Source: Octopus sinensis
Lineage: Eukaryota
Length of the DNA stretch: 64,000 nt
NCBI RefSeq assembly: GCF_006345805.1
Contig: NC_043006.1
Location: 52,452,001 to 52,516,000, forward strand
Direction: 5' to 3'
Translations under genes and position numbers: made by a program
In this document: positions 1-64,000 of the stretch, piece by piece
Position numbering within the stretch: the first letter of the stretch is position 1
How the letters are laid out: every line of letters starts with the position of its first letter
The notes under the pieces: model-generated
Database searches by the model: none
What the model was told of the DNA's origin: nothing
The model's input: the letters and a program-made list of their open reading frames with translations, nothing else

Positions 1-1470
1 TTACTGTCAGGATATTCTTAGGGCCTTGCGATTCCTTCATTGGTCCCAGATGTTTGACTAATCACTTGATTACATGTTTTTTCTTCTTTAAACTATTGTT
101 TTCCATGCTTACTTTTTTTTCCAAAATCGATTCTGCAAACCCTGATCACCATTTTTATAATTTATACTTGTAATGCATATTTTATAATTTATACTTTTAT
201 AATTTATACATTTTTATAATCTATACTTGTAATGTATACTTGTAGGCGCAGTTCCCTCCCTTGATAGCAGGTTTAAACAAGCTCGCTAGATGTCGCTAGA
301 GTGTGAGATTCTGATACGATGCCTTACAACTCTCTCCTTTTCTCGGCAAGGCGTCAGATCGTAAAGACGTGATGTAGTCGGCTCTCTGACACCATATACC
401 ATCTAGCAGACAGGAGGTAACGCACAGAAGAAGATCATGGTCTCCACGCGTCAGCCATTTCCATTTGTCATTCAGTTGTATATATACGCGTGGCCGGCAT
501 TAAAGACAGTTAAAGTTACAACCTTGTTTCATATGTATTCTTTAACCGTGTTTCTGTCAAATGATATTACAGCCTTCTGAAGGGAATCATGTTTAGATGG
601 TGTTGGTATCATGGTTGTGGATTCATCTAAACCCTTATCCGTCGAACTTTTGGCGAATAAAATAAATACTATTATTATTTCTAGTAGTAGTAGTGCTCTT
701 GTTTCAACAGTGGCTGCTTCTGCGTAGTTATTTGTACTGTTGTTTACTTTGTAAAATAGTAAGGGGAGAGAATTACAAGCACATCACACTCTGTCCACAT
801 TTTTCCCATCCACATCTTTACCATATCTAACTGAATCCGATAAAATTTTTTCTTGCCAAGACCATGTGCCACACCGGAGCACCGGTCAAAGCAGCGAGGC
901 TACGAAGTTAGTTCCACAAGTTGCATGGAGAAATTCTTTTCACTGGTCCCCCAAGGAATTCTTTGTCTTGGTAAAGCAAATAAAGCTTTGTTTAGCCCAT
1001 TGATTATTGGGTCACTTCCATCCTCAGCACTTGATTTTGACAACAAGGTGAAGGCGAGCTCTGATTGACTATGCAAATGAGTTCATTACTGGGGTCCGGG
1101 ACTCTCGTGCGGAAAAAAAAATTCTCGAGCCGGTCCTGTGCGTAAATGAGATATAGTGAAATGAACTGGACAATCGTAAACGACTGTCATTTTAAACAAC
1201 CATGCTGTGGATGAAATGGGATTCGCTGGACCAGTTTTGAGATTTCATCAGCAGCTTTTGTTCTCCAATCTTCAACGGTGATACACATAGGTAGTATTAT
1301 CAAGAGTTTTATTAATTCGGATACGCCAATGTACATACATGACACATTCTTGGAAACTAGTTGTACTAATGAATTAATGAGGTGTTAGCACTGTTCAATT
1401 TTTATGTTATGAATTGACAAAGAAGCAACCTTATAGATTTTAACCAACGTACGTAAATTAGACTTAAATA

Positions 1471-1634
1471 GGCGCAGGCATGGCTGTGTGGGAGAAGCTT
1501 GCTTCCCAGTCACATGGTTGTGGGTTCAGTTCCACTGAATGAGACCTTGAGAAAGTGTTTTTTGACTATAGGTTCGAACCGATCAAAAAACTTCTTGAGT
1601 GGATTTGGTTGACGGAAACTTAAAGAAGCCTGTC

Positions 1635-1685
<51 letters not shown>

Positions 1686-1785
1686 TCTATGTTGTGTGTG
1701 TGTCTTTGTGTTTGTTTGTCCCCCGCCACCGGTGTCGGTGTGTTTATGTAAGCGGAAGAGGGAACTGAAAGAAGCCCGTCGTATG
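1471..1785 (+). mobile_element. tRNA-derived SINE with internal (TA)n
   Basis: GGCGCAGGCATGGCTGTGTGG...GGTTCAGTTCCACT head and GGAAACT(T/G)AAAGAAGCC(T/C)GTCG tail, resembling an octopus SINE family recalled from memory. Confidence 0.65.
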
Positions 1786-2049
1786 TCTATATATATATAT
1801 ATATGTATGTGGGTGTATGCATGTATACAGATACATGCAGATATATTTCTTAACACAGTTGTTATAGACATTAAGTTAAAACTTATAAAAATATAAAAAA
1901 TTCAAGTGTCTTATATTTATTTCATCAAATAAGTTTATTGAGGAATGGAAAAAAGTTATCAATCGCCGTTCTTTAAATTCCTTTTAGGAAAACATTTGAA
2001 TAAGTATTTGATTTCTCTTGTTAAATTTTAGCAAATTACTTTCAGCACA

Positions 2050-4770
<2,721 letters not shown>

Positions 4771-4867
<97 letters not shown>

Positions 4868-4894
4868 GCCTAGCTTCTATCTACCTATCTATCA

Positions 4895-4978
<84 letters not shown>

Positions 4979-5130
4979 CCTATGTATGTATGTATGTATG
5001 TATGTATGTATGTATGTATGTATGTATGTATGTATGTATGTATGTATGTATGTTGTATGTATGTATGTATGTATGTATGTATGTATGTATGTCTCTGTGA
5101 GTGTACATATGTGTGTGTGTGTGTGTGTAT
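4771..5130. repeat. Compound microsatellite (TATC)n(TATG)n(TG)n
   Basis: Directly visible; a (TATG)n(TG)n counterpart lies at 41375-41470. Confidence 0.95.
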
Positions 5131-5793
5131 CATTATTCAGTTTTATTTCTATATTTTTCGTCAATATATGTTTATCTGTCTTTGTTCATATACTCCAACC
5201 CTAGCACTGTCTGACAACCCCTGATGGTTTCTTTACATCCCTGTAACTTAGCAGTTAGGCAAAAGACCAGTAAAACATACTAGAAACGATTTGTTTGACT
5301 AAACCCATCAAAGCAGTGCACCAAAATGGGCTTAGTCGAATGACTGAAACAAGTAAAAGATATGTTGGTTTATTTCTCTGTCGTGTATTGTTTGGCTGCA
5401 CAGCTTTATTCATTTTGTATTACCTTGGTCATAGAGATGAACCCAACTTAATCATTTTTCATGATTTCAAGTTTAATATATGATTTAAAGAAGATTTATT
5501 TATTGCAGATAAAGCTACAACAGAGGGGTCTCATTGTACACTTGTCTCTCATTTAATGGATGCTTTGTTTAGTACATCTGCAATTCTGTATCCCAGTTTT
5601 CACTTTTGTGTAAACATAGATGAAAGGGAAGAAATAAGGAGCCATGGAGACCAAGGTTATTATTAGAATCATCAACATGCAAAATAAGTTAGACCTGAAA
5701 ATTTTATGTACCAATGACCACAGGTTAACCATTTCATCTTTGATTAAATCTGACTAGTTATATTCTGATGTCTTCATTTTTATTTAGTACGAG

Positions 5794-6399
5794 ACTACCC
5801 ATGACCTGTTGGGTCACTGATAGTTCAGGTTATAAAACATTGAAGCTGATTTCAACATTGCATTGAAATGAAAGTTAATTTTATGATGATTCAGTTAAAT
5901 GTTCCAATTCATCCGTGTCATCATAGGTCTGGTTTATAAGTTCATGTTTTAGGTTTTATTGATTATTTACAACACCTAGTAGAAATAGAATTTCTGGGAT
6001 AAACTTGAACTCCAGTAACAACATTTGTTTATGGTATATGTGCTCACTTCTACAAGAGTGCAAAAGGAATTGTTATATAAACATAAAATTAATGGAAAAA
6101 GTTTATACAGTATTATATGTCCCCATTTCAGGGTTATGTTGCTTTTGAAGTATTTTTCCATTATATGCCTTTCAGGTTATTTATGGAGGTACCCTCCCCT
6201 CCCCCACCCCCAAAACACCCGCATATCTCGGAAATTCGGGGTTCAATTTACATGAAACCTGTTTTATACCGTTTGTATTCACTTTTCGGGGTATCGTTAC
6301 CTTCAGAATACTTTCCAATTATGTGCTGGTTTAGCTGTATTAAATTACAGACAAGAACGCAAGCAAGCGATCACTGAGCTTTAGTAGTATATATATAGA
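5794..6399 (-). mobile_element. Degenerate Helitron-like relic; a related element sits at about 42108-42905 in copy B
   Basis: The minus strand starts A|TCTATATATA and ends with a TGACC-CAACA-GGTCA hairpin plus GTAG|T. Copy B has a longer ACCGGTGACCCG hairpin at the same site. Confidence 0.35.
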
Positions 6400-8542
6400 T
6401 TTAGCATGACTTAGAAAATATTAACTTTGCCCATGAAGTTTACTTTTAGATAAATTGTGCAATTTGCTGAGACAAATTGTTCATGCTATTTACGTACTGG
6501 AATATGTTCACTGTTTTTGCTTCTGATGGTAAGAAAATCAACCCTTTAGCATTTAAAGCATCCATAATATTCTACGTCTTTTATATTCAAAGTGACCAAA
6601 TTTGGCCTGCTACACTTATCCTACACTGTCCCTTTAAAAATAAATAATCATATCAGTGATGCCTTTAAGCTACAATATAATACATGATTAATTCAAAACA
6701 ATATGAATAAACATTACATTTGACAGAGTAACCTGTATGCAAAGGGCGAACGAATTTACATTTATATTATAAGAACTTTGAAAACTTAATTTCTTTTGTA
6801 GATGATGATCTTGAAAGTACAACCAAATCTTTAACTGATGCAGATAAAAGCTCCAGTTCTAAAGTATCTATTCGAGATCTGAGAAAAGAAAATCGTAAAT
6901 CTGTAAACAATTCAAGTTTACGTGAAATTATTTAAAGTAAAATAGAACAGAAAATTTTGAAAGTTTTTGATATATGAACTGAACTATTTTGACAATATCC
7001 AGCTGAAAGTATTTTTCTCAGATGCATCAGATATACCAATTTATCTATGTTCTCTTGAAGTGAAATAAATTTAAGTTTGAAAACTATTGGTTGATATGTG
7101 TTGTTTATCAAACTTTTCTATATGAATGCATGCATACACATATTTATATATGCATGTATGTATTTATCCATCCAGTCATTTATATGTATGTGTCCATCCT
7201 TTCTCTTTCCAACCACCTACCCCTCTCTCTCTCCATCCATTACGCCAATCCAGTGATCAATCGATCGAGTGATGAATGGAAACTTGAAAAACATTAATAT
7301 GAATTTTGTTGAAATTGATTATTTTTTAATGACTAAAATTTAAAAAAAACTAGTGATATTCTGACTGTCTATATCCTGGTGCCAATAATAGTAGATTCTC
7401 CAGTGTATTCACTTTTGGAAAGCTTTTCTGATACATATCACTATCCATCTAAAGTTTGTTTTCCAGCTAGTAATGTCTCTTACAGAAATTGTGTTACTAG
7501 TAGGGATCCTGTCTTATAATGTCCACTACAGGATATTCATAATATAGATTTTACAATTTATAGACAATTATCAACAAGGTAACTACTGTCCTTTACAAAA
7601 ACTGTGAAGCACAACGAACAGCAACAGCTTCTTCATAAGCAAACTGTCCTGTGTTGGTTATGAAACCTCAAGGCAGTCCTCATCCAGCAGACCTATAACT
7701 AAAAACATTCCAGCTACACTTGACAAGTTCTTTGTTAAGGGAATGCATACCTAGGATTGCACTGCATTATTCAATGTGTTTCTACATATTGAATAAAGTA
7801 ATTTGAGAGAGATTTAGTGTATAATAGTGGAAGCTTCTATGTTGTAAACTAGTTCTATGATGTAGGATGCAAAATCACAACTGCTTATATATTTAAAACT
7901 ATCTGTATAGTATATTAAAGTGCATTGAGAAAAAAATATAGAGTGACTACGTTCAAAATAATTTGCATATCATCTTGTGATCTCAGCACTGGTTCCGATA
8001 TTTATATGACAGTGATATGTCTAAAGAACCCACAAAAAAAACCTTGAGGGGGAACGAGGGGAGAAATATGAAAAAGAAATTAAGTCCAAAAATAAAACAA
8101 AGACGTACTGTTAAAATTAGCTTAGTAATTTGTTTATTTCATTTTCAGAGCAATATTAATTAATCTAATCTAAAATAGGTTCTGTTGTTTTATTTGTTGA
8201 ATATGTCGTACATAGATTTGGTTGCAAATGCTTCAAGAAGAATTATGACAAAGAATTATGCATACGTTATTTTATTCTATAATCACAGGATAATGCATTT
8301 GAATTAGACAGAAATATTAACACGCACACACACACACACACGTGTGTGTGTGTGTGTGTGTGTGCATGTGTGTGTACATGCTCGCGCACGTGTGTGTATA
8401 GAGAAAATAATTGCTGTAGAAAATGAATATTCATTAATATATGCGCAAAATGAAACTAACATTTCCATATGGTGGAATGGATTCTTCATGTTCTCATATT
8501 GCAGGGAAAATAGTTAGAATAATGGAAATTCTGTTTGCTTGT

Positions 8543-8718
8543 TTATTGTCCGATATTGCATTTGGCAATGTATGGCCAATCACACACTTTCTTGACATTG
8601 TTGAAGTGCAAGTTTCCAGGGCAATCCTTTTTCTGGGCAATATTCCAGTCACACTGATAAAAATGTCTACAGCTTTGTGGGTCAGGGAAAAGACCTGTAG
8701 GTTCAGAACAGTTGAAGC
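8543..8718 (-). CDS. Copy A exon 11: chitin-binding type-2 (CBM14/peritrophin-A) domain and stop
   Basis: [57 protein letters not shown] has six Cys and the G.FPDP..C..FY.C...CP..L.FN....CDW pattern. Acceptor TTTTTCTCCTTAG|. Confidence 0.9.
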
Positions 8719-9307
8719 CTAAGGAGAAAAAGTAAACAAAATAAATTTTCATTACAAGTGTCAATTAAATGAATTTAGCATTTTAATTATCTCTATATTT
8801 TATGAAGTCAACATTTATCGATGATCACATTTATGTAATTGATTAGACTGGCAACATGAGGTGCGTGTGTGTGTATATATGTATCTATTTGTGTGTGCAA
8901 TTGTGATTGTGTGTATGTTTGTGTCTCCTTGTCTTGCTACTGCATAACTGTTGTAAATGAGTGTCACTTTCATAGAAGACTGTTTATTCATTTCCAGTAT
9001 CCTGCAAAAACATGTCTGGCTATAAGGAAATATTTTTTTTACTTGGAGACAGGTGTGGGTTGGCAGTAAAAAAGGTATTCAGCTCTAGAAAATCTGACAG
9101 ATGCAAGGTCTTATGTGCCTGCCTGACCTATGCAAGCATGGAAAAGGGGATGTTAAAACAATAATGATGAATTGCTTTAACTGCTTTTGGAAACCCAAAT
9201 CATTTCGTAAGAGAGACTGGTCTCTTTTTATCCCTTTAAAAACACAAGCAATTGTACATAACAACTCAGCTTCATTACATATGGATGAATCTTAAAAATC
9301 AACACAA

Positions 9308-9345
<38 letters not shown>

Positions 9346-12300
9346 GCGTACAAGTGGGTATTAATCAGAAGATAATGCATAGTGGCTGTGTAGGTTCTAT
9401 ACACTAAAATGAATATAAACACCACCACCACCACCATCATCTTCGTCAACTCTCATCTCAATTCATTCAAATTAGTGTTTTTTAACTATTTGTTTTCATC
9501 TATGGACCCCTTTGATTCCTGTTTTATTCAGGTGGACTCTGATGTTTAAAAAAGCCTATTATATTATTGATATTAAATAATACTAGGAATTGTATTAAAA
9601 CAATTGTTAAAATATTTTGTGCATTGTAGAAATATAACCGATTTACAGCACATAATTTTTAACAACAGAATCTTAGATGTACTCCTATATGGCAATGACA
9701 GATGAAGATAAAGCATGAGGAAGAGTTAAATCCTCTTAATCAGTTACTAAAATATATTTGCTTTGCATATTCAATGAACTGACTTGAGAAATTTCAAAAC
9801 GAATGTATATTTTTCTTTTCTATTTTTGTGTTTTAAAGAGAAAATTTTAACTTGATAATTTTTGTAAACAATATATTGTGAATGAAACCTTTTAACCAAA
9901 ACATACTAGCTGTCAGTATCAGAAAAGCTGGTCAGAATCTTATATTTCTTTCATATTTAACCCTGCATTGTAAAATAATTACCCTCAGCAAGAAGCTGTT
10001 TATCTAATCACTGCATAAATATCTGATGTATTTCTTACATTCGTTTTGTCACAATATGTATCAACTCGAACGTACTTACATCTCTGTTCCGTATACGTAA
10101 GTATCTCGTGTATTTGAAATTTCTGTTTTCCTCTTGATATATTTATGCCAACAGAACCATCTGTTTGTTGAATGCCCACCCTAAAGCTACTAACTTGAAA
10201 TCATTTAAATACATAGAACTAACGACACTCTTTTTTCTCATTTCTCAGGCAGTGAAGACGGATGCTTTAAATGGATATTCGCAGTTTTTTTCCTAGCCTT
10301 ATCAAGGCATAAAAAAATATACTCATGTGAACACATAATCGTTAAGGTGGGGGTAGTCAGTTTGAAAAACGCCAAATGAAATGATCAGAATAAATGTTAA
10401 TAATTTGAGCAAATCAAATAGGGAAAATGAATTTATTAACTCCTGAAATTTAGTAATAAATTAAAGGTATTGTACTTACTTGCTTGGCGGTCTGGTACTA
10501 CAAAAGAACAATATAAATCAAAAGCCATATTAGTTTCATTCATATACACATATGTTCGTGCACACAAACACATAACACACATCATGTAAGTCTCAGAATT
10601 GGGAAACGTTTACCAACTAAGATTAATCTTGGATTAAGAAACAAAAATTCCTTTATTAATATTTAAAATTTAAAAAAAGAACAAAAATAGTAAGATAGGG
10701 AACTCCAATAGCTGCAAGTTTACCGGTGTTTTTGCACGCGGAATGCTTCCATGAAATATTTCCGTTAGTTCCTTTAATACAATTATCTTGGTATATCTGT
10801 TTATTGCTTTTATAAGTTCTATTCTTATTCAAAGCAGCAAAACAATTTTACAGTTCAATGGGGGCAAATTTTTCCAGCAATATTCAAATGAAATGTTTAT
10901 ATGTGCAATAAACAAAAGCGATTTGAACTGGCACTTTCCAGAGGCTGGAAGAAGGTAATAAACGATTAAGCAATCTGATTTCGAGAACATCAGGGATTTT
11001 TCAAAATTTTAGAACTGTATAAGAAATTCATGAAAAAAATGTAAATTTGGAATATTAAAATTGTCAAAAGTTTTAAAATTATTAACTGTATTATAATTAT
11101 GTGTAATAGTAATTTGGTTTTATATTAATTTCTGGAAAAGATAGAAATAGGAAACAGTATATTCTAATTAATGTCCATACAATTTTTGAACGCATACCTA
11201 AGTAAAGTGAAAAGATTGTCGCTAGAAATCAAAATCGAATTATGGATCCGGTTCACAAGTACAAATTATGTAACATTAAACAGCTATGCTTACCTTCACA
11301 GTAGATTCCTTTAAAGCCAAATGGACATCGGCAACGTAATTGGTTGGCAGTGTGGATGCAGGTTCCTCCGTTAGAACAATGGCGAGACGGACAATAGATT
11401 GAACCACTTTCGTTACAAAACTTGCCAGACCATCCACTAGCACAAGTGCAAGTGAATCCATTTGGTCCAAACATGCTACACTGGCCGTTGTTTTGGCAAG
11501 GATTTGGAGTGCATGGATTGGTTTGACTGCCGCATCTCTGTCCAGTCCAGCCTTGTGGACAATAACAAGTAAAGCTGTTGCCCATAGGATAGCACTGTCC
11601 ACCGTTCAAACAGGGGTTATTCGAACAAGGCGTAGTGGTACTCCCACAGTTTTTACCACTCCATCCTTGGCGACACGCACAAATGTAGTCAAAATCATTT
11701 TGTACAATACATTGGCCATTATTCAAACATGGCTTTGAAGCACAAGGATCTCTTCTCGAACAATCTCGACCACCAAATCCGGGAGGACAGTCGCATATTC
11801 TTGTGTTTACATTACAAGTTCCTCCATTTTGACATTTTGGAGAGCACAGACTTGGGAACTGGCACCTATCTCCATAAAAGCCATTTATACATGCGCAAGT
11901 GATTTGATCGTTTACCAGCTGACATCTTCCACCATTTTGACAGATATTTGGATTTAACGCGCAATCATCTCTTCTTGAACAATCTGGACCAACGAATCCA
12001 TGACGGCAGTTGCACATTCTTGTGTTAGTGTTACAAATTCCTCCATTTTGACATGGTGGATAACACTGAATCGGCACCTGGCATCTATCACCTTGAAATC
12101 CATTGAGACATATGCAAGAAACTTGATTGTTTACAAGCTGACATGTTCCACCATTTTGACAGATATTTGGATTTAACGCGCAATCATCTCTTCTTGAACA
12201 ATCTGGACCAACGAATCCATGACGGCAGTTGCACATTCTTGTGTTAGTATTACAAATTCCTCCATTTTGACATGGTGGATAACACTGAATCGGCACCTGG

Positions 12301-15300
12301 CATCTATTACCTTGAAATCCATTGAGACATATGCAAGAAACTTGATTGTTTACAAGCTGACATGTTCCACCATTTTGACAGATATTTGGATTTAACGCGC
12401 AATCATCTCTTCTTGAACAATCTGGACCAACGAATCCATGAGGGCAGTTGCACATTCTTGTGTTAGTGTTACAAATTCCTCCATTTTGACATGGTGGATA
12501 ACACTGAATCGGCACCTGGCATCTATTACCTTGAAATCCATTGAGACATATGCAAGAAACTTGATTGTTTACAAGCTGACATGTTCCACCATTTTGACAG
12601 ATATTTGGATTTAACGCGCAATCATCTCTCCTTGAACAATCTGGACCAACGAATCCATGAGGGCAGTTGCACATTCTTGTGTTAGTGTTACAAATTCCTC
12701 CATTTTGACATGGTGGATAACACTGAATCGGCACCTGGCATCTATTACCTTGAAATCCATTGAGACATATGCAAGAAACTTGATTGTTTACAAGCTGACA
12801 TGTTCCACCATTTTGACAGATATTTGGATTTAACGCGCAATCATCTCTTCTTGAACAATCTGGGCCAACGAATCCATGAGGGCAGTTGCACATTCTTGTG
12901 TTAGTGTTACAAATTCCTCCATTTTGACATGGTGGATAACACTGAATCGGCACCTGGCATCTATTACCTTGAAATCCATTGAGACATATGCAAGAAACTT
13001 GATTGTTTACAAGCTGACATGTTCCACCATTTTGACAGATATTTGCTGAGCAAAATGGTTGTTCACATCGTAGTCCTCTGAGTCCAACAGGGCAACGACA
13101 AGTGAATTGAACTCCATTTGGATAGCATGTTCCACCATTTTGACACGGTGAAGATTGACAGGAATTAATGGGATTTTCACATCGTGGACCAGTAAATCCA
13201 GATGGGCAATTACATTTCGCAACAAAGTTAGTTGTAGTACATCGGCCACCATTTAGGCAAGTCACTGAGCGACATTTATCTTCAATTTGACAACGAGGAC
13301 CGTAAAAGTTAGGAAGACATTGGCACACAAATGATGTACCTGCATTCGAACATTGACCACCGTTCATACAAGGTGCTGACAAACATGCTGAAAGAACTAG
13401 ATTCAAAACAAAAACAAATTAACAGAATAAATCTACTTGATTTACTATTTAATAAAACAACATTCACTAAATCCATAAATGCCTTACTTAAATACAAACA
13501 CAAAAAAGATTCAGTTTTGTAAATAAGATAATGTTGTGCGTTTTTTTCCAACTGTTCTAAATTACAACTCGGTGGCAATGCTAGCACACTTAAGACGTCT
13601 TATAGCTAACTATAATTATAGCAGACCTGTTTAATACAGTATTATCGTTATTGAGTCAAAATCACTATCCGATTAGTATGATTGATTTACAATTACTAAT
13701 TTAGCCCACAGGTCATCTACAAAACGTCAAAAATTATTCTCAAATAGAAATTTAATTAAGATAAGATCATTTGATAATAGAAATAAAGATGTATTAAGTA
13801 AACGACTGCCGGACAATGATAATATATTTCACTTCGTTTGAATGATTTTTGTTTTACTTTTCTAAATATCTTTTTGTACCATGTAATCCCAATGCCGAAA
13901 TTAATGTGGTATTCAATGCAATTGCGAACATAAGCTTTATTTGTTGGTAGAAATTAGGTTATGTGAGATCCAGATATCACTCAGTAAGGAATGTGTCTCT
14001 CATATCTATGTTGGACACCATTAATCCCCGACTTCTTTGCATGCTTATAGATATATTCCAGATTATTAGAAATCTTCAAATCTAACCACTGGCTAGTTCG
14101 TTTTTAGCTTTAATAGTGAAATTCTTAACTTGCTGGATGAACCTTCTTCGTCACATCTCCGAGTTGCACACGTGTCATGCTCACGTGTTCCACTCCAAAT
14201 CCCGCTTCTACCTCTTAAACCCGATCATCATATTACAAACAGTAATTATAAAGACCTTTTACCTCACGAATGTTAATGTGATATACAGTAATACCTCGAC
14301 TATCGCGTATTTGACATTCCAAAACCTCCATCGATAGGTGAAAATCTACGAAGAAGGAGCAGCACTGTATATTATTATTATTATTTTTATAATTTTTATA
14401 TATTTATTTTATAAATGCATTTATGTTGTAAATGCAAAACAACACTACGGAGGAATCGACGTAAGCTCGAAAAATAAACTGTAATGGGTGAACCGTGATA
14501 TGCCGAGAGATTACTGTATTAGCAACCTCCTGTATCTTCTAGTCTGAGAATATCCTATCGCTTACCGACTTAGTCTTCCAACAAAATAAAGAGATAGGTC
14601 ACACATTTTTTATGTGGCTTTATATATGAAGAAGGAAAATGATTTTAGTAGAAAGATATTTCTAATTTGAAATTGAAAAAAAATTTCATTTAGTAAATTA
14701 ATAAGTCGCTATAAAGCTGCTGAAATAATTTATATTGACGATAGAATTCAAATCAATTGAAAGCAGTATTTGTTTTCTCCTTTTTCATATTTTTGATTAG
14801 ATATATCTTTAGAGTGCGTTGGTCTTTCTCAGTTTACCATGGAACTTGATGTCTAAATTGTTTGCAATACTTACATTTGCTGAAATTTTGGCATTAGTTT
14901 ATTATAGTGTTGTAAATTCAAATAGAAATTCATGATTCTTACCAGTCTCGCATTTGGGTCCCGTATAACCATATGCACATCTGCAGGAATAGCCATTAAT
15001 TCCGTCAACGCAAATACCACCATTTAAACAAGGAGTCGTCGTCAGACCGCATTCGTCGATCCCTAAGATAAATCAATATTAACCCATTTTTCACTTTGTT
15101 AAACTTTGTTCTGAAAACTCATTCCAGTTTAAAATAACACCAGAGGTATTGCAATATAATGCATGTTTTCATTGCTAGATTTTTTAGGGACTATTATTAA
15201 CACCTTCTCAACTATATTTGCAGTTAAATTCCACCTGCTTAAAAACATGTAGCTAACAAAAAATTGTTCGACAGTTAGATGCCTATCTACTTTTAAATGT

Positions 15301-18300
15301 TTACTTCCATTTATTTTAACGTGTTAATTATCCACTCATATCTGCATGGTATTAATGAAACTAGTACTAGATATTAACTTTTAACCACCATTAGCACCCA
15401 TAGTACTTCTTTTAGGACCAGAAAGATAATCTATTATATTTCTGCAACACCTGTATTTTAGCCATGAAGACTGGAGTGTTTTTTAAATATTGTAATAATT
15501 TTAAAAAATATATTTTGTATAGATAATGTTGTATAAATGAGATGTTTGGTATAAATCAAATAAAGAAGTTTGGGCACTAATGGGTTAACACCTCAACTAC
15601 CAAGAGCTTTATTTTTCACTCACAACGAATTATTATTGTCCAGTTAAACAAATGACCAAATAACCACTACTTGGAATATTTTTGAGGAGGTACATAACAC
15701 ACAAGCAGGTGGAATACATGTAGAACCAGACGGAATGCTGTATAAATATCTAATGTATTTAGAAGTGCAAATCTGAGAGTACATATGTTAAAGATGTCCA
15801 CGTTGAAAAGAGCTTATTCTATGAAATAGATTCAATTAACAGCATTGTTATAGCTAAAATAAAATACATGTTGATAATTTTCCGATTATTAGGATTAAAA
15901 AGTGTCACAAATTCCTACAAATAAAGTTTACAAGTTATAAGAAAAAAAGTAAATACCTTTATTACAATATTGTCCTGTGTATCCCTGTTTACAGTTGCAT
16001 CTAAACGTAGAGCCCATTGGGACACAGGTCGCACCATTTTTACAAGGAGAGCTGCGACATAGATCAGCTGAAAAAGTGTTGGCGATACATATCTTTTACG
16101 CACATATTTTCTTTCTATTTATATAAATAATGCAATTCCATAAAATGCAAGTGAATCAACTACATTTATTTCAGGAATGTATTTACAATCTCACAAACAG
16201 AGAATTTGTTGATATTTTAACAGAGATTTATCTACTTTGTATTGAATTGAGCAGTTGCCAGTGGAATGGACACCGTGTCAGTCAACAGGTGAAGGTGTCA
16301 AAGCATCATTTATTATATATTGAGAATAATGACAAAGATATTCAACTCTCGTTCATTAGAATGCTTCACCGTAAATAAGTATTATATAGCAGCGTAGCTT
16401 TCTGCTATACGGAGCAGGAGCCCTGTATAATAACGAATGTTTGTTTGCTTGCAATCATGTGCTTCTGTCTTGACTACAGATCAGAGAGACGCTATTTAAA
16501 TAAAAATAACAGGAGTTAATCCATCATGGATTAATACTGTTTTTTATTAGAAAAATGTCATGAATAATAATGGTATTTATGGGGTTTAAAAAAAAAAACT
16601 TCGATGACTCAGCTTTAGATCATCAAGAATTTGAAGTGCTAGGGATCAGATTCGCGATAATCGAAGTGCTAGCTAATCTTAAAGAAAATCGTATGAATAG
16701 AATGGGTTCTCGTCATTTCAATCTATACAGAAATTAAAACTTTAGCTTTAAATCTTTAGAAACAGTATAACATGAAGTATAATGCTTCAATTTAACAGGT
16801 AATATAGAAACATTTGTGTTGATTGAAATAAATGTAAACTTCCATCTACGCAATACCGTAGGAGAACAGTGTAAATAGTCCTATTTCTCTGTGTTATATA
16901 GACAAAAACCATACAAATGTCACGATACTTAGTAGTTTCTACCTCAACAGTCTGTTCAGTCGTATTGGGTGAAATTAATAACCAGTAAAATATATTTCAT
17001 TGCAGTTCTGCTATATGTGCATCAAAAACTATATGATGCTTGTACAGTAAGGACCTAGAATACACTGATGAACAGAAGATTAGTATGTTGAGTTTACAGA
17101 TGTATCCGAACGGAGCCCAATAACAACATTAGCAACACAAGCAGCAACAACAAAACAATAAATGATGCAAATGAGCTGCGTAGATGAACATTTGATATTA
17201 CAAAATAATAGAATCGTAATAGCAAAATAACTGAAGACTATATATATATTTTTTTTTACTAAAATTCGTCATAAGGCCAAAATTGTTTTAAGAAGAAATT
17301 GGTCCACATTTTATGAGTCCCTGGAAGCTGAAAGGTAAAACTGATCCAGGCGGGATTTGAATTCATGATGTAAAGAGACAGAAATAATATACACGTACCA
17401 TTAATATTACACAATGGACCAGAGAAACCAGGCTTGCAGACTTTTTGACCGTTAGCATCACACTGAAACCTCGTTTGCTCGCTGGTGGGAATATCACACC
17501 TGATGGCACAGTTCGGACCATAATAGCCTTGGCTGCAATAACTCTGAAATATAACAACAACAAAGACATTCTAAGACTTTGGAAAATAGAAAGGTTAAAG
17601 AAGAATTCTGATATTTTGATCATAAACGAACCGCTTTAAAAATATAAACGTTGGTGGTTTTGGTGTACGAGTTTTTATATATAGGTATGGTATTAAGACT
17701 GCGTGCTTTTCCATAATAAAATCAACTAACGTTGTTTAACATTTATTTATACAGCAATATACCCCAATATTTATAGTATAACATAATGACGTGCCAGTAG
17801 AGTATCGTGGTGTACTTATAAGCAAATGCAGTTAATAGTTACGTTAATAACAGAAATTACTAGCTTCACGTGAGAGGCGAAAGAAATACTCTGTTCGTTA
17901 TAGTCGACGATTTCTTTAACACAGGATTCAGTCTGTGCATCCTATGTATGGCTTTGATTTGTTTTGACTAAGTGTTGGCTGGTTACTTATTTGTGTGGCG
18001 AGAGATGAAGATATTGTGTTTATGCTATGTGCTTGGAAAAATGCATTGCTGACAAAGAAATTCTTTTAAACACAGGCCGAGCAGGAGAAAGAATCAAGTG
18101 TTCATTCAGCTTCTTGGACCTTCTCGAACCTCTGCGCTAATGCTTGCCGGCCTTGTTGCTTATATAAACTAATGTTTAAGAGTGAACCCGCGGAACATAA
18201 CAGAACATTCTATAATATGGAGTGGTATTTCTGCAAGCTGATTAGTTGGTATGCAAGGCACGTCACTGACCTAAGTGTGGGTTGCTACTAGTTACTTAAG

Positions 18301-20004
18301 CAGTAAGGTTTCGATTTTAGGCTTCGCCACGGGTTTATAGCATCATTTCTGAGTTTCTAAAGATGTTGAAAATACATTTTTAAGGGTAGATTGGACATAA
18401 AAATAATGCCAGATATTTTCACTACCATCTGCACATCAACTACCGTATGATACTCTACGTCCATGGCCTAGAATACATATGTACACAGAGAAGAAATGCA
18501 AGAGCTGTCAAGGATCTTTGACGATCGATGCTTTTGCTGTTCGCTTAGAGCTCTGTGTTGCTGCAGTAGCACATATCAGAATGAGAAATGCTCAAATCAA
18601 TTAAGATAGGTGGCATAGCATAATACCTAGATATTCCAAAGCAACTGAGATTAAAGTACTTACTCGAATTTGGTATGTCAGTTGACTAGTAGGGTTCTGA
18701 CTACCACGGGTTGTTATCAGTTCATACCTGGCTTCATCGACGCTTCTCTGAGGCAAATGACTACCACTTTGGTAAACGTAATCGGCTATCAATTCGTTGT
18801 TGCTTTTTGCAGTAAACGAAACAACGAATTTCTGAAAACAGAGGTTTGAAGGTATATATTATTGGAAATATGTACAACCAGATAGAACAATGAAATTATA
18901 AACGAGAATGCAAACACACTCTCTCTTTCTTTCCCTCTCTCTGTCTCTGTGGCTCTCTCTCTCATATACGTACCCACACACACACGCACACCCGTGTGGG
19001 TTTGCATAGCATAGCAGATTTATAGGTTATTCAATACATTAATTAATAAACATCTAGATTATTGAAAATATAATATATAATCGTGAATACCTTCATATAT
19101 GTTTTATTATGTTATTATAGCGTTGATTTATATATTTGTGAAGAAGAACGATCGTTGTTTCGCCTATATAACACATGTAAATAACAACAGTAAACTCAGT
19201 AATATTAGTTCTTATGTTGTCAGAAGGTCTCAGTTTTGGAAAATGCGAACGCTCTTATATTCATGCTTGTTTCGTAAGCATTAGTGATATAAGGGAAATG
19301 AATTGATTTACCCACGAGCAAGTAAATCGCCTCCGACTCTGATCTTGCTGCAAAACAATGAACCAACAGTCTATAATAATCGCTTCTAATTTAGACACGA
19401 AGGCCAGCAGTTTTCATTTAAGTCGGTAACATCTGAAGAGTTTTTCGGTTGGCCAATGTAACACCTCATGGAGGAAGCAATATGATAAATAGTGAGCTGA
19501 AAAGGTAAATGCTATTATTATCAGACTTTCCATTCTGTCGCGATCTGCCTGTCACAATCTAAGAAATACCACAATATTATCCTTTCCCAAGAAGTATTAA
19601 AACATCTAATCTAACTGCCGCCCACATTTCTTCTCTTTCAACAACGCAAGGAAAATAGAAAAATTTGTAAACAGCAACCTTTCAGTTCTGATTTCTTCGT
19701 TTTCTATATGATCACTACTGTAGTTTTCGTAGAAACAGATATACAGCATGTTGCTGTCTTAACTCATCAATGGTCTTTTTACATTCCTACTTTTGTCATA
19801 AGCTCAAGTTCTGTAGTATTGTTAGCGCGAGAACATCATAACATCGTTCTACAGACATGCTATCTATCTATAATATCTTTTGGATCAGAGGTCGATAAAT
19901 CTCAAGATCCAGTTATGTCTTCCAGTGAGTAAATGCAACACGTAATCAGTGAGTAGATTGTAGTTTCATAAATATGTGTGTGTGTTTATTTTTTAATACA
20001 CACA

Positions 20005-20037
<33 letters not shown>

Positions 20038-20043
20038 GCACGC

Positions 20044-20095
<52 letters not shown>

Positions 20096-20214
20096 GTGAT
20101 AAACTTAATATAGTAAGTTTGCATTTTGTAATGCCTATGTTGTGGAAAGTAAACAGTATAATCTTCGTATACAAAATATATAAATAAGTAAATAATAATA
20201 ACAACAACAACAAC

Positions 20215-20287
<73 letters not shown>

Positions 20288-21803
20288 TTTCAAGACTGGT
20301 CATCCGTCCTTCAGAGTTTTATCCTTCCAAAGAACGCTTGATAGCAATAAGTATTTAAATCAGTAACAAACGAAAAAAAACCTAGTTAAAATGGCTAGAC
20401 TGATTAGTACATATTGTAGACTGATTAGTATATATTAGCTGGCAACGTTATTCAATACGTAATGAATACTTTATTCACAAGCATATACTGGAAAATCTAG
20501 GATAAATTTAACGTAGTCATCCAATAATTCATAACGCCTCCCTTGGAAATTTAATAAATGTAAATGCATCATGCCATTTTTTGGAACTCGGGAAAATATT
20601 ATTCTGGCATATTTCGTAGCATGATTTAAATTGGGATTGCTATCCAGTTATCTTCACAAGAAGACAGAGTGGAAAACATCCTCTTGTCTTGAAAGTATAC
20701 ATCGAAAAGGCCAGGGAACAGAATAAAGAAGACATGCACCCAACACCAGAGCTGAAGACACCGTCGGTAGAGGAGTAGGGGCCGAAACCGGACGTGGTTC
20801 CTCCTGATGATGTCTTGAGCTAACTGGATTCTATAAAGTAGCTGTTGTGGTAGCAGACCACGAAACACGGTTGTAATTCCTCGCAATGAAACTAACAATC
20901 TTAAGAAATTATATTTTAAGAAACATCTCATTCCAAAACCAAACACTTACCTGAAACGGCTGTCTAATCAGGTACGTGATCGGATTACGTGCTCTACCGA
21001 TAAATACCTTATTTAGATCAATGACATTATCACCTAAAATTAATTTGAAAAAATGAAACAGAAATTATATTGGGATACGAGAGTGAAAATTTACAGACAC
21101 ACACAAGTACACAGATGATATAACCTTCCCATTCTCTCTAACCTCCAGTATAAAGATGTTATATACACATAACGTAGATATATTATCAGGCCAGACTGTC
21201 TGCACTCTCTCCATGTATACTGTCTGCATTAACTCCAAACTACACTGTCTCCATGTACAGAGACTTACTGTTATCTCTAGTGATGTTTTGTAAATCAAGT
21301 CTCTTTCTAATACTAAGCCACTCCAATAAGAAAAATATTACCCTTGTCTTTACATTCGTACAAATTACGCTAGATTATAATCATTCCACCGTATGTGGAA
21401 ATTTCTCTGGATATGTGTAATGTTTACTCATCTAGACAGAGTATTGATATTTCGTGTTATGCTTAAAACCAGTGCATATTACCAGGATTTTCCGACTGGG
21501 GTCGAATAGAAGAAACCATCTTAAATTCATGTTTGAGTCCCCGTATAAATGGAATAAGGTCTGGCTAGCTTGTTCTGGCATGGAGTTGTATAATATAAAA
21601 AAATGAAATTAAAGCAAGTAATGATACTTTCAAGGCATTTAATACCTGCGTTTCAGGTCGTAGCGCAATAAATAAACCAAAAGATATTTCAAAATATGAA
21701 CACGTTGATGGTTTTCGCCATGCATATATGGTTAACGAAATATATATATACATACATACATGGAGAGAGAGATAGAGAGAGAAAGAAAGAGAGAGAGAGA
21801 GGT

Positions 21804-21834
<31 letters not shown>

Positions 21835-22256
21835 AAGTGATAAGGAGTAATATCTAAATCTGAGTACCTAGGTACGTTAGTGTGTTATGTGAAGATATGA
21901 CTTCTTTTGTCTCCAGTTTCAGATAAAATTGGTTATGTGTTGCTGACATCTACCGAGGGCATTGTGAAACTCCACTTTTTCAATATTATGTTACTACTCT
22001 TCTTATTTCCTTCTTTCTAGCATCAAGTCTAAGTATTCGTTTGCCTCATCATTGTTACTGCCATCACTGATGATATATTGAGCACTTTCTTTCATAATTA
22101 GCATCATCTTACATGATTTTAGTCCCTCCTAAGGGAACCAATTGCCCCCTCATTTGAATTTCACGATCTATATCGCTATTAAATATTGCGTTGCATATAA
22201 AAGTCTCATGTAGAACCGATCGCTACGAAATAAACTCACTTGCACATTGATAAATG

Positions 22257-22336
<80 letters not shown>

Positions 22337-22547
22337 AATAAAAAGAATTCCAACCTTGTCTGATTTTCACGTTTTATTTACAATCTTATAATGATATATT
22401 ATAAGATAATATATTATAATTGAATAAAATAAAATGAAATAGTAGAATGTTAAATATTCATTCTGATTGAACTAGTACTTTCATGCATTGAATTCTGCAA
22501 TCTTCGGGTTCATGTAGTAGTGTTGACAGTCATGCTTCACAATTTTT

Positions 22548-22602
<55 letters not shown>

Positions 22603-24559
22603 CATATAGTTAATCAAAACATTAACAAAGAGAAAACACAACAACGTGAGAACGTGGAACAAGTATAGTGTTATTGGACGCTCAGGAAATGAAAGAAGAG
22701 AGGAGGATTTAACGTTTCAAGCGGAGAACTTCGTCAGAAACATAGAAAAAGGAAAGGTCCAAGGAAGGGAAGACGGAGGAAGAAAATCGCCAACGATACA
22801 CACGCGGTCATATATTGAATGACCGGAAGGGAATGGGTGAAGAAAAAGTTCTTTCAAAGACTGTAGAGTGCAAGAGAAGGAGGTATATGTGTGTGTGTGT
22901 GGGTATGTGCGTGCACGCAAGTCTACGTGTGCGTGTGTGTGTGTGTAATGATAGCACTTGTGTCTGTGTATCTGTGTGTGTGTGGTTGTGGCTGTTTATC
23001 TATGTGTGTGGTTGGGCTTAGTATTGTTTAAGGTCATAGGAAGAATTTATAGTAGGTGTGGCTCCTGTTGTTGGTCTACCTACACATGTGCGTAGGAAAA
23101 TGGTCAGTGGAAGGTTCTGGTAGCTTGAAATATGTGTGTGTGCGTGTATGTATATGAGGTGTGTGTGTGTTTTGTTTGAAGTGTGTGTATGTGTATGTAT
23201 GTAGATGTGTGTTCGCGTGTGTATGTGTGTATGCGTAGGGGCTGTGTGTGTGGGGAGTAATTACATTTTCCTTTGTGTATGTGTGCATGTGTGCTTGTAT
23301 GTGCATATGCGTGTGTACATGTATGTATAATTGTGTGCGTGTATGTACGAGGGTGAGCTGTGTGTGTATGGGAGGTATGTGCGGGTTTATTGCGTGTGCA
23401 TGTGTGTGTTTTATGTGCGTGTGTATATACACGGGTGTGCGTATGTACATGTATGAGTATGTGCGTGTGTATTTTGTTTGTGTGCATGTGTGTGTGAACG
23501 AGGGGTTGTGTAGGGGGTATATAGGGGCGTTTCTTGCGCGTGTATGCATGTGGGTACATACACGTGTATCTGCGTGTAAATGTGTATGTGCGTGTGTGCG
23601 TGCGTATGTGTACGCATGTTTGAGTGTGCATATATGTGTGTCTGTGTCTATATGTGCATGTGTATGTGTGTGTGCGGCGTGTATGCATATATTGTGTGTG
23701 TATGTATATGCATGGGTGTGTATGTGAATTTGTGTATGCGTGTGTGCGCGGATTGTGTGTGTGGTTTTTCGTGGGGTTTGTGTAGGCGTACATGTGTGTA
23801 TGTGATTGCGTGTACATGTGCGTGCGTGTGCTAGTGTGGGTGTGCTTACGTGCGTGTATGCGTGTATGTGCGTGTGTATTTCTGCCCATGTATGTATAAA
23901 TGTGTGCCTGTCTGTATGTGTATTGTGTGTTGGAGGCATATGTACGAACCTGTGCTAGTGTGTGTGTGTATGTATTAAGTGTGTATATGTGTGTGTGCGT
24001 GTATTAATTGCGTATGTATGTGCGTGTGTATGTATGTGCGTGTGTGCGTGTGTATGTGCGCGCGTGTGTATATGTGTGTGTGAACGTGGAGATGTGTGTC
24101 GGGTTATGTGTGGGATTGATATCTGTGCATTCCTGTGCGTGTGTATGTGTGTGTGTGTGTGCGCGTGGGTGTATGTGGGTGCATGTGTGTATGTATGCGT
24201 GTGTGCATGTGTGTGGAAGTATGCGTGTATATGTGTATGTATGTGTGTTGTATGTGTGGTGTGTGGGAGGCGCATGTGCGTTCGTGGATATGTACGTATG
24301 TGTGTGTATGTGTGCGTGTATATAGAAATAAAAACAATAATTCATAAAAACAATAAATTATAAACAATAAAATAACAAAAAAATTATAAAAACAATAAAA
24401 TATAAAAATTAAAGCAATCGTGCTTTAGATACAATAGATATATCAAATATATCAAATATATTAAATACATCAAATGCAACATATGTATATATGTATATAC
24501 AGTATATATCTGTACATGCAACAGGAGAGGAACCAAAGCTGGAAACTTTCAGATGATGA

Positions 24560-24601
<42 letters not shown>

Positions 24602-25544
24602 AATTGATCTGCGTAAAAAGGCCAACAAGAAGAATATTCCATCTAATGAGAGTCCAATATTAATGTATGTGTTTCAGTCCGCATGTACTATACGCGTTAC
24701 TACTAGTTACATGTGCAAGGCAAATACGTTCATCAGGCGCTGCTTATTCAATGAAACCAAGAAGTTTAAATAGAGGACCGGACGAGATGTGACGCTAAAG
24801 CAAACAATATTTAATGGAAGATTCCACTACAGGTAGCCAACAAATTAAGGTTTCAAATGTATTTAATTCGAAAATATACACAAAAAAACAAAGTAAAATG
24901 ATAAAGTTATAAATTATAAAAATCATGAAAATTAAGCTAAATTATAAATGAGTCAATATATAAAATATATATAGATCTACACGTAATTCAAAGGCTATAC
25001 GAGTATATACAATACATGAATTATACAAGTACATAAAAATACAATATACATAAATTGCATAAAATTATAAGTGGGGTAGACTCTATGGTGTCTGTTATAA
25101 TGGTCTATACTTATAATATGTAGCAATTACAAAAGGGATATAAAGGATGGAAAAAATATAATGTAGATATAAATATGAGATATAAATCGATACAGTGAAG
25201 GAAGAAACTATATCTATATTCCTAGGTGTTATAACGAAAGATAGGAGAGCAAAATGACCAATCAATCAGGAATCGGTGGAATCTCCCAGTTTTTAAAGAT
25301 AAATTTAAACATGTGTTTACATCCACTAAAAATCGCTGACCTCGGATCTAAAGAACATCTGCGGCCTTTCGGCCAAGGAAAGCGTACATCTATTAGACAT
25401 ATTCATGTATGGTTTAGACCCTTCTATTATTCTCCATTTGATCACATATGGTACATTATTCTCATTTTTTCTCATACATGTATGTATGTATACATATATA
25501 TATGAATATATATGTATGAATATAAATATATGTATATATATATA

Positions 25545-25608
<64 letters not shown>

Positions 25609-26055
25609 CATATAAACATACTTGTGTGTGTATATGTATGTATGTAGATATTATGTATGTACGTATATGTATGTATATATATATATGTGTGTGTGTGTGT
25701 ATGAATATATATATATATAATTATATATATATATATATATATATATTTAATGTAAGATAAAATTTTTTCGTTAAAACCTCCCCAGAATAATTTTATCAAT
25801 GGCCAGCATATAAAAAAATACCTTTAAAGGTTAAATTTATAAACAACTTATAAATGAGGGCAAACGAAAAAATTTCTAATGCCCAGTATTCCGAAATTAG
25901 ACATAATGTCCATAACCATCATATTTTTTTCACAATACGCACGCTCCTTTCTGGAGTAGCGTGCGTATTCTGAAAAAAATATAATGGTTATGGACATTAT
26001 GTCTAATTTCGGCATATTTGGCATTAGAAATTTTTCGTTTGCCCTCATTTATAAG

Positions 26056-26113
<58 letters not shown>

Positions 26114-27546
26114 TCATGCATACACAAACATATAATCTCATGCAAATATACATACACGAATATATACCTATGCATAAAGACACACATGTGTCTAAAAATA
26201 AATTATATAGAATGTGTGTGTGTGTGTGTGTGTGCACGAGTGTTCGGTTTGTAAGGAATCCGAGACAGAATACTTACAGAAGTTATTGTAGCAAGAAAAG
26301 CGCAGAGCAGGAATCTACTGGTTGATTGAAAATTGTCTAATTAAGTATTGTCGTATGAGCTTTTAGATACATAGTGTATTTATAATGTGTATCACCTGTC
26401 CATTCGTCCCTGCGTTTTTTAAAAATTGCTTCACATGTACATAAAGCGTTAATGCAAATATCGTTAGTTCCTTTCTACACTGTTCAGGCTGAGAATTATA
26501 TTTACCCATTCCTATTCTAATGAATTTAGTAATGAAAAAGATGTCTGGTACTTAAAAAGTACCCAAACTGACACACGTAGAATCATATAAAAATACAAAA
26601 CAAGTCATCTTGATATAGATTTGAACTTGAATCCTGGAATCTCGCTAGTTTTATTTTTATGGATAAACATGTACTTACCGATAACTCCTGTTTTAGTCTC
26701 ACCATAACGACACAATGTCGAAGTATCATCAGGTCTAGCACAAACATGAAGAGTCGTTTGACATTGTTGACTTCCGAAATTGGAACATTTGCGTCCATTA
26801 GCCAGTAAACGGTTGTAATTTTCAAACTTGATAAACTTCACATCAATTACATAGTCGGCTACAATTGGCTGTAAAATATCAGTAAGAACACTTTATGAAA
26901 TATGTTTCTATAGCATTTACGATTTATTTCTGACTTCTTCTCTTTATATGCAGTATGTCTATGGGCAGATAAACATTTATTGATAGCATTTCATCTGAAA
27001 CTGAGTACCTATTCTATCCTACCCACTTTGCTAAACCGTTAAGTTACGAAACATAAACAACCATAACTAATTCAAAATCACGAGAGTCGAAGACAAACAC
27101 AAAGTAATGCATTTATGGCAGCCTTATACCCAATTTCTGTTCACCATATTCACTCACAAGGGTTTGGTCGATTCGGAACTATAGCAGAATATTTTCCCCC
27201 AACGTGCTGTAAAGTTAAACTGAAGTCGAAACTAAATGCTTGTGAAGCGGTCTTCGTAACCTCAAAGCTATACCTGCACTTCTTTATATATAATAAGCTA
27301 GTAGACAGATACAACGGAATCAACGAGGTCAGTTTCAGCCCATTGGTGAGGATATTTAAGCTCTGTGTATGTATGTATGTATGTATGTATGTATGTATGT
27401 ATGTATGTATGTATGTATGTATGTATGTATGTATGTATGTATGTACGTATGTATGTATGTGTATATGTATGTATGTAGATATTATGTATGTACGTATGTG
27501 TATGTATATATATATATATATGTGTGTGTATGAATACATACATATA

Positions 27547-27633
<87 letters not shown>

Positions 27634-27899
27634 CCATACATACACATACATGCAATCACATGCAAATATACATGCACGCATACATATGTATGCATAAAGA
27701 CACACATGTGTCTAAAAATGAATTATACAGAATCTGTGTGTGTGTGTGTGTGTGTGTCTGTGTGCGTGCGCGTGCGCAATATATGTTTTCGGGCGTGCGC
27801 GCGAGTGTTCGGTTTGTAGGGAATCTAAAACAGAATACTTACAGAAATTATTGTAGCAAGAAAAGCGCAGAGCAGGAATCTACCGGCTGATTGAAGCAT
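8543..27899 (-). CDS. Copy A: secreted Delta-like (MNNL/C2-DSL-21xEGF) protein with C-terminal chitin-binding type-2 domain, 10 coding exons, 1056 aa
   Basis: Join (minus): 27843-27899, 26679-26868, 20951-21033, 18664-18831, 17399-17543, 15957-16067, 14943-15062, 11294-13396, 10480-10497, 8543-8718. Total 3171 nt = 1057 codons with no internal stop. All junctions are GT-AG with matching phases (0,1,0,0,1,1,1,1,1), and every exon has a colinear counterpart in copy B. Confidence 0.88.
10480..10497 (-). CDS. Copy A exon 10: 18-nt microexon (V)PDRQA
   Basis: TTGTTCTTTTGTAG|TACCAGACCGCCAAGCAA|GTAAGTAC; same length and splice sites in copy B. Confidence 0.7.
11294..13396 (-). CDS. Copy A exon 9: 19 EGF-like repeats
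   Basis: Lies inside ORF 11253..13406. Acceptor TTTTGAATCTAG|, donor GAAG|GTAAGC; 2103 nt, phase 1-1. Confidence 0.93.
11930..13044 (-). repeat. Intra-exonic tandem array: five 219-bp (73-aa, two-EGF) units
   Basis: GACAGATATTTG recurs at 11939, 12158, 12377, 12596, 12815 and 13034. The units differ only by scattered SNVs (P/R, N/D). Confidence 0.95.
14943..15062 (-). CDS. Copy A exon 8: calcium-binding EGF domain
   Basis: (G)[39 protein letters not shown] has IDEC and the C.D....Y.C consensus; phase 1-1. Confidence 0.9.
15957..16067 (-). CDS. Copy A exon 7: EGF-like domain
   Basis: (A)[36 protein letters not shown]; phase 1-1, GT-AG. Confidence 0.88.
17399..17543 (-). CDS. Copy A exon 6: DSL domain
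   Basis: [48 protein letters not shown] shows six Cys with DSL spacing (C...YYG..C...C...F.C...G.KVC.PG..GP.C). Confidence 0.88.
18664..18831 (-). CDS. Copy A exon 5: C2 domain C-terminal part
   Basis: [56 protein letters not shown]. Bounded by TTTTCAG| and |GTAAGT; 168 nt in both copies. Confidence 0.82.
20195..20284. repeat. (AAC)n(AAT)n microsatellite
   Basis: Directly visible; source of the poly-Leu ORF 19986..20303. Confidence 0.95.
20951..21033 (-). CDS. Copy A exon 4: C2 domain middle
   Basis: (G)[27 protein letters not shown]; NPI matches the Delta NPIxF motif. Bounded by TTTTAG| and |GTAAGT; 83 nt in both copies. Confidence 0.8.
22870..24325. repeat. About 1.4-kb degenerate (TG/TA/CG) dinucleotide mosaic, copy-A-specific
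   Basis: Alternating purine-pyrimidine low-complexity sequence producing the spurious His/Thr and Val/Cys ORFs. Confidence 0.9.
25845..26057. mobile_element. Foldback MITE-like palindrome (about 213 bp)
   Basis: The left arm AACTTATAAATGAGGGCAAACG... is the reverse complement of the right arm almost to the centre; TA duplication is plausible. Confidence 0.7.
26278..26336 (-). pseudogene. ATG-less duplicate of the signal-peptide exon inside intron 3 of copy A
   Basis: Near copy of 27843-27899 that keeps the GTAAGT donor. ATGCTTC is replaced by AATTTTC. Flanks 25600-26400 resemble 27450-27960. Confidence 0.75.
26679..26868 (-). CDS. Copy A exon 3: MNNL/C2 domain, N-terminal part
   Basis: [63 protein letters not shown](G) follows the Delta N-terminal pattern F.N...LL.N..C / C.T...VC / C.YG...T.V.G. 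Bounded by TTTACAG| and |GTAAGT. Confidence 0.85.
27843..27899 (-). CDS. Copy A exon 2: signal peptide [19 protein letters not shown]
   Basis: ATG, basic residue, hydrophobic core, then donor GTAAGT. Joins in phase 0 to PIVA/DY, a plausible cleavage site. Confidence 0.85.
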
Positions 27900-28017
27900 G
27901 CTGATTGCCTTATTAAGAATTGTCTTATGAGCTTTTAGATATACAGTGTATTTATAATGTATATCACTAGTCCCCTTGTCCTTGCAAAGGCGACGCTAGT
28001 CTACGTATTGAACTCAC

Positions 28018-28090
28018 AGAGAGCTCCGGTGTGAAAAGAACGCACTGAATTCTCTGAATATGTCCGGTGAACAAACAAGGCAATTCTGGT
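28018..28090 (-). other. Putative non-coding exon 1 of copy A (counterpart in copy B about 59635-59705)
   Basis: Minus-strand donor CT|GTGAGT at 28012-28017 (B: 59629-59634) lies just downstream of a TATAAAT box in both copies. The TSS is estimated from TATA spacing only. Confidence 0.55.
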
Positions 28091-28112
28091 AGGCAACGCG
28101 AGAAAGCCCAGT

Positions 28113-28201
28113 ATTTATAGGATATGGTCAGTGGGAATAATAGCGTATGCCAAAGTTTACACGAAGTTGTACGTGTTTGAATGTTGCGCCAGATGACCAA
28201 T
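28113..28201 (-). promoter_or_regulatory. Core promoter of copy A: TATA box plus CCAAT motif
   Basis: Minus-strand TATAAAT at 28113-28119 and CCAAT at 28197-28201, about 220 nt upstream of the ATG. Both are retained in copy B. Confidence 0.55.
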
Positions 28202-29172
28202 GAAAATGGATCTGTAGATATTTGTTTTTCTAATCGTACCAATCAAGGCATCATTATAGGTAAGAATAAGGAAAAGGAAACGATGGAAAGAAAAAGGAGG
28301 GGATAAAGAGGAAAAGAATACCAGCACTAACGGCGAGTGTGACATCGATGACAGCAAGAAAAAAAAAAAAACACGTATGAAGGTGTGGAAAGGAAATGAC
28401 TGAAAAGAAATTTTTCTGTTGTAAAGTCTAGTAACAAATTTGAAAATGTGTAGGAGTTTTATAGTTTTAACGTAAACAAAATGAACGAAACCTTTTAAAG
28501 CAAATTTTATGACGAAAAGATAAATAAAAATTAGACATACAATTATACAATATCTATTTTGGTTTTTGTTGCTGTTGCTGAAAAGTTTACTACGGAAAAT
28601 TTGGATTCAAAGAACAATGGACAACATTTAGAGATGTAACTATGCAAGTGACGAAGCACTTCGACAGTTAAAACAGCACAAGAACTGGGCAGCAGATGGA
28701 ACATTTAATTACTGCTCTAGTATATTTTTTCAGTTATATATACTTCACATTCAAATTGATATTATTAATTTCCCACGATTGTTAGCATTACTCTCTGACA
28801 AATGTCAAGAAACATATAATAGACTTTTTGCCAAAATAAATGAATTACTGCAGAATGAGGGACCTGATAATATAATTATGGATTTCGAAAAAGCTGCCCA
28901 TAACGGATTTCTGGAATAGTTTCCAGGGTCGAATTTGGCATGCTGCTTGATTCATTTAGAAGACAATGCGTACAAGTCTGTTGTGCAAGAAGGACCAAAA
29001 TGCAGATATCACGAAGAAGACAGTTTTAGTCTAAAAATGCGGTGCTCTTTTGCCCTTGGCTTCCTGCCAGTTGATGATGTTGTAGATGGATATAAACAAC
29101 TTGCAGATGATGATGATATTCCACAGTCAATTGTATCCTATTCTGAGAACAATTATATAGGACCACCTAGAG

Positions 29173-29367
29173 CAGTGATTCCTAACCTGGGGTCTGCAGA
29201 CCCCTGGAGGTTCGCAAAGGTAGTACTGGGTGTCCGTGAACTAAATTTAAAATTTCATATATATATATATATATATATGTATACACAAAAGGATATGCAT
29301 GTTAAAAGGGGTCCGTGGGAAAACTTATTTAAACAATAAGTTTGGGAGCCGCTGTTGGGAACCACTG
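29173..29367. mobile_element. hAT (Charlie-type) MITE
   Basis: TIRs CAGTGATTCCTAAC / GTTGGGAACCACTG. 8-bp TSD ACCTAGAG / ATCTAGAG (7/8 match) fits the nTCTAGAn preference. Confidence 0.8.
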
Positions 29368-29449
29368 ATCTAGAGAGAAAGAGGACAGAGGAGGCGACGC
29401 CTTGAACTTTTATTTCCATTACCCATATGGAATGTTTGGGATCGATGTA

Positions 29450-30732
29450 CGAGGGGCGTTCAATAAGTAATGCCCCCGACCCACTTCCCATAGCAGTAGA
29501 GCAACGAAATTTGGTATAGTTATTAGTCTTTTTCTGCATAGGAACCACCCAGAGTTACGCATTTCTCCCATCGTTTGATGCAGCTCTGGAGACCGTTTTT
29601 GTAGAAGACCCCAGCTTGGTCCTCCAACCACGACGTGACTTCAGAAATCAAGGCTGCATCATCAGGGAAACGCTTTCCTTTCAAAAATAACTTCATGGCT
29701 GGGAAAAGGTGAAAATCAGAGGGTGCAAGGTCAGGAGAGTAGGGGGGATGGGAGAGGAGTTCATAGCCTGTGCTTCTGATCTGGTGACACGCGAGTTGTG
29801 GACCGGAGCGTTGTCCTGCAGCAGGAGGATGCCTTTGCTGATCTTGCCCCGCCTCTTGATTTTGATAACTTCTCTTAATTTCCTCAAAAGTGAAGCATAA
29901 TAGGCTCCTGTAATTGTGGTACCCTTTGCCAGGAAATCTGTCATCACTACTCCGTCCTGGTCCCAAAAGACTGTAAGCGTGACCTTGCCAGCGAAGGGCT
30001 GCACCCTTGCCTTCTTTGGGGGAGGTGAGTCACGGTGCTTCCACTGCATTGACTGGGCTTTAGTCTCTGGATCATAGTGATGGCCCCAGGTTTCATCCTG
30101 CGTAATCAGTCTTTTGAAAAATTTTGACTCATCTTCTTGGCACATCTCCAAATTCATCCTCGAGCACTTGACGCGTTCTTGCTTCTGGAAAGGTGTGAAC
30201 AACCTGGGAATCCATCTAGCAGACACCTTTTGCATATGCAAATGGTCATGAATGATAGTTTCCACATACCCGGTACTAATCTTGACCTGATGGGCTATTT
30301 GGCGAATTGTTATGCGTCGATCTTCCAAAATGGCAGCCTCAACTTGATGGACAGATGCCTCATCAATGGCAGAAGAGGGGCGACCAGATCTGGGAGCTGT
30401 TTCCACAGAGTTCCGACCATGTTTGAATTCACGATGCCAGCGTTTTACAAGGTCATATGATGGGGCATCATCATCATAAGTTACTTTCATTTCATCAAAA
30501 GTCTCCTGTGGTGTGCATCCTTCCAAATACAAAAACCGGATTACTGCTCGACACTCAACAGGCTGCATTTCACACTTGACTCAGTTCAAACACCTATAAA
30601 TCAAAACCACAAGTAGTTCAAAGCTGTAATTTGTCACTTAATCTATAGAGATATAAATAATTGCACATGCAATTTCAGCTAGATCAAACAATTGCAAGAG
30701 TGTCAGGGGCATTACTTATTGAACGTCCCTCG
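29450..30732 (-). mobile_element. Full-length mariner element (DD34D transposase, one frameshift)
   Basis: 27-bp TIRs CGAGGG(G/A)CGTTCAATAAGTAATGCCCC with one mismatch, TA TSDs, 1283 bp. Transposase 30568-29523 has WIPRL, DETW, DNAP and YSPDLAPSD, and is frameshifted near 29765. Confidence 0.95.
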
Positions 30733-31489
30733 TACGCCGGGGATTGCTGATACTACAAATAGTTTAGAAGTGTACCACACCGCATTGAATAGCACAGTGA
30801 ATATTAATCATTGAAATATTTGGAAACTTATTGATGTGATTAAATGTGAGGAAAGTTTTGCCAGTACCAAATTACAGAGGTTTATGCAAGGAGAATAACC
30901 AATCTCCCACCACCACATAAAATAAAGATATAAAAAATGTCACTGAAAAATATGATCCAAGCCAAAAAATTATTTTTCTAAAAGCAATTGCAGACAATCT
31001 AAAATTTTAAGAAAAAAGAAATATGTAATACAATAACGAATTGACTGATGACGAATTGACATGGGGATGAATTGACCAACGACGAATTGACTGGAGACAA
31101 ATTAAACGACGACAAATTGTCGTCGACGAATTGACCGGACACCCTACAAACACACAAACGCCAACAATGCAAACCGCAATCAACACAAACAATTTGGAGC
31201 TGATGCAATACATCTGGTCTCACACTGAATTAAGAGAAAACAGTTTTAAAACAAACACCCACGCACAAAACCACCACAACAAATAAAAATAGTATACGGC
31301 AGGAAACACACATAATTTAGTGAAATCTCTGTATCCTAATGCAGTAGGGAGATTTCAAAAACACTTGTCTAAAAAATCTATGAAAACCTCCTCATGGAAA
31401 CTTTTGAAGAGGACAGTATCCAACTGTCGAACAGTAAGTACCTCTCTCCCCTTTCTTTTCTCGTTGAGTGTAAAACACAACTTTTAGGG

Positions 31490-33885
31490 CCATGATCAGA
31501 ATAGGTAATGTAAATGTGCGTGGCTTGGGACCGCCTTGGAAACAAGGTTATCTGCTAAATGGCATCAAGTCTCAAAATGTAGATATAGCCATCAGCGAAA
31601 CCAGACTCCACAACCCGCGGGCCTTCAAGCCCATGTTCAGTTGACAATTCGAAATCTGGGATGCAAATGCCTCAAAGATCTTCTCAGACGTTTCCAAATG
31701 TCTGACAGGTACCGACTGGACTACCCGAATGTGCCAATGTGGACACAGACCAACTTTATCGAGTCGTCGAGATTGTAATTAGATAGAGTATTTTGTAGGA
31801 CAGTGGATAGGGATAGTATAGATTGTCCAAAATTTCACATAATCAGCTAAACAGATCACAAATTCGTGACCTGTACTATCGACTTAGATAAGAATCATAG
31901 GCAGTATCACGAATACTGGAAACTGAATCCGTGACTCCTGGCGAGACAGGCTTAGAGAGACCGGATTTACGCATTAGTTAGGAGGGCGTTGACTGGAGCC
32001 ATCGTCAACAACAAGTGGTGGTTTGCCCCAAAGAGGGCAAATAAAGCAGAAACGGTTAGGTACAGCAAGGCTTTAGTAATAGATCGAAACAGAGTAAAGA
32101 GAGACCTAGTTAAGAAATTAGAAGTTCTTAGAAGTAGCAGCGTGACCAACGTGCTGGCGGCGGGGTTGACCCTTGATCAACACTTCAACGCCAACCACGA
32201 AGGTTGTCAGAGCTAGGATGCGAGCCCTAAGAAGCGAGGGAATTAGAACCACCCGAGGGGCGCGTGTGGCGGAGGCGCAACATGACAACAAAGCCACCAT
32301 TTGGTCTTTGATAGATCAACAAGGGTGCGAATTACTCGAAACCGAAAGGAGGTGTGGGGCCTTTCACCAGGACTTTGTCCGGCTGCTCGGGACAACTGGC
32401 GGATCAGAATGCAGAACCGACTTTAGAGACTACCTGTATGGTCTGCCATGACTCTCGGCAAGAGAGGCGGAATGTTGTGAAAGTTCCATTACAGCCGCTC
32501 AGTTTTGCGAGTCGAGGAGCAGTGACACTGTTATAGAAAGTCGCAAATAAGGGGATCGTTATAGATAATTTCAGGCCCATCACTCTGCTCAACGTAGATT
32601 TGAAAATTTTGGCCAAAGTGCTAGCCGAGCGGTTGGTGTTTGTCATCGAGAAACTGGTGGACAAGGGACAAACATGCGCCTTGCGGGCAGAACTATTCAA
32701 GGTAACCTCCACCTCATGCGCTACATCATACACAGGGTAGTTATGGAACCTGGCATAGGTAGGGCGCTGATCACTTTGGATCAATCAAAAGCCTTCGATA
32801 GGATCGACCATCGATACTTGGTGGCTGTCCTTTGGGTGGCTGATTTCGGTCCAGTCTTCCGTGGTTGGAACGCTGCTTTATACAGCGGCAACCGTTCAGT
32901 AGTTCGAGTAAATGACCATCCATCTAAACCATTCAGACATCATGCGTTCGGGCTGTCGGGGATGCCCCTTCTCGTCACGTTCGTATATATTGACTCTTGA
33001 GCCATTATTGTGGAAGCTGGCGACGCTGAGGGGTATCCCTCGAGAACTGGGATACGGATGGAGCGTACTGCATATGCGGACGATATCACCGTCATAGTAT
33101 CAAGCCTCAGATATACTGACCTGGTCGGCGAGACACTAAAAGAATACGAATCGGTAACGGGAGCAAAAATTTACCCGAAAACTCCAGTGAGCATGCGGCT
33201 CGGCACCTATTGTATCAAGCCTATGCACTCCAACAGCACTTCCATCGTGGGGCACTTGACAGACCGATCGGTTAAATTGTTCGGGTTTTGGTTCGACCCA
33301 GAACTCCAAATGGAGAACTGGGACGAGATCACACTCAGCTGTGGGCCGAGAAGAAGCTATCTCTAAAAGGTTAGGCGATACATTTGCTGTCAACACCCGA
33401 TAAATGGACTCGTTTGAAAGGCTTAGAGACAAATACTTTCCTCTCTGGCCAACCTCTCATTAGCCTTTGAAGTATCACTTGAAAAGGGAGGTAAAAGTAG
33501 TAAGGGAAATTTTGTCTAATGAAATTTTTAATGAAAGGTGGGTGAATGTAGCAAAGATGGTACACATAAATGGCGGAACCATTTTAAACATAAACCTATA
33601 AAACAAAAGGAGAAAGGGCACATTTCTCTCAAATTGTTTTCCTTTATTCCGAGGTTACCGAGGTTTTTTCGGAGGTTTTTCTCTCCACGGATAACTCTAG
33701 TCAGTGTTATATTTTCTCCCCTTTTTGGGGAATATAAATAGTTAAAAACGAAACCTTGTTATCTACATGTGTTCGCGCCCCAAAACGTTTTTCAATCCCT
33801 ACTGAGCTGTTTCGAAAATAAAAAATTCTACATTGTATTGTTCCATCTGTTTTCGGTCCTGTGTGGCTAAATAAAGAAATCTAAA
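31490..33885 (+). mobile_element. Older, internally deleted Tx1-type LINE (ORF2 start to 3' UTR)
   Basis: MIRIGNVNVRGL...ETR APE N-terminus, KAFDRIDH and YADD remnants. 3' end CCTGTGTGGCTAAATAAAG is followed shortly by (TATC)n. Confidence 0.75.
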
Positions 33886-33925
33886 TTGCCGTCTGTCTGA
33901 CTGTCCTATTTACCTCTCTGTTTGT

Positions 33926-34070
<145 letters not shown>

Positions 34071-37000
34071 AAGATGGGCGGTAGTGGTACCGCGGTACTT
34101 TTTCACAAGAGCCTGGATCTCGAAGTCAAGACGATATTCGTAGACTCGGAGGGTAGACTGGTCGTTCTGGATGTCGACGGCAGCAATGGGTGCGCTTTTC
34201 GACTCGTATCAGTCTACGCACCGCCTTTAACAGGTCGGCCGGATTTCTTTCGACGTCTAGAAGTATTCCTGGGAACGTCTCATCCTTTACTTTTAGTGGG
34301 GGATTGGAATGCTACCTTGGACACGCATCCAGACTATGTGGGGAGAGACAAAAACAGAAGGGGATGCAAATGCCTCAGAGACCTGCTCAGACGATTCCAA
34401 CTGTCTGACAGGTACCGACTCGACCACCCAAATGCACCAACGTGGACATGGAGCAACCGCAGTGGGTCGTCGAGATCGTATCTAGATAGGATACTGTGTA
34501 GGACAGTAGACAAGGATAACTTAGGATGTCCACAATTCCACACAGTCAGCTACACGGATCACAAATTCGTGACGTGTACGCTAGACTTAGATAAGGCACA
34601 TAGACAGGGTCCTGGTTACTGGAAACTGAATGCATCATTCCCGTACAGACAAGTTTTCAGAGACTGAATCAACACGTTAGTAAAAAGGGGTTTAACGGGA
34701 GCCATTGTCAACAACAAATGGTGGTTCGCCCTCAAGAGAGCAGTAAAAGCGGAAGCAATAAGATATAGCAAGGCACTAACCGTAGATAGAAATAGAGTAG
34801 AGGGTGAGTTAGTTAAGAAGTTAGAAGAGGCAATAAGAAGCGGTATCACACCCGACGTTTTGGCAGCAAGGTTGGCCCTTGACCAACACTTCAACGCCAA
34901 ACACGAAGGGTGTGCTATCAGGGCTAGGATGCGTTCTCTAAGGATGGAAGGTGTTGGAGCCGCGAGGGAGGCCCGGGTGGCGGAGGCGCAGCAGGGCAAC
35001 AAAGCCACCATTCGGTCTCTGGTAGATGAACAAGGGCGCGAATTGCTCGAGCCCAGCAAGATGTGCGAGACATTTCAGCGGCACTTTGCCCGACTGTACG
35101 GGACGAGTGGTGAGCGTGAACGCAGGGTGGACTTCAGTGCCTACCTGCACAGCCTACCACGACTCTCGGCAAGAGAGGCAGAGTGCTGTGAAGGTGCCAT
35201 CACGGCGGCGGATATGCGATGGCTCGAGAGACAAATCGCCGGGTTTGGATGGTCTGCCCTACGAGCTTTACAATTGTATGCCAGACTTGTTTGGAGACGT
35301 CTTGGCAGCGGTATACTGCAACTGGCAGCAAAACGGGAGCATACCCGGTTTTATGAGTCGAGGAGCTGTAACACTGCTGAAGAAAGATCCAAACAAGGGG
35401 AACATTATAGATAACTTTAGACCAATCACTCTGCTCAATGCAGACCTGAAAATTTTGACAAAGGTGTTAGCCAAGAGGTTGGCGCTTGTCATCGAGAAAC
35501 TGGTCGACAAGGCACAAACGTGCGCCGTGCCGGGCCGGAGCATCCATGACAACCTCCATCTGATGCGCTACATCATAGACAGGGTAGTTAACGAACCTGG
35601 CATGGGTGGGGCCCTGATCAACTTGGATCAATCGAAAGCCTTCGATAGGGTAGACCATCGATACTTGGAGGCAGTCCTGAGAGCGGCTGGTTTCGGTCCC
35701 GTCTTCCGCGGCTGGATAGCTGCCTTGTACAGAGGCATCCGTTCGGTAATTCGCGTAAATGGACATCTATCGAGACCTTTCGACATTGCACGTTCGGTTC
35801 GTCAGGGATGCCCCCTCTCGGCGCTTCTATACGTATTGACTCTTGAGCCACTACTGCGGAAGCTGGCGACTCTGAGGGGCATCCCGCGAGAATTGGGATG
35901 CGGGACGAGCGTGTCTGCATACGCGGACGACGTCACCGTCATAGTGTCAAGCCACGAGCACATCGAGCGGGTCGGCGAGACACTGAAAGACTACGAAGCG
36001 GTGACAGGTGCAAAAATCAACCGGGAAAAGTCAGTGGGCTTGCGGCTCGGCACCTGGAGAAGCAAGCCCATGCCGTCCTCCAGTACCTCCGTCGTGGGAC
36101 GCTGGACAGACGGCCCGGTTGAGTTGCTCGGGGTCTGGTTCGGTCCGGACCTCCAAATGGAGAAGAACTGGAACGAGATAACGAGTAGGGTGGTCACTCT
36201 CGCCCAGCAATGGGCCGAGAGGAAACTGCCCCTAAAAGGTCGGGCGGAGGTGGCGAACGCGTACATCGCGTCCATCATCTACTACCGCCTGACCGTTGTA
36301 CCTTGTCCCGACCCTACCATCATCAAACTAGAACGCATTCTCTTCCGCTTCTTGTGGAAAGGATGCGTCCCGATGGTCAGGCGATCCATTTGCTGTCAAC
36401 ACCCGTTAAAAGGAGGGCTGGGCATGCCGTGGTTGATGATGCGCAGACACGCGCTGAGACTGCGACATCTCCGGCTCTATGTAGACGACGGTGAACAGGT
36501 GTGGTCGCCGTTTGTGAGGCACGCGTTCCCGCAACCCGTCTCCATGACCGAACTGCAGTCGTGGATCAAAAAGAGGCCGAGGAAGTGCGAATGGCACCGC
36601 GAGTGTCGCGTTGCTCTCAAGCAACTCTGCCGTCCCAGGTCGACCTTGAGTGACTTCAACACAACCAAAGCATTCTATAGGGGATTAGTGGAGGGGAGGT
36701 ACTACGACGATCCCGGGGCAAACCTGGGCGTCGACGAGGAATACCTGACCCGCCTGTTTCAAACGACTTTCGGGCCGGGACCTATGGACAACTTCCAGAG
36801 ATCTCTGGCCTGGCGGTGCTACCGAGAAGCGCTATCCGTTCGGGATAAGCTCTATAGGCATGGCTCGAGAAACACGGGGCCGACCTGCCCGAGATGCGGG
36901 CAGAGCGACGAAACCGCTCTGCACGCAATCGTGCAGTGTCCACAATCTCCGACCTGTGGGCTTATGTCGAACGACTGCTGTCACGTGTGGGAAGTGTCGG

Positions 37001-37716
37001 TTATCAGCCGAGTCTATCGTTAATATCGTCACGCCTCCTTCCTTCAAACGAGAAGGAAGAGCTATTTTTATCATACTTGTGGCTATGGCGAAAGAATGTA
37101 TCTGGTGGACGCGCCTGAAAGGATTAGAGACAAACACTTTCCTCTCTGGTCAATCTCTCATCAACTTCTTCAAGTATCACTTGAAGAGGAAAGTGAGAGT
37201 AGAGAGGCAAGTTTTGTCAAGTGAATGTTTAAAAAAAAGATGGTTGAATGTAGCAAGGATGGCACGTATGAATGACGAAGCCACCTTGACTATGATTCTA
37301 TGAACCGTAAAAATTAATACAGAGAGTTGCTTATTTGCAAAAAAAAGAAATAAAAGAAAGAAATATAACATATGACTTCATTGACCGAGGTTACCGTGGT
37401 CTTTTCCGTAGGCTTTTCTTTCCACGGGTAAACCTCACCTGTCCTCCCCTTACACTTCATATTGACATTTCTGTGATTACGATCCCTATTGATCAACTTT
37501 TTTCCTCTCCCCTTTTCTTTTTTCTTTTTTTTTCCCTCTCCCCCTTTATTTTTAAATTTTTTATTTTTTAAATCCTCCCCTTTTATTGTCCTCTTTCTTT
37601 CCTTTTACGATCCCTTTTGATCGAAAACCAACCCCTTTTTTTTACCCCCAAAAGAAAAGCTCTACCTTGTAATTTGTTCTGTCTGTGTGCAGCCCTGTGT
37701 GGCTAATAAAGAAACA
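34071..37716 (+). mobile_element. Tx1/L1-clade LINE, 5'-truncated within the APE endonuclease; ORF2 broken by a stop and frameshifts
   Basis: APE motifs (VYAP, GDWNA, YLDRI, TDH), RT (DQSKAFDRVDH, QGCPLS, YADD) and CCHC. (TATC)n on both sides. Confidence 0.93.
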
Positions 37717-37732
37717 TATCTATCTATCTATC

Positions 37733-37785
<53 letters not shown>

Positions 37786-37811
37786 CTATCTCTATATATA
37801 TATCTATCTAT

Positions 37812-38280
37812 AGAGGCAAGTTTTGTCTAGCGAATGTTTTAGAAAAAAGATGGGTGAATGTAGCAAGGATGGCACGTATGAATGACGAAGCCACCTTGAG
37901 CATAATACTATGAACCCAGAAATTGAAAACAGAGGGTTACCCACTAGCAAACAAATGTGATAACATGTAACAATTTTGACCGAGGTTACCGTGGTCTTTT
38001 CCGTAGGCTTTTCTTCCAACAGATAAACCTTATCTGTTTCCCCCCTTACACCGTACATCATGACACTGTGATACACGATCCCTATTGACCGTTTTTTTCT
38101 TCCTTTTTTCCTTTCTTTTTTCTTCCCTTTTTTCTTTTCTTTTGTTTCTTTTCATTTTTTTTTTCTTCTTTCCCTCTTACGATCGAAAACCTACCCAACT
38201 TTTTTTCTCCAAGATAAGAAAAGCTCTACTTTGTAATGTGTCCCGTCTGTGTGCAGCCCTGTGTGGCTAATAAAGAAACA
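37812..38280 (+). mobile_element. Short 3' fragment of the Tx1 LINE (second 3' UTR variant)
   Basis: ORF2 C-terminus plus 3' UTR ending GGCTAATAAAGAAACA, between (TATC)n tracts. Confidence 0.85.
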
Positions 38281-38365
<85 letters not shown>

Positions 38366-39914
38366 GGCAATGGGCCGAGAGGAAACTGTCCCTAAAAGGT
38401 CGGGCGGAGGTGGCGAACACGTACATCGCGTCCATCATCTACTACCGCCTGACCGTCGTACCTTGTCCCGACCCTACCATCACCAAACTAGAACGCATTC
38501 TCTTCCGCTTCTTGTGGAAAGGATGCGTCCCGATGGTCAGGCGATCCATTTGCTGTCAACACCCGTTAAAAGGAGGGCTGGGCATGCCGTGGTTGATGAT
38601 GCACAGACACGCGCTGAGACTGCGACATCTCCGGCTCTATGTAGACGACGGTGAACAGGTGTGGTCGCCGTATGTGAGGCACGCATTCCCGCAGCTCGTC
38701 TCCATGACCGAACTGCAGTCGTGGATCAAAAAGAAGCCGAGGAAGGGCGAATGGCACCGCGAGTGTCGCGTTGCTCTCAAGCAACTCTGCCGTCCCGGGA
38801 CGACCTTGAGTAACTTCAACACAACCAAAGCATTCTACAGGGGATTAGTGGAGGGGAGGTACGACGACGATCTTGGGGTAAACCTGGGCGTCGACGAGGA
38901 ATACCTGACCCACCTGTTTGAAATGACTTTCGGGCCGGGACCTATGGACAACTTCCAGACATCCCTGCCTGGCGGTGCTACCGGGAAGCGCTACCCGTTC
39001 GGGAAAAGCTCTATAGGCATGGCTCGAGAAACACGGGGCCTACCTGCCCGAGATGCGGGCAGAGCGAAGAAACCGTTCTGCACGCAATCGTGCAGTGTCC
39101 AACAATCTCCGACCTGTGGGCTTATGTCGAACGACTGCTGTCACGTGTGGGAAGTGTCGGTTTATCAGCCGAGTCTATCGTTAATATCGTCACGCCTCCT
39201 TCCTTCAAACGAGAAGGAAGAGCTATTTTTATCATACTTGTGGCTATGGCGAAAGAATGTATCTGGTGGACGCGCCTAAAAGAATTAGAGACAAACACTT
39301 TCCTCTCTGGTCAATCTCTCATCACCTTCTTCAAGTATCACTTGAAGAGAAAAGTGAGAGTAGAGAGGCAAGTTTTGTCTAGCTAATGTTTTAAAAAAAG
39401 ATGGGTGAATGTAGCAAGGATGGCACGTATGAATGACGAAGCCACCTTGAGCATAATCCTATGAACCCAGAAATTGAAAACAGAGGGTTACCCACTTGCA
39501 AACAAATGTGGTAACATATAACAATATTGACCAAGGTTACCGTGGTCTTTTTCGTAGGCTTTTCTTCCCACGGATAAACCTTACTTGCTTTCCCCTTTAC
39601 ACCATATATCATAACACTGTGATACACGATTCCTATTGATTGTTCTTTTTTTTCCTCTTCCCCTTTTTCCCCCTTTTTTCTTCTTTTTTCATTTCTCTTT
39701 TCTCTTGTTCCTTTTCCTTTTTTTTTATTCTTTTTATTTTTTATTTTAATTATTTATTTATTTTTCTTTGTTCTTTTCTTCCCTTTTACGATCCCACTTG
39801 ATCGAAAACCTACGCCACCCCCTTTTTTGTTTGTTTTCTTCATCCCCCAAAAGAAAAGCTCTACCTTGTAACTTGTCCCATCTGTGTGCAGCCCTGTGTG
39901 GCCAATAAAGAAAC
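38366..39914 (+). mobile_element. 5'-truncated Tx1 LINE (second 3' UTR variant)
   Basis: Starts at QWAERKL, ends GGCCAATAAAGAAAC, between (TATC)n tracts. Confidence 0.88.
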
Positions 39915-39958
39915 TTATCTATCTATCTATCGATCTATCTATCTGTCTGTCTGTCTAT

Positions 39959-40000
<42 letters not shown>

Positions 40001-40324
40001 ATCTATCTATCTACCTGTCTGTGTGTCAGTCAGCCTATCTCTCTCTCTCTCTGTCTATGCATCTACCTGCCTATGTTTTTTTTTTTTAACTCGATCTCTT
40101 TCCCAGTACACAATTAAAATAAATGACTCAGACCCTGTCCACTTCAATTGTTTCCTCTCAATCATTTCAGAAAGTAACCGAATGATGATTTTCATACCAT
40201 TTGAGAACTCATTCTTTTAATCGATTGTTTGTCCTGAATGAAGAGCGTGGAAATTCACAAATCAACTGACACAGCAGATGCGTTCAGTCACTGTTTAGCT
40301 TGCTCTCACCGAACACACACACGC

Positions 40325-40401
<77 letters not shown>

Positions 40402-43400
40402 CGAACTCCCTCTCTCTGTCACTCTTTCCTTATGAATGTATATATGTATGTCTCTTCTATTCTTTAATTTTTATAAATTTTCCACTGAGGAGGGAGCCAG
40501 ATTCCAACATTTTTGGTATATAGTTAACACGTATGTATGTTCTATTAAAAGATGTAAATTTATCACAAATAGAAAGAAAATGAATTGTTGTACTTAACTT
40601 GTTTTAAAGGAAATTTATAAATAGTTTTCGTTTTCAACAGGGATGGGTGGTGCACAATGAGGGATTTTTACTGCATGATTGACTTTAAGAAGACGTATTT
40701 TTTACAACTGTTCACAACCTTGCAAAAACAATATCAGCTAAGCAAATGATCTTCCCAAAATGCATTAAAAGCATCATAAAATAATATGACCAAAATTTCA
40801 GAAAATTTTCACCGTTCTCTTTGAGCACATCATAGATAAATTTAGCTGGGGCAAAATGAGTAACCCAAGTTAAAGTAAACGTACCTCTTCAGTTCTCCAG
40901 AATTACATTTGAAAACAAACTCATACACATCAATATCCTAATTTAGACATCAGGAAGATCAGAAATGCAGCAAATATTTAAGATATCTATGTTAAATGAA
41001 GGAGGATCACGGAAAAATGACACATGGTACGAAATTACCGAAACTCGAATAAATCAACAAAATCAACGCAAAATATTATAGTTTCTTCACGAACTTCTGG
41101 AGTGGCTCTCTTACTGATATATTTCCGTACCGTGCAGTTAAAGAGAAGACACTTTTGAAATTATTCATGATTCATTTTAAACCATCTTAAACATCAGTTT
41201 TTGAAAATTGAAAATTACTTAATTAAGACAGTGTTAGAAGACAGTTGACTTGCAATACAACAGAAGGAAGGATATTGATTGTTAAAGTCCAAATATTATC
41301 CATTATTATTTATTAGCAACCTCAATTACAATCAGGAAAAATTATTTAGAAAACATGTACCAGTCACCTGACTGTATGTATGTATGTATGTATGTATGTA
41401 TGTATGTATGTATGTATGTATGTATGTATGTGTGTGTGTGTGTGTGTATGTGTGTGTGTATGTGTGTGTGCTTGTGTGTGTGCTTGTGTGTGCGTCTTTG
41501 CGTGTGTGTGCGTGTCTGCATGTGTATGTGCGCGCATACGTGTCGCGTGTGGGCGTGTATGGTTGTTTGTGAGTGTGCGCCGTGTGCTTCTGTGCGTGTG
41601 TTATTCAATTTTATTTCAAGATTTCTTGCCAATATATTTTATCAGTCTTTCTTCATCTACTCCACCCAACCACACTGTCTGAGAACCTGTGATGGTTTGT
41701 TTACATCCCTGTAACCTAACAGTTAAGCAAAAGACCAATAAAGAATACGTTCTAACCTTTAAAATGTACTGGAGATGATTTGTTTGACGAAACACTTCTA
41801 GGCAGTGCACCATGTCCTCAGTCAAATGAGTGAAACAAGTAAAAGATATATGACATGTTGTTGGTTTATTTCTCTGTTGTCATATAGATGAACCCACCTT
41901 AATGATGTTTCGTATTTTCTAGTTAATTTGTGATTGAAAGATGACTTTTGCAGCTGTTTCTTGCAGATAATGCTACAACAGAGGGGCCTTATCATATACT
42001 GCAGAATATGTTAGACCTGAAAATTTTATATAATAATGACTACAGGATAAATTTCTAGGTTTTGATTAAACCTGACTAGTTATATTCTGATGTCTTCATC
42101 TTTATCGACTACTTCACGACCGGTGACCCGTCGGGTCACCGGTAGTGAATTGCTTGGGTCACTGGGTAAGTCTGATTTTCCTAACAACTGAGTTTTGTTT
42201 CGTGTTTTGTTTTTCTTTTCCAGGTTATTTCGCGTGATTTCAATGTCAACTTCGTTGAAAGCATCAGCGAAACGGCTTCTTTCCTCAGAAAAGAAAAAAT
42301 TTGGCTGTTATTTCTTGCATGCCCTGCTACCACATAACTGGTATTTCGGGTCCTTTACGTGTTAGCAGGGCTTGCTAGGAATAGCAGCCAAATCTTTGGA
42401 GGTGAGATACGTTGAATGCACTCGAAAATAACCTATGGAAAAAATTATTTCACACCGAGGTTACGAACGGGTCTTTTACGAAATATTTACCGTATTTTTA
42501 AAGCCATTTTCACTTTAAAATATTCTTTAAATATGCCAAAAATATTTTGAAATGGTATTTATTTGAAAATAATTTTAGAAATTATTAAAATACTGTCTGT
42601 TGAAAGAAAGCTAAAATATAAATACATATTGTTCAAGCAAGACACATTTTTGAAATCATATTCGCTTAAGAATATTTCTAAATGATTAAGATATTGTATT
42701 TACCAAAAGCGAAAATAGAAACATTTACTATAAAAAACAAGTCGTATTTTCTCGTTGTCAAGTCACTGTGTCTATTCGAAAGGTTAGAGTTCCTTCTCCT
42801 TCAGGGTTAAGCTATTTTCGGAGCATTTTCCTATTATGTACCGTTTTACCCCGAAAACCCGTAATATCTCAGCAACCAGTTGTCCGATTTACGTGAGACT
42901 TATAATACGTGATTAATTCTAAGTAATATGAATAAACATTACATTTGACAGAGTACTCTGAATGCAAAGAACTAAACAAATTAGATTTATTTTATAAGAA
43001 CTTTAAAAATCTAAATTCTTTTGTAGATAATGATCTTGAAAGTACAACCAAATCTGTAACCCGTGTATGTACAAGCTCCAGTTCTAAAATGTCTATTCCT
43101 CATCAGTGAAAAGCAAATAATAAATCAGTAAATAATTCAAGTTCACGTGAAATTATTTGAAGTAAAATAAAACAGGTAATTTTCAGGTTGTTGATATATA
43201 AACTGAACTATTTTTACGATATCCAGCTGAAATTGTTTTTCTCAAATGCATCAGATATGCCAATTTATGTTCTCTTGAAGTGAAATAAATTTAAGTTTGA
43301 AAACTATTGGTTGTTATGTGTTGTTTATTTATCCTTTCTATATGAATGCATGCATACATTCATATGTATGCATGAATGCATATATTTATCCATCCATTCA

Positions 43401-44602
43401 TATTTGTATGTACGAATGTACGTGTTCATCCTTCCTCTCCCCAATCACCTCCTCCTCTTTCCATCCATTCATTCATTCATCCAGTGATCAATCGACCGAG
43501 TGATCAATGGAAGCTGGTAAATTCTCCAAGGTACCCGTTTTAGGAAAGTTTTCCTGAAACATGTCGTTATCAATCTAAAAGCTTGTTTTCCAGCTGGTAA
43601 TGTCTCTTATAGAAATTGTATCATTACTAAAGATTCCATCTTATAATGTGCAATTGATTAACTGCTGCTGGACATTGATAACATAGATTTTACATTTTAT
43701 AGACAGTAATCAATAAGGTAACTACTGTCCTTTACAAAAATCGTAAAACACAACGAACAGCAAAAGCTTTTTCATAAGCAAAAGCAAATTGTCCTGTTGT
43801 GGTTATGTAACCTCAAGTCAGTCCTTATCTAGCAGACCTATAACTAAAAACATTCCAGCTACACTTGACAATTTCTTTGTTAAGACAATGCATATCTAAG
43901 ACTAGACTGCATTGTTCAGTAAGCGTTTTTACGTATTGAATAAAGTAATTTGAGAAAGATTTAGTGCCTAACAGTGGGAGCTTCTTTGTTGTATGGTGGT
44001 GGATGCAAAATCATGCTTATATATTTAAATCTGTCTGTATAGTATATTAAAGTTTATTCAGAAAAAATATAGAGTAACTGTGTTCAAAATGCCTATCATC
44101 TTGTGATCTCAGCACTGGTTCTGATATTTATGTGACAGAGACATGTCTGAAGAAACAACAAAGAAAACTTGATTGGAAAGGATGGGAAAATATGTAAAGA
44201 GAAATAAAGGCAAAAAAGCAAGAAAAACAAAGACATACTGTTAAAATTAGCCTGGTAATTTGTTTATTTCATTTTCATAGCAATATTAATTCATCTAATC
44301 TGAAATGGGTTCTGTTGTTTAATTTATTGGATATGTAGTGCATAAATCTGGTTGCAAACGCTTCCAGAAGAATTGTGACAAAGAAGCACAGGATAAAGCA
44401 TATGAATTAGACAGGAATATTAATACATTAAAGATGAAACATATATATGTGTATTTAGAGAGAAAATAATCGCTGCAGAAAACCAATATTCATTAGCATA
44501 TGTGCAAATTAAAACCGTCATTATCATATGGTAGAATGGATTCTTCATATTCTCATACTACAGGGGAAATTATTTGGAATAATAGAAATTCTGTTTCCTT
44601 GT

Positions 44603-44778
44603 TTATTTTCTAATATTGCAGTTGGCTCTGTATTGCCAATCACACACTTTCAAGACTTTGTTGAAGTGCAAGTTTCCAGGGCAATCCTTTCTGTAGGCAA
44701 TATTCCAGTCGCAATGATAAAAACGTCTGCAGCTTTGTGGATCAGGGAAAAGACCTGAAGTTTCAGGACATTTGAAGC
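44603..44778 (-). CDS. Copy B exon 11: chitin-binding type-2 domain and stop
   Basis: [57 protein letters not shown]; acceptor TTTTTTTCACTAG|. Confidence 0.9.
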
Positions 44779-45349
44779 CTAGTGAAAAAAATATGAACAA
44801 GATTGTCAAATAAATGAATTTTAATTATATATAATTGATGATTAAGTAAATATTTATCGATGATCACATTTATTTAATTGATGAGTCTGCCAACATGAGG
44901 GGTGTGTGTATACATGTATGAATATGTGCATACATGTATGTACATGTATATATGTGTGTGTGTGCATGCATGATTGTGTCTCCTGGTCTTGCTACTGCAT
45001 GACTGTTACACATGAGTGTCACTTTCATAGAAGCAGTGTTATTCATTTCCAGTCTCCTGTAAAGCCATGTCTGGCTATCAGGAAATATTTTTTTACTTGG
45101 AGGCAGGTGTGGGTTGGCAGCAAAAAAGGTATTCAGCTGTAGAAAATCTGACAACTGCAGGTCTTATCTATCTGCCTGACCTATGCAAGCTTGGAAAAGG
45201 GGATGTTAAAGCAATAATGATGAATTGCTTTAACTGCTTTTGGAAACCCAAATCATTTCGTAAGAGAGACTGGTGGCTTTTTATCTCTTTAATCAAACAA
45301 TTCTACATAACAACACAGCTTCATTACTCATGGATAAATCTTAAAAACA

Positions 45350-45400
<51 letters not shown>

Positions 45401-48400
45401 ACAAGTGTGTATTAATCAGAAGATAATGCATAATGGGTGTGTAAGTTCTATACACTAAAATAAATATAAATACCACCACCACCACCACCACCACAAAAAT
45501 AAACCAAATAAAATCATCTTTGTCAACTCTCATCTCAATTCATTTAAATTAGTGATTCTCAAATATTCTTCGTCTATGGACCTCCCTGATTCCTATTTCA
45601 TTCAGGTAGACCCTGGCAAACATTTCATGTTTAAAAGATCCTATTATATTATCATTAAATGATATTAGGAATTGTATAAAAAGATTGTTAAAATGTTTTG
45701 TGCATTGTAGAAATATAACCGATTTATAGCACATAATTTTTAACAAAAGAATCTTATACAGACCCGCAAGGATCATATGGACTCTTGGTGAGAGCAACTG
45801 ATGAAGATAAAGTATGAGGAAGAGTTAAATCATCTTAGTCAGAGACTAAAATATATTTGCATATTCACTGAACTGACTTGAGAAATTTCAAAACGAATAT
45901 ATATTTTTCTTTTCTGTTTTTTGTGTTTTGAAGAAAAATTATTAACTTGATAATTTTTTGTAAAAAGTATTTTGAAAGTGAAACCTTTACACAAAAACAT
46001 ACTAGCTCTCACTATCAGAAAACTTAGTCAGAATGTTATATTTTTTTCCTCTGTTTGTTGAATTCCCACCCTCTTGGTACTAACATGAAATCATTTAGAT
46101 TCTTTGACCCAGGCGAACATGGGTGCTTTAAATTGTTATTGGCAGTTTTTCCTGCACTTATCAAGGCATAAAAAATATACTCATGTGAACACATAATCAT
46201 TAATTAACATTTATCCGAATAAATGTTAATTAACTGAGCAAATCAAATATGGAAAATGCATTTATTAATCGCTGGATTTAGCAATAAATTAAAGGTACTG
46301 TACTTACTTGCTTGGGAGAGTGGTACTGCAAAAGAATAATATAAATCAAAAGTCGTATTAGTTTCATTTATACACATATAATTTCGTACACACACAAACA
46401 CATAGCACACAAATTGCAAAATTACAAGCACACATATTACCCAGAAAAGGAAGTTTAATTGATGCTTTCATGAGATAAAAACGGTCATAAACCATATGTC
46501 TCAGAATTGGGAAACGCTTATCAACTAAAATTAATCTTGGATTAAGAAACAAAAATTCTTCAAGTAATATTTTAAATTTAAAATTGGCAGAAATGTTAGC
46601 ACGCCAAGCGAAATGTTTAGCGGTATTTTGTCCGTCTTTACGTTCTGAGTTCAAATTATGCCGAGGTCGGCTTCGCATTTCATCCTTTCGGGGTCGGTAA
46701 ATTAAGCACCAGTTGCGTACTGGGGTCGATATAATCGACAATCCCCCTTCCCCCAATATTCGGGCCTCGTGTTTAGAATAAAAAAGAATATTAAAAATTT
46801 AAAAAGAAAAAATTGTAAGGTAGATGAGATAACTCCAGTAGCTGCAAGTTCACTTCCGATATTTGCTTTTGTAAGCGGAATGCTTCCCTGATATATTTCC
46901 ATCAGTTCCTTTAATACAGTTAACTTAGTATATCTGTTTATTGTTTTATGTGTTCTATTCTTATTCAAAGCAGAAAGACAATTTAAAAGTTTAACGGAGA
47001 CAAATTTTTCCACTGATATTCAAATGAAAGCTTTATACGTGCAATAAACAAAAGCGATTTGAACTGGTCGTTTCCAGAGGCTGGAAGAAGGTAATGACCG
47101 ACTAAGTAGCCTGATTTCAAGAACATCAGGAACTTTTCAAAATTTCAGAACTGTATAAGAAATTCACGAAGAAAAATCTAAATTTCGAATATCTGATTAT
47201 CAAAGTTATTAAAAGTTTTAAAATTGTTAAATATTGAAATTATGTTTGATAGTATTTTAGCTTTACATTAATTTCTTGACAAGATAGAAAGAAGGAATTG
47301 TATATTCTAATTAATGTCCATACAATTTTTGAACGCATAAATGACCTAAGTAAAGCGAAAAGGTGGTCGCTAGAATTCAAAATCGAAGTAGGGATGCGGT
47401 TTACTAGCGCAAATAATGTAACATTAAACAGCTATGCTTACCTTCACAACATTCTCCTGTAAAGTTAAGTGGGCATCGGCAACGTATCAGGTTGGCATTT
47501 TGGATGCAGGTTCCTCCGTTAAGACAAGGGCGAGACGGACAATAAGTTCTTTTATCACAAAACTTGCCATACCATCCATTAACACAATTACATTTGAATC
47601 CATTTGGTCCAAGTTTCTTACAGTGGCCGTTATTTTGACAAGGATTATGAGTGCATTGATATATTGGAATCTCACATATCTGTCCAGTCCATCCTGGAGG
47701 ACAGGTACAAATAACGCTGTTTCCTCTAGGATAGCACTGTCCACCGTGTAAACAGGGGTTTCCTGAACAAGACGTAATTTTATCTCACAGAGTTTACCAG
47801 TCCATCCTGGAGGACAGTCGCATATACTTTTGTGTACATTACAAGTTCCTCCATTTTGACATTTTAGATAGCACGGTCTTGGGAACTGGCACCTATTTCC
47901 ATAAAAGCCATTTGCACATGTGCAAGTGATTTGATCGTTTACCAGCTGACATCTTCCACCATTTTGACAGATATTTGGATTTAACGCGCAATCATCTCTT
48001 CTTGAACAATCTGGACCAACGAATCCATGACGGCAGTTGCACATTCTTGTGTTAGTGTTACAAATTCCTCCATTTTGACATGGTGGATAACACTGAATCG
48101 GCACCTGGCATCTATCACCTTGAAATCCATTGAGACATATGCAAGAAACTTGATTGTTTACAAGCTGACATGTTCCACCATTTTGACAGATATTTGCTGA
48201 GCAAAATGGTTGTTCACATCGTAGTCCTGTGAATCCAACAGGGCAAATACAAGTGAATTGAACTCCATTTGGATAGCATCTTCCTCCATTTTGACACGGT
48301 GAAGATTGACAGGAATTAATATTAATAGGAATTCCACAACGTGGACCAGTAAATCTAGGTTGGCAAATACATTTCTCAACAAAGTTAGTTGTAGTACATC

Positions 48401-51400
48401 GGCCACCATTTAGGCAAGTCACTGAGCGACATTTATCTTCAAATTGACAACGAGGACCGTAAAAGTTAGGAAGACAATGGCACACAAATGAGGTACCTGC
48501 ATTCGAACATTGACCACCGTTCATACAAGGTGCTGACAAACATGCTGAAAGAACTAGATCCAAAAAGAAATAAATTAACAGATTAAATTCAAAACAAAAA
48601 CAAATTAACAGAATAAATCTACTTGATTTACTATTTAATAAAACAACATTCACTAAATCCATAAATGCCTTACTTAAATACAAACACAAAAAAGATTCAG
48701 TTTTGTAAATAAGATAATGTTGTGCGTTTTTTTCCAACTGTTCTAAATTACAACTCGGTGGCAATGCTAGCACACTTAAGACGTCTTATAAGTAACTATA
48801 ACTATGGCAGACCTGTTTAATACAGTATTATCGTTATGGAGTAAAAATCACTACCGATCAGCACGATTGATTTACAATTACTAATTCAGCCTACAGGTCA
48901 TCTACAAAACGTCAAAAATGATCCTCAAATAGAAATGTATTTAAGATAAAAACATCTGATAATAGAAATAAAGATGTATTAAGCAAACGACTGCCAGACA
49001 ATGATAATATATTTCACTTCGTTTGAATGATTTTTGTGTTTTACTTTTCTAAATATTTTTTTGTACTATGTAATCCCAATGCCGAAATTAACATACGATG
49101 TGGTATTCAATACAATTGCGAATATTGGCTTTATTTACTGGTTGAAATTAGGTTATGTGAGATCCAGATTTCACTCAGTATGGAATGTGTCTCTCATATC
49201 TATGTTGGACACCATTAATCTCTGACTTCTTTGCATGCTTATAGATGTATTCCAGCTTATTAGAAATCTTCAAATCTAACCACTGGCTAGTTCGTTTTTA
49301 GCTTTAATAGGGAAATTCTTAACTTGCTAGATGAACCTTTTTCCTCACATCTCCGAGTTGCACACGTGTCATGCTTACGTGTTCCACTCCAAATCCCGCT
49401 TCTACCTCTTAAACCCGATCATCATATTACAAACAGTAATTATAAAGACCTTTTACCTCACGAATGTTAATGTGATATACAGTAATACCTCGACTATCGC
49501 GTATTTGACATTCCAAAACCTCCATCGATAGGTGAAAATCTACGAAGAAGGAGCAGCACTGTATATTTTTATTATTATTTTTATAATTTGTATATATTTA
49601 TTTTATAAATGCATTTATGTTGTAAATGCAAAACAACACTACGGAGGAATCGACGTAAGCTCGAAAAATAAACTGTAATGGGTGATCCGCGATATGGCGA
49701 GAGATTACTGTATTAGCAACTTCCTGTATCTTCTAGTCTGAGAATATCCTATCGCTTACCGACTTAGTCTTCCAACAAAATAAAGAGATAGGTCACACGT
49801 TTTTTATGTGGCTTTATATATGAAGAAGGAAAACGATTTTAGTAGAAAGAAATTTTTAAAAAGTCTAACATGTTTCTAATTTGAAATTGAAAAGAAATTC
49901 ATTTAGTATATTTAATAGGCTGAAATAACTTACATTGACGATAGAATCAGCTGAAATCAGTATTTGTTTTTCGTTTTTTTTTAAATTTTTGTTTAGACAT
50001 ATCTTCGGAGACAGTTGGTATTTCTCAGTTTACCATGGAACTTGATGACTAAATTGTTTGCAATACTTACATTTGCTGAAATGTTGGCATTAGTTTATTA
50101 TAGTGATGTAATTTCAAATAGAAATTCATGATTCTTACCATTCTCGCATTTGGATCCCGTATAACCATATGCACATCTGCAGTTATAGCCATTAATTTCG
50201 TCAACGCACGTACCTCCATTTAAACAAGGTGGTGACGCCTGCTTGCATTCGTCGATTCCTAAGATAAATCAATATTAACCCATTCTTTCACTTCGTTAAC
50301 GTTTGCTTTGAAAAATCATTCCAGTTTAGAACACCAGAGGTATTGCAATATCATGCATATTTAATAGTTTGTTTCTTTTAGGGAGTATTATTAATAACTT
50401 GTCGAAGCAGTTAAATTTAACCTGCTTAAATAACAACAAAGTTTTCGACAGTTAAATGCATATCTACTTTTAAATTTGTACTTCCATTTATTTTAACGTA
50501 TTAATTATCCACTCATATCTACATGTTATTAATCAAAATTGAACTAGACATTAACTTTCAACTAGAGTAATAAGTTAACAACTCAACTATGATAAGCTGT
50601 TGAACTTTCACTTAGAACGAATTATTATTGTCCAGTTAAAGAAATGACCAAATGAGCATTATCTGGAATATCTTTGAGGAGATATATAACACACCTGCAG
50701 GTGGAATACACGTAGAACCAGATGGCATGCTGTATAAATATATAATGTATATAGAAGTGCAAATCTGAGCGTACATATGTTAAAGATGCCCACGTTAAAA
50801 AGAGTTTATTCTATGAGATAGATTCAATTAATATCATTATTATACCTAAAATGAAATAGACATTGATAGTTTCGCGATTGTTACAATTAAACAGTGTCTC
50901 GAATTCCTACAAATAAAGTTTACAAGTCAATAGAAAAAAGTAAATACCTTTATTACAATATTGTCCTGTGTATGACGGATGGCAGGTGCAGCTAAACGTA
51001 GAGCCTATGTGAGTACAAGTTGCATTGTTTTTACACGGAGCACTGCGACATGGATTAGCTGAAAAAGTAATGACGATACATGTCTTTTACGCATATATTT
51101 TCTTTCAATTTATTTAAATAATGAAATTCGATAAAATGAAAGTGAATCAACTTCATTAATATATCAACTTTATTACCATTAATATATCAACTTCATATAT
51201 CAACGTCATTAACAGCAATGTATTTACAACCTCACAAAAAGAGAATTTGTATATATAATTACAGAGATTTATATGCTTTTAATTGAGCTGTGGCCAATCG
51301 AGTCGATACCGAGTCAGTCTGCTGTTGAATGTGTGACAACATCATTTATTAATCACTAGTGCTGCACTGAGAATAATAACAAAAATATTTAACTCTCATT

Positions 51401-53679
51401 CATTTAAATTCTTCGCTGAAAATAGGTATTATGTAGCAGTGTAGTTTTCTGTTGTAAGGAGCAGGAGCCCTGTATAACAAGGAATGTTCTGTTTGCTTGC
51501 AATTACGTGCGTCTGTCGTGACCACAGCTCAGACAGACATTTTTTTAAAGAGTAGTTAATACATCCTTGATTAATGCAATAGTCATGAATAATTAAGGTA
51601 TTTATGGAGGTAAAAAATTGATTGGATGACTGATTTTCGATGACTCAGTTTTAGATTACCGGGAATCTAAAGTGTTAGTGAGCAAATTCGAGATAATCGA
51701 AGTGCTAGCTAACCCCATAGAAAATCCAAGGCCGAAATTTTTTTAGGTAGAAAATGGTCCCATTTTATTGAACTCAGGAAGCTAAAGGGAGAACTGATCC
51801 AGGCAGGATTTGAATTCATGATTTAAAGAGACAGAAATAATAAACACGTACCATCGGGAGGGCAGAATGGACCAGTAACACCAGGCTTGCAGACTTTTCG
51901 ACCGTTAATATCACACTGAAACCTCGTTTGCTCGCTGGTGGGAATATAACACCTTGTTATGCAGTTCGGACCATAATAGCCTTGGCTACAATAACTCTGA
52001 AGTAAAACAACAACAAAGACATTCTAAGACATTCGAAAAGAGAATGGTTATATAAAACTTCTGATATTTTGCTCACAAACAGACTGTTTTAAAAGTATAA
52101 AGGTTTGTGGCTTTGGTGTACGAGTTTTTAATAATTGGTAAGGTATAAGGTGGCGAGCTGGCAGAATCGTTAGCACGCTGAACGAAATGCTGAGCGGTAC
52201 TTCGTTTTCCACTCCAAATCCCGCATCTACCTCTTAAACCCGAGGCCGACTTAGCCTTTTATCCTTTCGGGATCGATAAATTAAGTAGCAGTTGTTTACT
52301 GGGGTCGATCTAATCAACTGGCCCCTCACCCCAATTTCAGGCCTTGTGCTTATAATAGAAAGAATTAATTGGTATGGTACTAAGACTGCATGCTCTTCCA
52401 TAATGAAACCGCTCTAACGTTGTTTAAACCGCAATATTTACATTATGACACACTGACTTGCCGGTAGTTGACTGTGGTGTACTTAGAAGTAAATGAAGTT
52501 AATAGTTACGTTAATAGTTACATTAATAGCAGAAATTACTAGCTTCGCGTGAGAAGCGAGAGAAATACCCTGTTCATTATAGTCGACGATTTATTTAACC
52601 CAGGGTTCAGTTGCAACCAAGAGAGCATTTATATTTCAAAGCATGTTCTCTGTGTATCCTATGTATGGCTTTGTCTTGTTTTGTCTAAGTGTTGGCTGGT
52701 TACTTATTTGTGTGGCGAGAGGTGAAGATATTGCGATTACGCTACGTGTTTTGAAGAATGCATTGCAGACCAAGAAATTCTTTTGAGCACTGGCAGAACA
52801 GGGACAAAGAATCATGTGTCCATTCATCTTCTCAGACTTTCTCGAAACTCTGCACTGATACTTGCTTACCTTGTTTCTTATATAACCTCATGTTTAAGAG
52901 GAACCCATAAAACATTATAGAACTTTCTATAATATGGGGTGATATTTCTGCAAGCTAATTGGTTGGTATTCATGGCACGTTGCTGATATAAGTATGGTTT
53001 GCTAGTAGTTACTAAAGCAGTAAAATTTTGATTTTAGTCTTCGTTGCGCGTTCATAGAATCATTTCCGCGTTTCTAAAGATGTTGAATATATGTATATAT
53101 ATTTTAAGGGTAGTTTGGACACAAAAATAATGCCAGGTATTTTCAATACCATCTGCATATGAACTACTGTATGATAGAGTACGCCCATAACCTAGAATAC
53201 ATATGTACACAGAGAAGAAATGCAAGAAATGTGAGTAATTGTCAAGTATTTTTGACCATGGATATTTGTGCTGTCCGCTCAGAGCAATGGGCAGCTGGAG
53301 GATCACATATCAGAATGATAAACGCTCAAATCAGTTAAGATGTGTGGCGTAGAATAACACCCAGATATTCCTGGCCAACAATGATAGTTAAAGTACTTAC
53401 TCGAATTTGGTAGGTCAGTTGAGTAGTAGGATTCTGACTACCACGAGTTGTTATAAAATTATACCTGGCTTCTTCGACGCTTCTCTGAGGCAAATGACTA
53501 CCACTTTGGTAAACGAAATCGGCTATCAATTCGTTGTTGCTCTTTGCAGTAAACGAAATAACGAATTTCTGAAAACAGAGGTTTGAAGGTATGTATTATT
53601 GGAAATTTGTACTATCAGGTAGAACAATGAAAATTATATACGAGAATGCACACACACACACACGTACACACACACACGT

Positions 53680-53726
<47 letters not shown>

Positions 53727-55212
53727 GCACACACAAACGCACACACGTACACACGCATACACAAACACACACATACACACACAAAAACACACACACACAC
53801 ACACCTCACACACCACACACACGTACACATATGCACGCACGCACAAACATGCATACACTCTCTGTCTCTCTCTTTCTCTATCTCTCTATCTCTCCCTCTA
53901 TCTATCTATCTCTGTCACACACAAACATTTGTGGGTTCGCATAGGCTAGCAGACTTATAGGTTATTCACTATATGAATTAATAAACATCGTGATTATTGA
54001 AAATATATTTTATCATGTTGTTAAGGTTTATATTTATATATTTATGGGGAGAAATGGTCGTTGTTTCCCCTATATAACATATATAAATTACAACAGGAAA
54101 AACAAAGTTAGATATACGTTGACTACACAATATAACGTATAAAGTACAACAAAAACACACAAAAATATTAGTTCTTATGTTGTCAGAAGATCTCAGTTTT
54201 AGAATGGCGAACGTAAAATATGCAGCATTTATGCTTGTTTCGTAAGCATTAGTGATTTAAGGGAAGTGAATTGATTTACCCACGAGCAAGTAAATCGCCT
54301 CTGAGTCTATAATAATCGCTTCTAATTTAGGTACAAATACCAGCAGTTTTCGGGGTATGGTTAAGTCGATAACATCTGAAGTGTTTTTCGTTTGGCCAAT
54401 GTGACACCTCATAGAGGAAACAATTTGTTAATTAGTGGGCTCAAAATGCAAATGCTATTATTATCAGAATTTTCTTTCTGTAGTGATCTATCTGTCCCAA
54501 TTTAATAAATACCACAATATCATTCTTCCCCAAGAAGTATTAAAGCATCTAATCCAATTGCTGCCCACCTTTTTCCTGCAATACCACAAGGAAAAAAGAA
54601 ATAATTATAATCAGCAATTTTTTCCATCTATTCTGATCCCCTTTTTTATGAGATCACCATTGTGATATAAAAACTCTGGCTGTCTTAACTCATCAGTGGT
54701 CTTTTGTCTTTCCAACCTTTGTCATAAGCTCAAGATGTCAGCGACGTACTCCAGTACTGTTAGCGCGAAAACCTCCTAGCATTATTCTGCGGACAAGCTA
54801 TCTATCCACAATGTCTTTCGGATCAGAAGTTTCCTGTTAGATTGATCCAGTACAACATGCATTGACAAGCATCTCTAGGTCACGCTCGATAAAATCTGAA
54901 GATCCAATTATGTTTTTCATGCATTTTTCTATACATTAATAATTTACTTCCAGTCAGTTACTACAACACATATTCAGTAAGTAGAATGTGGTTTCATAAG
55001 CGTGTAGGTGTGTATTTTTTAATACGCATGCTTAAAATATATACTGGTCATCCTGGAGAAGGGAGACCAGTCTTGAAAAATGCTTATCTTTTTATTTTTT
55101 CTTTATACGAAAATTATAGTTCGTTATATTTACAAGTGTTTACTTTCCATAACATAGGAATTATAAACTGCAGGTTTGCAGTATCAAATTTATCATACAC
55201 ACACACACACAC

Positions 55213-55247
<35 letters not shown>

Positions 55248-55272
55248 AACACAAACACACACACACACACAT

Positions 55273-55328
<56 letters not shown>

Positions 55329-55627
55329 CTATATCTATATCTATATCTATATCTATATCTATATATCTAAAAATAATAATAAATGCGCCCTTTTAAAGCC
55401 TAGGCAGGCTCATGGGCCCGGTGTCCCGGTTTCAAAGAAGTTTGTGTTTCCCAGCTTGACGGGACATCAGTCCTTCGCAGCGTTTCTCCTTTTTGCCAGC
55501 TGAGTGGACTGGAGCAACGTGAAATGAAGTGTTTTGCTTAAGAACACAACGCGTAGCCCGGTCCAGGAATCGAAACCACAATCTTACGATCATGATGCTG
55601 ACACCCTAATCACTAAACCACGCACCT

Positions 55628-55685
<58 letters not shown>

Positions 55686-57809
55686 TTATGATAAATGTAA
55701 TACTGCAAGCCTGCAGTTTATAATACCTATACTGTGGGAAGTAAACACTTGTAAATAAAACGAAGTAGAATTTTCATATACAGAGAAAAATAGAGATTAG
55801 CATTTTTCAAGACTGGTCATTCTTCTCCAGAGGATAAGCCCTCCCCATATTTCAGCTCATTAAGAAAAACTTGATGACAATACGTATTTAACTCAGTTAC
55901 AAACGGGAAAAAACCTAGTTTAAAGGATTAGACAGATAGTATATTGTGCATTAGCTGCCAACGTTATTCAATACGTAATAAATATTTTATTCACAAGCAT
56001 ATATAAGAAAATCTGAGATAAATTTAATGTAGTTATCCAATAATCTATACCGCTTTCCTTGGAAATTTAATAAATGTAAATACATCATGCCATTTTTGGG
56101 AAGTCAGGAAAATATTATTCTGGCATATTTCGTGGCATCATTTAAATTGGGATTGCTGACAAGTTATCTTAACAAGAAGACGGATGGGAAAACAGCCTCT
56201 CGTTAAGTAGCAATGAAACAAAGAATCTTAAGAAATTATATTTTAAGAAATATCTATTTCCAAAACCAAACACTTACCTGAAAGGGCTGTTTGATCTGGT
56301 ACGTGATCGGATTGCGTACAAAACCGATAAATGTCTTATTTAAATCAATGACATTATCACCTAAAATTAATTTGAAAAGATGAACCAAAAATTATATTGA
56401 GATACGAGAGTGAAGATGTACAGACATAAACACACAAGTACACAGAGGATACGACCTTTCAATTCTCCCTAACCTCCAGTATAAAGATGTTATATACACA
56501 TAACGTAGCTATATTATCAGGATGGACTGATGCATTATCTCCATGTGTACTGACTGCATTAATTCCAGACTATGCTGTCCCCATGTGCAGAGACAATGTT
56601 ATCTGTAGTGATGTTTTGTGAATCGAGTCTCTTTCATATACAAAGCCACTATAATATGGAAAATATTATCCTTGCCAATACATCCGTATTAACTACACTA
56701 GATTATAAACATTTCACTCTACAATACAGATATCACAAGATCTTAAATAATAACAAAGTTAATTATATTTGTTATTCATTTTGCTGTACTTGTTTCTAAA
56801 GGAAATCGTAGGAAAATGTTTTGACACTGATATTCCGAATACTCTAAGACTAGTCTCCCACCTTGCTAGCACATTGATTCTACCCATTGTTCTCTTAAAT
56901 GTTATGTGCTCTCTGAGGCCTGAATGTATTGCGTGAAAGATGACCCTAAAAAACAACACAAATGTATTTTATATTGGGATTATATAATATCTGTTGTCAT
57001 TCTATGCGAAAACTTCTCTAGATGTGTTTAATGTTTATTCATCTGGCTGGAGTATTGATATTTTGTGTTTTGCTTTCAAGCGATGCATGTTACCAGAATA
57101 TTCCCACTCAAGTCGAATAGAACAGACCATCCAAATCCTAGATAGAGTATCCGTATGAATGGAGTAAGGTCCGGCTAGCTTGTTCTGGTATGGAGTAGTA
57201 TAATATAAAATAGTGAAATTAAACGAAGTAATGAAACATTTAATGCATTTAAGACGCACGTTTCAGATCATTGCATAATAAATAAAACGAAACTCGTCTC
57301 TTACGCAAACTTTTTCTCAGTTAAAATATGAACACAGTGATGGTTTTCGCCCTTTATATATGGTCCACGTAGTACATGAATACAGTGAGAGAGAGGGGGG
57401 GGGAGAAGAAAAAAGAGAAAGAAAGAGAAAAACAGAGAAACAAAGAGAGTGAGAGAGAGAGAAATATACATACATGAGTACCTGGGTATGTCAATGAAAG
57501 TATGTGAAGATAAGACTTTTGCCTCTAATTTGAGACAAAAAGGTTATCTTTACTGACACCTACTGAGGGCCTTACGAAGCTCTACTTTTTTCATACAATT
57601 TTTCTACTATTCCTGTTTCCTTCTTTCTAGGATCAACCCCCCAAATAATCGCTTGCCTCATCACTGCTACTTCCATTACTGATGATATATTGAGCACTTC
57701 TTTTCATAATTAGCATTATCTTATATGATTTTAGTCCCACCCATGAGAGGAAAATGTTACTATCGATCTATTCTATAGAAGGTAGGCATTGCCTACCTAG
57801 GCGGCACGT

Positions 57810-57856
<47 letters not shown>

Positions 57857-57965
57857 ACGGTGGTGCTCCATATATATATATATATATATATATATACAGT
57901 AGTATATTCATTCAAAGGACCGACGATATTTGTAGTAAAACTTTATGGACGTTACTGTCTATTTT

Positions 57966-58045
<80 letters not shown>

Positions 58046-58160
58046 TGTGTTTGTGCGTGTGTGTTTGAGTACGTCTGTGTTTTGTGTTTGTATGTATGTA
58101 TGCATGTATATATATGTATGTATACATATATGTATATGTATATACATGTATGCATGTATG

Positions 58161-58201
<41 letters not shown>

Positions 58202-59127
58202 CTTTACTACCCACAAGGGGCTACACACAGAGGGGACAAACAAGGACAGACAAATGGATTAAGTCGATTACATCGACCCCAGTGCGTAACTGGTACTTAA
58301 TTTATCAACCCCGGCAGACGAAATACGGCTACGCATTTCGCCCGGCGTGCTAACATTTCTGCCAATATATACGGATATATGCACACACTCACATACACAT
58401 TCATAAACATAATGATACGTAGAAAATAGACAGAAACGTACATAAGTATTAATGCAAATATCTTTAGTTCTTTATATGAATTACTACTCTATACTTATTT
58501 ATCCTTTTGCACATTGTTCAGGGATGTGAATTATATTTACCCATTCCTATTCTAATGAATTTAGTAATGAAAAAGATGTCTGGTACTTAAAAAGTATGCA
58601 AACTGACGCACGTAGAATCATATAAAAATACAAAACAAGTCATCTTGAAAAAGTTTTGAAATTAAATCCTGGAATCTCGCTAGTTTTACTTTTATAGATA
58701 AACATGTACTTACCGATAACTCCTGTTTTAGTGTCGCCATAACTACACAATGTCGAAGTATCATCAGGTCTAGCACAAACATGAAGAGTCGTTTGACATC
58801 GTTGATTTCTGAAACTTGAGCACGTGCGCCCATTAGCCAGTAAACGGTCGTAATTTTCAAACTTGATCAACTTCACATCAATTACATAGTCTGCTACAAT
58901 TGGCTGCAAAAGATTTATAAGAACACTTTATTAAATATATTTCTATAACATGTGTGACTTTCATTTCTGACTTCTTGTCTTTATATGCAGTATGTCTATG
59001 GGCAAATAAAAAGGGCTCAATCAGTTTCAATGTTTTGTTGACATTTCATGTGGAACTGAGTTTGGGTATTGAAAACCAGACCTTGCGAACATAAGTGCAA
59101 CACCCTAACCATTTCATCATGCGCCTT

Positions 59128-59182
<55 letters not shown>

Positions 59183-59505
59183 TTCAAGCATATACTAACA
59201 TACATATTCGACTATACATGTATATATAAAAGCATTTATATATGTCTAAAAATGTATTATGCAGAATCTGTGTGTGTGTGTGGCTGTGTATCTGTAAGTG
59301 TGGTGGTGGTGGTAGTGTGTGTATCTGTGTGTTGTGTGGCGTGGTGTGGTGGTGGTGGTGGTGGTGGTGGTGGTGTGTGTGTGTGCGTGTGTGTGCGTGC
59401 GTGCGTTTGGGTGTTCGGTTTGTAGGGAATCTAAGACAGAATACTTACAGAAATTAAGGTAGCAAGAAAAGCGCAGAGCAGGAATCTACCGGTTGATTGA
59501 AGCAT
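44603..59505 (-). CDS. Copy B: paralogous secreted Delta-like protein (MNNL/C2-DSL-12xEGF-chitin-binding domain); carries a 1-nt frameshift in the large EGF exon as assembled
   Basis: Join (minus): 59449-59505, 58714-58903, 56278-56360, 53401-53568, 51852-51996, 50948-51058, 50139-50258, 47442-48553, 46308-46325, 44603-44778. All exon lengths equal those of copy A except the large exon (1112 nt, one short of a multiple of 3). 726 aa if corrected; 646 aa without the chitin-binding domain if the frameshift is real. Confidence 0.82.
46308..46325 (-). CDS. Copy B exon 10: 18-nt microexon (V)PLSQA
   Basis: TTATTCTTTTGCAG|TACCACTCTCCCAAGCAA|GTAAGTAC. Confidence 0.7.
46586..46790 (+). mobile_element. 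SINE (family also at 52148-52366 and 58203-58365)
   Basis: Shared GGCAGAA..GTTAGCACGC...GAGGTCG...TCCTTTCGGGGTCG..AAATTAAG...CTGGGGTCGAT body; absent from copy A. Confidence 0.7.
47442..48553 (-). CDS. Copy B exon 9: 10 EGF-like repeats, frameshift at about 47778-47781
   Basis: ORF 47487..48773 leaves the EGF frame after [13 protein letters not shown]. The EGF pattern resumes in another frame ([14 protein letters not shown]...[11 protein letters not shown]) up to a donor matching copy A. Confidence 0.85.
50139..50258 (-). CDS. Copy B exon 8: calcium-binding EGF domain
   Basis: (G)[39 protein letters not shown]; 120 nt. Confidence 0.9.
50948..51058 (-). CDS. Copy B exon 7: EGF-like domain
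   Basis: (A)[36 protein letters not shown]; 111 nt. Confidence 0.88.
51852..51996 (-). CDS. Copy B exon 6: DSL domain
   Basis: [48 protein letters not shown]; 145 nt. Confidence 0.88.
52148..52366 (+). mobile_element. SINE with a foreign 37-nt internal patch
   Basis: Same family as 46586-46790; copy-B-specific. Confidence 0.7.
53401..53568 (-). CDS. Copy B exon 5: C2 C-terminal part
   Basis: [56 protein letters not shown]; 168 nt. Confidence 0.82.
55381..55630 (-). mobile_element. tRNA-headed SINE
   Basis: The minus strand has a B-box-like GGTTTCGATTCC and shares GGACTGGAGCAACGTGAAATG-like sequence with 63088-63360. Confidence 0.6.
56278..56360 (-). CDS. Copy B exon 4: C2 middle
   Basis: (G)[27 protein letters not shown]; 83 nt, GT-AG. 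Confidence 0.8.
58203..58365 (-). mobile_element. SINE, internally deleted
   Basis: Reverse complement of the family at 46586 and 52148. Confidence 0.65.
58714..58903 (-). CDS. Copy B exon 3: MNNL/C2 N-terminal part
   Basis: [63 protein letters not shown](G); 190 nt, GT-AG. Confidence 0.85.
59449..59505 (-). CDS. Copy B exon 2: signal peptide [19 protein letters not shown]
   Basis: 57 nt, donor GTAAGT, paralogous to 27843-27899. Confidence 0.85.
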
Positions 59506-59730
59506 GCTGATTGCCTTATTCAGAATTGTCTTATGAGCTTTTAGATATATACAGTGTATGTATAATTATCACTAGTCCCCTCGTCCTTGCTAAGGCGACG
59601 CTAGTCGACGTATTGAACAGCGACTTAAACTCACAGGGAGCTCCGGTGTGAAAATGAACTCACTGAATTCTCTGAATAAGTCCGGTGAACAAACAAGGCA
59701 ATTCTGGGAGGCAACGCGAGAAAGCCCAGT

Positions 59731-59819
59731 ATTTATAGGATATGGTCAGTGGGAACAATAGCGTATGCCAAAGTTTACACACAATTGCACGGGTTTGAAT
59801 GTTGCGCCAGATGACCAAT
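59731..59819 (-). promoter_or_regulatory. Core promoter of copy B: TATA box plus CCAAT motif
   Basis: Minus-strand TATAAAT at 59731-59737 and CCAAT at 59815-59819, with nearly the same spacing as in copy A. Confidence 0.55.
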
Positions 59820-60204
59820 AAAAATGGATCTGTAGATATTTGTTTTTCTAACTGTACCAGACAGGGATCATATTGGTAAGCATGGGGGATAGAGGGGATA
59901 GTGAGGAAAAGGATAACAACAATAAGGGCGACGACGACGTTGACGACAACAACAACAGTTGCAAAAACAGGGATGAGGGTGAGGATAGGAAATGATTAAA
60001 AATAATTTTACTGTTGTAAAGTCTAGTAACAGAGTAATTTCTAAATATGTAGGAGTTTTATACTTTTAATGTAAACAAAATGAACGTAGGCGAACAAATC
60101 AGTTATGCTTTTAGAGAAAATATAAAAAGGATATTAGAAATAAGTAATTATAATTATACAATATTTATTTTGTTGTTGTTGAACAGTTTATTGAAGAGAA
60201 TTTT

Positions 60205-60850
60205 GATTCCAGAAATATAGACCACCTTTGGAGATCTCTGGCTCAGCTGTACCGGGTCAGAATAAAGTACGAAATTGTTTCCAACAAAGCCTGTCCACGA
60301 TGCACCCAGATCGACGAAACCATTCTTTTACTCGTTTGGTGTCCGAGCATTATTATCTTCATCCTGAGACAGCAATGCTTGGACACTTTATTTGTGAAGA
60401 GCAGGAAGTTCTCCTCTGTTAAGTAGTTGTGGTGAGACAGACTTTATGCTGACAGGATTGATAATATTGAAGACAGGAACTTTCCTCTTTAACAAAATCC
60501 TCATGAACATTTTCGAGTACTACTTGAAGAAGGAGATACGGTGAACAAAATATTGCACCCCAGTGAATTTGCTGAAAAGTGGGTTAGAGTGTCTAGAATG
60601 GTCCAAGTAAATGGGCAAATTGTCTGCTTGCTCTTGTGGTAGAGAAAGACACCACCGGTAGAGAAAGAACTTGCTCCTTAGTGTCAGGATATTTTTAGGT
60701 CCTTGCGTTTCCTTTATTGGTCGCAGATGTTTGTCACTTGATCAAATGCATTTTTTTAGACTGTTGTTTTCCATACTTGCTTTTTTTTTCTTTCAAAAAT
60801 TGATTCTGCGAGTACCGACTTTGTGGCGAATAAAATAAATTATTATCATT
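60205..60850 (+). mobile_element. Highly diverged 3' fragment of a Tx1/L1-like LINE
   Basis: Translates to ACPRCTQIDET...C and YYLKKE...KWVRVSRM, paralleling the C-terminus of the younger LINE. Ends AATAAAATAAAT. Confidence 0.55.
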
Positions 60851-61680
60851 AGTATTAAACTAATAGTGACCCATGCATGCAAAGCCTTCCTCCATGCTAC
60901 CGATGTTTTCCAAAAGAAATGCAACGTTCCGTCACCTTGGCACCCGTATTGTGGTAGCCGTTAACATCAGAACGCAGATAGTGCAAGGCCGCATCTTGTC
61001 TGACACACTAATAATTCTACCTATCAAGTGTACGGGACTGTTACCTGTTTAAATAAAATCGATGTTGCTTTCAGCTGGATTCGAAGACAAAACTAAGAGA
61101 TTTGGAACAAATATCTGGAAGGCATTCTATCCGATGCACCCCCACTATCTCTCTTTATTTGTCTGTCTATCTATCTGTCTCTCTCTCTCTCCTTTCCCCC
61201 CACTCTCTCTCTCTCTCCCTCTCTCTGTGCTATATGTATTACTGACGTTTTAGGAACGTTCTTTTTGATGTTAAAGTGTACTAAACAAAATTTTTAAAAA
61301 ACTATAAATTTTAGTCAACAATTAATGAGTAAATGAGTCATTGCGAAATAAACTGGACAATTGTTAACAACTGTCGTTTTATACAACCTTACTGTAGAGA
61401 GAGGAAATGGGATCAGCTGGACCAGTTTTGAGATTTCATCAGCAACATTTGTTCTTCAGCCTTCGACGGTGATGCTGTGCATATAGGTAGTATTAGTAAG
61501 AGTTTTATTAATTCGGATACACCAATGTACATACATGACGCATTCTTGGAAAATAGTTGTACTAATGAATTAATGAGGCGTTAGCAGTGTTCAATTTTTA
61601 TGTTATGAATTGACACAGAAGCAACCTTACAGATTTTAACCAACGTGCGTAAATTAGACTTCATTAGGTGCGGGCAGGGG

Positions 61681-62751
61681 TCTTGTTTGTCTTAAAAATG
61701 TGAGGGGTATAAACTAACATTTGTTGGTTCTTAAGGAGCATGTTAGTATTGCTTATGGTGCTTTTCCCGGACCCTATCACATAAGTAAAATTTTATGCTA
61801 ATCAAATTTATATGTTCAAACGAAGTTCAGATATTAAAAAAATAAGCTTAAAATAAATTTACTATATCAAATGAACAACAAATAAAACACAGAGATTTGA
61901 ATAAAAATATATAAATTGCTTTTACAACTTTCTAAATGCATTATATCTCGCCGCATCATTGATGTCAATAAATAATGGGGCTAGAAGGGGATTAAAGTTT
62001 ACAGGAGGGGGTAACTTGAGGTGAGAAATTGATTGGGAGACTTTTTGGGCACTTCAGTGGTTGCTTTGCTGTGAAAACGGGGATTTTATTGATTTTTGGG
62101 GACATTTGGGGGGGCCTAGATTGGACACCTTTTGTCCGATTTCAATCAAATTTTCAACATGGTAAAGTGGAAGCGGATTTGTAATTTAAGCGCGGAAAAT
62201 GGGTTCGAAATTTTGAAAATTAAGGCAAGATTTTTGAAGTTGAAAATATTTCTTATTTTTACGTATTTTTACCTTTTATTTTTCATTGTTCACAGTTTTC
62301 ATTTTTTCTGAAAGAAATTTACAGCTGCATGTAGTCCGTGTTTAGAGCTTTCATTTGCATGGTCAATCGTCGAAAAATTCCCAAAATAAGTACTAAATTT
62401 AACAAAGAAATCCTTTTTTTCCTTATTTTTAATCGCTGAAAACGTACAAAAGGCAAGTGTGCTTTCCGCTGTCACTGCTGATATTTATGATTGATCTTTC
62501 AAAATATTTTTGTCTCAACTTACTCAAGATCTTTTGTTTTTTTATAAATGGGAGAGAGAGATAGAGGAAGATAGAAAGTAAGAGAAAGCGAGGGAGAGTC
62601 CGAGAGAAAGGAAAAGTAAGAGAGTGGGAAAGTGAGAGAGAAAGGAGAGAAAAACAAAGAGGGAGAATGTGGCAATAAGAAACAGAAAGGAAGCAACAGA
62701 AAGTAACAACCACACCCTCACCCGCGCGTAGAGCGGGTCACCTTAAGCTAG
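61681..62751 (+). mobile_element. Non-autonomous Helitron-like element (5' end approximate)
   Basis: 3' hairpin ACCCGC-GCGTAGA-GCGGGT at 62720-62738, followed 9 nt later by CTAG|T. Confidence 0.55.
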
Positions 62752-63087
62752 TAAATAGTAAAATTGTGGTGGAGTGTGATTTAAGTCATCTCAATGTCTG
62801 CAACAAAAATATTCGATCGATAAACAAGTACGCTTTTTTAATACAAAGGGACATCTCTTGCAAGATGGGTCGGAACGATTGTATCGTTGAATAAAGATTT
62901 ATGGCAAATCCATATTTCGTTTTCCTCATCAAATACATACATACATATTCCCCCTTTCTCTCTTTCTCTCTCTCAATCTCCCTCTTTATCTCTTTCTCTC
63001 TCATTCTCTCACACATATACATATATGAAATGTGAAGCATACATACAAGCAAACATATGCATATATATATATATATATATATATATC

Positions 63088-63360
63088 TGCTGAGACGCCC
63101 TTCGGTCATGACTGACCATAGGATTGCACCTAGGAAGTTACCCTCCCGGGCACAAGTCCGGGCAAGTTTGCTTATGGAAGAGCAGCAGTCGCCCCTGTAT
63201 ACCGGTCTCCCCTCTCCACGCCACTGATGTCATCCAAGGGAAAGGCAAAGGCCGATACAGGTTGGCACCTGTGACGTCGCAACTGAGTGAACTGGAGCAA
63301 CGTGAAATGAACCTCACGATCGTAAACTCGACGTTCTAACCAGTGAGCCAATCGCCTTCA
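63088..63360 (-). mobile_element. tRNA-headed SINE, partially deleted
   Basis: Shares ACTGGAGCAACGTGAAATGAA with 55381-55630; bounded by (TA)n. Confidence 0.55.
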
Positions 63361-63383
63361 TTGTATATATATATATATATATA

Positions 63384-63749
63384 CTAGCAGTATCGCCCGG
63401 CGTTGCTCAGGTTTGTAAGGGAAATAACTATAAAGCATTTTTAGAGAGTTATAGCCAAAAAATAGCAAAAAAATGGAAAAAAATGATGGTAAATTTTTTT
63501 TGAGAGTAAAAAAGGTGGAGTTGCGTCCCCTAGACAGTTTGCGGTTTGTGTTTCTGATTCTCGACCCCATGTCGAATTTATCGATTTTTTTCAGAACTGG
63601 GGGAACTTTTCAAAATTTTCGCTGCGTTAGTTTTGAATTATGACATTGGGCTATGTGTGTGTTAAGTTTCATCAGAATCGGTTGAAAGCCGTGGTCAGGG
63701 TGAGGGTACAAGCAAACAGACACACAGAAACACGCACAGACAAACTGCC

Positions 63750-63760
<11 letters not shown>
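63384..63760 (-). mobile_element. Non-autonomous Helitron-like element
   Basis: The minus strand ends in a GC-rich hairpin-like segment then CTAG|T; the other end runs into (TA)n. Confidence 0.5.
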
Positions 63761-63805
<45 letters not shown>

Positions 63806-63811
<6 letters not shown>

Positions 63812-63899
63812 TTTATAGAAGGACCTTCTACAGGACTACAACTGTTTCATTCAAATGAAACAGTTCTAGTCCTGTAGAAGCTCCTTCTATAAAATAAAT
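63806..63899. repeat. 94-bp near-perfect inverted repeat
   Basis: 46-bp arms with 2 mismatches around a CA loop. Confidence 0.85.
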
Positions 63900-64000
63900 T
63901 AATTTACTCTGCTATGTATTGAGTACCTTATTTACTGTGGTTAACCCCGACTCAACCCGGGACCTACATATATATATACATACACTAATGTATACATATA

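Follow-up and report, generated by a model that had tools for sequence, protein, structure and literature searches.

The window contains a ten-exon gene and a tandem copy

The window, a 64,000-nucleotide stretch of Octopus sinensis DNA, carries on its minus strand a gene (copy A) of 10 exons. Running from 27899 to 8543, these splice into a single open frame of 1056 aa. The coding sequence is 3171 nt long, begins with an ATG at 27899 and ends with a TAA, the last base of which is 8543. Internal exon borders are canonical AG...GT throughout. Both the frame and its end coordinates match exactly those given by an earlier reading of the sequence alone (hereafter, the sequence-only reading). The protein has, in order, a signal peptide, a C2/MNNL domain, a DSL domain, 21 EGF repeats, a 7-residue linker and a CBM14 domain, followed by the stop codon. 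An Rfam scan of the window gave no matches. The exons of copy A are as follows.

27843..27899, minus strand: exon 1, ATG and signal peptide (Kyte-Doolittle 2.1, residues 4-27); phase-0 donor GTAAGT
26679..26868, minus strand: exon 2, initial part of C2/MNNL (MNNL 30.6 bits, residues 27-104)
20951..21033, minus strand: exon 3, continuation of C2/MNNL, aligned to the DLL4, JAG1 and DLL1 structures
18664..18831, minus strand: exon 4, C-terminal half of the C2 domain, ending ...LTYQIR
17399..17543, minus strand: exon 5, DSL domain with six Cys and a divergent face (Pfam DSL ~43 bits)
15957..16067, minus strand: exon 6, EGF 1, of ordinary type, not DOS-type
14943..15062, minus strand: exon 7, EGF 2, with an IDEC start before it
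11294..13396, minus strand: exon 8, 2103 nt, 19 EGF units in one exon; phase-1 donor
10480..10497, minus strand: exon 9, 18-nt micro-exon, linker VPDRQAS; flanked by TAG and GTAAGT
8543..8718, minus strand: exon 10, CBM14/peritrophin-A (six Cys), then TAA; phase-1 acceptor; CBM_14 53 bits

The donor of the EGF exon and the acceptor of the CBM14 exon are both phase 1. The frame is thus kept with or without the micro-exon, which is skipped in some database isoforms. A second gene (copy B) lies in the same orientation.

44603..59505, minus strand: copy B, ten exons and splice sites as in copy A
59505-59449, 58903-58714, 56360-56278, 53568-53401, 51996-51852, minus strand: copy B, exons 1-5
51058-50948, 50258-50139, 48553-47442, 46325-46308, 44778-44603, minus strand: copy B, exons 6-10

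The sequence-only reading had assigned both copies the same architecture and, indeed, the ten-exon layout is identical; the tandem units share one organisation. Exon 8 of copy B is only 1112 nt long, and its frame is shifted by 1 nt in an A-run near 47768-47790. This site is intact in the alternative-haplotype scaffold and in the O. vulgaris orthologue. We take as alternative haplotype an unplaced scaffold from this assembly whose identity to the window is 94-99.5%. Database proteins of the family are computational models and several are visibly chimeric between tandem copies. The 1056-aa product of copy A is an exact substring of one such model, RefSeq XP_036362847.1, which starts in copy B and continues across the intergenic DNA to copy A. 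Further isoforms combine exons from more than one copy, and some models terminate through intron read-through.

The C2-DSL head has a replaced Notch-binding face

Pfam scans were run on isolated pieces of the protein. All four of the profiles that the sequence-only reading anticipated (MNNL, DSL, EGF and CBM_14) were matched in this way. The MNNL profile scored 30.6 bits with copy A, 34.1 with copy B and 27.2 with Argonauta (cut-off 22.5). The DSL domain, which has six Cys, scored 42.6-43.9 bits for pieces of copy A and 37-51 across the copies and Argonauta (cut-off 24.2). The N-terminal region aligns over its whole length to residues ~5-200 of the DLL4, JAG1 and DLL1 structures, with E values of ~1e-10 to 1e-11. 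The C2-DSL module at the N-terminus is an inheritance from Notch ligands. An AlphaFold2 model of the N-terminal 251 residues, made with a shallow family alignment, had a pLDDT of 46, too poor for a check of the fold.

The available portion of a Jagged1 study (PMC3415683) gives the conserved Notch-binding face of the DSL domain as F199, R201, R203, D205 and F207. The corresponding residues of copy A are R, D, P, S and Q, and all five are replaced in each of the six family sequences compared, Argonauta included. Similarly, the motif [FL]C[RKGV]PR[DN][DEG]..GH[YF] occurs in none of 11 family members, against eight of nine Jagged controls. The replacement is itself conserved in the family: RC[DE]IPxxEQxRF in Octopus and RCVIQASEQDRF in Argonauta. 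Hence, the head does not present the canonical Notch-binding surface. The DOS consensus (from PMC2504490) is likewise found in none of the 11 members, compared with five of nine Jagged controls. The Pfam profiles EGF_DL_JAG (14-20 bits) and JAG1-like_EGF2 (17 bits) both fall under the 27-bit cut-off. Note that replacement of the DSL face is not proof of lost Notch binding; judged by its conservation, the new face could bind something specific, Notch included. Similarly, LAG-2 and DLL3 are genuine DSL ligands without a DOS motif, and LAG-2 does signal (PMC2504490).

An EGF rod and a CBM14 domain follow, with no membrane anchor

In copy A, the stretch from the DSL domain to the linker has exactly 126 Cys, equal to 21 six-Cys EGF units. 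Within exon 8, positions 11748-13045 are a tandem repeat of 219 nt (5.9 units, 95% identity), with two EGFs per unit. EGF 2 alone has an IDEC start, of the D-x-D/N-E-C type. This suggests calcium binding; the Pfam EGF_CA score is 18.5, under the cut-off of 27. Paralogues and isoforms, of 429-1056 aa, have between ~4 and 21 EGFs.

The terminal domain matches CBM_14 with 48.3-53.0 bits in copy A, 52.7 in copy B and 56.5 in Argonauta (cut-off 22.1). Its six Cys follow the pattern C-x12-C-x5-C-x9-C-x12-C-x7-C, which is peritrophin-A-like when set against the peritrophin-A consensus. These Cys, together with the aromatic residues F51, F60, Y61, W65, F79 and W88, are invariant in 7 members. The best PDB matches are a chitinase CBM14 (3e-10), tachycitin, Der p 23 and the chitotriosidase ChBD, with values ranging from 3e-10 to 0.02. 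From the profile match, we infer that the octopod domain is a putative chitin binder. An AlphaFold2 model of the C-terminal 98 residues, again with a shallow family alignment, had a pLDDT of 38, too poor for a check of the fold. A Pfam scan of the full-length protein did not report CBM_14. Such full-length scans of Cys-rich proteins miss both CBM14 and MNNL and, therefore, architecture searches under-report the octopod family. When the C-terminal 144 residues (EGFs, linker and CBM14) served as a homology query, 3 candidates came back and the identical RefSeq protein was missed, so the search is uninformative about distribution.

DSL ligands are textbook membrane proteins and their activity depends on anchoring. 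In copy A, a hydrophobic 19-mer occurs solely in the N-terminal signal region (Kyte-Doolittle 2.1); the rest of the protein peaks at 0.66. Across nine family members, the maximum after the signal peptide is 0.6-1.25. Conversely, the related DSL-EGF proteins of Haliotis and Bradybaena reach 3.0, a clear transmembrane helix. Secretion is a prediction from hydropathy. A scan for hydrophobic exons between and after the last exons gave no credible candidate and many false segments that were AT-rich or derived from microsatellites. Only one stretch was common to copies A and B (9384-9440 and 45453-45509, in intron 9) and this was rejected as an exon. It is a translated trinucleotide/TG microsatellite, used by no model, in an intron that is ~79% identical between the copies throughout. 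The statement that no conserved hydrophobic exon separates the EGF exon from the last exon is thus upheld. It is also fair to say that CBM14 has replaced the membrane anchor, since the copies and Argonauta have no transmembrane segment and the related gastropod proteins do.

The family is octopod-restricted and tandemly duplicated

Models from O. sinensis, O. vulgaris and O. bimaculoides all predict this C-terminus and, in O. vulgaris, the genes form a tandem array (CAI9727904-14). A locus of Argonauta hians (L002) has MNNL (27.2 bits), DSL (50.6) and CBM_14 (56.5) exons in the order seen in Octopus. Its five exons from DSL to CBM14 are of 145, 111, 114, 2115 and 176 nt, compared with 145, 111, 120, 2103 and 176 nt in Octopus, and splice into a single open frame of 886 aa with no transmembrane segment. 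An annotated Argonauta gene, of 893 aa, covers DSL to CBM14. For the DSL and EGF1 exons, pS between Octopus and Argonauta is 0.76-0.84 (saturated) and pN is 0.25. This indicates purifying selection. All Cys and splice sites are conserved between the two despite the synonymous saturation. Between copies, Ka/Ks is 0.46-0.82, about 0.5, with the CBM14 exon at 0.82.

A profile of the octopod family matches canonical ligands weakly. By score, the nearest non-octopod relatives are gastropod DSL-EGF membrane proteins and cnidarian multi-DSL proteins. Identity to the octopod N-terminus is 33-36% for the cnidarian proteins; for the gastropod proteins, the best local alignment with the whole query gives 30-37%. 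The family is octopod-restricted and tandemly duplicated, and its members are predicted secreted modular proteins.

Candidate functions

Conceivably, the CBM14 exon is part of another gene, or a transmembrane exon was missed, with the tandem array misleading the predictors. We regard such an artefact as very improbable. RefSeq models of the cluster are chimeric (XP_036362847.1 spans copies B and A), some end via intron read-through, and both copies have the hydrophobic stretch in intron 9. That stretch, however, is a translated microsatellite found in no model. Furthermore, the CBM14 exon, which lacks both a start codon and a signal peptide, cannot stand alone, and its acceptor is phase 1. It comes after the EGF exon, with identical phase and size, in copy A, copy B and Argonauta, and the annotated Argonauta gene also runs from DSL to CBM14. 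We give very little credence to a decaying duplicate family without present function. The frameshift in the O. sinensis assembly of copy B, and the Ka/Ks of 0.82 for the CBM14 exon, would fit such decay. Against this, the frameshift affects just one base of an A-run, and neither O. vulgaris nor the alternative haplotype scaffold has it. Copy A is open across all 3171 nt, and Cys and splice sites were kept although synonymous sites saturated.

The sequence-only reading had offered two functions: a chitin-tethered Notch ligand or decoy, and a ligand ectodomain co-opted as a structural chitin-matrix protein. It is the latter that we favour. As a ligand or decoy, the head would bind Notch on neighbouring epithelial cells, and chitin would either replace the resistance supplied by endocytosis or allow Notch to be sequestered. 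Surface-immobilised ligand ectodomains can activate Notch and soluble ones inhibit. The C2/MNNL and DSL scores over Pfam cut-offs, the end-to-end alignment with DLL4, JAG1 and DLL1, and the conserved DSL region under purifying selection are all consistent with this function, as is signalling by DOS-less ligands such as LAG-2 (PMC2504490). Even so, it is quite unlikely, because the five conserved face residues (PMC3415683) are replaced in all six aligned sequences (motif in none of 11), DOS-type EGFs 1-2 are absent, and tandem amplification, variable EGF number and a Ka/Ks of ~0.5 are unlike developmental ligands. In addition, canonical octopus Delta and Jagged proteins with an intact CR[PV]R[DN]D coexist with the family (Delta1 has the full form CRPRDDxFGH; PMC8166818). 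Finally, the family profile finds canonical ligands weakly, and its nearest non-octopod matches have 33-36% identity. It is a long shot that octopod Notch, or some other EGF receptor, remains a partner of the conserved replacement face, with the chitin anchor making the secreted ligand force-bearing and matrix-immobilised. Unlikely too, in our estimation, is a secreted protein for immune or surface recognition. Here, the target of CBM14 would be fungal, parasite or prey chitin, with aggregation or attachment to host cells left to the rod and head. A tandem, lineage-specific family under relaxed constraint (Ka/Ks 0.46-0.82), with copy and repeat-number variation, fits immune recognition proteins just as well as it fits matrix proteins, and relatives of CBM14 include the antimicrobial chitin-binding peptide tachycitin. 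However, we found no evidence of haemocyte or mucosa expression, and the accessions and names of the family are absent from the supplement of an octopus skin-mucus proteome. Moreover, with just one CBM14, placed at the end of a long rigid rod, the protein looks more like a matrix linker than like known lectins.

Our preference, at slightly better than even, is for an octopod-specific, secreted, chitin-anchored matrix protein with an EGF rod, derived from a co-opted ligand ectodomain. The CBM14 domain would fix the C-terminus to chitin, with the sucker lining, beak and radula sac, and gut cuticle as candidate sites. The disulfide-stapled EGF rod may be a spacer or load-bearing element, like that of octovafibrin, and the C2-DSL head could bind in turn, to membrane lipid or to some other partner in the matrix, giving the protein two binding ends. 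The protein would thus be a cross-linker or tether within a chitinous matrix, and not a signal. The tandem array, the 219-nt repeat within an exon and the Ka/Ks of 0.46-0.82 are an evolutionary style typical of matrix and secretory genes.

Here, a lineage-specific family has swapped a membrane anchor for a predicted carbohydrate anchor, and kept it since before the Octopus-Argonauta split. If this is a matrix protein, then a signalling ectodomain has clearly been reused as building material. It would, in addition, rank among the candidate components of chitinous structures in octopods and, like octovafibrin, be of interest for biomaterials. Should Notch still be bound by the head, the family would offer a natural test of the pulling-force model; a Notch-binding matrix ligand would mean Notch activation without ligand endocytosis, patterning chitin-secreting epithelia.

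Comparison with known systems

Searches of the literature on octopus, DSL or fibropellin proteins with chitin binding, and on the family accessions, yielded no description of this architecture. The supposed novelty must nevertheless be qualified: RefSeq and UniProt already include the proteins, with automatic names, and their DSL domains were listed in 2021. In that survey of lophotrochozoan DSL genes (PMC8166818), the family is confined to the DSL-domain list and the chitin-binding end is unmentioned. The octopus skin-mucus proteome and a paper on the argonaut eggcase matrix do not mention the family, and we found no proteomic or expression data for it in the literature. We also considered whether the family is the mollusc 'Delta2' of the 2021 survey, and rejected this. 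The octopus Deltas described there have other accessions (XP_014769856.1 and XP_014771450.1) and keep the canonical CR[PV]RDD...GH motif (CRPRDDKFGH and CRVRDDELGH).

Canonical DSL ligands (Delta, Serrate/Jagged, DLL1/4 and JAG1/2) share with the octopod protein a signal peptide, C2/MNNL, a six-Cys DSL domain and EGF repeats. Unlike them, the octopod protein has no transmembrane helix or cytoplasmic tail and ends in CBM14. It also has the face R/D/P/S/Q and ordinary EGFs 1-2, is tandemly amplified and evolves fast. DSL proteins that have no membrane anchor and/or DOS motif, or do not trans-activate Notch, are known (PMC2504490, PMC2064846, PMC8166818). Divergent examples include the secreted C. 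elegans DSL-1 type, DLL3, and mollusc 'Delta2', which is said to have lost its transmembrane segment (PMC8166818). None of these is reported to have a carbohydrate-binding domain, unlike the octopod family. The gastropod DSL-EGF proteins (Haliotis rubra 'fibropellin-1-like', P0011, and Bradybaena P0025) and the cnidarian multi-DSL proteins have a C2-like N-terminus and DSL, with ordinary or calcium-binding EGFs directly after it. In contrast to the octopod family, the gastropod proteins lack CBM14 and are still membrane proteins, with a strong transmembrane helix (Kyte-Doolittle 3.0) plus a cytoplasmic tail.

At the other end of the molecule, CBM14 proteins (the chitinase C-terminal ChBD, tachycitin, Der p 23 and squid chitin-binding beak protein 3) share the six Cys, the length of ~55 residues and the conserved aromatics. 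To our knowledge, CBM14 is otherwise partnered by chitinase catalytic domains, mucin-like linkers or further CBM14 copies. In the octopod family, it is single, terminal and fused to an ectodomain of Notch-ligand type. The overall design, of a binding head, EGF rod and binding tail, is shared with sea-urchin fibropellins and with octovafibrin, an egg-tether protein of O. bimaculoides (XP_014771937.1) with 29 EGFs between two lectin domains (PMC10336842). This is a resemblance in design; we claim no homology beyond the EGFs. The terminal domains differ, being C-type lectins or CUB/avidin-like in octovafibrin and fibropellins, and C2-DSL and CBM14 in the octopod family. The EGFs of octovafibrin are non-calcium-binding and those of the octopod family mostly have no calcium-binding consensus. 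Octovafibrin and fibropellins are extracellular structural material and, by analogy, the octopod family may play a similar structural role.

Structure of copy A

The gene model for copy A was assembled from open stretches and exon borders read in the window DNA.

Exons of copy A in the ten-exon model (window coordinates)
27899-27843, minus strand, exon 1
26868-26679, minus strand, exon 2
21033-20951, minus strand, exon 3
18831-18664, minus strand, exon 4
17543-17399, minus strand, exon 5
16067-15957, minus strand, exon 6
15062-14943, minus strand, exon 7
13396-11294, minus strand, exon 8 (large EGF exon)
10497-10480, minus strand, exon 9 (micro-exon)
8718-8543, minus strand, exon 10 (CBM14)

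All introns have AG and GT borders and the coding sequence, of 3171 nt, specifies 1056 amino acids. The sequence-only reading had proposed a protein of this length, encoded from 27899 to 8543, and the model bears out both. Exon 9, an 18-nt micro-exon encoding VPDRQAS, is bordered by a pyrimidine-rich TAG acceptor and a GTAAGT donor. The end of the large EGF exon and the start of the CBM14 exon are both phase 1, so the reading frame is kept whether the micro-exon is included or skipped. Lacking both a start codon and a signal peptide, the CBM14 exon cannot be a separate gene.

The promoter and exon 1 region of copy A is partly duplicated internally; an exon-1-like fragment, without a start codon, lies in intron 2 (26206-26340, minus strand), downstream of exon 2. 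Around this fragment, the structure of L001, an unplaced scaffold of the same O. sinensis assembly (VCDQ01001822.1), is different, with two matches to the copy B exon 2 region and overlapping alignments to window positions 26057-27754. In intron 2 (22700-24400 and 25300-27700), long tracts of (TG/CA)n and (TA)n-rich microsatellite yield spurious open reading frames on both strands; these encode up to 287 aa, with a high content of His, Thr, Cys and Val. At the 3' end, the stop codon is inside AATAAA in both copies (8536-8548 and 44596-44608, minus strand; GGACAATAAAC and GAAAATAAAC), and a polyadenylation signal may overlap it. The corresponding Argonauta sequence is AAATAAG. The GC-rich sequence that separates and follows the copies (34074-37020, plus strand; 29696-30568, minus strand; about 2147-4161; 38236-39279) is made up of transposons. 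One is a transposase remnant of Mos1/mariner type (Transposase_1, 80 bits; HTH_48). Another is a non-LTR retrotransposon with endonuclease and reverse transcriptase reading frames (RVT_1, 113 bits), of which two partial copies are also present.

Domains of the encoded protein

Isolated pieces of copy A matched Pfam models for DSL (42.6-43.9 bits, cut-off 24.2), MNNL (30.6 bits, cut-off 22.5), CBM_14 (48.3-53.0 bits, cut-off 22.1) and EGF. By cysteine count, the EGF units number exactly 21, and DSL and CBM14 have six Cys each. Exon 8 holds 5.9 copies, at 95% identity, of a 219-nt coding unit that is equivalent to two EGFs (11748-13045, minus strand). The O. vulgaris orthologue is the same length as the copy A protein; O. 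bimaculoides and other paralogues have fewer 219-nt units. Note that hmmscan, applied to full-length Cys-rich family proteins (P0003 and P0127), reported neither CBM_14 nor MNNL. Isolated domains of the same family score 48-56 bits and 27-34 bits, respectively, and CBM_14 is also missing from precomputed domain lists of long isoforms. Given that full-length scans miss these domains, architecture searches would under-count the family.

The CBM14 domain has the pattern C-x12-C-x5-C-x9-C-x12-C-x7-C, with six cysteines and six aromatic residues invariant in 7 members. Its best match among solved structures is a chitinase C-terminal CBM14 (3e-10). Others are tachycitin, Der p 23 and the chitotriosidase binding domain, with a weaker match to a squid chitin-binding beak protein.

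The only hydrophobic segment of copy A is the N-terminal signal region; elsewhere, the 19-residue Kyte-Doolittle maximum is 0.66. By the same measure, a second hydrophobic segment is absent from every family member. In contrast, gastropod DSL-EGF proteins from the same search (P0011 of Haliotis rubra and P0025 of Bradybaena) have a helix, scoring 3.0, and then a short tail. All minus-strand frames downstream of exon 8 were scanned for hydrophobic exons, and only AT-rich or microsatellite-derived stretches were found. The sole hydrophobic stretch common to copies A and B results from translation of a repeat in intron 9 and is part of no model.

Copy B and annotation of the tandem array

Copy B (59505 to 44603, minus strand) is colinear with copy A in both exons and introns, with the same ten exons and splice sites. 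Its MNNL, DSL and CBM_14 pieces exceed the Pfam cut-offs. The frame of exon 8 is shifted by an A-run of 4, versus 5, near 47768-47790 (minus strand). The frame is intact in the O. vulgaris orthologue and in L001, which has the extra A (about 14680), shares 94-99.5% identity with the window and was treated as an alternative haplotype. Hence, the shift is an assembly error or polymorphism, likely either a homopolymer error from long reads or a null allele that is polymorphic. Copies A and B are 78-95% identical in exons and 73-92% in introns. Ka/Ks is 0.51 for exons 1-7, 0.46 for the C2-DSL part and 0.82 for the short CBM14 exon.

Annotation of the array is unreliable. XP_036362847.1 ('fibropellin-1-like', 1441 aa) contains the entire 1056-residue copy A protein without a mismatch. 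It is chimeric; the 3' half of copy B is fused to copy A through translated intergenic DNA and the copy A 5' UTR (between the copies, 27900-44602). L001 models also combine exons from different copies. Other Gnomon isoforms (X1-X9) either join exons from different tandem copies or have ends resulting from intron read-through.

Distribution and age of the architecture

All family proteins taken from databases are computational models. Predicted relatives occur in O. vulgaris (e.g. CAI9727907.1, 1056 aa, within the model run CAI9727904-14 on one chromosome) and O. bimaculoides (XP_014781344-6 and XP_052826417-9). These have the same N-terminus and linker-CBM14 ending as copy A, under automatic names such as 'neurogenic locus notch homolog 1-like', 'jagged-1b-like' and 'Delta-like protein'. 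In an exhaustive HMMER search of 1.84 billion representative proteins, with the C2-DSL region as query, five matches fell below 1e-30. Four were from Octopus and one was not traced to species. Below these, scores fell to 84 bits, the level of cnidarian multi-DSL proteins with 33-36% identity to the query. A profile built from six family N-termini had no matches outside Octopus species apart from a single fragment of Argonauta hians. Similarly, among 292 proteins compared, the family CBM14 model matched nothing but Octopus proteins and a fragment of one unrelated chitinase.

In the Argonauta hians locus (L002), three MNNL exons come first, followed by one for DSL, two for EGFs, an EGF exon of 2115 nt and, last, a CBM14 exon and a stop. 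MNNL, DSL and CBM_14 all exceed the Pfam cut-offs. Five exons measure 145, 111, 114, 2115 and 176 nt, versus 145, 111, 120, 2103 and 176 nt in Octopus, and give a single open frame of 886 aa, in which hydropathy peaks at 0.99 and there is no hydrophobic segment. Over this range, the record itself calls a gene of 893 aa. For the DSL and EGF1 exons, synonymous sites are saturated between the genera (pS 0.76-0.84) and the non-synonymous difference is about 0.25. Hence, the architecture is older than the Octopus-Argonauta split and has been maintained by selection. The record divides the locus into two gene calls, of 93 aa (MNNL only, 10001-12985) and 893 aa (DSL-CBM14, 14274-21029). Of two more MNNL exons, one (12947-13033) extends across the end of the first call and the other (13922-14095) is between the calls. 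The two calls are probably one gene.

Comparison with Notch ligands

The N-terminus aligns end to end with the structures of DLL4, JAG1 and DLL1 (E about 1e-10 to 1e-11), so descent from ligands is clear. In human Jagged1, DSL residues F199, R201, R203, D205 and F207 (in FCRPRDDFFGHY) make up the conserved Notch-binding face and are needed for interactions in cis and trans (PMC3415683). In copy A, the corresponding residues are R, D, P, S and Q, and these positions are also replaced in five further family sequences, including that of Argonauta (RCVIQASEQDRF). Pfam models for the atypical ligand EGFs (EGF1-2) score below cut-off in copy A.

These observations weigh against the proposal, from the sequence-only reading, of a chitin-tethered Notch ligand. 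The canonical DSL-face motif occurs in 0/11 family proteins, versus 8/9 Jagged controls, and the DOS consensus of EGF1-2 (PMC2504490) in 0/11, versus 5/9 controls. Furthermore, canonical octopus ligands coexist with the family and have intact motifs: CRPRDDKFGH in Delta1, CRVRDDELGH in a second Delta and CRPRNDSFGH in Jagged (supplement, PMC8166818). On the other side, DOS is lacking in some accepted ligands too, and the replaced DSL face is conserved across the family. For these reasons, it is possible that the head binds Notch or another partner. Interest would be high were that partner Notch.

Likely function

The protein is most likely a secreted, chitin-anchored EGF rod, acting as a matrix linker or tether, with a co-opted and re-purposed C2-DSL module that would form its head. 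The tandem array, repeat expansion within an exon, differing EGF numbers and Ka/Ks of about 0.5 favour a matrix or secretory protein over a developmental ligand. These same properties fit an immune recognition protein about equally. Together with the chitin-tethered ligand, this is the main rival to a matrix linker or tether. The sequence-only reading, a tethered ligand or decoy or else a ligand ectodomain co-opted for the matrix, stands in part; ligand descent of the N-terminus, the CBM14 end and the lack of a second hydrophobic segment agree with it, and the replaced DSL face and the absence of DOS count against the ligand or decoy and favour the co-opted ectodomain.

Family sequences are already public. 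A 2021 paper that catalogued 138 DSL genes of lophotrochozoans includes their DSL domains and nowhere mentions chitin (PMC8166818). No description of a DSL-CBM14 protein was found in the literature searched, perhaps partly because CBM_14 escapes full-length hmmscan and, for long isoforms, precomputed domain lists. The closest functional precedent in octopus for a matrix linker or tether is octovafibrin, a load-bearing protein of egg tethers, in which a lectin domain at each end flanks a run of 29 EGFs (PMC10336842).
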